Assembly (NCBI RefSeq): GCF_006345805.1 | Contig: NC_043017.1 | Span: 6,696,001-6,760,000 of the forward strand | Length of the DNA: 64,000 bases | Direction of reading: 5' to 3' | Source of the DNA: Octopus sinensis | Taxonomy: Eukaryota | Shown here: piece by piece, positions 1-64,000 of the stretch | Layout: each line of letters begins with the position of its first letter | Position numbering within the stretch: position 1 is the stretch's first letter | Notes under the pieces: model-generated | Told to the model about the DNA's origin: nothing | The model's input: the letters and a program-made list of their open reading frames with translations, nothing else | Database searches by the model: none | Program-made: the position numbers and the translations under genes

Positions 1-494
1 CCCTAATATGTTTACTGCGTGCACTTATCTTACGAAGGACACAGCTTTTTATCTAAAATCTCATTATGATTATTATTGTCGTCATGATTACTAATTATTA
101 TTGTTATTATCATCGTTGTTATTATCGTTTTTGCCCTAATTTCTGCTGCTGTCACACCATATTAACAAGGTAAACTTTGATCTTTCCGCTATGATGTGCG
201 ATTGAAACAAATTTAGGAAAAGAGACACAAAACAATAAAAAACAAAAGAACTGCGCATTAGCTCGTCCGGTTTGTGTTCGGTTGCACTTGCAGTGCTGAA
301 AATAAAATGTAAAAAAACTGTCCTGCCACGGTGCCATAGAACCATGTGACTACTTGTGGCACTGCTGAAGACTTGGTCTTTTGTTTAATGTATCGGTTTC
401 TTTAGCCCTCCCCCCCCCTCCCCATTGACTTTAGTTGTTTGGAGTAAGGAACTGAATTCAGTTCTTTAAACCAATATAATGTCTTTGGTACACC

Positions 495-780
495 GTGTGT
501 GTGTGTGTGTTTGAGTAGCACTTGGTGTGTGTGTGTGTGTTTGAGTAGCACTTGGTGTGTGTGTGTGTGTTTGAGTAGCACTTGGTGTGTGTGTGTGTGT
601 GTTTGAGTAGCACTTGGTGTGTGTGTGTGTGTTTGAGTAGCACTTGGTGTGTGTGTGTGTTTGAGTAGCACTTGGTGTGTGTGTGTGTGTTTGAGTAGCA
701 CTTGGTGTGTGTGTGTGTGTTTGAGTAGCACTTGGTGTGTGTGTGTGTGTTTGAGTAGCACTTGGTGTGTGTGTGTGTGT
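495..780. repeat. Minisatellite, ~10 copies of a ~30-bp unit: (GT)6-8 + TTGAGTAGCACTTG
   Basis: Identical TTGAGTAGCACTTG core recurs every 30-32 bp, separated only by variable GT runs. Confidence 0.95.
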
Positions 781-2031
781 CTGTGTGAGGATGGCACCAC
801 ATACACTTGTGTGTATGTGTGTGTGTTGCACTTTGTGTTCGTGTGTGTGTGGCACCATGTATACTTCTGTGTTTCTCTGTGTATGTTGCAGCTTGTGATT
901 GTGTGTATATGTGTGTGTGTGTGTGCCCTACTTTATTGCAAGCATTAGGACCGAGTGTCTGCTGGTTTAAGAGTATTTTCCTCTCATCAGTGTCATGGAC
1001 CCTGAATAATATCATAGATGCTGTTGCACCGTCTCTGGTTAAAACCATTCAAAAAATAAATAAAATGGTTGTAATGAACAGTGTTCTAGAGAGTGGTAGA
1101 ATTCTTGGAATACCTGCAAAAATTATTTACAGTCTATCTTCCGGCTATCTGGGTTCAAATCTCACCTGTTTATAGAAGGCAATAGGGAAACCACTCTAAA
1201 ATTCATCACAAGTCCATGTCCAGTAAGTTCCCCATCATAAATTCACCGGGTTTTTTTTTTTTTAGTTTTTTGGGATTTTTTTCAATTAAATACTTTTTAA
1301 TTATTAATGGTAAGATACTATGGATATATTTGCTTGATAAACTTTCATCACAGCGAATTGATGGGGATAGACTTACCTGTAATCGTATTGTCATGCTAGC
1401 CGAAGTTGCAGTTACCTATTTAACGGCAACAGGAAAGGGTACGGGCCCTCACAGGTTTATGGAGAGTGCTGGACCTGCCTAAGGGCAAACCACTGCTAGC
1501 GATCTATACGTTATATAGCCATGTTCCATGCCTGCACAGGTTGGATGGTTTGACAGGGTCTGATGAGCCCAAAGGCAGCATCCTGCCCCAGTGTCTACTT
1601 TGGCAGGGTTTCTATAGCTTGATGCCCTCCCTAATGTCAACCTCTTTACAACATGTACTGGGTCCTTTTTGAGTGCCACCAGCGCTTGTGCAGTCGACGT
1701 GCAGTTTGCAAGACTGCAACCCCTGAGGGGTGGGCAACAACTTTATTTCAGGAGAATAAGGTGTTTCAATTTCGTTGTCCTTGCACCAGTGGCCCAGGAG
1801 GAGTTAATGAACATAAAAATGAAACGGATAGAGAAACATCACAGTTTTCTAGTTTTCTCATTTTCTTTCTTGTGTATTTCAATATTTCTTCTCCCTTTCT
1901 CTCTCTCTCTCCCCCTCTCTATCAGCCTTTTACTAACAAACCTGACTTCCTTTTCTCTCTACTTCCTTATATATATCTCTCCCCGCCTTTCCTTCATATT
2001 TTTCTGACCATTTGCGTTTACCAATCTCCAG

Positions 2032-2119
2032 GAACATGATGGTCTAATAGAGCGATGGAAACGTAAAACCATGGACAATATGCTGGAATTACACAATAAG
2101 ACGCCTGTCTGGAACGAAG
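2032..2119 (+). CDS. TUB: Tubby-family protein, antepenultimate coding exon (EHDGLIERWKRKTMDNMLELHNKTPVWNE)
   Basis: Acceptor ccaatctccag and donor G|gttggt; 88 nt, phase 0-1. ELHNKTPVWN is the tubby-domain motif and joins in frame to the next exon. Confidence 0.9.
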
Positions 2120-3164
2120 GTTGGTTTACTTTTTATTTTTCTGACTTTCTTTTATTCGTTTTAGTTATTTGACTGTGGCCATGCTGGAGCACCGCCTTTA
2201 GTCGAACAAATCAACCCCCAGACTTATTCCTTGTAAGCCTAGTACTTATTCTATCGGTCCTTTTTGCCGAACTACTAAGTTACGGGAAACATAAACACAC
2301 CAGCATCTGTTGTCAAGTGATGTTGGTGGACAACACAGACACTCAACCATATACATACATATTTATATATGTGTATATATATATAATATATATATATTAT
2401 ATATATATATATGTGTGTGTGGTGTGTGTGTTGTGTGTATATATTACATATATATACATACTATATATATATATATATATATATATTATAGATAGATAGA
2501 TAGATATATATATTATATATATATAATATGTTTATATATATATATATGTTATATATATATATATTACATATACATATACATATAATATATATATGTATAT
2601 ATATATCTATATATGTATTATATTACATATATATAATATGTATATATATATGTATGTATATATATGTATATATATATTTATATGTGTGTGTGTGTGTATG
2701 TATATACACACACATACATATATAAATACACACACCCACTCAGGATGTCCATAAATTACCATTATCATCTGAAGTGTGGAAGTTATAAAGATAATTTATG
2801 GACACCCTGTATGTATGCATGTTTGTGTGTGTGTGAGTGTGTGTGTGTGTGTGTATAATGCATGTGTATAATGCAAAGAGAAAACCTGCAGACTAGATAG
2901 TCAATAAAATAGAGATAGAATTTTAAGATCTCTTCTTTCTCGTGCATCCTGGCACTGGTCAATAAATAGCCTGGTAGTTGGAGTCCCCTGATCCCCCGAG
3001 CCAGGGAACCATTTTGGTGACCTAGGGCAGCACTCTCCAATTCTCTTTGCTCCACAGACTAGTTTCATGCAGTGCAACTTTCCCATGAACCAGGGAACCA
3101 CATGCACAACAAATAACAACGAAGTGCATATAACATAGGATTTAAGGATTACATTTATAATACA

Positions 3165-4150
3165 CATCATCATCATCATCATCATCTTACTTCCATTTTC
3201 CATGCTGGCATGGGTTGGACGGTTTGGCTGGCACTGTCAAGTCAGAGAGTTGCACCAGGTACTGATTGCCTGTTTCAGCATGGTTTCTCTGGCTGGATAC
3301 CTTTTCTAATGCCAACCACTCAACAGAGGGTACTGGTTGCTTTATACATAGCACCAGCTCGGGTGCTTTTTATGTGGCACCAGCATGGCTTCTCTTTATG
3401 TGGCACCAGAATGGGTATTTTTTACATGGCACCAGCAGGGATGCTCTTTATGTGGCACCAGAATGGTTGCTTTTTACGTGGCACCAGCATAGCTGCTTTT
3501 TACGTGGCACCAGCAGGGGTGCTCTTTATGTGACACCAGAATGGGTGCTTTTTACATGGCACCAACACGGGTGCTTTTATGTGGCACCAGAATGGGTGCC
3601 TTTTACATGGCACCAGCAGGGATGCTCTTTATGTGGAACCAGAATGGGTGCCTTTTACATGGCACCAGCATGGCTACTTTTTACGTGGCACCAGCAGGGG
3701 TGCTCTTTATGTGGCACCAGAATGGGTGCCTTTTACATGGCACCAGCAGGGATGCTCTTTATATGGCACCAGAATGGCTGCCTTTTACATGGCATCAGAA
3801 AAGCTGCTTTTTACGTGGCACCAACAGGGGTGCTTTTTACGTGGCACCAGCAGGGGTGTTCTTTATGTGACACCAGCACAGGTGCTTTTATGTGGTGCCA
3901 GCACAGCTGGTTTTTACGTGGCACCAGCATGGGTGCTTTTTTATGTAACACCTGTGCTGGTGCCATGTAAAAAGCTCTCAGCCCACCCTGCAGGGAGGTT
4001 GGTGTTAGGATGGGCATCTGGCCATAAAACACTCATGCCTAAACAGACACAGAAGTCTGGTGCAGGCCCCTGCCTGGTCAGCTCCTGTCAAACCATCCAG
4101 CCCATGCCAGCATGTAAGGTGGACATTAAACGATGATGATGATGATGATG
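3165..4150. repeat. Two inverted copies of a (GAT)n-tailed SINE-like repeat flanking a ~25-bp minisatellite (GTGGCACCAGCAGGGGTGCTTTTTAC) at ~3340-3960
   Basis: The left arm (~3165-3340) is the reverse complement of the right arm (~3960-4150). The tandem unit is an internal piece of the same element seen at 7020-7760 and 13240-13435. Confidence 0.85.
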
Positions 4151-4309
4151 ACTAGCATGAGTGCTTTATACGTGGCACCAGCATAGGTGCGTTTTATATG
4201 GCACCATCACAGGGCTTCTTTCTTTATGGCACATTAGGTTATATGATACATATATAATACAAAGACACACTGCAAGCAGCAATGGTCTTTTATTCCTTCT
4301 TTTTTTCTT

Positions 4310-4482
4310 TCTTGTTACTTGTTTCGGTCATTTGATTGTGGCCATGCTGGAGCTGTAGGACTTATTCTTTGTAAGCCTAGTACTTATCCTGTCAGTTCTT
4401 TTTGCCAAATTGCTAAGTTACTGGGACGTAAATACACCAATGCCAGTTGTCAAGTGATAATGGGCGGAGGCGGGGGACAGAG

Positions 4483-4528
<46 letters not shown>

Positions 4529-4690
4529 GCGACAGGCTTCTTTCAATTTCCATATACCAAATCCACTCTCAAGGATTTCGTTGGCCCAAGGGTATAGTAG
4601 AAGACACTTGCCCAAGGTGTCTCACAGTGGGACTGAACCCAGAACCATGTGATTGGCAAGCAAGCTTCTTACCACACAGCCACGCATGCG
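4310..4690 (-). mobile_element. tRNA-derived SINE, family B (head GGCGCAGGAGTGGCTGTGTGGTAAG, internal TA/CA microsatellite)
   Basis: Same sequence as the full-length copies at 25266-25680 (-), 50299-50705 (+) and 63215-63605 (+); A/B-box-like head. More than 20 further fragments occur in the window. Confidence 0.85.
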
Positions 4691-5227
4691 CCAAGAGTCA
4701 ATAAACTAACAATGAAAAATTTAGAATTTATTCTTTTCTATGCAATCTGTTACCAAACGATTTCTGCACCAATTTGTCTATGGCCCGGTTATTGGGGACT
4801 TGTGACAGAGGGGACTGTTTTGGTGACCTCAGTCTTGTCAGGTTTTGGGAGTTTCAATGACCTCTGACCCATCAGATTTTTGTCTCTGTTTTTAAATACC
4901 TCACACACGCCCACCACTTATCAGATAGGACTTACAGATGTCTCACATGTGCGATATTTAATATCAATAACTTTGTCCTTGCTTTTATCGATAATTTTTA
5001 TGACTTTGATCTCATCTCATCTCTATCGGTAAAGCTGATGACCCACTTTCCTAAAAAAAAAAAAGAAAAACACTTCAAGTCCGAACTGTGTTAGTCTCTC
5101 CACCTACCCCTATCGCAGTCCACTCCCTGACCTCTTAAGAATGTTAATTTCTGCATCATCATTGTTGTCATCATCATCATCAACACTATTCATCACTTAT
5201 AGCATCATCATTATCATCATCATCAAA

Positions 5228-5460
5228 AGGCAGTGAGCTGGCAGAATCGTTAGCACGCCGGGCGAAATGCATAGCTGTATTTCGTCTGTCGTTACGTTCT
5301 GAGTTCAAATTATGCCGAGGTCGACTTTGCCTTTCATCCTTTCGGGGTCAATAAATTAAGTACCAGTTACGCACTGAGGTCGATGTAATCGACTTAATCC
5401 GTTTGTCTGTCCTTGTTTGTCCCTTCTGTGTTTAGCCCCTTGTGGGTAGTAAAGAAATAC
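5228..5460 (+). mobile_element. tRNA-derived SINE, family A (GGCGAGCTGGCAGAATCGTTAGC...GAGTTCAAATT...CTTTCATCCTTTCGGGGTCGATAAATTAAGTACC)
   Basis: Internal Pol III A/B-box-like head. Near-identical copies at ~17950, 46460, 51290, 54045, 59110, 60312 and 62400 (+), and ~13980, 44470, 47775 and 49495 (-). Confidence 0.9.
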
Positions 5461-5611
5461 ATCATCATCATTAGCATCATTAGCATTGTCATCACCATCA
5501 TCATTCTTAGCATCATCATCACCAACATCATCATTTTGCCATTTTGCTCTTCTTCAATATCATTCCATTCTTGTTCCATTGTTACAGTTTACGGTTCTCT
5601 TCTACTTGCAG

Positions 5612-5695
5612 AAACCCAATCTTACGTCTTGAATTTCCATGGAAGAGTTACACAAGCCTCTGTAAAAAATTTCCAGATAGTTCACGATAATGACA
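5612..5695 (+). CDS. TUB: Tubby-family protein, penultimate coding exon ((E)[27 protein letters not shown])
   Basis: Acceptor ttctacttgcag and donor A|gtaagt; 84 nt, phase 1-1. The translation is the highly conserved tubby signature. Confidence 0.96.
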
Positions 5696-6097
5696 GTAAG
5701 TATTTCTAAGACTTGAATCTTGGCATGCCCACCTTGAATGGTCTTCTGGGAGGAGATCCCAACCCCCAACCCCACTACACTAACTTGCTTCACATTAAGG
5801 GTCTCCTAGATGTGCACTATGACCCAATCATTCCCCAGGTCATTTGGTCATAGTCTTAGTTTTAGGGGTCCTTCCTTACAGTGGATCCATACATCGGACA
5901 GCAAGACATCAATAACTCCAGTTTCCAGCATCTTTCCAGGTGATCCTAAGTTGTTTCAGATCTTTTTTTAAAGGTGGCGCACCCTGTCTTTTGGGATCTT
6001 TTTTTCTCTTTTTTCATTTCTCTTGTTGTGCAACCATCATGCATATATATATATATATATATATCATCATCATCATCGTTTAACGTTTGCTTAAACA

Positions 6098-6159
<62 letters not shown>

Positions 6160-6469
6160 AAATATATATATATATCTATATATATATATATCAGAAATAT
6201 CAAATTTCTAAATATCTCATAGAGATATGTACGGTGGTGGGGCGATAGAATGGTTGTATACTGTCAATTTATCGTGACAGTAGGGGATTACACCACTGCT
6301 GTTTAGCCCTAGGAAGCATCGACGCTTCCTGATGGCTTCGACACATTTTTTCCTGTGTCCTTATATATTTGCTGGGGGTGTTTGTCTCCCCTTCGTAAAC
6401 ATATAAGGACACAGGAAAAAATGTGTCGAAGCCATCCCCTACTGTCATGTTAAATTGACAGCATACAAC

Positions 6470-6520
<51 letters not shown>

Positions 6521-6597
6521 ATATATATACAACAGACTCCTTGTGGTTTCTGTTTACCAAATCCACTTACAAAACTTTGGCCAGCTCTAGACTGTAG

Positions 6598-6959
6598 CAG
6601 TGATTCTCAACAAGGGACCATATGAACCCTTAGGGACATATAAGATTTTTGGGGATCCACGCAACAAATTAGGGATCCACACAACAAATTAGGGATCCAC
6701 AATAGTATTTTAAGAACCCCTGAACAAATTTGGCTTTAGATGTATGTGTTGGTGTTGTATTGCAAGAAACAGCTTGGTTTCGTTCTCTAACATTTTACAC
6801 AGTTCAAACTACCCAAAGGAATGTGTGAAAAACACAATGGGAATTTTGAAAGAAGTTTCTATAAATCTAGTTTTTAAACATCGAATGGCTATGGGTGTCC
6901 ACCAGAATAAAATAGTAATCAAAGGAGTCCATAGATAAAAGAATGGTTGAGAACCCCAG
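6598..6959. mobile_element. hAT (Charlie-like) MITE
   Basis: Imperfect TIRs CAGTGATTCTCAA / TTGAGAACCCCAG; internal 21-bp unit (TTAGGGATCCACACAACAAA) x3. The interior matches 11822-12442 in reverse orientation. No TSD visible. Confidence 0.65.
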
Positions 6960-7019
6960 CTTTACAAAGCCACATCCCTCATTTCTCCCAACCCAATTGA
7001 AGGGACTTCGTCTTGTCTT

Positions 7020-7760
7020 GCTAGTGACTTGGTGACCCCACTGGTGTTGGTGCCACATATAAAAAAAATACCCAATACACTCTGTGAAGTGGTTGGCATT
7101 AGGAAGAGCATCGAGCTGTGGAAACCAAACCAAAACAGACTGGAGCCTGGTGCAGTTCCCTGACTTGCCAGCTCCTGTTGAACTCTATCTCCTGTATATT
7201 AAGATACCTGTCTCCATCACTCTATTATACTCTAATCTCTTACCTGGCACAAAACCACTTTTCTTGGTTCCACTTCCTCTCCCAAATGAGAGCTCTTCAT
7301 CTGACAAATTACTTGGTGACCCTGTTGGTACTAGTGCCACATCAAAAGCACCTGGTACACTCCTGTTAAGTCATTGGCATTAGGAAGGGCATCCTGATGT
7401 AAAACTGTGCCAACGCAGACATTGTCAGTGCTGGTGCCACATGAAGAGCCCCCAGTCCATTCTTCTGTAAAGTGGTTGACATTAGGAAGGGCATCAGGCA
7501 CCTAGTACACTCCTGTTAAGTCATTGGCATTAGGAAGGGCATCCAGCTGTAAAACCATGCCAAAGCAAACATCGACAGTGCTGGTGTCATGTAAAAAGCA
7601 CCCAGTCCACTCTGTAAAGTGTTTGGCATTAGGAAGGGCATACAGCCATAGAAACCATGCAAAAACAGACAATAGCTCTCTGGCTTGCCAGCTTCTGTCA
7701 AACCATCCAACCCATACCAGCGTAAAGAATGGACATCAAACGATGATGATGATGATGGTT
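7020..7760 (+). repeat. Cluster of partial tandem copies of the (GAT)n-tailed SINE-like family C
   Basis: Repeated GTGGTTGGCATTAGGAAGGGCATC...GTAAAACCATGCC blocks, ending in GTCAAACCATCCAACCC...AAACGATGATGAT. Confidence 0.8.
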
Positions 7761-7886
7761 GTGGTTGTGGTGGTGGTGGTGGTGGTGGTGATGGTGCTGT
7801 TGATCATGATGATGATGATGATGTCTACCTACCTACCTATTTACCTATATATCTATGTACTTATCTATTTCTTTCTCTCTTTCCAG

Positions 7887-8020
7887 TTGACTATATTGTG
7901 ATGCAGTTTGGCCGTGTTGCCGAGGATGTTTTCACCATGGACTTCCAATACCCGTGCTGCCCTCTACAGGCATTTGGTATTGCCCTTAGTAGCTTCGACA
8001 GTAAATTGGCTTGTGAATAA
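7887..8020 (+). CDS. TUB: Tubby-family protein, terminal coding exon ((I)[43 protein letters not shown])
   Basis: Acceptor ctttctctctttccag, phase 1. Ends in the canonical tubby C-terminus FDSKLACE-stop. The upstream exons were not found and probably lie before the window. Confidence 0.97.
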
Positions 8021-8152
8021 ATTTAACAGACGTACATATCAACACAACCAAACATTTCGGGTTTATGAATTCAGTAAGGGTTTGTAAATTCTGTTTGTTG
8101 GGGAAGGGTGGGCATGGTTTGGTTTGTTTGTCGTTTGGCTTTTTTTTTTGTA

Positions 8153-8167
8153 AATAAATTAAATAAA
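8153..8167 (+). terminator. Candidate polyadenylation signals (2x AATAAA) of the tubby gene
   Basis: AATAAA at 8153 and 8162, ~135 nt after the stop codon. The true 3' end could be further downstream. Confidence 0.4.
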
Positions 8168-8273
8168 TACATATATATATATATATATCTATATCTATGT
8201 GTGTATGTGCATGTATGTGTGTGTGTATATATATATATATATGTGTGTGTGTGTATGTGCATGTATGTTTGTA

Positions 8274-8317
<44 letters not shown>

Positions 8318-8603
8318 TACATATATATATGTAGGTGTGCTCATGTGTGTGTGTGTGCATTTATATCTGTCTACTTATCTACCTTTCTGTACATAGCTAT
8401 ATGTGTATATACATACATCATACATATTTACATTCACGCACGCACACACACACACATATATTTGATATTTTGTTTTTGTATTAGTTTTGCAAGATTCTTG
8501 GTATGAACTTGAGCGTTTAGAGAGATACATTCTGGAAGGACCATTTTTGCAAACTGACTCTGTCGTGATCTTAATGCCATAAATCGTATATATGTGTATG
8601 CAT

Positions 8604-8634
<31 letters not shown>

Positions 8635-9378
8635 TATAAATACCAAAAATACAACACTGTTGAAGGTTGATTTTTAATTTTTTTTTTTGTTAGTTCAGTT
8701 TTGGTGTGGTGCAAAGACATTCGTTCCTAAATCCATTCATCCATTAACGTGCTAAGACTTACACCGCCCCATTATCAGGATAACAAGACTTACACCGCCC
8801 CATTATCAGGATAACATGTTGCTAATAAATACTGTCTTGTACACACATAAAATTACCAAATCTTCCAGACTTAAAGTTGTAAGATTCTTAGTAACTTTCC
8901 TATGATTCCTTGTAATTTTAACGCAAAGCATGTAAATGGTATGTTGTTGTCACTGGCGCTTTATTATAAAAATGAGAATGAGGGTGGCCCGCTGGCAGAA
9001 TCGCTAGCATGCTGGGCAAAATGCTTAGCAACATTTCATCTGTCATTACGTTCTGAGTTCAAATTCCGCCAAGGTCAACTTTGCCTTTCTTCCTTCCGGG
9101 GTCGATAAATGAAGCACCAAGGAAGCACTAGTCTCCTACCCCGAAAATTTCAGGCCCTTGTGCCTTTAGTACAAAGGGTTATTGTAATGGGAGTGTGAAG
9201 GCCTCAAAATGTTAATGGATCGATGAATTTAGGGACTTTAATGTTCCTAATTAAGCATGAAGAACTAATTAGGAATTGTGGGAATGAAAATCTTTAGTGA
9301 CAAAGGTCAAGCTCAAACACGTCTGTATCTTCATTGTCTCACATTCAAAAATGCAAATTCACACATATATTTATACAT

Positions 9379-9419
<41 letters not shown>

Positions 9420-10714
9420 AACACACACACATACATACATGTATATATGTGTGTGTGTGTAAATGTTTAACATTGTGAACAAGTGCTCAACACTGCATTG
9501 GTGGATAGAATTTCTTTATTTGTGTATTAAAGCTACCATTGGTTTCAGGTTTAAGAAATATATATATCTTAATATTTCAACAATTTTTCAACCCGACCAC
9601 ACGGAGGAATAGTGTTCGTCTCCATTTTGGATGTTTGTAGCATGTTGAGCACACATTCTCATTGTTTGACATTTACCTAGCCATGCTTCTGACGTCCACA
9701 AACACCAGTTAAGCACTAAATACAAGCAGAGAATCAAAACAAATCACGGATTTACACAATATATATATACATATATTATATATATATACACACACATATA
9801 CATATACATACTCACCCACATGTATAGTATTTTGGATATTATGCCACAGAGGTAAGAAAATCATATTATATACATATCAAAGAATTTGTTTGCAACATGT
9901 TGGGTTCACCAAATTTTGTAATATAACAATGTGGATCTTGACCCTTTTACTGGTACATCGTTCATACACAAGTAGTTACATTTAAGGAACAACCGTGTAT
10001 TTGAAAATAAGGATCACTTAATGGCCCCGATGGTTTACTGAACCACCTGAATGTGATTACGTTTAGTGAAATGTTGTCGAATGCAGTGGCTGCCTGGTAA
10101 GTTGACTGAATGTAGTAAATGGATGTGCGAGGTTTAAATAATGAAGGCAAGACAGATATGCTGCGATATAAATCTGAATGATCCTGGAAGGGTCTGTCCC
10201 AAATTTTGGCATTGAAAGTTATACAAATAGGTGCAAACGTGGCTGTGTGGTAAGAAGCTTGTTTTCCAGCCACATGGTTCTGGGTTCAGTCCCACTGTGT
10301 GGTACCTTGGGCAAGTGTCTTCTGCTATAGCTTCAGCTCAACCAAAGCCTTGTGAATGGATTTGGTAGACAGAAACTGAAAGAAGCCCGTCATATGTATA
10401 TATATATATATATATAATATATATATATATATATGCATGTATGTATGTGTGTGTATATGTATATATAATATATGTACACATATGCTTGTATAAATCTATG
10501 TGTGTGTAAGTACCGCACCACCATTTGAGAACTGGTGCTGATCTGTTTGCATCCCCATGACTTAGCAGTTCAGCATAAGAGACCAACAGAATAATTACTA
10601 AGCTTTAAAAAAATAATAAGTCCAAGGGTCAATTTGTTCAACTAAATCCCTTCAATGTGGTGCCCCATCATGGCCTCAGTCAAAAGACTGAAGCATGTAA
10701 AAGATAAAAGACAA

Positions 10715-10990
10715 ATTCCAGGACAGGGTGCCATTGCTGAGAATCTAAGATCCCTTCTCTGCTGTCAAAACACAGGACCAGGTGCTGCAATAGCTTGGGA
10801 TTCAAGGGCCCACAGCTCTTCAATATTTCCACCAAAGGAGCTGAGAGACCTTTATAGTATGGATAGAGATGTCTTCAAAAGTAAATTGGATCTTCTATTG
10901 ATAAGAGTCCCAAATGAGCCAACTTCAAGGTAGGAAGCAGGAATGAGGGCAGCAGCATCAAACTCCCTCTTTCTCCAAATGCCAATTATT
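10715..10990 (+). mobile_element. 3' end of a CR1-group (CR1/L2-like) LINE reverse transcriptase ORF, degenerate
   Basis: Translates, with a frameshift and a stop, to GPQLFN..PKELRDLYSMDRDVFKSKLDLLLIRVPNEPTSR*EAGMRAAASNSL, the typical C-terminus of this LINE group. Confidence 0.75.
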
Positions 10991-11131
10991 AAAGGAGGAT
11001 TAATGAAGGTGTAACAACACTACACCGGTTGGTGGTGCCCCAGCATGGCCTCAGCCATTGAGCTGAAACTAGATAAATATGTATATAAATGTATGTATGT
11101 ATATCTATCTATCTATGTATAAATATATATG

Positions 11132-11180
<49 letters not shown>

Positions 11181-11540
11181 GTATATGTAAAATTAAATAA
11201 GGGTAGAAATTGATATTAATCAATTAAAACCAGTGGCTTGGCATATTTTAAAAAATCCGAAGATTAAAAATTGTTTAAACATACAAACTTAAGAGGACTG
11301 ACCACTAAAGTGGACAACCTATATGCTAAACATAGATGTCAAATCGCCATTACCACAAAGAATGTTTTCTCAAGAAAAATCTCAGCAAAAAACCAAAATG
11401 TCTTACTTTTACATTTTGGAAGATATATATATATATAGTTTACAGATCCAATAGAGGGAGAATCAAGAAAAAGCAGTATTCCATCCAGTGAGAGATAAAT
11501 ATCAATTTAAATACACAACTGAAAGAGCTACTGATAGTTC

Positions 11541-11686
11541 CATGCTTTTATGATACTTTAAATTGGCACATTTATAAAATATGGCATGTATCTTCAAGTA
11601 ATCTTTTAGGCTCTGTTCTGTTTAAAGAGCCTTTTAAGATGCATGGTATATTTTATAAATATGCCCATTCAAGTATCAAAAGCATG
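11541..11686. repeat. Palindromic (foldback) MITE-like element
   Basis: ~58-bp arms (CATGCTTTT..GATACTT..AAATATG..ATCTT) are reverse complements of each other; inner GGCTCT/AGAGCC hairpin. Confidence 0.75.
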
Positions 11687-11821
11687 AATCTGTTAAAACC
11701 AGAAACTGGGAAATTTTTGCTATTATTTATTCTGTATTACATATGTTCCTTTACCAATAGGAGTTACATGGGTATCACCATCATCATTTAGTTTTTGTTT
11801 TCAATGCTGGCATGGGTTAGA

Positions 11822-12442
11822 CTAGGGATTTTCAACCATATTTTATCTATGAACCCCTTTGATTACTACTTTATTCTGGGTGGACTCCAACAGCTATTCA
11901 ATGTTTAAAAACTAGTGTTATGGGTACTTCTTTCAAACCTCCTCTCTTGTTTCCCACACATTAACTTGTGTAGATTGAATTATGTAAATAAACCTGGTTG
12001 TTTCTTGCAATACATCACCAATACATACATCTAAAGCAAAATTTTGTCAGAGGCCCTTAAAATAGTATAGTGAATCCCCAACTTATTATTTCGTTACGTG
12101 GACCCCTTTGATTGCTGTTTTATTCTGATGGACCCTCATAGCCATTCAATATTTAAAAATTAGTTTTATAGAAATTTCTTTCAAATTTCCTATCTTCTTT
12201 TGCACACACTAAGTTGAGTTGATAGAACTATATAAAAATCTAACATTTTACATAGTTTGACCTACACAGAAAGAAACCTAGCTGTTTCTTGCAATACATA
12301 CCAAACATACATCTAAAGCAAAATTTTCTCAGAGGCCCTTAAAATAGTATTGTGGATCCCCAATTTACTATTTTTTGCGTGGACCCCCAAAAATTTTACA
12401 TGGACTTTCAGGGGCCACATGGATCCTGGTCAAGATCCACTG
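11822..12442. mobile_element. hAT-like MITE, same family as 6598-6959, with an internal duplication
   Basis: Ends CTAGGGATTTTCAACC / GGTCAAGATCCACTG. The internal block TTTCTTGCAATACAT...GAGGCCCTTAAAATAGTAT occurs twice (~12000 and ~12285). Confidence 0.6.
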
Positions 12443-13435
12443 GGTTAGACAGTTTGACTGGAACTGTTAAACCAAGGAGATGTACCAGGCTCCTGTCTGC
12501 TTTTCACTTGGTTTCTATGGCTGGATGCCCTTCTTGATGTCTACATGTATAAAAACATTTACAGTATCTCCTGTTAGCTATTCATTAGAGAATTAAAATA
12601 ATACAAGCTTAAAAGTTCAGTTTTTCAAACCAAAATTTACAGCTGCAAAAAAAAAATGGTAGGTCGACTTATATGCCAAGACAACCTTGGAGGACTGAAA
12701 ATTCCATTTGAAATGTAAAGCAGGGTTTTGGAAATGTGATGACGTTTGACTGTTTACATTACATCATCAGTTAATGTCCATTGTCCATGCTGGCATGGGT
12801 CAGATGGTTTGGCCAGGCTCCACTCTGATTTGGCATGGTTTTCTACGGCTGGATGCTCTTTTTAATGCCAATCACTCCGATAGTGTAATGAGTGCTTTTA
12901 TATGCCACCATCACGGGTGCCATTTGCGTCACACCAGTATCTGCCATGACTGAGATTTTCCTCAGCTTGATGGGTCTTCTTCTCAAACACAACATAATGC
13001 CAAAGGCCTTGGTCATCGCGTCCGTGAGGCCCAACACACAAAAGGAACTCACCTACCACGCCTCCGTGAGGCCTACTTTCATTTTCTCTATCTGCTACAT
13101 TGACTTGTATGCCAAAAATATGGTATATTTATGTCACATCTTCATCTTTCTCTCCTCTCTTTCCCCTTCTTCATCCAAGATAGCAATATCTCTCTTCTAA
13201 TGCAAGACACCTTTTCTGTCCCTCAATACTACTCCCCACCGTTGACGTCACTTGGTGACCTTGCTGTTGCTGGTGCCATATAAAAAGTACCAAGTAGACT
13301 TTGTAAAGTGGTTGGCATTAGGAAGGGCATCCAACCCTAGATACCATGCCAAAGCAGACAGCAGAGCTTGGAATAGTCCTCTGACTTGCCAGTTCTTGTC
13401 AAACCGTCCAACCCATTCCAGCATAGAAAATGGAT

Positions 13436-13775
13436 GAGAGCAGTCGAGTTTATTTCAGATATTCTCATTTTAAAAATCTCAAAAACTTTTGGATGGATAC
13501 GGATGAAACCTTCAGGGATGTTTGGCCTCATGACTGGCATGAACTGATTAGGTTTTGGGATTGACCCAGTACCCGGACAAGGATTCTGGACTATTTTTCT
13601 ATTTTTTTTTAATTTAATTTTTGTGGGTGGTTGGGTTTATTTTTAGTATTCCCGTTTGTGAGAGCAGTTGAGTTTCTTTCAGATATTCTCATTTTAAAAA
13701 CCATCTCCGGCCAATTGTTGAGAGGATGGTACTGTTGCCTTGGTGGAGGTTTGCGCTCGCTGGGTGCTTTTGTTA
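13436..13775. mobile_element. Non-autonomous Helentron-like (HINE-type) element fragment
   Basis: Duplicated GAGAGCAGT.GAGTTT.TTT.AGATATTCTCATTTTAAAAA block, and the terminal motif CCTTGGTGGAGGTTTGCGCTC.CTG.GTGCTTT typical of such elements. Confidence 0.5.
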
Positions 13776-14246
13776 TATAATTATTATCGTTTCCAGTTTC
13801 AGCACAAGGCCGGCAGTTTTGAGGGGAGAGTGTTAGCAGATACCTTCAATACCTGTACATAGCTGGTATTTTATTTTATCAACCCTAGAAGGCTAAAAGA
13901 TAAAATTGGCCAGGTCAGGATGTGAACTTAAAATGTCAAGAGATGGAAGAAATAATAATCCTTTCTACTATAGACACAAGGCCTAAAATTTTGTGAGGAA
14001 GGGGGCTAATTGATTACATCGACCCCAGAGTTTCACTGGTACTTAATTTTTCGACCCTGAAAGGATGAAAGGCAAAATTGACCTTGGCAGAATTTGAACT
14101 CAGAACATAACGATGGGTGAAATAGCGCTAAGCATTTCATCCTGTGCACTGATTCTGCCAGCTCACTGCTTTACATGGAAGGAATAATGATAATAATTGT
14201 TTCAAAAACATATATACATGTGTGTATATATACATACACACACATG

Positions 14247-14282
<36 letters not shown>

Positions 14283-14554
14283 TTCATACAGATCCACACT
14301 CACACGCATACATACAAATGTATATACATATATTTTTGTATATACACATGTATTTATAGTTGGACTGAACTTAAAACCACCAGGTTGTGAAGTAAACCTT
14401 TTTAACCACAAAATTACATGTCATATATATATATATATATATGGTTCCAGGTTCAGTCCCACTGCATGGCACCTTCGGTAAGTGTCTTCTACTATAGCCT
14501 CGGGCCGACCAAAGCCTTGTGAGTGGATCTGATAGATGGAAACTGAAAGAAGTC

Positions 14555-14605
<51 letters not shown>

Positions 14606-17286
14606 TATATATTATATATATATATACACACACATATATATACACACATATATATACATGTATGTGGGTTTGTGGTTTGTCCACTCACCAATGTTGGTGT
14701 GTTTATGCTCCTGAAATTTAGCGGTTTGGCAAAAGCGACCAATAGAATAAGTACTAGGCTTACAAGGAATAAGTCCTGGGGTCAATTTGTTCGACTAAAG
14801 GCAGTACTCCAGCATGACTGCAGTCAAATGGCTGAAACAAGTAAAAGAATGTATACATATACATATATATATATATATATATATGAGACCATGTGCACAT
14901 ATATGTCGTCTGTCTTTGCATTCTGAGTTCAAATTCCGTCAAGGCCGGCTTTGCCTTTCAGGGTCAATAAATTAAGTACCAGTTACATACTGGTCCCAGT
15001 CTAATTGACTGGCCCCCTCCCCAAAAATTTCAGGCCTTGTGCCTGGAGTGGAAAAAAAAATTTATATATATATTTATACAATCACATATGCATATATATA
15101 GATATATATGTAACAACATGAGCATATATATATATATATATTGTGCACATATCAGTTATACTTTTGTATCTGACGTATGCACTTGTAACACTAACAGGAT
15201 ATGCAAGCACTAACCAATCGCAATGTTTTCCTGAGTGAGTGTATATATGTGTCAGTATGTTAATGTGTGTTAGATTGCTATGGATGTTAGAGTGCTTCCC
15301 ACTGTTAAAGGTTGTTGAAGTATATGTGCAGACATAAGCTGCATGCAACTATAAATACATATGTGCATATATACATCTGTATGTATGCGTGTGAGTGTGT
15401 ATTTATATGAGCATATATATATATGTGCGTGTCATCATCATCATTTAGCATCCATTTTCCATGCTAGCATGGGTTGGACGGTTCAACTGGGGTCTGTGAA
15501 GCTGGAAGGCTTCATCAGGCCCAGTCAGATCTGGCAGTGTTTCTACGGCTGGATGCCCTTCCTAACGCCAACCACTCTGTGAGTGTAGTGGGTGCTTTTT
15601 ACGTGCCACCCGCACAGGTGCCAGACAGAGCTGGCAAATGGCCACGAACAGATGGTGCTTTTACGTGCCACCAATACGGGGGCCAGACAGAGCTGATGTA
15701 TATATTCACATATGTATATATGGTTTTGAAACAATTATTATTATTCCTTCCATGTAAGGCAGTGTGCAGGCCGAATCAGCAAAACCATTCAGGATCATTC
15801 AAATACATTGAGATATCTTGTCCATGGACAAACAAGTAATCAATTAGTCCCCTGCCCCCTAATTTCAGGCCCCTTGCCCTATATTTAAAAGGAAGGATTT
15901 ATTACCATTAGTATTCTTTTAATGAGGAAGAAGTTTTCTCTAGGTTTCATTGGTGATTTCTTCATTGATACTGTCGTCATCATCATCATCATCATCACAA
16001 TGAAAATTACTACAAGGCTGTGCGGTAAGACATATGCTTCCCAACCACATGGTTCCGGGGTTCAGTCCCACTGCATGGCACCTTGAGCAAGCATCTGTTA
16101 TAGCTTTGTGCCAGCCGAATCCTTGTGAGTGGATTTGGAGGGTGGAAACCAAAAGAAGTCCATCATATATGTGTATATATATATATATGCGTGTTTCTGT
16201 ATGTGTACCACCTGACAACTGGTGTTGGTGTGTTTACATCCCCGTAAGCTAGCATATCAGCAAAAGCAACTGGTGGAATAAATTCAGTGCTTTAAAAAAA
16301 AAGTAGAAGTATGGGTTTGATTGCTTTGACTACAAAATTCTCCACAGCATGGCCAGTGAAAGATATTTATAGAATAGAAGGAAAAACCTGAAGTAGGGTT
16401 CTTAGGGTAAGGCCCCACTTCCCCATTGTAATTCTGATTATATTAAAACTGTTTCAACATTGTTTTATTTTTAAATTTCTTTGTAAATTTTTTTTTTACT
16501 TATATAAAGTGAGATTAGGTGAAGCTATATCAGGTCAGGTAAGGTCACTGTTGTTCTCCTCTCCAACCCTGCTCACCACATTGATCTTTTATCATTTCAA
16601 TGCGATATGATATGTGTTAATCTGGGGTCAGCTAAAAACAAAAACTGAATACACACACATATATATATTATATACGTAATGTATATGTGATATACACATA
16701 TATATGCTGAAAAATATATAAGTATAAATGAATAAACAGATAAAATATATACACATTCATATACACAAATATGAATAATATATACATGGTATAGACACAC
16801 ACACATACATTATGTATGCAATATATTTATATATATATATACATGGTATACATAATATATATAAAATATATGCACACATGTTGATGGTAGTAATGAAAGA
16901 AACAAATAAGACACTGTACAATTTAAAAGTAGAGTACTTTGATTTGGTTGGAAACTAACGATAAAGGCTAATTGTAGTTTCCTCACATGAAAAGCCACAC
17001 AATTCATCAGATGGCCGTGTTTGAGTAGAATGACACCTGTTGAAGGATTATGTTATGCTTTCAGTAAAGAAAAGGATATGTACCCATTGACATTGGCTTC
17101 AACTGACTATACATACATATATGTGAGTATATATATAATATATATACATGCATACACACACACACATACACATAAATATGTATACATACACATATATACA
17201 GATTAAACACACACACATATAATATATATATATAATGTACATGTAAAGAGAGAAAAGAAGAAAATTTTGGTGAATATAAATATATA

Positions 17287-17357
<71 letters not shown>

Positions 17358-18149
17358 TCAAAATGGTTGACCATTTAAAAAAATAATGTTTTTGTCTTTA
17401 TTATTATCATCATTATCATCCTTATTATTATTATTACTATTATTATTATTATTATCCTCATCATCATTATTATAATTATTATTATTATGGTAATTATCTT
17501 TTTCTATTTTTTTTTAATATTGCAATTATAATTGTACGAAAACTAGTTTGTATAACGTGATCAACAAACCTTGGTGAGAGCACTGGCAGACATGAGATGC
17601 GAGATGTGTGTCGGATGATATCGGATGAGAAGCTCTTTGCGTTGGTCAGAGCATTGAATGGTGCATCATTTCTGTTGTTCTCTTTCCACTCCCATATCTT
17701 CTCTCCTCCTCCCCTTCCCCTCTTTCCGTCCCCCCCTTCCTCTGTCCACCTCTCCCGAGTGGTCACCTCTACTGCAATGAATGAAAACCCTACTACGGGC
17801 CTGCTATGGCCCATACACTGATAGTGATGCAATATCCGGAGATAAATTATCAGAAGTTGGATCATGAAACTCCCATATTGCCACATATCCAAACTTCTAT
17901 GTTGTTCTGTTCTATATTTTAGGGAAATGCAGAATTATGTACAATAATGGGCGGCTAGCTGGCAGAATTGTTAACATGCCATTACGTTCTGAGTTCAAAT
18001 TCCACCGAGGACGACTTAGCCTTTCACCCTTTCGGGGTTGATTAAATAAGTACCAGTTATGCACTGGGGTCAATGTAATTGACTTAAGCCCTTTGTCTGT
18101 CCTTGTTTGTCTCCTCTATGTTTAACCCCCTGTGGGCAATAAAGAAATA

Positions 18150-18470
18150 AATATTTACAATGAACAGAGAAGTGTCCTCATCTTGTTTCTTGTTAACACA
18201 ACATTTCGACTGATGTACTCTCCAGCCTTCATCAGGTGTCTTGGGGAAATTTCGAACACCTATCTGTCCATTGTGAATATTGTTCTACGTTGTTATTGTT
18301 CATTATTTACATTTGACGGATATTTGTCCTCATCTTGTTTGTTGTTAGCACAACGTTTCGGCTGATATACCCTCCAGCTTTCATCAGGTGTCTTGGGGAA
18401 ATTTCAAACCTGGGTTCTCATTCCTAAGGTATTTTTCGATGATATTATAATTATTATTATTATTATTATT
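18150..18470 (-). mobile_element. Tandem Penelope-associated non-autonomous repeat carrying minimal hammerhead motifs
   Basis: Minus strand reads CAC-CTGATGA-AAGCTG..CAGCC-GAAA-CGTT-GTG (18346-18390), with a second, CpG-decayed copy at ~18196-18240. Related copies at 18660-18790 (+) and 43550-43700 (-). Confidence 0.65.
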
Positions 18471-19574
18471 ATTATTATCTCGTGTGTCTTCAACTGGTTC
18501 AAAAAATAAATTTGTTAATCCACTTTATTTTAGTTAATATATAAAGGATTAAGGTAACTCCTCCTGAAGATTATTATTATTATTATGCAGGTCACTGCCT
18601 GGAATCGAACTTGGAATCTTGGGGTTAGTAGCCCACGCTCTTAACCACTATGCTATATGCCCGATGAAGGCTGGAGGGGATATCAGCCAAGATGTTGTGT
18701 TAACAGCAAACAAGATGAGGACAAATATCCGTCAAATGTAAATAATGTACATAATTCCTCATCTCTTAAATATAGAACTGTTGTTATTGTTGTTGTTGCT
18801 ATTGCAAGCTGGCAGAATCGTTAGCTCACCGGGTGAAATGCTTAACAACATTTCATCCATGCATACGTTTTGAGTTCAAATTCTGCCGGAGTCCCCTTTG
18901 CCTTTCATCCTTTTCAGGGTCAATAAAAGTAGCACCAGTTGGGGACAGGGGTCAATTTAATCAACTTAGCCACTTCCCCAAACCTGCTGGACTTGTGCCA
19001 AAACTTGAAACCATTATTATTACCATTGTTTTTATTTTTTTTATTAATAGGGCAAGCGTTATCATGCAGGACAAAACATGCTTACAGCATTTCATTTGTC
19101 TTTATATTCTGAGTTCAAATTCCACTGAGGTGGTCTTCACCTTTCATCGTTTTGGGATCGATGAAATAAGGGCCAGTCAATGTTATCGATTAATCCCCTA
19201 AGGATTATTATTATTATTATTATTATTATTGCCTTTACACAGCTTCTAACGCTGGAGATGTACTACAGTGTCAGTTGTTCACTACCAGTGAACTAAGGTA
19301 ACACCCCTTATTTTTCCAGTTGATTACTGGGGTCGATGTAATCATCTGCTCTCCTCCCGCCAAAATTCAGGACTATAATAGAAAGGATCATTATTGTTGT
19401 TGCTATTGTCGTTGTCAAGGTCGTTCTCCTCCACTGGTGTGATCATCTCTATCAAAGCATGTTGAGGAAATTTTAGCTGCTATATATTTTTTTTTAAGAA
19501 CTCTAGCACTGACCATTTTACTAGTGCCATAAGGAGGAGAGGTTTCTAATATAAAGGGAACAGCATTCTTTATA

Positions 19575-19965
19575 GATAATTTACCTTATGACCAAAATGT
19601 AAGGAATTGCAACATTTTCAGACAAAATTCTTTCATGGGTACTTAAATACCAAAAATAATGATTTTTGGGACTGGGTCCTTCATAAGTTGTTACCTGATA
19701 ATAAAACATAAAGATTTTCAAAGTTTTAGGACTCAATTTTTCCAAAATACTTTAGGACCAAACTGCAAGCATTGTCATGTTTTGGGTTGGAGTTCTTTAC
19801 ATATTGGCACCAAATGACTAAACAGAAAGAATTGTAACATTTTGGGACAGTATTCTTTCCTTAGTACTTAAAGACCAAACATGGAAGATTTGTAATTTTT
19901 GGGGACAGTATTCTTTGTAAACCAGTACCAAATGATAAAGCATAAGGAACAAACATTTTAAGACA
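19575..19965. repeat. Degenerate minisatellite, ~55-60-bp units
   Basis: Recurrent GACCAAA...GAATTGTAACATTTTGGGACAGTATTCTTT...GTACTTAAA motif, ~6-7 diverged units. Confidence 0.65.
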
Positions 19966-21399
19966 GAATTTTTATATTATATCTACATATATATATATAT
20001 ATATGTATTTATTTATTCTGTGAATAATAATAATAATAATGATAGTATTTTTATAAGCTTAAAGCTTATAAGCCATCACCAAGCAATAACTAAAAAAAAT
20101 AGTCTAATAATGGGGCATATAAGCCCTCGACAGGAAAAAGTAGGTTTTCCCATATGCGTGGGACTTGAATCCACACTTCTTTGCAACCAAAAACAACAAA
20201 AAAAAGCATCACAGTAAAATATATACACACACACATATACATATGTATGTATGTATATAAGTGCAGGCGTAGCTGTGTGGTAAAAAACTTGCTTCCCAAC
20301 CACATGATTCCAGGTTCAGTCCCACTGCATGGCACCTTGAGCAAGAGTCTTTTACTATAGCTTCGAGCAGACTGAAGCCTTTGTGAGTGGATTTGGTCGA
20401 TGGAAACTGAAAGAAGCCCATCGTATATATATTTATATATCTATTTGTATGTTTTTGTTTCCTGCTCACTGCTTGACAACCAATGTTGGTGCGTTTATAT
20501 CCCCCATAACTTAGTGGTTCATCAAAAAAGACCGAAAGGATAAGTACTAGGCTTAAGAAATAAGTCCTGGGGTTGATTTGATCAAGGTGGTGCTCCAGCA
20601 TGGCCACAGTCAAACGACTGAAACAAGTAAAATAATAAATGAACACATATATATATATATATATATATATATCATATTATGACCAGAGAAAGAGGATAAT
20701 GACGTTTTGGTTACCAGCCCTTTTTTATAGAAATGTTGAAGTTATTTTCTTGTCATTAATGTCCTTGGTCAAGGCATCAATGTCTCAACATCACACCTTT
20801 TATTTTTCCCATCCTCCTAAAGAAATGTCACCTTTGCACTTATGTTAAGATATCCTAAGAACTAGACATCTATTTTCTTTTTCTCTCTCTCTTTCCATTC
20901 CTCTTCTCGCTCTCTCTCTCCCTCTCTCTCTCTTTCACCCTCTCTTCCTCTCCAGTGCTACTCACTGCTAACTGCCGTCCATTCAAAAGATGATATTCTT
21001 GTTGATCCCAGAATCGAGGTTCAAACCCATTGTGAAGTAAAGGAAAGAAGTGTTGTTGTTGTTGATGGTGGTGGTGGTGGTGGCCACAGAGAGGATTGTC
21101 TCCCTCACCAACACTGCCACCTCTACCTCACCTCGCTTATATTTAAAATAATTATGTTGTAATTTTTCTCTTAATATCTGTATATATGAACTATTATTTT
21201 TTTTTCTATTATTCAAAAAAGAAATCCTTATTAAGATTAAACCACTGTCATCATTATCATCATCATCATCATCATCATCATCATTAATATTATTATTATT
21301 ATTATCAATGTTGTAATTGTAATTGTCATTATCATCATCATCATCATCATTATTAATAATAATAAACGTGTCAAATTGGCTGAAACCCTCCGAAACCTT

Positions 21400-22760
21400 C
21401 AGAGTTCAGATTGCGCCGGGGCCAAACTTTGTCCTTCAATCTCCAGGAATGAGGAAAGGGAATCCATACATTTAGCATCCATCACCTTGTACTGTACAGG
21501 ACCTGATCCAACACACTACTCATTTCTTTTTCAAATTACCTGCGTTTTACCAATGAAGGGGTTTTTTTGTTGCCTGTGGGCCCTCAGAGGAACAGTAACC
21601 TCAAGTAGTATGATCAGCTTTTAAGGACATTAAGTCCAGGTTTTTTAAGGTCAGCAGAGCTTAGAACCAGAAACATTGATTTATTTAGTTTGCATCCTCC
21701 TGAGTTCAAATACAGAATAAGTTAGGCTTGTTTTTCATCCTTCCCGGGGGTTGATAAAATTGTGTCAGGGCCAAACCTTGTCTTTCATTTCTCCCAAAGA
21801 GAGGAAAACAAGGACCAATAAATTTATCATCCATCACTTTGTATTATACTGGAACTGATCTGATATACTTTTCATTACCGCTTCAAATTGTAAGCATTTT
21901 ACCAGTAAAGGGGTTTTGTTGCTTAAGGACCCTTAGAGGATCTGCAACCGCAAGTATGATCAGCTTTCAAAGACAATAAATGCAGCCTTTTGAAAGTCAA
22001 CAGAGCATAGTAAAACACTTTAGTTTACATTCTGGGCTCAAATGTGACATAGGTTAAGTTTGCTTTCCATCATTCCATGGGTCACTAAAAATTGTTATGG
22101 GGCCAAATTTTGTCCTTTATTCTCTAAGAATGATGAAAGGGGTTGATAAATTCAATATAGTGCTTTTTACTGTAATGAAGCTGACCCAATACACTACACA
22201 TTTTCTCTTAAAATTGCTAGATGCTTTGCCAGTAAAGGGTTTTTGTTGCTCAAGGGCCCTCAGAGAAGCAGCAACCTCAGGTATTATCAGCTTTCAAAAA
22301 CAATAAAGTCCAGATTTTTGAAAGTTGACAGACCTGAATATTTTACTCTGTTTTGCTTACATCCCAAGTTCAAAAAATTTCACAAAGATCAGATTTGTTT
22401 TTCCTCTTTCCGGGATTTAATAAAATTGCGCCCGGTCCAAACTTAGTCCTTCATTTTCAAAGGTTGAATAAAGACAATCGATAAATTTAGCATTTGTCAC
22501 TTTGTGGTCCAATATACTACCTATTTTCTTTTTAAATTGCAGATGTTTTATCGGTAAAGGGGTCTTGTTTAAGAGCTCTCAGAGAAGCAGTGACCTTAAG
22601 TATTATCAGCTTTGCAAGACAAAGTCCAGCTTTCCAGATCTCAGAAAAGCATAGAAACGAAAACTTTTAATTTGCATCCTGAGTTCAAATGTTACCTATA
22701 TTAAATTTATTTTTCATCCATCTGGGGGCTGATAAAATAATGTTGCATTCAAGTACTTGT
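21400..22760. repeat. Old tandem array of four ~335-350-bp units containing SINE-A remnants and a conserved core
   Basis: Unit starts (GGGCCAAAC) at ~21418, 21768, 22100 and 22434. Each unit has the core TTACCAGTAAAGGG...CTCAGAG...ATCAGCTTT. Confidence 0.85.
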
Positions 22761-25265
22761 GGGGGCCAATATAATTGTCATAATTTCTGCCACAAAATGT
22801 CTGACCTTGCACCTAAGTTAGTAAGTCTCTCTATGCTACTAAGACTCTGTGATTAGTCAGAATTAGTAGAGCAACAGAGATAAATGCCTTGTGGTATTTA
22901 GTTACTTCTCTTTTAAGTTTTCAGGTTTATATACCACCAAGACCGACTTATGGGTCAGTAAAATGTCAGGTTTTGGGACTTCATTACAAAATCAAGATTA
23001 TCGAAGAAGAATAGACTAAAGAGCTGACAATTCGGATTTCAATGTTATGAGTTCAATTTCTACTAGGCTGACTTTCCCTTTCATCTCTCCTTCCTGGAGT
23101 CAATAAAATAAGTACCATCCATGTACAGGGTGTTGTTTCATTTCGTTGCACCCGTCCCTGTTGCTCCATACAAGTTTGTGGCTATGTGCCAATGTGAAAT
23201 ATCATCCTCATAATTATTTTTTGTCATCATCACCATCCTCATCCTTATTATTATTATTATTATGATCATTATTATTATTATTATCATTATTATTATTATT
23301 ATCATTATTATTACTATTATTATTATTTTCATCATTATTATTATAAACTGGTTTAATAAAAACAAAATTGGTGCAAATATTGTTGTTGTTTTATAATTAT
23401 TATTATTATTATTATTGTGTTACGTATCTTGGTTTTAAATATGGAAAAATTACGCTAATTTCTGGCACTTTAGCCTTCCTCAGGGTAAGGTACTGAAGAG
23501 AGATAACCCTGGGCAGATTCAAAGCTGCGGCTCTATCCTAAAGTGAGTGAGTTTCGCTTGTGGGCCGCCTGGTCGAAATAAATATAGTGGTATCATCACC
23601 AAGTTGTGATGGGAAATAAATGAAGATTGCTTTGAAATTGATAAAGATTCCAACCAGGGGTGCATTTTATTTCTATGCATTTTCAGCTTGTATACAATTA
23701 TGATTCCGGGTGCGGCAAGTGTTCAATAAAATAGACATCAGAAATATTGGGAAGTGAAAAATTGGCAATATCAGATATGCGGATCATCTGAGACTAATTG
23801 TGGAAAAAATAAACAAAGTCTTAGAATTGGTCTTGAACACAGTTGCTGGATATAGGGAAAGCAACCAGGTTCCCTGGACATTGTTAATCTTTATGTATGA
23901 ACTTGCTCAATTGCTGAACTATTGAACGATGTATGAAAAAAAAAAAGAAGATACAAAATGGAAAACACATTCCATGAATGTCTTCTATACTGTTACTCCT
24001 GGATGCAGGTCAGATATCGCACGCAAACCACCATAGTTTCAAGTGATTGGTCTTTTACTCAACCAATCAGCATGAAGCGATGGCGTGGACAAGTTTTATT
24101 AAACATTCTAGAACTTGACTTGCGGTCTCCTATAGAAACCGTTTGGCGAATATTTTTTTTTTTTCTATCAGACGACCCAGAAAGGCAGCAAAAACAGATG
24201 GCACAGATAGATGATAGGAACTTCCGTCGCCCCGAATATTGCACAATTGTTTCCAGTTATATTGGCCAAGCCGGATGTTTCTGTGCAAATAGCTTGCTAT
24301 AAATTCTAAGCCGTAACTATCTCCCAGTATGTAATTATTGGTGTTGTTATTTGTAAAAGGCCAATGCAGTTTGTCTTTATGTACGATGCTAAAATCTTCT
24401 TTTAAGTGGCCATAGGTGCTGTTCAGTTACTTCTTCATGCAGCCTAAGAAACATATTTCCATTCATTTACTCAACCAATCACCACCAAACAAGACCAGCC
24501 AACAACCAACAGATAGCCATATTGTAATTATTTTCAATCCATAAGAAATGTATCACTTTGTACAATGTTTACTTAATAAATTCTTAGGTTATATATTATT
24601 CTGATGATTTCTAAAAAGAATGAAATAACGCTATACATAAATACCTTCAACTAGACATTTTAAGATCTTTGTAATGAGTAAGCAAAAAAATTGAACATAT
24701 ATTCTGTGCATATTCTTCCTTGTTCTTTGGTTTGAAATACAAACTTCTAATTGCGGCAAAATTTATCTAGAAATGATTATCTCCCTTTCAATAACTGGTC
24801 ACCAGTGCACAAAACCAGTTTTTTCTTTGTGTTAAGAGAACATGAGAAACCATTAAGCCATTAACCAAGCGGATAACATTTTATATCAAAAACCAAGCTA
24901 TTGAATTTCTTTCAACTCCTTTGAAGCTATGATTTCTCGATATTAAATTGATTTATAAAAGAAATAATGAGTTAAACAGCCAAGACAAAAGCTGTAATAA
25001 CTGAACTAAATTTTATGTAGAATACATCGGAATATTTCAATTGAAACAAAAGAAATGGGTTGTCAAAGTTATTTTTCATTAAGTTGTGATGTAATTTATG
25101 TAAATACAATGGCGCAGGCATGGCTAAATGGTTAGGAGTTTGTTTTGCAATCATGAGGTTTCGCGTTCAGTCCCACAGTGCGGCACCTTGGACTAGTAAA
25201 GTGAATTTAGTAGACGAAAACTATGTGGTTGGTAAGCAAGCTACTTACCACACAGCCGTTCCGGC

Positions 25266-25680
25266 GCCTCTCTTTACTCTTTTACTTGTTTCAGTCATTT
25301 GACTGCGGCCATGCTGGAGCACCGCCTTTTAGTCGAGCAAATCGACCCCGGGACTTATTCTTTGTAAGCCCAGTACTTATTCTATCAGTCTCTTTTGCCG
25401 AACCGCTAAGTGACGGGGACGTAAACACACCAGCATCAGCTATCAAGCAATGCTAGGGGGACAAACACAGACACACAAACATATACACACACATACATAT
25501 ATATACATACATATATACGACAGGCTTCTTTCAGTTTCCGTCTACCAAATCCACTTACAAGGCATTGGTCGGCCCGGGGCTATAGCAGAAGACACTTGCC
25601 CAAGATGCCACGCAGTGGGACTGAACCCGGAACCATGTGGTTGGTTAGCAAGCTACTTACCACACAGCCACTCCTGCGCC
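25266..25680 (-). mobile_element. Full-length SINE family B
   Basis: Reverse complement of 50299-50705, including the head GGCGCAGGAGTGGCTGTGTGG and the tail GAAACAAGTAAAAGAGTA. Confidence 0.9.
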
Positions 25681-25991
25681 AATTTACTTTTCCTAAAATT
25701 TTTGTTGCATCTTGCAATCTTTTCAAGAGTCGTTGACTCTGTCCGTTATCAGAGATGCCTTCTTTTTGTTTGTTTGTGCGCATGTGTCACAAGAGAGTGA
25801 CTCTCCCCATATTCTTTTACATGCTTCTGTCATTTGACTGCATTCATGCTAGAGCGCTGTCTCGAAGGGTATTAGTGGAACAAATCGACTCCAGGACTTT
25901 GTAAGCCTAGTACTTATTCCATCGTTTTTTCTTTTGCCGAACCGCTAAGTTACTGGGTCGTAATCACACCAACACCGATTGTCAAGCAATG

Positions 25992-26529
25992 ATAAGGGGA
26001 CGAACACAGACAGAAAGACATACACACACACACATACACATAAACATACGACAGGCTTCTTTCAGTTTCTGTCAACCAAATGCACTGACAAGACTTTGGT
26101 CGGTCCAAGGCTATTGTAGAAGACACTTACCCAAGTTTCCACGCAGCGGGACTGAACACGGAACCATGTGGTTGGGAAGCAAGCTTCTTACCACACAGCC
26201 ACGCCTGCGCCGATATATATATATATATAATCATCCATTTTCTATGTAGGCATTGGACTGCAGCCATGCTGGAGCACCTCTTCAAGTGTTTAGTCGAACA
26301 AATCAAACCCAGTATTGATTTTAAAGTTTTATACAATCTGTTTCTTTTGCCGAACCGCTATGTTATAGGGACACAAACAAACCAATGCCGGTTGTCAGTC
26401 GATGGTGATGGAGAAGCACAAAAACACACATACAAGTAAACATATAAACGCACAAACATATAAATACACACGATGGGCTTCCACACAATTTCCGTCTACG
26501 ATATTCACTCACTAAGTATTAGTTGTAAA
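25992..26529. repeat. Local segmental duplication, copy 1 (two SINE-B pieces plus spacer)
   Basis: Collinear with 30249-30813 and sharing diagnostic variants (ACTGACAAGACTTTGG, CTGAACACGG, CATCCATTTTCTATGTAGGCATT). Confidence 0.85.
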
Positions 26530-26714
26530 AGACACTTGTCCAGGCTGGGGCGCAGTGGGAGTGAACCCAAAACCCCGTGGTTGCCAAGCAAGCTTCTTAA
26601 CCACATAACCACATCTACACCTATTTTATTTCTATTGTTATTTATTTAGTTATTTATTTATTTATTTTAGGTGGTGGTGGGCAGGTCTCTTCAGGCTTTC
26701 TCTTTGGTACTACA

Positions 26715-27050
26715 TGAGTTTAGCGAAGACGCATGGCTTAGTGGTTAGGTACATTCCATTCATGCTCGTGAGTTCGATTCCCGCCGACGCATTGTGTCCT
26801 TGAGCAAGAAACTTTATTTTCACGTTGCTCCAGTTCCTTTCAGCAGGCAAAAATGAGTTGTACCTGTAATTCAAAGGGGCCAGCCTTGTCGTATTCTGTG
26901 TGTCACGCTGAATCTCTCTGAGAACTACATCAAAGGGTACACGTGTCTGTGGAGTACTCAGCCACTTGCACGTTAGTTTCATGAGCAGGTTGTTCCATTG
27001 ATAGGATCAACTGGAGCAGTCATCGTCGTAACCGACGGAGTGCTCTTTTT
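26715..27050 (+). mobile_element. tRNA-derived SINE, distinct family
   Basis: Head GCATGGCTTAGTGGTTAG (A box) ... GAGTTCGATTCCC (B box), followed by TGTGTCCTTGAGCAAG core-like sequence. Confidence 0.65.
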
Positions 27051-28242
27051 ATCGCATGTGTCCTAATTAGGCAAGACCATGATCGAAAAGGACATTAGCC
27101 ATGACCATCCTGTGTGATGATAGGATGTGAATTAAGGGATATGTTGACTGCTATGTCTATCAGGTTGTATAGTCACGAAGGTCGCTCACATGCCTTCTTT
27201 TAATCACAGTTACTGGGGGTGTTGAGGGGCTGTAACTTTTCCCTTACATCAATATCCACTTCACTCTTCAATGAAATAGAAAATAGCGGTTGTAGTAGCG
27301 GCGGTGGTTGTGGTGGTTGTGGTGATGGTGGTGGCGGTGGTGATGGTAGAAATATCATTTGTGAGTGACGGTGGTGGTAGTGAGGACGGTGAGGGTGGCA
27401 GTAATGTCAGTGGTAGTGGTGGTGGCCGTGATGATGGTGGTGGCGGCAGCGGCAATGATTGTTGTTGTTGTTGTTGTGGTGGTGGTGGTGGCGGTGGTGA
27501 TGGTAGTGGCGGCAGCGACAATGATTGTTGTGGTGGTGGTGGTGGTGGTGGTGATGCTAGTGATGGTGGTGGAGAGAATGCTAGTAGCGGTGGCGGTGAC
27601 GGTGATGGTATTAAGATTGATTATTTATTTGTTGTTAATCATTACCACTGTCATCATTATCGTCATCGTCATCATCGTCATCATCCCCACCACCATCACC
27701 ACCTACAGCATCATCGTTCGTTGTTAATATCATTAATGTTAGTATTGATTGTTATTGATCTGATCTGATCAATAATAGTGTTTGAAAAAAAATAATCGAT
27801 TAATGGTGTTTGGAAGTGTCTGGAAATTGTTTCTAAAGACCTGACGGGGTGGAGAGAGGGGCGGGGATGGGGAGGGAGAGGAAGAGAGAGAGAGAGATAA
27901 GGGGAAAGGAGAGAGAGAGAGAAGAGAAGGAGAGAGACAGGTGAGAAAGAAGGAAAGAAAGAAAGAAAACAGTTTTATTTTTCTGAAAGAACATTTGAAA
28001 GACGTTATTGTCGGCGACAACGACAGCAACAACAACAGCGGCAACATAATGTAAGGCAATAATGTTCAAACCGTGAAGGTCATAGCGGTCTGTCTGTGTG
28101 TCTGTCCCTGAGTCAGACTGAACTTCCTTTTACTGTAAGATCATGACACAGACTATATATACTGCAACAACCCACTCATCGTTATACCTTGACGATATAT
28201 CCAAGGCGCAGATCCATAGTCTTTCTAGACTAATGGGTGCCA

Positions 28243-28286
<44 letters not shown>

Positions 28287-28742
28287 ATATGATATACCAA
28301 GGATCTTTTAAAAACAAAACATAACAACCGGGAAATGTAACAAAAACGCAGAAAATTTCCCTTAACCAAGCACACGGAAAATTCGTAGCTAATTCTTCAT
28401 CTGTCAACGTCCAAGAGATCATAATAGTTTCGCGCCGTTATCGTTGAGGCTACTGCTTCATTGGTGGCGCCAGTGCAAAACGAAAAGCCACTGGGAATAG
28501 CTAACGAACGTATAGGACAACGACGAAAACAAACAGCCAACAGATGAGATCCAGAGATTCTCAGTATAAGAAAACACTTAGTAGTGCTCAAATGACTCGA
28601 ACTTTACGAGGGTCCAATTCCGCGAGGTAAATAGTGGCATATATACATATATATTTGTTTTCTATATCACACCCAAGCTGTTATATTTAATTGTTTATCC
28701 GCATAGTCGCCCCCCCCCCCCACACACTTCGATTTTGTAGGC

Positions 28743-28785
<43 letters not shown>

Positions 28786-28802
28786 CACACATATATACAT
28801 AT

Positions 28803-29887
28803 TGTTGTGAGTTCAACTTAGGAACAGTTGATTGTGACCTACTTTGCTGGCTTGGAGACAGAAAGTCTGGAATGCAAAGTTATAGTCCTTTGTTTTGGGA
28901 AGAGTAATGGCTTTTGGAAGGACCCCTACCCTTTTGCCGGTCAAGGAAAGTTCGTTCTAAACACCCCTTAAAAGGAAAGGCTGAGAAAGACAGATTAAGG
29001 GATCTGGGAGCTGTCATGAGAGAGTGACAGTGACAGCGTAGAGGAGGACAGACAGACATGGTATTGCAGAGCTGAGAGAGAGAGTGACAGTGACAGCGTC
29101 GATGAGGACGGGCACATAGGACTAAGCGGCGATAGAGAGAGTATTAGAGCAGAGAAAGATTGAGGGTAGTGACAGAGCAAGAGGTTTTGGCAGTCGGTAT
29201 TTGGAAGTCAAGGCGAGCGGTTGGATTTAGCGGCCAGGATTTGGTATTCAGGGCAAGCAGGTTAGCAAGTTGGATTTAGCAGTGCTGAGAGAGATGAGGT
29301 ACAATATGAGACACTGGCTATTATAGTAGGAACTAAGGTACGTGAATTGTGTATTGATATGTGAAGAAAAAGAAGGAAAAAGACTCGATGTAAAGAGACT
29401 GTAAAAGAAATGAGACAGTGAAAAGAACAATGTGAACTGTGTAAAGACATTGTGTACAGAGTTGTGTTAAAGCAAAAGAGAACTGTGTAATGAACATTGA
29501 ACTGTTAGGCCTTTAATGTCCTTTGAACTGTAACTTTAATGTGATTTGAAACAGAACTGTTGTCTCCGGACGTGTACTCTTGAAATGCTGTTGTTATTGC
29601 ATTTGATGTGTTGTTACCTGCATGTTTAAATGCTTTGATCTGTGGTATACCTGTATGATGTATTGAGTTGTTGTTTAATTCGACGTGTCCTCTTTAAATG
29701 TATCTGATATGTATTTGATGTTGTAACAATTAATAGTCATATAAACTAGTACGTTAAATGTGAGCCAGTTGCCTTCATTGTGTCTCTCTCTCCTCTCCGA
29801 GTTTCCGTGGCGAACATTCTCTGATCGGTCGGGCCTGTGTGAGGGATTCCGTAACAGCTTTCGTTCGACGGAGGTCCCCTCGTAACA
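28803..29887. mobile_element. Solo LTR (Gypsy-like)
   Basis: Begins TGTTGTGAG and ends CGTAACA; flanked by ATAT/ATAT inside a TA run; ~1.08 kb with internal short direct repeats and no coding remnant. Confidence 0.6.
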
Positions 29888-29904
29888 ATATATATATATA
29901 TATA

Positions 29905-30240
29905 TATAGTGAGAATTTACAAAACAATAAAAGACGAAGACGGGTGTGTAGTTAGTTAGTTAGTTAGTTAGTTAATTTGGCTCAAAGCAAATAGCAAGGC
30001 CATGTAGGGGGACATGGAGTTAAGTACAGGGTGGTGTTCATGTAAAGAGATCAGGCCACTTGAGGTCAAAGGAGGCTTTGAACAAAGCGGTCGTGTAAAC
30101 AACAAACATGTATTAGTTTAACGCTCAGGAAGTGAGAAAGTCTTTTACGTTTTGAGCCTACGTTCTTCAACAGAAAGGAACACAGAAACAAGGTGAGAGA
30201 GAAAATAAAAAAAGTTTTAGTGGCTAGCGATCAATCATGG
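29905..30240 (-). mobile_element. Penelope-like 3' end fragment
   Basis: Reverse complement matches 41270-41410 (GTTGAAGA.CGTAGGCTC.AAA.GTAAAAGACTTTCTCACTTCC). Confidence 0.6.
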
Positions 30241-30248
30241 CGATATAC

Positions 30249-30274
30249 ATAAGGGGACGAACACAGACAGAAAG

Positions 30275-30313
<39 letters not shown>

Positions 30314-30482
30314 AACATACGACAGGCTTCTTTCAGTTTCCATCAACCAAATGTACTGACAAGACTTTGGTCGGCCCAAGGCTATTGTGGAAGACACTTA
30401 CCCAAGGTTCCACGCAGCGGACTGAACACGGAACAATGTGGTTGGGAAACAAGCTTCTTACCACACAGCCACGCCTGCGCCG

Positions 30483-30513
<31 letters not shown>

Positions 30514-30813
30514 AGCATCCATTTTCTATGTAGGCATTGAACTGCAGTCATGCTGGAGCACCTCTTCAAGTGTTTAGTCGAACAAATCAACCCCAGTATT
30601 GATTTTTAAGTTTCATACAATCTGTTTCTTTTGCCGAACAGCTATGTTATAGGGACGCAAACAAACCGACGCCGGTTGTCAGTCGATGGTGATGGAGAAA
30701 CACAAAAACACACATACAAGTAAACATATAAACGCACAAACATATAAATACACACGACGGGCTTCCACACAGTTTCCGTCTACGATATTCACTCACTAAG
30801 TATTAGTTGTAAA
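30249..30813. repeat. Local segmental duplication, copy 2
   Basis: Matches 25992-26529 and ends a few bases before the Tc1 left TIR. Confidence 0.85.
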
Positions 30814-31099
30814 GTATATACAGCGATGTTCATAAGTATTCATAACGTCGAGAATAAAATTGATTGTTTTGAAAATATTCTTCTTATCACTAATCGGTTT
30901 TGTAATATCTTTTGTATATTATTTTTACTTCAATTAATATACACAATTTGATTTCATTATTAACTTATTTTTACATGGATAACAATCACAATTAAGAAAA
31001 TTCAAAAAATTACTCATAACATTTTGTCTAATAACTATTTTTCTAGAAATTAATTTAAAACGAAAAGTAAACTATTGGAAATAAAAGTATCGTTTCAGA

Positions 31100-31690
31100 G
31101 AGTGGGGTCAATTGATTATATTGACCCCAGTGCTCAACTTTTCGACCCCGAAAGGATGAAAGGCAAAGTCGACCTCGGCGGAATTTGAACTCAGAACGTA
31201 GCAGCAGACGAAATACCTGTTTCTCTATTACCCACAAGGGGCTAAACACAGAGGGGACAAACAAGGACAGACAAACGGATTAAGTCGATTACGTCGATCC
31301 CAGTGCGTAACTGGTACTTATTTAATCAACCCCGAAAGGATGAAAGGCAAAGTCAACCTCGGCGGAATTTGAACTCAGAACGTAGCGGCAGACGAAATAC
31401 CTGTTTCTTTATTACCAACAAGGGGCTAAACACAGAGGGGACAAACAAGGACAGACAAACGGATTAAGTCGATTACATACCCCAGTGCGTAACTGGTACT
31501 TAAATCTATGTTTAGCCTCTTGTGCGAGGTAAAGAAATAGAAATAGGTATTTCGTCCGTCTTTACTTTCTGAGTTCAAATTCCGCCGGTGTTGACTTTGC
31601 CTTTCATCCTTTCGGGGTCGATAAATTAAGTACCAGTTGCAACTGGCCCCCTCCCCCAAATTTCAGGCCTTGTGCCTTTAGTAGAAAGGG
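31100..31690. mobile_element. Tandem SINE-A copies nested in the Tc1 element
   Basis: Two to three ~180-bp head-to-tail units on the - strand (31100-31500), followed by a + strand copy. Confidence 0.85.
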
Positions 31691-31876
31691 TTATTAATAA
31701 ATGTTAGTAAAACATTATTTAATGTTTCTGAACACGTGATTTATCGCGTGTCAATACTATCGACTTTTTTTCTTTGCGATTTCAATTACTACATAAAAAA
31801 TACCGAAGCGAAAACAAATTCGTGTTAAAGTAACAAAAAAGATTATAAAAGCTCACATATCTGGCGACAGATGCAG

Positions 31877-32185
31877 CAGGGCTGAGGAGTCGAAATAAAA
31901 AACTTCGACTCCGACTCCTGTACTATTGGCACCTCCGACTCCGACTCCGATTACGACTCCAACTCCACGACTCCGACTCCACGGCTCCGACTCCACGACT
32001 CCGACTCCACGACTCCGACTTCACGACTCCGACTTCACGACTCTGACTCCACGACTCTGACTCCACGACTGCGACTCCACGACTCCGATTCCAACTCCAC
32101 GACTCCGACTCCACGGCTCCAACTCCACGACTCCGACTTCACGACTCTGACTCCACGACTCCACGACTCCAACTCCACAGCCCTG
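31877..32185. mobile_element. hAT MITE with internal (GACTCC/CCACGACTCC)n minisatellite and 8-bp TSD
   Basis: TIRs CAGGGCTGAGGAGTCG / CAACTCCACAGCCCTG; perfect TSD AGATGCAG at 31869-31876 and 32186-32193. Confidence 0.92.
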
Positions 32186-33756
32186 AGATGCAGGGATATT
32201 TCAAAAACGATTTTCTGTCAAAGTGCCGACTATTCAATCAATTATTAAGAAATATCGAACCTGCGGTTGTGTGACAAATAAGAGAAAAGAGCGGAATAGA
32301 ACGAAAGTTGTCGGACGAACACGTGCAAAGTCTGGTGAGACAAATAGAGCGTGAACCGAAGACAACGGCAAAAGAGGTCAGCGAGCAGAAAGTGGCAGCT
32401 GGGCGTAAACGTTTCATCAGCTGCAATGAAGGATATTGTTGGCATTTGGGCTCCGTAGGTGCCGAAAGAGAAAACCACCACCCCACTCAGCCTCGCGACG
32501 TTAAGGCTCGGTTAAACTATGCAAAAAGCATGTTAAACAAATCTGCTTATTTTTGGTCGAAAGTTCTGTGGATTGATGAAACTAAAATTGAAGATTTTGG
32601 CTACAACAAGAATGTCACACTTTGGTGGAAATCTAGGCAAGCTTTTCGGCCCCAAAGCACCATTTCTACAATGAAGTATGGCGGTGGAAATTTAGTTGGG
32701 TGGGGGTGATGGACATCAGCAGCCGTCTCAGGACGATTAATGGTCATCAAAGACTGGGTGAAGAAAGAGCATTAGGTCAAACTATCAGACGAGAATCTTC
32801 GAAAGTCAGCGGAAGAGTCGCAGTTTGATAATGATTGGATCTTTCAAACAAGATTATGATCCGAGGCATACGTCGAAATTAGCGACTGCCTGGCTCGAAG
32901 TAAATGATGCCTACATTTTGCATTGACCATCTCCATCGCCAGATTTGAATCCGACTGAAAACCCTTGATGCCAACTTCAAAACTCAGATTCAGAAAAGAC
33001 GTCCCAAAAATCTGAACATTTTCGAGACGATTAAGGAGGAGGAACGGGCAAAAAACTGATGAAAAAAGTTTACGTTACATTAGTTTCTAGTTATACAAAA
33101 CGATTAAATATGGTCATTGATAATAAAGGCGTCGCAATTATTAGTTACTCTTTTACTTGTTTCAGTCATTTGACTGCGGCCATGCTGGAGCACTGCCTTT
33201 AGTCGAGCAAATCGACCCCGGGACTTATTCTTTGTAAGCCCAGTACTTATTCTATCGGTCTCTTTTGCCGAACCGCTAAGTGACGGGGACGTAAACACAC
33301 CAGCATCGGTTGTCAAGCAATGCTAGAGAGACAAACACAGACACACAAACATATACATACACATATATATACATATATAGGACAGGCTTCTTTCAGTTTC
33401 CGTCTACCAAATCCACTCACAAGGCATTGGTCGGCCCGGGGCTATAGCAGAAGACACTTGCCCAAGATGCCACGCAGTGGGACTGAACCCACTTACCACA
33501 CAAACAAAATGTTATGAATAATTTTGCACGTGTGTTGTTCTATAGTTTCTTGAATTTTGTTATTTTTGATTGTTATCCATGTAAAAATGAATTAATAACT
33601 AAATCAAAATATGTATGTTATTAAAATATAAATAATATGCAAAAGATATGATAAACCGATTAGTGATAAGAATATTTTCAAAAATCAATTTTATTCCAAA
33701 CGTTGTGAATATTTATGAACACCAATTGTGTGTGACAGGAAGGAGAGTGTTTTGTG

Positions 33757-33806
<50 letters not shown>

Positions 33807-34239
33807 AAAGATGTGGCTGAGTGGTAAGAAGTTTCCTTTCAAACCACATTGTTCCGGGTTCAATCCACTGCGGGTTACCTTGGCAAGTGTCTTTTAGTAT
33901 AGCCCCGGACCGCCAACCGAAGCATTGTGTGTGGATTTTGTGGACAGAAACTAAAATAGCTCGCCCTATATGTACGTGTGTGTGCGAGTGTGTGTGTGTA
34001 TGTGTGTTGAGTGTGTGTGCATGTGTCTTTGAATTTGTGTTCGTTCCCCACCATCACTGGACAACCGGTGTTGATGTGTTTACGTCTCCGTAGCTTAAAT
34101 GTTCAGCAAAAGTGAACGATGGAATAAGTGCCAGACTTAAAAATGATAAGTACTGGGATCGATTTGGTCAACTAAACAGTGTTCCAGCTTGGCCGCAGTC
34201 TAATGTCTGTAACAAGAATGTATATACATACATTATTTA

Positions 34240-34440
34240 CACGACTCATAACATTAGTCTCATACCATCTAATTCATACTACCGAACGGTTTCATGCTGG
34301 AAAACAAATCATCGGACACGGCACATTCACGCGTGTCCGATGATTGACAAGTTATCATCCTTTATTTGGAAGGTTCTTCAACATGAAACTGTTCAGTAGC
34401 ATTAACTGGATGTTATAGGACTAAATTTGTAACATTATAA
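34240..34440. repeat. Long imperfect inverted repeat (foldback MITE-like) with a perfect 14-bp central stem
   Basis: AATCATCGGACACG (34307-34320) pairs with 34332-34345. Outer arms ~34245-34305 and ~34372-34430 are reverse-complementary, mostly with transition mismatches. Confidence 0.75.
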
Positions 34441-34560
34441 AAATAACATACCCACTCCGGTTTGTTTTCGGTTTATGAAAAGCCTTTGGCAAACAAAATA
34501 TATAATACATATGCATAATGCTTCTCTCGAGATACAACTAAATATTCATAGAGTTTAAAG

Positions 34561-34945
34561 TTTACTAGCAGTATCGCCCGGCGTTGCTCAGGTTTGTAAG
34601 GGAAATAACTATAAAGCATTTTTAGAGAGTTATAGCCAAAAAATAGCAAAAAGATGGAAAAAATGATGGTAAATTTTTTTTTAGTTAAAAAAGATGGAGT
34701 TGCGTCCCCTAGACATTTTGCGGTTTGTGTTTCTGATTCTCGACCCCATGTCGAATTTATCGATTTTTTTCAGAACTGGGGGAACTTTTCAAAATTTTCG
34801 CTGTGTTAGTTTTAAATTATGACATTGGGCTATGTGTGTGTCAAGTTTCATCAGAATCGGTTGAAAGCCGTGGTCAGGGTGAGGGTACAAGAAAACAGAC
34901 ACACAGAAACACGCACAGACAAACTGCCGTTTATATAGAGAGAGA
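34561..34945. mobile_element. Non-autonomous Helitron/Helentron-like (DINE-1/HINE-type) element
   Basis: Start ACTAGCAGTATCGCCCGGCGTTGCTC; internal AAGTTTCATCAGAATCGGTT...ACAGACAAAC; end TTTATATAGAGAGAGAT. Confidence 0.65.
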
Positions 34946-35206
34946 TACATAAATAGACATGTACGTAAATATATGTATGTGTGTGTAGATATGGGTGTGT
35001 ATAAATGTATATATATATATGTGTGTGTATACCCACACACATACATAGATATAAATGTTTACATTTATATATATACACGTACACACATTCATTTGTGTGT
35101 ATGTGTATAAATATGCAAGCCTGTATTTGTGTAAATGTGTACGTATGTATATATATTGATTTAAATTCTTTATGTATATATGTGTGTGTCTGTATCTGTG
35201 TGTATG

Positions 35207-35237
<31 letters not shown>

Positions 35238-36561
35238 TGATTTGAATTATATAAATATCTAAAATCTATAAACTGAAGTTTTCTCTGTGTGTGTGTGTAC
35301 AAAAATTTAATACACGCAATAGCTTCTACATCTTTCTTCCGATTTCTTTAATAGTTTATACACACCTGATTCATATCCCAAACCAAACATAGGCAACTTA
35401 GATTTCTTTTAAAATCGATATTTGGCCTCTAGAGCGATGGGAAACTAATAATAGATGATTCCTATTCATTTGCATTAATCAGCTGTTTTGTAATCGGTAG
35501 GGTCTGCCATACCTTTTTAATCCTTTTATAAAAGTGAAAGGATTTTGTCTATATATCTATTTCGACTGTCCACCAGCGACGGTGATTAAATTGACTAGGA
35601 ACACTAAACGCATACATTTCCACAATTCTCAACCGATTTTCACCAAACTTTTCACATACATTACTTATGTCCCAATGATCCTCATGTACTAAACATTTTG
35701 CCCAAACCTCCCGCATAAATGGACCTAAATGAACATAGTTTTTTTTTGTATGTGGGGTTTTCCATACTTTTTAAAAATCTTTTTTATAAAAGTGAAAGGA
35801 TTGTGTTTATTTATTTTCACTGTCTACCTGTCACGGTGATTAAATTGACTTGGAACACAGTACGCGATGAATATCTAATACCAAACAATCTTAATCTCCA
35901 TATTTAAATTGCATTAAACGTTAGCAAGCTTACCTCTACCTATCCTGAGTTATTTCAAAGGTGATGTTTCCTTCCCTCTCTTCTATTTGTTGATACCTTT
36001 GTTTACCTACCAAATGCGTTGTTCACTTTAAGGATGTCGTTAGCCAGATGGAGGAGATGTCTTCCTGGGGCTATAAACGGCAGTAGCACTGTCCCGAATA
36101 GGAGGCCACCCTTGGTTGGCAATTATATGTTACAATGTATAATGCTATTTGAAGAGAATAGAAAATGGAACATGATGTGAAAAGAAAAATAACGAGAGCG
36201 TGTTTCTTCAGTAGGTACGTACGCATGTGAGGGCATGAAGAAATTAATCATGTCTGAGTATTTTGCTTTAGTTATTTCAAGAGCGATTATTATTCCAGGG
36301 TTCCAATGCTGCAGAAAGCATTTAATTGCTTATGAGTGATATTCCATCTAAGAATTGCTATTTAATTATGTGTGTATATTATTATAATCCAAAAGTATAT
36401 CTGCATTGCTAGATTTCTGTTGAATTGTCTTTGTAATGTTATAAATTATAAGTATGTCGATGAAACCGGTTTTGAAACGGTATTCCATCATACTTAAGAA
36501 ACCAATGCCGTTTGTGTGAATGTTAGATGTTACACTGGCTCCATATAACGGACTTCTCCAA

Positions 36562-36641
<80 letters not shown>

Positions 36642-38099
36642 ATATATAATATATAATATATATATATATTTATATATATATATATATATACATAATACTG
36701 AATTATTAAGCTTACTTTAATGGTTAAAAGTGTTGTTAATAAAGTATAATATCACACTTCTGAAGCTGACAAACGTTGAAGTTACTACATGCTATATTTT
36801 TTAGGGTTTAACTTGGAATAGCTTGTAAGTCTTTTCAGAACTTATCTGTCTAATGTCCGTTTATATTTTTGAAAATGAACAAACCGTCATCTCTATAAAT
36901 TCCTCCGTTAACACGGTGAAAGATTTATTAATAATGTATGGACAATACATACGATACATAGATATCTATTTTTTTTAAATTCTGCCTCAGTTGTGCATAT
37001 TGGATTTTTAATCAACCAGATGACTATTTGCGACATCAGTGGATGTTTTATTCAGTTTTTCCTGGCGATGAATTCTCGTCGAAGCAAATGGCTAGCTGCG
37101 AGTTCGCACCATCGAAAAGGCCTGAAAAAGATGAAATGCATCTGGTGCCCTCGTTGGTTACTATTGGGACGAATCCCACCCCCCAAGTTTCTCTCTTTCT
37201 CTCTATTTGAAATTTGCAAGTTCGTAAGATATGATTTCTCAGGATAAATACTGCAGTATCTGGCCAATCGACTATATGTATACATTAGATATGATACATA
37301 GATGGCTGTTTTAATTAAATACCACTTCTAATTGTGTATACCGGATCTCACAACAAAGTTTGAATTATATATTCATATGAGGTTTGAAATTTCCCTATGA
37401 TTGCATCAAAGACATCTGCATTACACTTTTTTACATTCACATGCTGTCATTAAAAAAAAAGAGAGAGAATCGACTTTTGGCATGCATTATTAAATTATAT
37501 CTCATTATCATTATGGACGTATATAGTTTTGAAAAATCTAGGGGTCTTCGTAATAAATGTATTGTTGAAACGATAGTAATCAACTATAGCAATTTGAGTT
37601 AATGTGTGATCTTGTGTATCGTGAATATGTATTTTAAAAAAAATTGTACCCAAAGTACAGCTCTTCCGAATTATCAATTATAGATTTTTCACGGTATTAT
37701 TATTGATTTTATCGAATGTTTCTGAAGATTTTTTCCTGTCCAATTTTTATTAAATTGATGACGCTAGTTACAGAATTAAATATAAAAATTGGTTTGTGAT
37801 CGTTGATAGTTACGTAAGGTTTTTCAGAGTGCAAGAATCTTTCCTTTAAAATCTAAGTTAATAGTCAAGGCTAAATTTCTGACTATCTTCAAGAGAGAAA
37901 TTAGAGTATTACTGGTGTTGTTTGTTGTTGTTACTGATGTTACAAGGTTATTGTAAGTATTGCTTTATATTACTTTTATTTGTACTATGGGATGTGTGCG
38001 CGTGCGTATGCGTGTTGTAGACGTTATCAATGAACAAGTGACAAAGTACTCATTATTTAGTGTCGAGTATAATTACACTTATTTCATTACCTAAATATG

Positions 38100-38870
38100 G
38101 TTGCACAAACACTCACATATATATGTATGTGGTGTGTTACTTATACATCCGAAAACTAGTGCACCGATCCTAATGAAATTTGGGACACAAAATCCAAGCC
38201 TAGGGAGAAGGGTAATGCTGTGTATTTCATACAACTCATGGACCAAAATTACTGAATGGATCCTTGTGATATTTGGAACTTAGATTCAATGCATAAGGGC
38301 GGGTATAACGCAGTATGTTTGGTTTGAATTTGAGATGGCTTAAAAGGGGCAGAACCCCCATGAAAATTCATAACTTTTCGATGTTGATGAAATTTCAACC
38401 ATGGGTAATTGACACACATCAAGAAGTATTCTCAAAGTTTCCACTTCTCATGAGGATTCTAAGACTCCCTAACGGGGGTGGGGGTCTTAACTCCCAAATT
38501 TTAGTAATTTTTTTATGATCCAAAACTAGGTTAAAAGTACTGAATGGATCTTTGTGAAATTTGGAAATTATATTCCATGCATAAGGATCATAACCCCCCA
38601 TTAAAATTCATATATTTTTGCTGTTGTTGAATGTTGAAATGGCACTGAAACTCACACTGAACTACTGTTATTCTTCACATAATTGTCGTAGGCAAAACAC
38701 GCGATGCTCTATCGTCCACAGCACCATGGCTTCATCTGAAGAGGAACAAGAAATGCTAAGACACTACAGACCGAATGGTGCCTGTCAGATATATGCCCCC
38801 CCACCTCGGGCTCAGTAATAGCCATTTCAAAAACGTCCGTCTTCTCTGCCCTACCGTGTATTAATCTCAG
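38100..38870. mobile_element. Probable Helentron-like non-autonomous element with internal repeated blocks
   Basis: Repeated CCGAT..TAATGAAATTT / TGAATGGATC..TGTGA.ATTTGGAA..TA.ATTC.ATGCATAAGG blocks, similar in style to 35600-35900. Confidence 0.4.
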
Positions 38871-38954
38871 TATACATTGTAATCTTCATGTGTGTGTGTG
38901 CGTGTATGCGCATGCACGCACGCACGCACACAAACACACACACACATACACACA

Positions 38955-38987
<33 letters not shown>

Positions 38988-39350
38988 TCCAGATGGGTGA
39001 TGGCAAGTTAAGTGCAAAAGAGTGACAGATCTGTTTATGACGGTCAATGAGACGAAAGCAAGAGAATGTTCATTGATTATCGGTAAAACTAGCCCCACCC
39101 ATTCTTTAATACTCCTCAAGAACTACATTCTCATCGTCACATACTTACAAATCAATTATACAAACGCACCGGTCAACAACACATGTGACGCACAGTTCAA
39201 TATTAGCAAATTGTTCACCAATTTTATTTATGTTTATTTTAATAGATACAGACACATGCATATATGTTTACATACATGCATATATAATTATATCTATCTA
39301 TCTACGTGTGTATCCTGTTTCATGTATTCATATTTTTAAAGTTCTTTATA

Positions 39351-39479
39351 ACCTCTGACGAGGCCTATGGTTATATATAAGTACCCTATTTGTAAATGCC
39401 TACAACCTCAATATAATTGACAACTATAAGCACTGGAAGAAAAACTACTTTTATCCATAGGCTGAAACAGCTGTAAGAG
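39351..39479 (+). ncRNA. Type I hammerhead ribozyme-like motif with enlarged helix II loop (Penelope-type)
   Basis: CTGACGA (39355), 9-bp helix II GGCCTATGG/CCATAGGCT around an ~84-nt loop, GAAA, palindromic helix III ACAGCTGT, and a GUA triplet. Helix I pairing is weak (2 bp). Confidence 0.5.
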
Positions 39480-39679
39480 TAATTTTAATGATTTCAATAA
39501 TTTATATTAAGATTCTTATGATTGTATTCTTATCTTATATGTATCGAATTATAATATATGTATATATATATGTTATTAAGGTTCTCGTTTTTGTTAAATG
39601 AATAAATAAATAAGTCAACATTCTAATATCCGAAAGCTGATGAACCAACTAAATTGTTTCTTCTCCATTTTCTTATTTG

Positions 39680-39786
<107 letters not shown>

Positions 39787-39790
39787 TATA

Positions 39791-39844
<54 letters not shown>

Positions 39845-39846
<2 letters not shown>

Positions 39847-40110
39847 AGGCGCAATGGCCTAGTGGTTAGGGCAGCGGACTCGCAGTCGGAGGATCGCAGT
39901 TTCAATTACCAGACCGGGCGTTGTATGTTTATTGAGCGAAAACGCTCCAGCAGCGGGTGGTGGCGACCCCTCATGTACTCTTTCGCTCCTAACTTTCTCT
40001 CACTCTTTCTTGAGTAATGCTGCAATGGACTGACATCCCGTCCAGCTCGGTGGAACACATACGCCACAGAAACCGGGAAACTGGCCCCATGAGCCTGGCT
40101 AGGCTTGAAA
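39845..40110 (+). mobile_element. tRNA-derived SINE, distinct family
   Basis: GGAGGCGCAATGGCCTAGTGGTTAGGGCAGCGGACTCGC tRNA-like head with a decayed B box; not a complete cloverleaf. Confidence 0.7.
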
Positions 40111-40413
40111 AGGGCGCATAAATGTGTGTGTGTGTGCAAGGTGCATTCCAGAAGTTTTGAGAATTTTTCCAGAGAATACAAAACTGGAATCTTCTTCAAA
40201 GTAGGATTCTTTGACTTCAATGCACTTGTAGGATTCCAGCCATTTTATGATTTTGGCACACGAGACTCACAGAATAAGTACCAGATTTTAAAAACAAATA
40301 ATAATAATAATGATAATAATAATAATAATGATGATAATAATAATAATAATAATAATAAAAGCAATAATTATAAATGCCCTGATGCAGTACCAGGCAGTGG
40401 CTTTCATGGCTTA

Positions 40414-40463
<50 letters not shown>

Positions 40464-40679
40464 CACATATGTGGTTGTATTATTTCAGTGTGAATGGTTT
40501 TGTTATACAGTGCCATGTTTTATAATCCTGTAAATGTTAATAATTGTATTTTTATATAAGCTTAAAGCTTATGGTGATCACCTTGCAATGACTAAGGGAA
40601 AATGTCTCAACAGGAAAAAGAAGACTTTCCTATCCCATGCAGATAGGAAAACCTTTTACTCGCACTTTTAGCAACATCA

Positions 40680-41410
40680 TTTAATGCATCTCCTGCTCTT
40701 TCTGCCCATTTCTGTACATCGGTCAAATGGGACACTGCTTGGCTGACAGGTTTGCAGAGCACCTCCAAGAATCAAACTTGGCAATGACACCCCAGTCTAA
40801 TACCATTTCTGATCTACTGGTCATTCACTACAACACCTGTCCGTGTTCAGATTGTCCTTGCACAGGGGCCATCCATACGTGTGCCTTCACTGCGAACAAG
40901 AATTAATCTTCTCTCTTCACTTCTTTGTGCAACACAGTCTCAACTCCCCTCCTCTCTTCATCTGACACCTACTTCCTCACTTCACTCCTACCCACTTTCT
41001 CTCTTTATCGATACCCCCTCCACTCTCCACCCATCCCTACTCCCACATCTCCATACCACACCCCCATCCCCACCCACACACCTACCCCACAATCCTATCC
41101 ACACACATTCTCACATACACGCCGATGCACATGCACCTTTGGTTTGAGATCCCCAATATTTTATTACCTCCTCTTCTTTCTAATTCTCCTGTCAAACCTT
41201 TTTTCTCCAACCAGCTGCCAAGCTTGATCGGTAAATCCAGAAGTTTTTTTATTCTCTCTCTGTTTATTTTCTCTTATTCCTTCCTGTTGAAGAGCGTAGG
41301 CTCGAAATGTAAAAGACTTTCTCACTTCCCGAGTGTCAAACAAATACACCTGTTTGCTGCTCATACACCTGTCTTCATCTTTTGTTTTTCTGTAAATTTC
41401 AACTATATAT
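40680..41410 (+). mobile_element. Penelope-like element 3' fragment (GIY-YIG endonuclease remnant and 3' end)
   Basis: Translates, with frameshifts, to CSFCPFLYIGQMGHCLADRFAEHL...PV..HF.STGHSLQHLSVF...EQELIFSL. A decayed hammerhead core (TTGAAGA..CTCGAAA) lies at ~41285. Confidence 0.8.
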
Positions 41411-41924
41411 CTGTATATATGTGTGTGTGTGTGGGTGTGTGTGTGTGTGTATTTATGGGTGTGTGTTTTTATGTGTGTGTTTGTACCCCCACTATCGCTT
41501 GACAACCGATGTTGGTATGTTTATGTCCCTGTGACTTAACGGTTCGGCAAAAGATCCCAATAGAATAAGTAGTAGGCTCACAAAGAATAAGTCCTGGTGG
41601 TCGATTCCTTCAACTAAAAACCCTTTAAGGCGTTCATCCAGCTCAGCCATAGTCAAATGACTGAAACAAGTAAACAAATAAAAGAATAAAAGAATGTGTG
41701 TGCGTGTGTGTGAATGTGTGTGTATGCCTGTGTGCATGTGTGTGTGTGTGAGAGTGTGAGTGTGTGTGTGTCTGTGTGCGTGTGTGTGTGAGTGTGTGTG
41801 TGTGTGTGTGCACGCGTTTGTGTGTGTGTGAGTGTGTGTGTGAGTGTATGTGTGTTTGTGTGTGTGTGTTTGTGTGTGAGTGTGTCTGTGTCTGTGTGTG
41901 AGTGTGTGTCTGTGTCTGTTTCTC

Positions 41925-41963
<39 letters not shown>

Positions 41964-42544
41964 TAGTGTCAGTAACTTAGCGATTGTTTCAGCAAACGAA
42001 ACTAATAAAATAAGGAACTGGCTTAAAAAAGAAAAGGCAAAGACAAGCAAAGAGAAATCTGTGAAGGTGGTGCCCCAGTATGGCCACGGCCCAATGGCTG
42101 AAACAAGTGAAAGAATGAAGAGAGAAAAAACATAATGTATGATAAAAGAAATAAACAAACCATTGTTCTATATTTTCTCAATGCCGTTTAATTATCAGCG
42201 AATATTCATCATGATTAGATATCTTGACTTTTGCTCTTAATTATTGTCCTATGACCGATAACGAGATTGATTGATTGATTGATTGATTGATCATCGACAC
42301 TCGGTAGGATTGACAAAATTTCTAAATAAATAAATAAATAAATAAATAAGTAAATTACTGGGGTGGGTCGGTGATTGGGTGGGCCCAAGACGGAAGGTCG
42401 GAGCAGGAAGGGTGACAGTGGTGGTGGTGGTGGTGGTGGTGGTGGTGGTGGTAGAAGGGGTGGCGCTGCTGGGTTGAAATCATAGTGGCGGTAGTAATGA
42501 TGGTGGTGGTGGTGGTGGTGTTGGTGGTGGTGGTGGTGGTGTTG

Positions 42545-42576
<32 letters not shown>

Positions 42577-42838
42577 GGTGCTGATGGCTGTGCGTGGAGG
42601 TGATTGGAGTGGTAGTGGTAGTTGGTGGTGATAACAATTGTGGTGTTAGTGGTGGTGTTGTTGTTGTTGGTGGTGGTGTTGGTGGTGGTGGTGGTGATGA
42701 TGGTGGTTGTGATGGGTAGCACTGGTAGTAATAGTAGTAGTAGGAGTAGTATCAGTAGTAGTAGTAGTAGTAGGTGGTGGTGGTGGTAGTGACAGTAGCG
42801 ACAGCTGTGGTGGTGATGGTGGTGGTCGTGGCGATCAC

Positions 42839-42847
42839 TATAAATAG
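42839..42847 (+). promoter_or_regulatory. TATA box of the chitin-binding/GPI gene
   Basis: TATAAATAG lies 136 nt upstream of the ATG, directly after a long GGT/GTT/GTA microsatellite tract. Confidence 0.6.
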
Positions 42848-42974
42848 TGGTGCGAGAATCAGCTCTGGCGCAGATCAAAAGCCACCACTCTACAAACACA
42901 CACAGAGCAAGCGTGCCACTTACTTTTAACAAAAAAAAAAACGAAACAAGAAGAACAACAACAACAAAACAAAC

Positions 42975-43083
42975 ATGGAAAAAATGTCTAGATTGTTAAT
43001 TTTTGTGGCAGCAATCACGCTTGCTTTGGTATGTGTTGCAAACAGCAAAGTTTTAGCACAAACTGGAGCCCCAGATGTTACAG
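42975..43083 (+). CDS. Chitin-binding mucin-like GPI protein, exon 1: signal peptide (MEKMSRLLIFVAAITLALVCVANSKVLAQTGAPDVT)
   Basis: ATG in AAACATGG context; hydrophobic h-region; donor CAG|gtattt; 109 nt, phase 1, compatible with all downstream exons. Confidence 0.82.
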
Positions 43084-43140
43084 GTATTTGCCGTTATTTG
43101 AATTATTGGTATTGTTGACATTGATGCTGTCGTTGTTGTT

Positions 43141-43181
<41 letters not shown>

Positions 43182-43724
43182 CTATCATTGTTTGGTATTT
43201 TTTGGTTATTTCCACCCCCCCATTAAAAAATTGCCATTAAAAAGTTGGGATTACCTCCCCATTAAAAAAAAAAAATCCTGTTAATGTGGCAACAAGAGAT
43301 TGGATTAAAGGAGTTAAATCCTTTTGATTCAATCCTTCAACGCATTGTTGACGTTGAAGGAAAATAACAAAAAGTACAGATATTTCTATATTTCTCGTAA
43401 AACATGACGAGACAACCCAATATTTCAATGGGGGTAAGAGAACCAAAAAACTACCCATTGTTTCACTCACTGACATTACGGCATTTGATGGGATTCAAAT
43501 GGTATAGAATGTAGGGTGTTATCGGTGTTGTTGATAGTGTTGAAGTTAGATTATTTACATTATTTACATTTCACGGATATTTGTCCTCATCTTGTTTGTC
43601 GTTAACACAACATTTTGGCTGATATACCCTCCAAGCCTTCATCAGGTGTCTTGGGGGAAATTTCGAACCTGGGTTCTCATTCCTAAGGTATTTTTAAATC
43701 ATATTACTATTATTATTATTATTA

Positions 43725-43765
<41 letters not shown>

Positions 43766-43797
43766 TTATTATAATTGTTATTATTATTATTATTATA

Positions 43798-43831
<34 letters not shown>

Positions 43832-43880
43832 GTTATTACTACTACTACTACTATTCTTCTTCTTCTTCTTCTTCTTCTTC

Positions 43881-43923
<43 letters not shown>

Positions 43924-43942
43924 TACTACTACTACTACTATT

Positions 43943-43973
<31 letters not shown>

Positions 43974-44423
43974 TTATTATTATTATTATTATTATTACTG
44001 TTTAGATCACTGCTTGGAATTGAACTTGGAATCTTGGGGCTAGTATCCACGCTCTTAACCACTACGTCATATGCCCATGTAGAACTGTATTGTTGTTGTT
44101 GTTGTTGTTATCATAGTTGTTGTAGCTGTTTTTGTAGATTGTTGGTGATTTTTTTTTTTTTTTGTGGTTTTGGTCTCAGGTCAACCCGGCTGTTTATTGT
44201 GTGACCCTATGGTCACCTATGTTACAGGCATTATCGCTTTCGCAATATATTAATGCATTTTTAAGAGAGTGAGTTGTGATCTTGAGGTAGTTTTGACTCC
44301 CATTTCAAGCAGAAAGAATGACCACTACTCTTGTCCACTTTTTGCCATTCTTGTCCATTGTGTGACTGTCGGCTCATCCCAAAGCTGCATTCTTGCTGTG
44401 TGTAGGGAGGATCATTTTTCAAG

Positions 44424-44457
<34 letters not shown>

Positions 44458-44686
44458 TAATAATAATCCTTTCTACTAAAGGCACAGACCTGAAATCTCG
44501 GGTGAGGGGAGTAGAGTAGTTGATTACATTGATCCTAGTATTTCACTGGTACTTATTTTACTGAGCCCGAGAGGATGAAAGGCATAGTTGACTTCTGCGG
44601 AATTTGAACTCAGAACATAACGGCAGATGAAATACCGCTAAGCATTTCGCTCTGAGTGCTAACGATTCTGCCAGCTCACCACCTCA

Positions 44687-44734
<48 letters not shown>

Positions 44735-44736
<2 letters not shown>

Positions 44737-45295
44737 CCCTGATGCAGAAACAAAAAATTGGTTCTCATGGCTTCTGATCTTAACTGATTGGAAGTGTAAT
44801 CATGTACATTGTTTTGTCTTGGTAGAAAAGATGGACTACAGCAAATATTCTGCTCAATACTACACTACAGATTTGCTTGTCAATTGTCTGACCATAACCA
44901 GTTGAGCATGTCCCTTAATGGCTGACGATATGTGCATCTCTGATCATGAGCAGAATTAGTGGGGGAGCATCATAGCCATGTGTTGAGAGGAATTCGTTGG
45001 GGTTTGGATTAATTCACCTTTGGAAACATGGATGTTTTGTTCAACATCCTTAAACAACCCTTATTCAGGGAGTGAGATAGACTGCTCGACCTGAAGAAAA
45101 TTTTATCTGGGCCCCTCCTGCAAGATCATATTCTGTTTATTTTGATATGCATCATCAAGTCTCGCACATATGGTTATGATGCTTGTGCCTGGTGTATCCT
45201 TATCAGACAGGTAGCCATGATGGGTATACTGGACTTCGTTTATTTTACCCCAATGTCAATTTGATGGCATGCGCTGCCTCTCTCACTCAATAATG
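44735..45295 (+). mobile_element. (TAA)n-flanked dispersed repeat, family D (SINE or LINE 3' end)
   Basis: The same ~550-bp sequence recurs at 48630-49000 (+), 61240-61795 (-), 53775-53970 (-) and 45845-46015 (-); usually associated with (AAT)n or similar trinucleotide runs. Confidence 0.75.
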
Positions 45296-45359
45296 ATAAT
45301 AATAAGGACGTCAGAATTAATTTATATACAGTGAGACAGAAGTTAAAATAAATAGCAAA

Positions 45360-45850
45360 TTGGAAAGGAACCGACCCCGATGGGGTACAAGGCTATTGGC
45401 TGAAGAACTTTACGCAGTTGCATGAAATGATCACTGTGCAACTTGATTACTGCCTGCAGTCCTACAGTAAGGTCACGGCTCTTCCTGAATGACTAGAGGA
45501 CGAACGCTGCTATATCTCAAGGATCCCTTGAAAGGGAACTTGGCACCAAATTTTTGACTTATAACCTTGTTTATCACTAATGTGGAAGCTTATGATCAGA
45601 GTCTTGGTGGAAGAGTTATACAAACATCTGGAAAGTAACAATCTGCTTCCAGAACAGAAAGGATTCGGGATCCAAAATTGGGCAACAAAAGATCAGTTAT
45701 TAGTTGATAAAATAATAATTAGAAATTGTTGATGCAAACTGACAGGACTGGGTGTAGCATGGCCAGGTTACAAGAAACGCATATGACATGGTATCACACA
45801 GTTGCATAAGTAAAACAATGAGTATGTTTGGAATACCAAGGGACATGCTG
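45360..45850 (+). mobile_element. R4/Dong-like LINE reverse transcriptase fragment (N-terminal RT motifs), decayed
   Basis: WKGTDPDGVQGYWLKNF...GRTLLYLKDP..G....NF.LIT...LMWKL...DQLLVDK...YKKAYDMVSH, with stops and frameshifts. Confidence 0.8.
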
Positions 45851-46395
45851 AAATGGTTAAGGTCAAACAACTGACAAGGAAATCCGCGGTATTGAGCAGA
45901 ATATTTGCAGAAGCCCATCTTGTATTCCAAGACAAAACAATGTACATGATAACACTTCCAATCAGTTATGATGAGAAGCCATGAGAGCCACTGCTTAGTA
46001 CTGCATCAGGGCATTTATCATTTTTATTATTTTCATTATCACCTTCTTTCAATTCTGTTTCGATTTCTCGCTGAGTATCTTCCTGACACCTAGGCCAAAG
46101 AAACACACTGTATACATTGGTAGGCCATTAAAATAAACACACCAAATTGTTTATTTACAAAGTCATGTGATAGAGAAAAACGGGAGGTAAGACAGAGGGG
46201 GAAAAAATAAAAAATAAAAAAGTAAACAAAGAAAATAGAGGGAGAAAATGGAAAGAAAATTCACTGCGACAATATTCTTCTCAATATGTCTGACGTACCA
46301 GTTAAGACAATCTTTTGCACTTCCTTATGGATGGTCAGCCAGGGATCATCATCATCATCATCATCATCATCGTTTAACGTCCGTTTTCCGTGCTT

Positions 46396-46460
<65 letters not shown>

Positions 46461-46744
46461 GGTGGTGAGCTGGCAGAAATGTTAGCGCGCTGGATGAAAT
46501 GCTTAGTGGTGTTTCGCCCATCGCTACGTTCTGAGTTCAAACTCCACAGCGGTCAACTCTACCTTTCATCCTTTTGAGGTCAATAAGTTAAGTACCAGTT
46601 GCATACTGGTTTCGATGTAATCAGCTTATCCCCTCCCCAAAATTGCTGCCATTATGGAAAAATTTGAAATTATTATTATTATTATTATCATTATTATTAT
46701 TATTATTATTATTGGCATCTAACTCTCTCTCTCTCTGTCTATAG

Positions 46745-46927
46745 CTGACTGGTGTTATTGTAATGAAACATCAGAACACTGCAAACCTTGCAAAGCAGGA
46801 GATTTTATTGGAGATCAAACTGACGCCACTAAATTTTACAAGTGTGGTACCTCTGAATGCTTTGAGACCTTCCACTGCCCAGACCACACCATTTGGAGCC
46901 AGAAGAACCACACATGTATTCATGCAG
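46745..46927 (+). CDS. Exon 2: 8-Cys CBM14/peritrophin-A-like domain 1 ((A)DWCYCNETSEHCKPCKAGDFIGDQTDATKFYKCGTSECFETFHCPDHTIWSQKNHTCIHA)
   Basis: Acceptor (ct)n-gtctatag and donor CAG|gtaaca; 183 nt, symmetric phase 1-1. Carries the G-D-F-x-x-D-x-x-D-x-x-K-F-Y-x-C...C-P-x-x-x-x-W...C pattern of chitin-binding type 2 domains. Confidence 0.9.
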
Positions 46928-48070
46928 GTAACATTTCCCTATACATTCGTTATTTATCCATTCGCATAGCCCCACCCCTTCCAAGAAACAGCAACCAAAT
47001 CCACCCTTCCGTTCTGAAAATCCTGAAGGACACATTGGTTGTTGAAACCCAGACAACATAAATCCTGAAAAAATTATGTGATTAAAACCGTTTTCTTGAT
47101 CATTGGTTTGGTGGTTGCGTGGTTATGAAGCCCTTTTTGCTACCATGTGATTTCAGGTTCAATCTCGTTGTGTGGCACCATGTACAATTGTTTCCTACAA
47201 AATATAACAACGGGCCAACCAATGCCGCCTGGGTGGATTTGATGGAACTGTGCAGAAGCACGTCTTGTGTATCATGTGTGTGTGTATGTGTGTGTGCGTA
47301 TGTGTGCAAATGTGCGCATGCATGTGTGTGTGTGTGTGCGCGTGAGTGCACACGTGTATTTGTGTGTGCCTGTCTGCACATGTATATGTGTGCATATGTG
47401 TATGTATGCTGATGTATGTGTGTGTGTGAGAGAGTGCATGCGTGTGTATGTATGTGTGTGTCTATTTGCGTGAGCATGTGAGTGCACATGTGTATGTGAG
47501 TGTGCGCATAAGTGTGCATGTATATATGCATGTATGTGTGTGTGTGCATGTATGTGTGTGTGCATGTGTGTGCATGCATGTGTGTGTGTGTTTGCAAGTG
47601 TGTGCACATGTGCGAGACTGTGATTGTGTTCGTCCCCGTCACCACTTGACAAATGGTGTTGGTTTAGCAGATACCCTTGTAACTTAGCGCTTCAGCAATA
47701 AAGACCAATAGAATAAGCACCAACTTTAAAAAGTAAGCACTAGGGTCGAATTGTTCAATTAAACCCATCAAACCTTTTCTATTCTAGGCACAAGGCCCGA
47801 AGTTGGGGGGAGGGGGCCAGTTGATTAAATCAACCCCAGTACAAAGTGGTACTTAATTTATCGACCCCTAAAGGATGAAAGGCAAAGTCGACCTCGGGGA
47901 ATTTGAACTCAGAACGTAAAGACAGATGAAATACTGCTAAGCATTTCGCCCAGTGTGCTAACGTTTCTGATAGCTTGCTGCCTTTGAACTCCTCAAATCA
48001 AAGCTCCAGCATGGGACAAACACGAAAACACACAAACACACCTGTATACATACACAAAATGCACACACAC

Positions 48071-48106
<36 letters not shown>

Positions 48107-48220
48107 TAAACACACACGTCTTCTCTCACATACACACATATACATGTTCACACATGCGGACTCATACACACTCAGACACACACACACAAGCACGCGTGCG
48201 CACACACACACGCACACACA

Positions 48221-48269
<49 letters not shown>

Positions 48270-49209
48270 ACACATCAGTGGCGGATGCAGGGCTGTTGCC
48301 CTAGTTACCTGGGCTACATCCTTTCGAACCAACATCAAAAACGTCAGGGTAAGCTCCCATTAATTGCCAAAATTATTTTATTTATACTTTTTGGCTTTGT
48401 CAGATGTCTTAGGAGTTGAAATAATATAGAATATTTAAAAGATGGGGCGCTTCAGAAACGTTAGCATGTCTTTATATTCCGAGTTCAAATTCCGCTGAGG
48501 TCAACTTTGCCTTTCATCTTTCCGAGGTCGATTAAATTAAGTACCAGTTATGTACTGTGGTCAATCTAATCGACTGGCCCCTCCCCACCAAAATTTTGGG
48601 CCTTGTGCCTAGAGTAGAAAAGAATATGTACATCTCTGGTCATGAGCAAACGTAGTGGGGGAGCATCATAGCCATGTGTTGAGAGGAAATCTTTGGAGTT
48701 TGGATAATTCGCCTTTGGAAACATGGGAGTTTCATTCAACATCCTTAAACAGACCTTATTCAGGGACCTTTTGAGTGGGATGGGCTACTCGACCTGAAGA
48801 AAATTCTTATTGGGCCCCACCTGCAACGTCATGCGCTGATTATCTTGATATGAGATCACCATGTTGTGCACATATGGTTGTGGTGCATGTGCCTGGTGTA
48901 CCTTTATCAGACGGGTAGCCATGATGGGTATATTGGGCTTCGTATATTTGTAACGTAACCCTGATGTCACTTTGATGGCATGCACTGCTCTCTCACTCAA
49001 TATAAAGAAGAAGAAGAAGAGAAGAAGAAGAAGAAGAAGAAAAAAAAAGAAGAGAAGAGAAGAAGAAGAAGAAAAGAGAAAGAAGAAGAAAGAAGAAGAG
49101 AATAAGAATAAGAAGAAGACGAAGAAGAAGAAGAAGAAGAAGAAGAAGAAGAAGAAGAAGAAGAAGAAGAAGAAGAAGAAGAAGAAGATGAAGAAGAGAA
49201 GAAGAAGAT

Positions 49210-49920
49210 TGTTGTGAAAGACCAAAACAATAAAGTCTGTTCATTGATTGACACGAGTATACCTTATGATCATAATATCTCGGCAAAAGAATTTGATAAG
49301 TTCAGAAACAATAAAGATTTGCTGACTGAAATTGAAAAAAAATGTGGCACCTCAAGACGGTTAGAATACCAGTGATCGTAGGAGCACTTGGAATGATTCA
49401 AAAAGGAACTGTAAAGTATTTGAGAATGATCCCTGACTTACCATCCCCACAAGGAGTGCAAAAGATTGTTTCAACTTATTTCTTAATTGCCCACACGGTG
49501 CTAAACATAGAGGGGACAAACAAGGACAGACAAACGGATTAAGTCGATTATATCGACCCCAGTGCGTAACTGGTACTTAATTTATCGACCCCGAAAGGAT
49601 GAAAAGCAAAGTCGACTTTGGCGTAATTTGAACTCAGAACGTAATGGCAGACGAAATACCTATTTCTTTACTACCCACAAGGGGCTAAACACAGAGAGGA
49701 CAAACAAGGACAGACAAACGGATTAAGTCGATTATATCGACCCCAGTGCGTAACTGGTACTTAATTTATCGACCCCGAAAGGATGAAAAGCAAAGTCGAC
49801 TTTGGCGGAATTTGAACTCAGAACGTAACGGCAGATGAAATACCGCTAAACATTTCGTCCAGCCTGCTAACGTTTCAACTGCTACGTCACACGTATTGAG
49901 AGAAGCATTGTCTCTTTGAA
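49210..49920 (+). mobile_element. R4/Dong-like LINE restriction-like endonuclease (RLE) C-terminal fragment interrupted by tandem SINE-A copies
   Basis: IVVKDQNNKVCSLIDTSIP.D.N...KEFDK...KDL..EIEKMWHLKTVRIPVIVGALGMIQKG, then SHVLREALSL* after the SINE block at 49495-49870. Confidence 0.8.
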
Positions 49921-50298
49921 TTTTCTTTCCTTTTTTTCTTCTTTATTTTCTTAGTTTTCTTTTTTCTTCATATTTCTTCTATCTTTTCTTTTTACTTTTT
50001 TCCTTTCTTCTTTCTATCTTCCACCCCTCCCCCACTCTTTTTTTCTTCTATCACATAACTCGTCTTTGTAAATGAATGGTCTGGTGTTTTTTTTATTTTG
50101 ATGACCTACCAGTGTATATACTAAGTTTCTTTGCCCTAGGTGTTGAGAAGACACTTGGTAAGAAATGGAATCAAAATTGAAAAAAAAAGTAAACAACAAC
50201 AACAACAACAGCAGCAATATTAACAACAACAACAACAACAACAACAACAATAATAATAATAATAATAATAATAATGCTGATAATGATAATGATGATAA

Positions 50299-50705
50299 AG
50301 GCGCAGGAGTGGCTGTGTGGTAAGTAGCTTGCTAACCAACCACATGGTTCCGGGTTCAGTCCCACTGCGTGGCATCTTGGGCAAGTGTCTTCTGCTATAG
50401 CCCCGGGCCGATCAATACCTTGTGAGTGGATTTGGTAGACGGAAACTGAAAGAAGCCTGTCAGATATATATGTATATATATATATAAGTGTGTGTGTATG
50501 TGTTTGTGTGTGAGTGTTTGTCCCCCTAGCATTGCTTGACAACTGATGCTGGTGTGGTTACGTCCCCGTCACTTAGCGGTTCGGCAAAAGAGAACCGATA
50601 GAATAAGTACTGGGCTTACAAAGAATAAGTCCCGGGGTCGATTTGCTCGACTAAAGGTGGTGCTCCAGCATGGCCACAGTCAAATGACTAAAACAAGTAA
50701 AAGAG
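50299..50705 (+). mobile_element. Full-length SINE family B
   Basis: Head GGCGCAGGAGTGGCTGTGTGGTAAG, B box GGGTTCAGTCCC, internal microsatellite, tail AAACAAGTAAAAGAGA. Confidence 0.9.
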
Positions 50706-50926
50706 AGAGTAAAGAGAGTATAAAAGTGAAAAGAGCTTGTGCATATGTTTGTTATTGGGCCTAAGGACACTCCCAGCATGCAACAAAATATTTCCTCGAT
50801 AATATGAAAAATGTTTTAAGTCATATTTAATCATTTATTTGAATATTTATTTTGGTTTATATAAGCATAAGTTTTTCACTGTTATAATTATATTTGCAAA
50901 ATTTTCACTATTGTTTACAAAACCAG

Positions 50927-51160
50927 AAAGAATCACAGTAAGCCAATATAGCGAAAAATTAACAGACAACACAACCAACGTCACAGACAACACAACCAAC
51001 GTCACAGATTATAGTTTACCGAGCACAGATGTTAAGTCCAGCAGCCAGTCTCAAGACACAACTACATCTGGTGGACACACTACACAACCTGCTCACAGCA
51101 CACAGTCGCCAGCTAAAGAGACAACAACAGGACCAAGCCACCACAGCACAGACAGTCCAA
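50927..51160 (+). CDS. Exon 3: Ser/Thr-rich mucin-like linker ((E)RITVSQYSEKLTDNTTNVTDNTTNVTDYSLPSTDVKSSSQSQDTTTSGGHTTQPAHSTQSPAKETTTGPSHHSTDSP)
   Basis: Acceptor ttgtttacaaaaccag and donor CCAA|gtaaga; 234 nt, phase 1-1; internal 21-bp duplication; four N-x-T sequons. Confidence 0.85.
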
Positions 51161-51748
51161 GTAAGATAATCTTTTCTACTCTAAACACAAGGGCCTGAAA
51201 TTATTTTTTTGGGGGGGTGTGGGGAGAGGACAGTCGATTAGATCGACCTTCCCCACACCCTCTTCCAGTGCGCAACTGGTATTTAATTTAGGCGGCGAGC
51301 TGGCAGAAACGTTAGCACGCCGGGCGAAATGCTTAGCGGTATTTCGTCTGCGTTACGTTGTGAGTTCAAATTCCGCCGAGGTCGACTTTGCCTTTCATCC
51401 TTTCGGGGTCGATAAATTAAGTACCAGATACGCACTGGGGGTCGATGTAATCGACTTAATACCTATGTCTGTCCTTGTTTGTCCCCTCTGTGTTTAGCCC
51501 CTTGTGGGTAATAAAGAAATAGGTATTTAATTTATTGACCTCGAAAGGATGAAAGGCAAAGTCGACCTCGGCAGAATTTGAACTCAGAACACAAAGACAG
51601 ACCATCATCATCATCATCAAAATTATCATCATCATTACCATCGTTATCATCACCATCATCGTGATCACCATCACACCATCATCACCACCACCATCATCAT
51701 CATCCCTATTGTTATCATCACAATCATCGTCATCACCATCATCATCCC

Positions 51749-51787
<39 letters not shown>

Positions 51788-51845
51788 AATCATCATCATC
51801 ACCATCATCATCACCATCATCATCACCACCACCACCACCACCACC

Positions 51846-51895
<50 letters not shown>

Positions 51896-52449
51896 TATCA
51901 TCATCATCATCATCATCCAGCTCTTTACGCTCATGAGTTCAAATTCTTCTGAAGTCAACTTTTGCCTTTCATACTTTTAGTAGTCAAGACAATAAGTACC
52001 ATTTAAGGACTGGTGGATGGGTGGGAGGGTTTGGGGTAGAGATCGGGGGGGGGGTGTAGAATGGAGATTGTTCTGTCAATTTTTATTGACTAAACCTATC
52101 TCGCAAAATTTCAGGCCTTGTGCCTATAGTAAAAAAGATTTCAAGCAGCAAATTGGCAGAAACATTAGCCAGCCAGGCAAATTACATTACAAGCATTTCT
52201 TCTGGCTTTACCGTCTAAGGTTCAAATATCGGTGAGGTCAAAGTTGGCTTTTCATTGATTCATGAGTCATTAGAGTAATTACCTTTTGATCACATGGTTT
52301 GATAAAATCGGTTTTTCTCCCACCTCAAAATTGATGGCCTTCTATCTACATTAGAAGAAAATATTATTATTATTATTTTTATTATTATTATTTTTTAAAG
52401 CATAAAATATGGTCCATTGTCTTCTGCTGAACCAGGGTCATACCTTGAC

Positions 52450-53760
52450 CCCAGGGTCACAGCAGGTCCTCATATCATGGAGAGTACACGGCGTAAAATC
52501 TGTGCGGAACCTAGCAACACTATTTTCTGAAGTTCTTCCATGTTAACACTGCAAGGGAGTTTGTTGAGCTGCTTATCAAGGCCCTTTTTTAATTAGCCCT
52601 AACGCTCCAATCACCATTGGTGCTGTGCTGCTTTTCATTCCCCCACATCCTGGTCACTTCTATTTCTAGGTCTTTGTACTTAAGTAACTTCTCAACTTAT
52701 TTAATGGACACATTTCTCTCTGATGGTACTGTCACATCGATCATTAAGCATTTCTTATTCTTCCCATCTTTGGTGATTATGTCCGGCCTGTTTGCCTTGA
52801 TTTCTTTATCAGTGTTGATTGGCATGTCCCATCATCATGTTACATCATCTTTTACCATCACAGTTTCAGGTTTATGCTGGTACCATCTTTCTGAAGCTGG
52901 AAGCTGGCAGCGTTTACATATCTTCCAATGGATATATTGCGCTAATCTATCGTGTCTATGAATATATTCGATTTTTGCAAGCACTGTGCATCCAGTTAAG
53001 ATGTGGTCCACTGTTTCATCCTGCTCATGACATCCAGCTCATGTCTTGTTTTTCTACGTCTGGTTTGTTCACTCTACATGGGTATCGGCCATGCATCGGT
53101 TTTTCTAGCCATTCTTCTTTGCTCATCTTCTGGGCTTGTTTTTATTATCTCTTCCTTAACTCTTTTAGCAAACTGGGTTACTTTCTCACTCACCTTCATC
53201 CTAGGCTCCTCTGTCATCAGTTGTTTCTTTAACTGTACAGATTCTTTGTATACTGAGTATAGCTTCTTTACTTTATCATGCTGGTGCACAAGCTTCATTA
53301 GAGGATCTTTTGACAGCTCAAGATATGTATTTAATCCTACAGTGGTGGTTTTGTAAGATAATTCTAATTGAGTTAGTCCTCTTTCTCCCATGCTTCTCAA
53401 TAAATAAATCTTGTTCACGTCCGCTTTTGGGTGGTTCATTCGAGCCATGGTTAGTAGTTTTCTGGTTTTGGAGACTAGCTTCTTTATTTCGCTCATTTGC
53501 CAGTTGATTATGTTGAAACTGTAAGCTACGATTGGCACTGCAAGAGTGTTAATGGCTTCTGTTTTGTTTGCAGCATTGAGTTCAGTCTTTGTTACTAACC
53601 GTATTCTCTTGTAGTACTCTTTTCTAATCTTCTCTTTCATTGCTGGATGTTTTATGCCATTACTTTCGTCTATACCAAGGTATTTATATGCTTCTTCCTG
53701 ATCCAGTGCTCGGATTTTTGCTTCTGTATCTACGTGGATATGCACAGAACAGCCCATTTT
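52450..53760 (-). mobile_element. 5'-truncated R4/Dong-like LINE (RT C-terminus plus RLE domain)
   Basis: ORF 53074-53757 EAYKYLGIDESNGIKH..MKEKIRKEYYKR...AINTLAVP...HPKADV..IYL.R..G.RGL; downstream DRTIKANRPDIIIKD...KYKDLEIE...GSAQILRRVLS; ends near a (TAA)n-type run. Confidence 0.9.
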
Positions 53761-53998
53761 GCTATCATTTCGAGACTGTATTGTCAGCCACTAAGGGATA
53801 TGCTCAACTGGTCAAGGTCAAACAACTGACAAGCAAATCTGTGGTATTGAGCAGAATATTTCCCATAGACCATCTTTTATACCAAGACAAAGCAATGTAC
53901 ATGGTAACACTTCAAATCAGTTAAGATGAGAATCCATGAAGCCACAGCCTGACATTGCATCAGGGCAATTATTATAATTATTATTGTTATTATTATTA

Positions 53999-54049
<51 letters not shown>

Positions 54050-54247
54050 AGTGAACTGGCAGAAACGTTAGCACGCTGGACGAAATGCTTAGTGGTGTTT
54101 CGTCTGTCACTATGTTCTGAGTTCAAATTCTGCCAAGGTTGACTTTACCTTTCGTCCTTTCGAGGCCGATCAGTTAAGTACCAGTGAAACACTGGGGTCA
54201 ACGAAATCGACTTACCCCTCCCATAAAATTGCTGCCCTTATGGAAAA

Positions 54248-54297
<50 letters not shown>

Positions 54298-54363
54298 CAT
54301 TATTATTATTATTAGCATCTAACCCTCTCTCTATCCCCTCTCTCTCTCTCTCTTTGTCTATAG

Positions 54364-54549
54364 CTCACTGGTGTTATTGTAATAAAACATTATCAGAACA
54401 CTGCAAACCTTGCAAACCAGCAGATTTTATCGGAGATCCAACTGACGCCACTAAATTTTACAAGTGTGGTGCCTCTGAATGCTTTCAGACCTTCTACTGC
54501 CAAAACCACACCATTTGGGACCAGAAGAACCACACATGTATTCATGCAG
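54364..54549 (+). CDS. Exon 4: 8-Cys CBM14/peritrophin-A-like domain 2 ((T)HWCYCNKTLSEHCKPCKPADFIGDPTDATKFYKCGASECFQTFYCQNHTIWDQKNHTCIHA)
   Basis: Paralog of exon 2 with the same splice sites; 186 nt, phase 1-1; the flanking introns are also duplicated. Confidence 0.9.
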
Positions 54550-55763
54550 GTAACATTTCCCTATACATTCGTTATTTATCCATTCGCATAGCCTCCACCC
54601 CCTTCCAAGAAACAGCTACCAAATCCACCTTTCCGTTCTGAAAATCCTGAAGGACACCTTGGTTGTTGAAACCCCGACAACAGAAATCCTGAAAAAATTA
54701 TGTGATTAAAACCGTTTTCTCGATCATTGGTTTGGTGGTTGTGTGGTTATGAATCCCTTTTTGCTACCATGGGATTTCAGGTTCAATCCCGTCGTGTGGC
54801 ACCATGTACAATTGTTTCTTACAAAATATAACAACGGGCCAACCAATGCCGCCTGAGTGGATTTGATGGAAACTGTGCAGAAGCACATCTTGTGTATGCG
54901 TGTGTGTGTATGTGTGTGTGCGTATGTGTGCGTGTGTGTGTGTGCGTCTGTATGCGCACATAAATGTGTGTGTGTGCAAGTGTGAGCATATATGCGTGTA
55001 TGTGTGTGAGTGCACATGCATATGTGTGCGCATGTATGTGTATGTGCATGAGAGACTGCATGTGTGCAAGTGTGCGTGTGTGTGTGCCCGCGTGTGCACG
55101 TGTACGTGTGTGTCTGCATATCTGCAAGTGTGTGCATGTATGTGTGTGTGATTGAGTGCATGTGTGTGTGTGCATGTGTGCACATGTATGCGTGAGAGAG
55201 TCATGTGTGTGCGTATGTATGTGTATGTATGCTCACACGTATGTGTGTGTGTGCTTGAATATGTGTGTGTGAATGCATATGTGTGTGAGAGTGCTTGTGT
55301 GTGTGCATGTGTGTGCGCATGTGTGAGACTTTATGTTTGTCTTCGTCCCCATCACCACTTGACAAATGGTGTTGGTTTAGTTGATACCCTCGTAACTTAG
55401 CGCTTCAGCAATAAAGACTAATAGAATTAGTACCAACTTTAAAAATTAAGCACTAGGGCCGAATTCTTCAATTAACACATAATGCGCGACGGCCGATGGT
55501 CGTGGCCGTCAGGCACAGGCCATGATCGTGGCCCAGATATTAGGTTATCAAGAAAGTTCTTGCGGTTTTTAACCTTTAAATTCAGATGCACATATCTCGG
55601 CTCAAACAAAATTTTATTAATCGAAATAAACACCATCAGAATCAACACACTTTTCCTAACGCGAAACAAGTTCATTTATGCCAGTAGCGTAAAAATCCTG
55701 CATTCTGGTGGTGATGAAGTCGTTGAAGGCGTGTTTGGCATCGTCTGGGTTTTTGAAGCATTT

Positions 55764-56027
55764 GTGTTGTGAGTTCAAATTCCGCCAAGGTCAACTTTGC
55801 CTTTCATCCTTTCAGGGTCGATAAATTAAGTACCAGTTACGCACTGGGGTCGATGAAATCGACTTAATCCGTTGTCTGTCCCCTCTGTGTTTAGCCCCTT
55901 GTAGGTAGTAAAGAAATATATATGTATGTACATATGTACATATTTTACATGAGCGAGTTTCTTGGGTGAAATGCTACGACCAGCAATCACATTTTATATT
56001 TATTGGTGTTTCTATATTTAATCACAA
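55764..56027 (+). mobile_element. 5'-truncated SINE-A plus ~110 bp of unique flank, inserted into the mariner with a 16-bp TSD
   Basis: GGTTTTTGAAGCATTT occurs at 55748-55763 and 56028-56043. The insert matches ~60375-60640. Confidence 0.85.
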
Positions 56028-56604
56028 GGTTTTTGAAGCATTTCTCGCGCAGGAAGTTGCCGAGATGCTTGAAAAAGTGGTAGTCGGTAGACGAGAGTTC
56101 TGGTGAGTATAGCGGATGAGGCAGAGTTTTGTAGCCCAATTCGTTCAACGTCTGGGGGGTCAGTTGTGCGACGTGCGAAGAATTGGTCCTTTTCTATTGA
56201 CCAATGCTGGCGGTTGTTGTCGGAGTTTCTTATGCATTTCATCTACTTGCTGACAGTACTTCTCTGCCATAATGGTTTCGCCTGGATCCCAAAAGCTGTG
56301 ATGGATGAGACCAGCGGCAGACCACTAAACAGTCACCATGAATTTCTTTTGGTGCAACTTTGGCTTCGAGAGTTCTGTGGAGCTTCGTCGGCGTCCAACC
56401 AATGAGCTGAGCGTCACCGGTTGTCGCAAAGAATCCACTTTTCATCGCAAGTCACAATCCAATCGAGAAACAGGTCGTTCTTGTTGCGTAAAAGAAGGGA
56501 AGACGACACTTCAAAACGGCGTTTTATCTTTTTCTTTTTTTTTTTTTGGTTGTCGTGGGGCAACCCATTTCTCAATCACTTTCAAGTGGTTGGAAATTGT
56601 CGTA

Positions 56605-57195
56605 TCCGCACCATAACCAGCCGCTGCCACCTCTACATGGGCTAAATCATCTCTCAGGACCTGATATCGAATTCCAGATAGGGGACATCAGGGAGAGAGA
56701 GGTGAATGATTTCGTAAGAAAAGCTAGAGCAAAGAGTGCCCCAGGAGGTGATGGCGTCTCATATAAAGTCTGAAACCTCCTCGAGGAATGTGAAGACGCA
56801 GGCTGGAAAGCGGAACATTTTCCTATCGAAGTCGGATGTAGAGGGTTTGTAGGACACAGCGTGAGACGACTGTTGTTATCGCTAGGCCTAACTCATCGTA
56901 AAGTCAATACCACCATGACTGATATCCAATCTACAGTGGAGAAGGCTAGCCACTGGATTTGGTTAAAAAGAGACGATGAGCGATGGCTAGAAGTATATTA
57001 AGTTCTTCATAACCAGCTGATCTAGCAAGCGGGGCCTCATATCAGTGAGGGGGGCCGGTGCGCATTGATGCCGTCGAGAGGTAGGCCCCGAAACGGCGCG
57101 CATTCTCTCCTGATGACCCCATACACTTGCTAGCTTCCGATATACGAAGCTTTTAACTTGTAGCACTTGCATGTGCAAGTTGTTTGCAAGACATC
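56605..57195 (+). mobile_element. Internally deleted HERO/NeSL-like RLE non-LTR retrotransposon fragment nested in the mariner
   Basis: VRKARAKSAPGGDGVSYKV joined to LLEECEDAGWKAEHFPIEVGCRGFVGHSVRRLL...KASHWIWLKRDD and a 3' UTR. Confidence 0.75.
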
Positions 57196-57983
57196 TACGT
57201 CTAATTCAGAAGCATGCTCTCGAACAGTTGTGCGTGGATTGGCTTCGACTAAGGCTCTTAGTTGATCGTTGTCAACATCCTTTGGCCGACCACTACGCGT
57301 ATCATCTTCGAGACTCTCGTCATCGCTACGAAATTTCTTGAACCACCATTGTGCTATACGTTCATTAGTGATTCCTGGGCCAAACGCATCGTTGATATCG
57401 CGAGCTGTTTCAGCTTGAAATGGAATAAGAAAATTGTGCGAATTTGCTTTTTGTCCATGTTGTATCCAACGTTCCGGAAAAAATGGCGTAATTATTCAGA
57501 AAAAAAAAGTGTAACACGGTTAGATAGAGCGAAAAACGGGCTTTAAAATGATATATAAAGTCAAAGTAATTTAAAGAAAATTAATTTGAAAATACATCAT
57601 TTAAAACCAAACTTTAAAATTCCGCAAGAACTTTCTTGACAACCTAATAGATGCATTTAATTTATGGGCATTTGTGGGGGTCTAACATCACTCAAATGCT
57701 CTGATACCCCACAGAATGCAAGAGGACTAAAAGTTCAACTAATGACTTTTCAGATGATGTAAAACTTGCCACCATTATATACTAAGAACATATTTTAACT
57801 ATTTGTTTGTTTTTTATGTGTGCATGGTTGTCTCATCTTCATAAAATGTCCTCAGCAGCCCATGCTATGTAAGTGCATATCCCAGCGCTTACCAGCCCTG
57901 GTCAAACCGTCAAACCCATGTCGGCATGGACAACGGACGTTAAATGATGATGGTGATGACGATAATCAGAAATATATAAATAC

Positions 57984-58032
<49 letters not shown>

Positions 58033-58059
58033 GGTGTGTGTGTATGTGTGTGTGTGCGG

Positions 58060-58109
<50 letters not shown>

Positions 58110-58316
58110 TCTTACTCTTTTACTTGTTTCAGTCATGTGACTGTGGAGCACCGCCTTTAGTCGAGCAAATCGACCCAGGACTTATTCTTTATAGACCTAG
58201 TACTTATTCTATAGGTCTCTTTTGCCGAACCGTTAAGTGTGAGTGTGTGTGTGTATGTATATATGTGTGTGTATATATATGTATGTATGTATATATAAAT
58301 ATATATATATTTATAT

Positions 58317-58370
<54 letters not shown>

Positions 58371-58371
58371 G

Positions 58372-58454
<83 letters not shown>

Positions 58455-58600
58455 TTATATATATATTTAAATATATATATATAAACAAAAATACACACAC
58501 ACACACACACACACACATACACATATATATATAATGTAACCGCGTGTGAATCGTTGGTGATTTCCGTCTTCCTTTTCTATTGGACTTTCCTCTGTCTCCT

Positions 58601-58635
58601 GTTTCTGAAGAAGAGCTCAGCTCGAAACGTTAAAC
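58601..58635 (+). ncRNA. Minimal type I hammerhead ribozyme motif (Penelope-type), copy 1
   Basis: GTTT-CTGAAGA-A-GAGC(TCA)GCTC-GAAA-C-GT-T-AAAC: helix I GUUU/AAAC, helix II GAGC/GCUC, palindromic ACGU helix III, GUU cleavage triplet. Confidence 0.6.
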
Positions 58636-58733
58636 CATCTTTCTTTCCTTTCCTGAGCGTTTTCTAATACTTTACATGTACCACGTCCTCGCGATGTTGT
58701 CTTTTTTGTGTGTGCTTGCTCTTCGAATTTGGG

Positions 58734-58812
<79 letters not shown>

Positions 58813-59695
58813 CAATCAAATCAGATAAATCCAATTAAAAAAATGAGAAAAAATATGATTATTTAGTGGATACTGAGTTTTGTATTAATAAATCACCTTT
58901 GATTTTTTTTTAATTAAAATTCCTGCGACTCAGATTAACTCTGGATAACCCCACCCCACCGTATACTTCATGAATTTAGAGGGTTTATATTTGCAATACT
59001 ATCCCTTTATTTCTCCACCATAGATGGGAATATTTGCTATCTTACTATAATTGGACGTTATGTCCATCTGTCTTTGTCGGTTCCCTCTTTACGGCCAATG
59101 TACATATTGGCGGCGAGTTGGCAGAAACGTTAGCATGCCGGGCGAAATGTGTAGCCATATTTTGTCTGCCGTTACGTTGAGTTCAAATTCCGCCAAGGTC
59201 AACTTTGCCTTTCATCCTTTCAGGGTCGATAAATTAAGTACCAGTTACGCACTGGGGTCGATGAAATCGACTTAATTCGTTGTCTGTCCCCTCTGTGTTT
59301 AGCCCCTTGTAGGTAGTAAAGAAATATATATGTATGTACATAAGTACATATTTTACATTAGCGAGTTTCTTGGGTGAAATGCTACGACCAGCAATCACAT
59401 TTTTTATTTATTGGTGTTTCTATATTTAATCAGAACAAGGCTGTTATTTGATGTTAGTGGCAGTGTATGGGACATAGATGTGACGTGCGTATTGTTAGTG
59501 TGTCTCCAATTATTTGATCAAAATACTTATACAAAACGACAGACACACATGAATGTATAACGGCATTTAGTTCATTATATGCTTACGAACTCCACATAAC
59601 CGTGTGTGCAGGCACATACACATGTGTGAATATGTATATATACATGTATACATTTGTATATACATATATATATTGTTTTTGATTTATTACTGCAG

Positions 59696-59797
59696 ATCTT
59701 ACGACCTTCATGCCAACGTTGTCATCCTACAGTCCAGACTTTAACAGATCAACGCCACATGTTACTAAGACCCCATTACATAGCACGACTAGCAAAG
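59696..59797 (+). CDS. Duplicated partial last exon ((D)LTTFMPTLSSYSPDFNRSTPHVTKTPLHSTTSK); optional cassette exon, or alternative terminal exon reading to a stop at 59848-59850
   Basis: Intact acceptor ttattactgcag; possible weak donor AAAG|gtacat gives a 102-nt symmetric exon; read-through gives GTSSSSFSIGLSSVSCF*. Confidence 0.5.
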
Positions 59798-59842
59798 GTA
59801 CATCATCTTCTTCCTTTTCTATTGGACTTTCCTCTGTCTCCT

Positions 59843-59877
59843 GTTTCTGAAGAAGAGCTCAGCTCGAAACGTTAAAC
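59843..59877 (+). ncRNA. Minimal type I hammerhead ribozyme motif, copy 2
   Basis: Identical to 58601-58635 and 1242 nt downstream of it. Confidence 0.6.
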
Positions 59878-59975
59878 CATCTTTCTTTCCTTTCCTGAGC
59901 GTTTTCTAATACTTTACATGTACCACGTCCTCGCGATGTTGTCTTTTTTGTGTGTGCTTGCTCTTCGAATTTGGG

Positions 59976-60015
<40 letters not shown>

Positions 60016-60899
60016 CAATCAAATCAGATAAATCCAATTAAAAAAATGAGAAAAAATATGATTATTTAGTGGATACTGAGTTTTGTATTAATAAATCACC
60101 TTTGATTTTTTTTAATTAAAATTCCTGCGACTCAGATTAACTCTGGATAACCCCACCCCACCGTATACTTCATGAATTTAGAGGGTTTATATTTGCAATA
60201 CTATCCCTTTATTTCCCCACCATAGATGGGAATATTTGCTATCTTACTATAATTGGACGTTATGTCCATCTGTCTTTGTCGGTTCCCTCTTTACGGCCAA
60301 TGTACATATTGGCGGCGAGCTGGCAGAAACGTTAGCATGCCGGGCGAAATGTGTAGCCATATTTTGTCTGCCGTTACGTTGTGAGTTCAAATTCCGCCAA
60401 GGTCAACTTTGCCTTTCATCCTTTCAGGGTCGATAAATTAAGTACCAGTTACGCACTGGGGTCGATGAAATCGACTTAATCCGTTGTCTGTCCCCTCTGT
60501 GTTTAGCCCCTTGTAGGTAGTAAAGAAATATATATGTATGTACATATGTACATATTTTACATTAGCGAGTTTCTTGGGTGAAATGCTACGACCAGCAATC
60601 ACATTTTTTATTTATTGGTGTTTCTATATTTAATCAGAACAAGGCTGTTATTTGATGTTAGTGGCAGTGTATGGGACATAGATGTGACGTGCGTATTGTT
60701 AGTGTGTCTCCAATTAGTTGATCAAAATACTTATACAAAACGACAGACACACATGAATGTATAACGACATTTAGTTCATTATATGCTTACGAACTCCACA
60801 TAACCGTGCGTGCAGGCACATACACATGTGTGAATATATATATATACATGTATACATTTGTATATACATATATATATTGTTTTTAATTTATTACTGCAG

Positions 60900-61078
60900 A
60901 TCTTCCGACCTTCATGCCAACGTTGTCATCCTACAGTCCAGACTTTAACAGATCAACGCCACATGTTACTAAGACGCCATTACATAGCACGACTAGCAAA
61001 GGTACATCATATAACAATGGAACAGCCCAAAGACTGCTTATATCAATATATGCCTTGATTCTTCTGGCCCTTTTGTAA
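60900..61078 (+). CDS. Terminal exon: Ser/Thr/Pro linker plus GPI-anchor-type signal ((D)LPTFMPTLSSYSPDFNRSTPHVTKTPLHSTTSKGTSYNNGTAQRLLISIYALILLALL*)
   Basis: Acceptor ttattactgcag, phase 1; small residues (N-G-T-A), a short spacer and a terminal hydrophobic run precede TAA. The joined CDS is 109+183+234+186+179 = 891 nt, in frame. Confidence 0.85.
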
Positions 61079-61100
61079 ACTCCTGTCCCTAAAAAAAATT

Positions 61101-61106
61101 AATAAA
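61101..61106 (+). terminator. Candidate polyadenylation signal of the chitin-binding gene
   Basis: AATAAA 22 nt after the stop codon. Confidence 0.5.
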
Positions 61107-61797
61107 AAGGTAACACCACAAAAACACCGAAGTTTGTTCAATAATTTATTTTAATTCAAAGTCCTTTATAATAACAACTTTTCAAATTTAAGATATTTAA
61201 AAAAAATAGTGATTTCCAAGCTTTCATCATTATTATTATTATAAGGTGCAACAGCAGTGCATGCCATCAAAGTGATACTAGGGTACAAATAACGAAGCCC
61301 AATATACCCATCAGGACTACCCATCTGATAACGGTACACCAGGCACATGCATCACTACCGTACGTACGCGATATGGTGATCTCATATCAAGATAAACAGC
61401 GCATGACCTTGTAGGGGGCGGTCAGAATTTTCTTCAGGCTGAGTAGCCCATCTCGCTAAAAAGGTCCTTGAACAAGATTCGTTTAAGGATGTTGAACAAA
61501 ACACCCATGTTTCCAGAGGTGACTTATTCAAACCCCTAAGATTTCCTCTCAACACATGGCTATGATGCACCACCAATACTTCTGCTCGTGATAAGAGATG
61601 CACATATCATCAGCCACTAATGGACATGCTCAACTGGTTAAGGTCAAATAACTGGCAATGAAATATGTGGTATTGAGCAGAATATTTGCTGTAGCCCATC
61701 TTTTTATACCAATACAAAACAATGTACACGATAACACTTGCAATCAGTTAAGATCAGAAGCCATAAGAGCCAGTGCCTGGTTCTACATCAGAGAATT

Positions 61798-61832
<35 letters not shown>

Positions 61833-61934
61833 TTCTATTTTACTTCCCTGCACTCTCGATTGTACTTAGGGTAATCTATAAGAGCGTACAGCAACCTGTT
61901 GTCAAAGGTCCCACGGGATCTCTTCCTTCTCCCT

Positions 61935-61978
<44 letters not shown>

Positions 61979-61997
61979 CAACAACAACAACGACAAC

Positions 61998-62050
<53 letters not shown>

Positions 62051-62873
62051 TAATAATAATAAGATACAAGGGGTATAACTTCGAAATTCGAAAAGAAAGA
62101 AAAAAAGAATAATGGAACATGAGTAAATCTGTGCTTTAGCATAAAACAGGGACATGTTTCGGTTTTATTATCCTTCATCAGTGAAACACCCGTATCAATA
62201 CCTGTCAGATCCGATAAAATTGATTGGTATATATTGATTTTGTGTGAATGACTACTAATGACGATAATAACTGGACGGAAGGGCATTAACTTTGCATTAG
62301 CCTGAATCGGTTTATTTCTCCTGCAGAAGGCGTCCCTGCAAATCGTTCTTTTACTTAGCTAATGCTAAATTAGTAGGATTATATCAATATATATTTATAA
62401 GGCGGCGAGCTGGCAGAATCGTTAGCACACCGGGCGAAATGCGTAACCGTATTTCGTCTGCCGTTACGTTCTGGGTTCAAATTCCGCCGAGGTCGACTTT
62501 GCCTTTCATCCTTTCGGAGTCGATTAAATAAGTACCAGTTACGCACTGGGGTCGATGTAATCGACTTAATCCGTGTGAGTCCGTCCTTGTTTGTCCCCTC
62601 TGTATTTAGCCCCTTGTGGGTAGTAAAGAAATAGGTATATATTTAGAGCAAAATACGAATAAATATGGGAAGAAAGAGAAAGACTAATAGATGAATAGGT
62701 GCAGGCATGGCTGTGTGGTTAAGAAGCTTGTTTCCCAACTACGAGGTCTTAGGTTCAGTCCCGCTGCATGGCACCTTGAGCAAGTATATTTTACAATGGC
62801 CCCGGACCAATCACTGCCTTGTCAGTGGATTCAGTAGATGGAAAATGGAAGAAGCCTCATCATATTATATGTA

Positions 62874-62904
<31 letters not shown>

Positions 62905-63363
62905 GTGTGTGTGCGTATGTATTTCTGCTTATGTTTGTCCCTCACCACTACTTTGACAACTGGTGATGGTTTGTTTACATCTTTGTAGCTTCACGATTCT
63001 AGGGCCGATTCATTCGACTAAACCCTTGAAGGCGGTGTTCCAGAATGGCCGCAATCCAATAACTGATCACATGGCTCGATTTGTTCGACTAAAGACGGTG
63101 CTCCAGCAGGCCGTAGTCAAATGATTGAAACAAATAAAAAAAGAATAAAAAATGAATATATATATACGAGGGGATACTCAAATCAGTAAAAGAATAAAAG
63201 AATATATATATGACTGTGGTAAGTAGCTTCCTAACCAACCACATGGTTCCGGGTTCAGTCCCACTGCGTGGCATCTTGGGCAAGTGTCTTCTGCTATAGC
63301 CCCGGGCCGACCAATGCCTTGTGAGTGGATTTGGTAGACGGAAACTGAAAGAAGCCTGTCGTA

Positions 63364-63416
<53 letters not shown>

Positions 63417-63769
63417 GTTTGTTCTCCTAGCATTGCTTGACAACCGCTGCTGGTGTGTTTACGTCCCCGTCACTTAGCGGTTCGGCAAAAGAGACCGATA
63501 GAATAAGTACTGGGCTTACAAAGAATAAGTCCCAGGGTCGATTTGCTCGACTAAAGGCGGTGCTACAGCATGGCCGCAGTCAAATGACTAAAACAAGTAA
63601 AAGAGTATATAGGCGACGGAGTGGATGTGTGGTAAGTAGCTTGCTTACGAACCACATGGTTCCGGGTTCAGTCCCACTGCGTGGCCCCTTGGGCAAGTGT
63701 CTTCTACTATCGCCTCGGGCCGACCAAAGCCTTGTGAGTGGATTTGGTAGAGGGAAACTGTTTGCTTCC

Positions 63770-64000
63770 AGTGGCAACAGAAACTGCCTCTGAACATTGG
63801 CTACTAAATATCACTGTTATGCAGGGATACTGTTTCCCTTATTATTTTCTCAGGAAGTTCACCTTTTGACAAAATTTTCAAGAGTACCTCATGATTCACT
63901 GTATCGAAGGCCTTGGTCAGGTCAACAAAGACCATGTCCAAGTCAGTATTTTGTTCACGTGCTTTCTCTTGAACATGTCGGAGGGTAAAAATCATGTCAA
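63770..64000 (-). mobile_element. RTE-clade LINE reverse transcriptase fragment (runs off the window)
   Basis: MIFTLRHVQEKAREQNTDLDMVFVDLTKAFDTVNHEVLLKIL, typical RT motifs of RTE elements. Confidence 0.85.

What the first reader, a model, noticed from the sequence alone, without database searches (positions are those of the whole stretch)
58567..61106. Tandem duplication couples a Penelope hammerhead pair to a GPI-less alternative ending whose stop codon is the ribozyme core
Seen: the 1.24-kb duplication copies the acceptor and first ~110 nt of the last exon but not its hydrophobic GPI tail. Read-through of the proximal copy ends at TGA 59848-59850, which is the UGA of the CUGAAGA core of hammerhead motif 2; the predicted cleavage site (GUU, after 59873) is 23 nt later. 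An identical motif sits 1242 nt upstream, on the sense strand of the intron. Established: minimal Penelope-associated hammerheads with a palindromic helix III are weak as monomers and cleave as dimers of tandem copies. Inference: the duplication may have created an in-cis dimer and three possible products: 296 aa GPI-anchored, 330 aa GPI-anchored with an extra linker, and a 288 aa secreted form whose RNA 3' end is ribozyme-made. Double cleavage would release a 1242-nt exon-containing RNA with 5'-OH and cyclic-phosphate ends that could circularise like a retrozyme RNA.
Basis: partly seen in the sequence, partly recalled or inferred. Interest (0 to 1): 0.8.

Follow-up and report, generated by a model that had tools for sequence, protein, structure and literature searches.

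The report
Duplicated Penelope hammerhead relic in octopus intron
A recent 1.2-kb tandem duplication inside an intron of an octopus sialomucin gene copied a genuine but minimal Penelope-retrotransposon hammerhead motif, a SINE and an unannotated exon-like segment; such motifs are common in this genome and nothing ties the pair to the gene's products.

Summary
The sequence facts hold. Units 58567-59808 and 59809-61012 are a 99%-identical tandem duplication. Identical hammerhead-like motifs lie 1242 nt apart. TGA 59848-59850 sits inside CUGAAGA. The 296/288/330-aa arithmetic is right.

The motif is a real Penelope-type minimal hammerhead. It meets the published criteria and is expected fewer than 0.003 times per window by chance. 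The same variant occurs in at least 120 metagenomic loci with covarying helix I, two of them just downstream of GIY-YIG endonuclease ORFs. A covariance model built without octopus sequence scores both copies at 38.9 bits.

The functional story is unsupported:
- The gene (Octopus sinensis "mucin-5AC-like X2", 443 aa) continues beyond the window into a conserved transmembrane, CD164-like tail.
It carries an in-phase donor, so it could equally be a cassette exon.
- The stop codon in the core is an unremarkable coincidence.
- The active fold is thermodynamically disfavoured.
- Published PLE hammerheads cleave poorly even as dimers.
- Conventional poly(A) signals are available downstream.
- At least six such motifs lie in these 64 kb.

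Most likely this is a passenger retroelement relic, duplicated with its surroundings.

The parts
58567..59808 (+). Tandem duplication, unit 1 (1242 nt)
   Evidence: Direct repeats D6, D7, D9, D10. Global alignment to unit 2 gives 99.0% identity with 12 substitutions and 3 indels.
59809..61012 (+). Tandem duplication, unit 2 (1204 nt; (TA)n is 39 nt shorter)
   Evidence: Junction is ...ggtacatcat-ct|tcttcc... with at most 1-2 nt of microhomology.
58601..58635 (+). Minimal hammerhead copy 1. Helix I 5' GUUU 58601-04; core CUGAAGA 58605-11; extra A 58612; helix II GAGC-UCA-GCUC 58613-23; GAAA 58624-27; palindromic C15.2-G16.2 58628-29; U16.1 58630; U17 58631 (predicted cleavage after 58631); helix I 3' AAAC 58632-35.
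   Evidence: Covariance model R1, built only from metagenomic relatives, scores it 38.9 bits, E about 2e-9.
59843..59877 (+). Minimal hammerhead copy 2, identical to copy 1. Predicted cleavage after 59873. Its U4-G5-A6 (59848-59850) is the in-frame TGA of the read-through ORF.
58535..58747 (+). Segment of about 210 nt carrying hammerhead copy 1, bounded by (CA)n/(TA)n upstream and (TA)n downstream. Interpreted as a 5'-truncated 3' end (pLTR part) of a Penelope-like element inserted in a microsatellite. The duplication breakpoint at 58567 cuts it 32 nt in.
   Evidence: Sequence. Same layout as the 41.2-kb copy, which ends about 115 nt after its hammerhead in AAATTT... followed by a TA/TG repeat. 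Literature: hammerheads lie near PLE 3' ends and (TA)n is a preferred target. Flank similarity to other copies is weak.
59094..59341 (+). SINE copy inside unit 1
   Evidence: 98.4% identical to the unit-2 copy; at least 25 related copies in the window.
60296..60545 (+). SINE copy inside unit 2
59696..59797 (+). Proximal copy of the candidate 102-nt phase-1 exon (DLTTFMPTLSSYSPDFNRSTPHVTKTPLHSTTSK). Acceptor ...ttactgcag|AT, donor AAAG|gtacat. If the donor is not used, the frame runs to TGA 59848-59850.
   Evidence: No deposited protein contains it.
60900..61078 (+). Distal candidate exon. It has the same acceptor and the same donor (61001|gt). Without splicing it reads on into ...GTSYNNGTAQRLLISIYALILLALL* (GPI-signal-like), with AATAAA at 61101.
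   Evidence: Unannotated.
42975..54549 (+). Annotated 5' part of the host gene. E1 42975-43083 (signal peptide), E2 46745-46927 (Cys-rich CBM_14-like), E3 50927-51160 (Ser/Thr-rich), E4 54364-54549 (CBM_14). All junctions are phase 1. Intron 4 runs from 54550 to beyond 64000 and contains the whole finding.
   Evidence: Spliced translation is identical to residues 1-237 of P0001, 'mucin-5AC-like isoform X2 [Octopus sinensis]'. Pfam CBM_14 E=1.2e-6.

Best explanation
Intron 4 of an octopus CD164/endolyn-like transmembrane sialomucin gene carries an old, 5'-truncated fragment of a Penelope-like retroelement. The fragment lies in a (TA)n microsatellite and retains an intact-looking minimal hammerhead motif.

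A recent segmental tandem duplication of 1.2 kb (about 1% divergence, blunt or microhomology junction) copied that fragment together with a microsatellite, a SINE and an exon-like 102-nt phase-1 segment. The duplication is a host replication or repair event, not a retroelement insertion structure. Its breakpoints fall inside the PLE fragment and inside the exon-like ORF.

The two hammerhead motifs are passengers. They belong to a ribozyme class that cleaves poorly even as dimers. Here they have the smallest helices seen in the class and a stronger competing hairpin, so any cleavage of the pre-mRNA is expected to be slight. The stop codon inside the core is a coincidence of reading into intron sequence.

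Shown: the duplication, the motif's class membership, the gene's identity, and the annotated continuation beyond the window. Inferred: PLE-fragment origin of the 210-nt segment, low catalytic activity, and no coupling to isoform choice.
For: Duplication and junction.

Motif class:
- Published min-HHR criteria (extra nucleotide between 9 and 10.1, G10.1-C11.1, palindromic 15.2-16.2, 4-5-bp helix I) are all met.
- The motif is rarer than 0.003 per window by chance.
- The same variant occurs in at least 120 metagenomic loci, about 1 expected.
- Helix I covaries there: covariation score 0.264 against 0.093 shuffled (0/500) and at most 0.10 when slid.
- L034 and L120 carry the motif 676 and 190 nt downstream of ORFs ending in a PLE-type GIY-YIG domain. 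L034 also has RT motifs upstream.
- An independent covariance model scores the octopus copies 38.9 bits.

Ordinariness: four further min-HHR-like motifs lie in the same 64 kb, at 41278, 30140, 18346 and 18194. One is 375 nt downstream of a GIY-YIG-like ORF.

Gene:
- P0001 is identical over E1-E4 and its remaining exons are absent from the window.
- Relatives P0002, P0003, P0004, P0013 and others all end in FDGASFGGG, a TM segment and a YxxPhi tail.

Weak ribozyme:
- The hammerhead fold scores -4.6 kcal/mol against -11.9 for a competing hairpin (58615-58620 pairing with 58653-58658).
- The double-hammerhead scores -7.3 against -22.3 for the best alternative dimer.
- The literature reports very low in vitro rates even as dimers.

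This gene already evolved by tandem exon duplication: 46412-47762 vs 54001-55475, 80% identity.
Against: - No expression or cleavage data could be consulted, so activity and exon use are inferred only.
- The core nucleotides are all intact in both copies, and a same-strand pair about 1.2 kb apart resembles the natural two-pLTR arrangement of PLEs, which has been proposed to allow dimerisation.
- The first 447 nt of the two units, which include the hammerhead, carry no substitution, while the remaining ~760 nt carry 12 (p about 0.004 if uniform). This is unexplained.
- Flank similarity between the 210-nt segment and other copies is weak, so its PLE origin rests on the motif class, the layout and the (TA)n context rather than on alignment to a PLE consensus.
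Confidence: 0.7

Rival explanations
1. The duplication created an in-cis double hammerhead that cleaves the pre-mRNA at 58631 and 59873. This would give a non-polyadenylated mRNA for a 288-aa secreted isoform and a 1242-nt exon-containing RNA that can be circularised.
For: - Two identical, core-intact min-HHRs lie on the sense strand.
- Dimer dependence of this class is documented.
- The natural two-pLTR spacing of PLEs is also in the kilobase range.
- Acceptor 59696 is as strong as the gene's real acceptors.
Against: - PLE min-HHRs cleave very slowly even as dimers.
- This copy has the minimal helix II (4 bp with a 3-nt loop, seen in 1 of 99 relatives), a 4-bp A/U-rich helix I and only a 4-bp intermolecular helix III.
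- The active fold is 7-15 kcal/mol worse than alternatives.
- A ribozyme-cut mRNA lacks poly(A). In the Clec2 precedent and in engineered ribozyme switches (my own knowledge) such cleavage lowers expression.
- AATAAA at 60090 and ATTAAA at 60037 and 60115 offer ordinary 3' ends.
- The exon is in no deposited protein.
- The family's conserved product is TM-anchored.
- The stop codon inside CUGA is expected noise.
Confidence: 0.05
2. Exon-duplication reading. The 102-nt segments (59696-59797 and 60900-61001) are internal phase-1 cassette exons. They splice on to the downstream mucin and TM exons, and the duplication simply adds a 34-aa Ser/Thr/Pro-rich repeat to the stalk. The hammerheads are removed with the intron.
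For: - Both copies keep the acceptor and the donor AAAG|gtacat.
- 102 nt preserves phase 1, as in every other junction of the gene, and the next annotated exon also starts with the D codon completed by G|AT.
- The composition is mucin-like.
- The gene already duplicated its CBM_14 exon in tandem.
Against: - X2 plus either or both 34-aa exons is not a deposited sequence.
- No relative shows the segment.
- The donor lacks G at +5, although three of the four real donors in this gene do too.
Confidence: 0.25
3. Assembly artefact. The two units are uncollapsed alleles or a gap-closing error, and the genome has one copy.
For: - 1% divergence plus a microsatellite length difference is in the range of allelic variation.
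- The uneven distribution of differences is odd.
- No independent assembly could be reached.
Against: - No Ns or contig edge nearby.
- The unit is much shorter than long reads.
- The junction is a clean novel breakpoint inside unique sequence.
Confidence: 0.12
4. The hammerhead-like motif is a chance match with no retroelement ancestry.
For: - Rfam finds no hammerhead even at E<=10.
- Genome-wide, about 0.003 per 64 kb still allows of the order of 100 chance hits (inference).
- Flanks align poorly to other copies.
Against: - It satisfies features not used in any search: the extra A, the helix I register, and the (TA)n-bounded layout.
- It scores 38.9 bits with a model built from unrelated organisms, 20 bits above the next hit.
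- The window holds four more class members.
Confidence: 0.03

Closest known systems
Minimal hammerhead ribozymes (min-HHRs) of Penelope-like elements (Cervera & de la Pena 2014, PMC4209133; Lunse, Weinberg & Breaker 2017, cited via PMC6765202)
   Same: - Type I topology and CUGANGA...GAAA core.
- One extra nucleotide after A9, and a G10.1-C11.1 pair.
- No helix III hairpin, but a palindromic A-CG-U that can only pair with a second copy.
- A 4-bp helix I and a UH cleavage site.
- Location about 100 nt from an element-like 3' end next to (TA)n.
   Different: - Helix II is at the lower limit (4 bp with a 3-nt loop, against 6-8 bp in the first description).
- There is no adjacent RT/EN body or second pLTR.
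- The second copy arose by host segmental duplication, not by PLE tandem insertion.
Metazoan non-LTR retrozymes (Cervera & de la Pena 2020, PMC7229834)
   Same: Direct repeats, each carrying a type I hammerhead. Double cleavage would in principle release a unit-length RNA with ends that RtcB can join.
   Different: - Retrozyme units are 150-450 bp, multicopy and mobile, mostly with canonical hammerheads that have loop-loop contacts.
- Here the unit is 1242 nt of host intron with a SINE and an exon-like ORF.
- There are only two copies, with a min-HHR.
Gene-embedded self-cleaving ribozymes: intronic HH9/HH10 hammerheads of amniotes, the CPEB3 HDV-like ribozyme, and the discontinuous hammerhead in rodent Clec2 3' UTRs (reviewed in PMC6765202)
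   Same: A self-cleaving motif on the sense strand of a pre-mRNA. In Clec2 the cleavage site lies between the stop codon and the poly(A) signal, as it would here for the read-through form.
   Different: Those motifs are conserved across species and fold as complete monomeric (or bipartite) ribozymes with demonstrated cleavage. This one is a recent retroelement relic with no conservation or activity data.
CD164/endolyn (MGC-24) type sialomucins with peritrophin-A (CBM_14) domains
   Same: Signal peptide, Cys-rich domains alternating with Ser/Thr-rich mucin stretches, then FDG(A/G)SFGGG, a TM segment and a short tail ending in YxxPhi.
   Different: The MGC-24 Pfam score (24.2 bits) is below its cutoff of 28.5. 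No GPI-anchored or secreted isoform is documented for this family in the data reached.

Membership tests
PLE-type minimal hammerhead (min-HHR) | Conserved catalytic core C3-U4-G5-A6-N7-G8-A9 ... G12-A13-A14 and a U16.1-H17 cleavage site | tested here: met
   CUGAAGA ... GAAA ... U-U in both copies.
PLE-type minimal hammerhead (min-HHR) | One extra nucleotide between A9 and position 10.1, and a G10.1-C11.1 closing pair of helix II | tested here: met
   An extra A (58612/59854) is followed by GAGC...GCUC. The extra nucleotide is A in 67 of 99 relatives.
PLE-type minimal hammerhead (min-HHR) | No stable helix III; positions 15.2-16.2 palindromic, so helix III forms only between two copies | tested here: met
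   A15.1-C-G-U16.1 = ACGU, self-complementary, with no loop.
PLE-type minimal hammerhead (min-HHR) | Short helix I (4-5 bp) directly flanking the core, supported by covariation in the class | tested here: met
   GUUU/AAAC, 4 bp. In 85 relatives, helix I pairs show 4 of 4 positions with double-sided changes, and covariation is 0.264 against 0.093 shuffled.
PLE-type minimal hammerhead (min-HHR) | Enlarged helix II (6-8 bp), as first described | tested here: not met
   Only 4 bp with a 3-nt loop. However, 38 of 99 relatives have 4 bp with a 4-nt loop, so the class tolerates short helix II. A 3-nt insert is seen in 1 of 99.
PLE-type minimal hammerhead (min-HHR) | Recognition by a profile built from independent members | tested here: met
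   Model R1 (85 metagenomic sequences, none from octopus) gives 38.9 bits, E about 2e-9, for both copies. The next window hit scores 18.9 bits. Caveat: the relatives were fished with a pattern derived from this motif, so only helix I and the loop are independent.
PLE-type minimal hammerhead (min-HHR) | Residence in the pLTR / 3' region of a Penelope-like element (RT plus GIY-YIG EN) | tested here: inconclusive
   No RT/EN lies next to 58535-58747; the upstream ORFs are mariner-type and unclassified. Relatives L034 and L120, and the window copy at 41278, lie 190-676 nt downstream of GIY-YIG ORFs. The segment is bounded by (TA)n, a known PLE target.
PLE-type minimal hammerhead (min-HHR) | Self-cleavage, dependent on a second copy | not testable with these tools
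   Energy calculations only: the active fold is disfavoured.
Canonical type I hammerhead (Rfam Hammerhead_1 and relatives) | Match to the Rfam covariance models (helix III hairpin, loop 1-loop 2 contacts) | tested here: not met
   No hammerhead family at gathering score in the window, nor at E<=10 in 58400-61200.
Metazoan non-LTR retrozyme | Short (150-450 bp) multicopy tandem repeat unit that is itself the mobile element | tested here: not met
   The unit is 1242/1204 nt with two copies only, and contains a SINE and host exon-like sequence. There are no other copies of the unit in the window.
Metazoan non-LTR retrozyme | Expression as linear and circular unit-length RNAs | not testable with these tools
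   No transcriptome access.
   ...SYNNG-TAQR-LLISIYALILLALL* fits by inspection, but no predictor was run. T-rich intron sequence readily encodes hydrophobic runs.
   It is absent from P0001 and from all 55 relatives. Exact look-ups of 6 spliced variants were negative.
CBM_14 / CD164-like sialomucin | Peritrophin-A domain(s) plus a mucin stalk, TM segment and YxxPhi tail | tested here: met
   Pfam CBM_14 E=1.2e-6 (28.9 bits, cutoff 22.1). MGC-24 scores 24.2 bits, below its cutoff. The tail ...YRFRKPTPDYEQL resembles those of relatives.

The most novel reading that the evidence does not exclude
A host segmental duplication has re-created, inside a protein-coding pre-mRNA, the two-hammerhead arrangement that Penelope elements normally need. 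The pair forms a double hammerhead in cis. It releases a 1242-nt exon-bearing RNA that is circularised by a tRNA ligase, and/or truncates the message after a premature stop to give a secreted form of a normally membrane-bound sialomucin.
Probability: 0.04. Interest if true: 0.7.

Novelty: new member of a known kind. Interest (0 to 1): 0.2.

Why it matters
If the pair were active, it would be a natural case of a retroelement ribozyme being recruited by gene duplication to make an alternative mRNA end or an exon-containing circular RNA. That would interest the ribozyme and circRNA fields.

As it stands, the value is more modest:
- It documents that PLE-type minimal hammerheads are dense in an octopus genome (at least six in 64 kb, several inside one gene's introns).
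- It gives a ready-made natural monomer-to-dimer pair, plus a nearby 152-nt tandem pair, for testing whether such motifs cleave in vivo.
- It shows that Rfam-based annotation misses this whole class.

Tried and rejected
- Rfam at gathering thresholds and at E<=10 found no hammerhead. Only microsatellite hairpins scored weakly, as mir-297/466-like matches, which I judged spurious.
- The first pattern syntax was rejected by the tool.
- A viral-contig scan for the motif variant found 0 hits.
- The look-up of encoding contigs for P0001 found nothing on record, so no independent or orthologous locus could be fetched.
- The exhaustive phmmer search found no closer isoform or orthologue than P0001 itself.
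- Exact look-ups of six spliced isoform models and of five mechanical ORFs were all absent. The five ORFs included two that span the duplication junction and their unduplicated controls. Because the controls were absent too, the junction test is uninformative.
- ARAGORN on 58500-61200 found no tRNA-like gene in the SINEs.
- Pfam on the ORFs just upstream (56492-56998) found no PLE domains.
- I first thought the candidate belonged to the same repeat family as the 41.2-kb and 30.2-kb copies. Outside the ribozyme, identity is only about 50%, and local alignment is significant only for one 12-nt box. I therefore claim the same class and layout only.
- One search was an erroneous call with a model that did not exist.
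- Lunse et al. 2017 is not held in the library.
Full report
**Observation**

The region was read directly and scanned for repeats.
- Unit 1 (58567-59808) and unit 2 (59809-~61012) are head-to-tail copies.
- A global alignment gives 1190 matches, 12 substitutions and 3 indels: a 39-nt (TA)n difference, one T, and one TG. That is 99.0% identity.
- The junction reads ...GGTACATCAT-CT|TCTTCC..., with at most 1-2 nt of microhomology. The window contains no Ns.
- The 27-mer CTGAAGAAGAGCTCAGCTCGAAACGTT occurs exactly twice, at 58605 and 59847, 1242 nt apart on the + strand.
The 288-aa frame stops at TGA 59848-59850, inside CUGAAGA.

All coordinates in the finding are therefore correct.

**Is the hammerhead real?**

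Rfam says nothing, even at E<=10 over 2.8 kb. That is expected for motifs without a helix III hairpin.

[quoted passage not shown] The octopus motif, GUUU-CUGAAGA-A-GAGC(UCA)GCUC-GAAA-CG-U-U-AAAC, has all four.

A descriptor encoding these features finds only the two copies in the window. It found 0 (strict) or 2 (relaxed) hits in 600 simulated 64-kb windows.

By my estimate about one is expected by chance. Judging by the contig names, many of these appear to come from host-associated samples.
- These fall into several sequence families whose helix I, which the pattern did not constrain, covaries: GCU/AGC, CCUC/GAGG, GCGU/ACGC, GUCC/GGAC, UUGC/GCAA.
- On an 85-sequence alignment, all four helix I pairs show double-sided changes. 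The covariation score is 0.264, against 0.093 in shuffles (0/500) and at most 0.10 when the partner is slid.
- In L034 and L120 the motif lies 676 and 190 nt downstream of an ORF that ends in a GIY-YIG domain (Pfam E=2e-4 and 6.5e-4). That domain has the two cysteines inside the core that mark canonical EN+ PLEs. L034 also has RT motifs upstream.
- A covariance model built from these 85 sequences scores both octopus copies at 38.9 bits (E about 2e-9), 20 bits above anything else in the window.

I conclude that the motif is a genuine member of the PLE min-HHR class. It sits at the minimal edge of that class. Its 4-bp helix II with a 3-nt loop is seen in 1 of 99 relatives, and U17 in 15 of 99.

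**Context of the motif**
- Copy 1 lies in a ~210-nt segment (58535-58747) bounded by (CA)n/(TA)n and (TA)n. PLE hammerheads lie near element 3' ends, and (TA)n is a preferred target.
- The model also finds a degenerate copy at 41278-41317 (CUGUUGA core). It lies 375 nt downstream of an ORF (40685-40903) whose Y-I-G...R..EH stretch aligns with the L034 EN core (E=6e-4), and it is followed ~115 nt later by a TA/TG repeat.
- A sister copy lies at 30140-30179 (-). A second family forms two units in direct tandem 152 nt apart at 18194-18393 (-).
- So at least six class members lie in 64 kb, and the motif is commonplace in this genome.
- Outside the ribozyme, the candidate aligns only weakly to the 41-kb and 30-kb copies (about 50%, with one shared 12-nt box). 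I therefore claim the same class and layout, not the same family.
- No RT/EN lies next to the candidate. The upstream ORFs are a Mos1-type transposase and unclassified fragments.
- The duplication breakpoint cuts the 210-nt segment 32 nt in, and the other breakpoint cuts the exon-like ORF. The duplication is therefore a host event and not a PLE partial-tandem insertion.

**The gene**
- Exons E1-E4 (42975-54549) translate to residues 1-237 of P0001, 'mucin-5AC-like isoform X2 [Octopus sinensis]', without a mismatch.
- P0001 then continues DLSTPATTE... through a long mucin stretch to SFDGGSFGGG, a TM segment and ...YRFRKPTPDYEQL. These exons are not in the window. Intron 4 therefore runs past 64000 and contains the whole finding.
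- Relatives found by an exhaustive search (P0002, P0003, P0004, P0013, P0023, P0030, P0032, P0041, P0043, P0044, P0046) share that C-terminus. Pfam gives CBM_14 and a sub-threshold MGC-24/CD164 match.
- The conserved product is thus a transmembrane, endolyn-like sialomucin.
The 296-, 288- and 330-aa models are absent from a 15-billion-sequence collection, and so are X2 plus one or both 34-aa exons.
- The segment is nevertheless exon-like. It has a strong acceptor, phase 1 like every junction of the gene, and Ser/Thr/Pro-rich coding. After 102 nt it has a donor AAAG|gtacat that is present in both copies and would splice in frame to the next annotated exon.
- Read-through of the distal copy gives a GPI-signal-like tail followed by AATAAA at 61101.
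- Terminal-exon, cassette-exon and pseudo-exon readings all remain open.
- The gene has an older tandem duplication (46412-47762 vs 54001-55475, 80%) that made its two CBM_14 exons.

**Would the pair work as proposed?**
- In an 80-nt context the helix I plus II fold is worth -4.6 kcal/mol. A hairpin pairing 58615-58620 (GCUCAG) with 58653-58658 (CUGAGC) gives -11.9.
- For two 44-nt copies, the correct double-hammerhead topology (intermolecular helices I and III) scores -7.3, against -22.3 for the best dimer.
- In Cervera & de la Pena's assays a single min-HHR showed no detectable cleavage. Dimeric and trimeric constructs showed low activity, mostly at non-physiological Mg2+. [quoted passage not shown]
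- A stop 17 codons into intron sequence is unremarkable. Ordinary poly(A) signals lie at 60037, 60090 and 60115.
- A ribozyme-cut mRNA would lack poly(A). In the closest precedent, the Clec2 3'-UTR hammerhead, the site also lies between the stop and the poly(A) signal. From my own knowledge, such cleavage is generally associated with reduced expression.
- Retrozymes are 150-450-bp multicopy mobile repeats. This 1242-nt host unit is not one.
- In fairness, a same-strand pair about a kilobase apart mimics the natural two-pLTR layout for which dimerisation was proposed, and both cores are intact.

**Verdict**

Its gene model and mechanism are not supported.
- Most likely (about 0.7) this is a passenger PLE relic duplicated with its surroundings in an intron.
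- The duplication's main possible consequence is an extra or alternative 34-aa exon (about 0.25).
- An assembly artefact cannot be excluded (about 0.12).
- The functional double-hammerhead reading retains perhaps 0.05.

**Unexplained**

There are no substitutions in the first 447 nt of the units, against 12 in the remaining ~760 nt.

Noticed in passing
window 18194-18393 (-): A second min-HHR family: CUGAUGA-A-(A/G)GCUG...CAG(C/U)C-GAAA(C/U)GUU with helix I ACAC/GUG(C/U). It is present as two units in direct tandem 152 nt apart (R1 E=0.004 and 0.05). Each copy has one defect: an A.C mismatch at 10.1-11.1 in one, and C15.2>U in the other. Even so, the heterodimer helix III can still pair through a G.U. 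This is a more classical dimer arrangement than the 1242-nt pair.
   Followed up: partly
window 40685-41440 (+) and 30020-30285 (-): A decayed Penelope-like element. A GIY-YIG-like ORF remnant (40685-40903; BLASTP E=6e-4 to the L034 EN core) is followed 375 nt later by a degenerate hammerhead (41278-41317, CUGUUGA, GAAAUGUA) and then a TA/TG repeat. A sister copy lies at 30140-30179 (-), 85-89% identical. Both share the A6>U core change.
   Followed up: partly
window 46412-47762 vs 54001-55475: An older tandem duplication (80% identity over ~1.4 kb) that produced the two CBM_14-like exons E2 and E4 together with their flanking intron sequence. All exons of the gene are phase 1-1, which favours exon duplication.
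   Followed up: partly
window 58567-59013 vs 59809-60215: The first 447 nt of the two duplicated units have no substitution, only microsatellite and T-run length changes. All 12 substitutions fall in the remaining ~760 nt (p about 0.004 if uniform). Possible causes are gene conversion, polishing or chance.
   Followed up: no
window 55766-55933 and 60378-60545: A SINE family with at least 25 copies in the window. The copy at 55766-55933 is 100% identical over 168 nt to the copy in duplication unit 2, which suggests very recent SINE activity or conversion. ARAGORN finds no tRNA fold in the copies inside the duplication.
   Followed up: partly
window 58615-58620 with 58653-58658 (and 59857-59862 with 59895-59900): GCUCAG, which spans the end of the helix II 5' strand, loop 2 and the start of the 3' strand, is complementary to CUGAGC 22 nt after the cleavage site. 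This gives the dominant predicted hairpin. The box TTCCTGAGCGTT is shared exactly with the 30-kb copy and is 9 of 12 identical in the 41-kb copy, so an alternative non-catalytic fold may be a conserved feature.
   Followed up: no
window 55990-57495 (-), with 56492-56998 (+) inside: A Mos1/mariner-type transposase remnant (HTH_48, E=2e-7), interrupted by another element whose + strand ORFs (...KSAPGGDGVS..., ...EVGCRGF...) have no Pfam match. Further RT fragments lie at 52838-53790 (-) and 63807-63998 (-).
   Followed up: partly
window 59596-59685 and 60800-60883: Weak Rfam 'mir-297/mir-466/mir-1277' matches (about 38 bits or less, against gathering scores of 81-100). They fall on imperfect TG/TA microsatellite hairpins just upstream of the candidate acceptors and are almost certainly low-complexity artefacts.
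   Followed up: no
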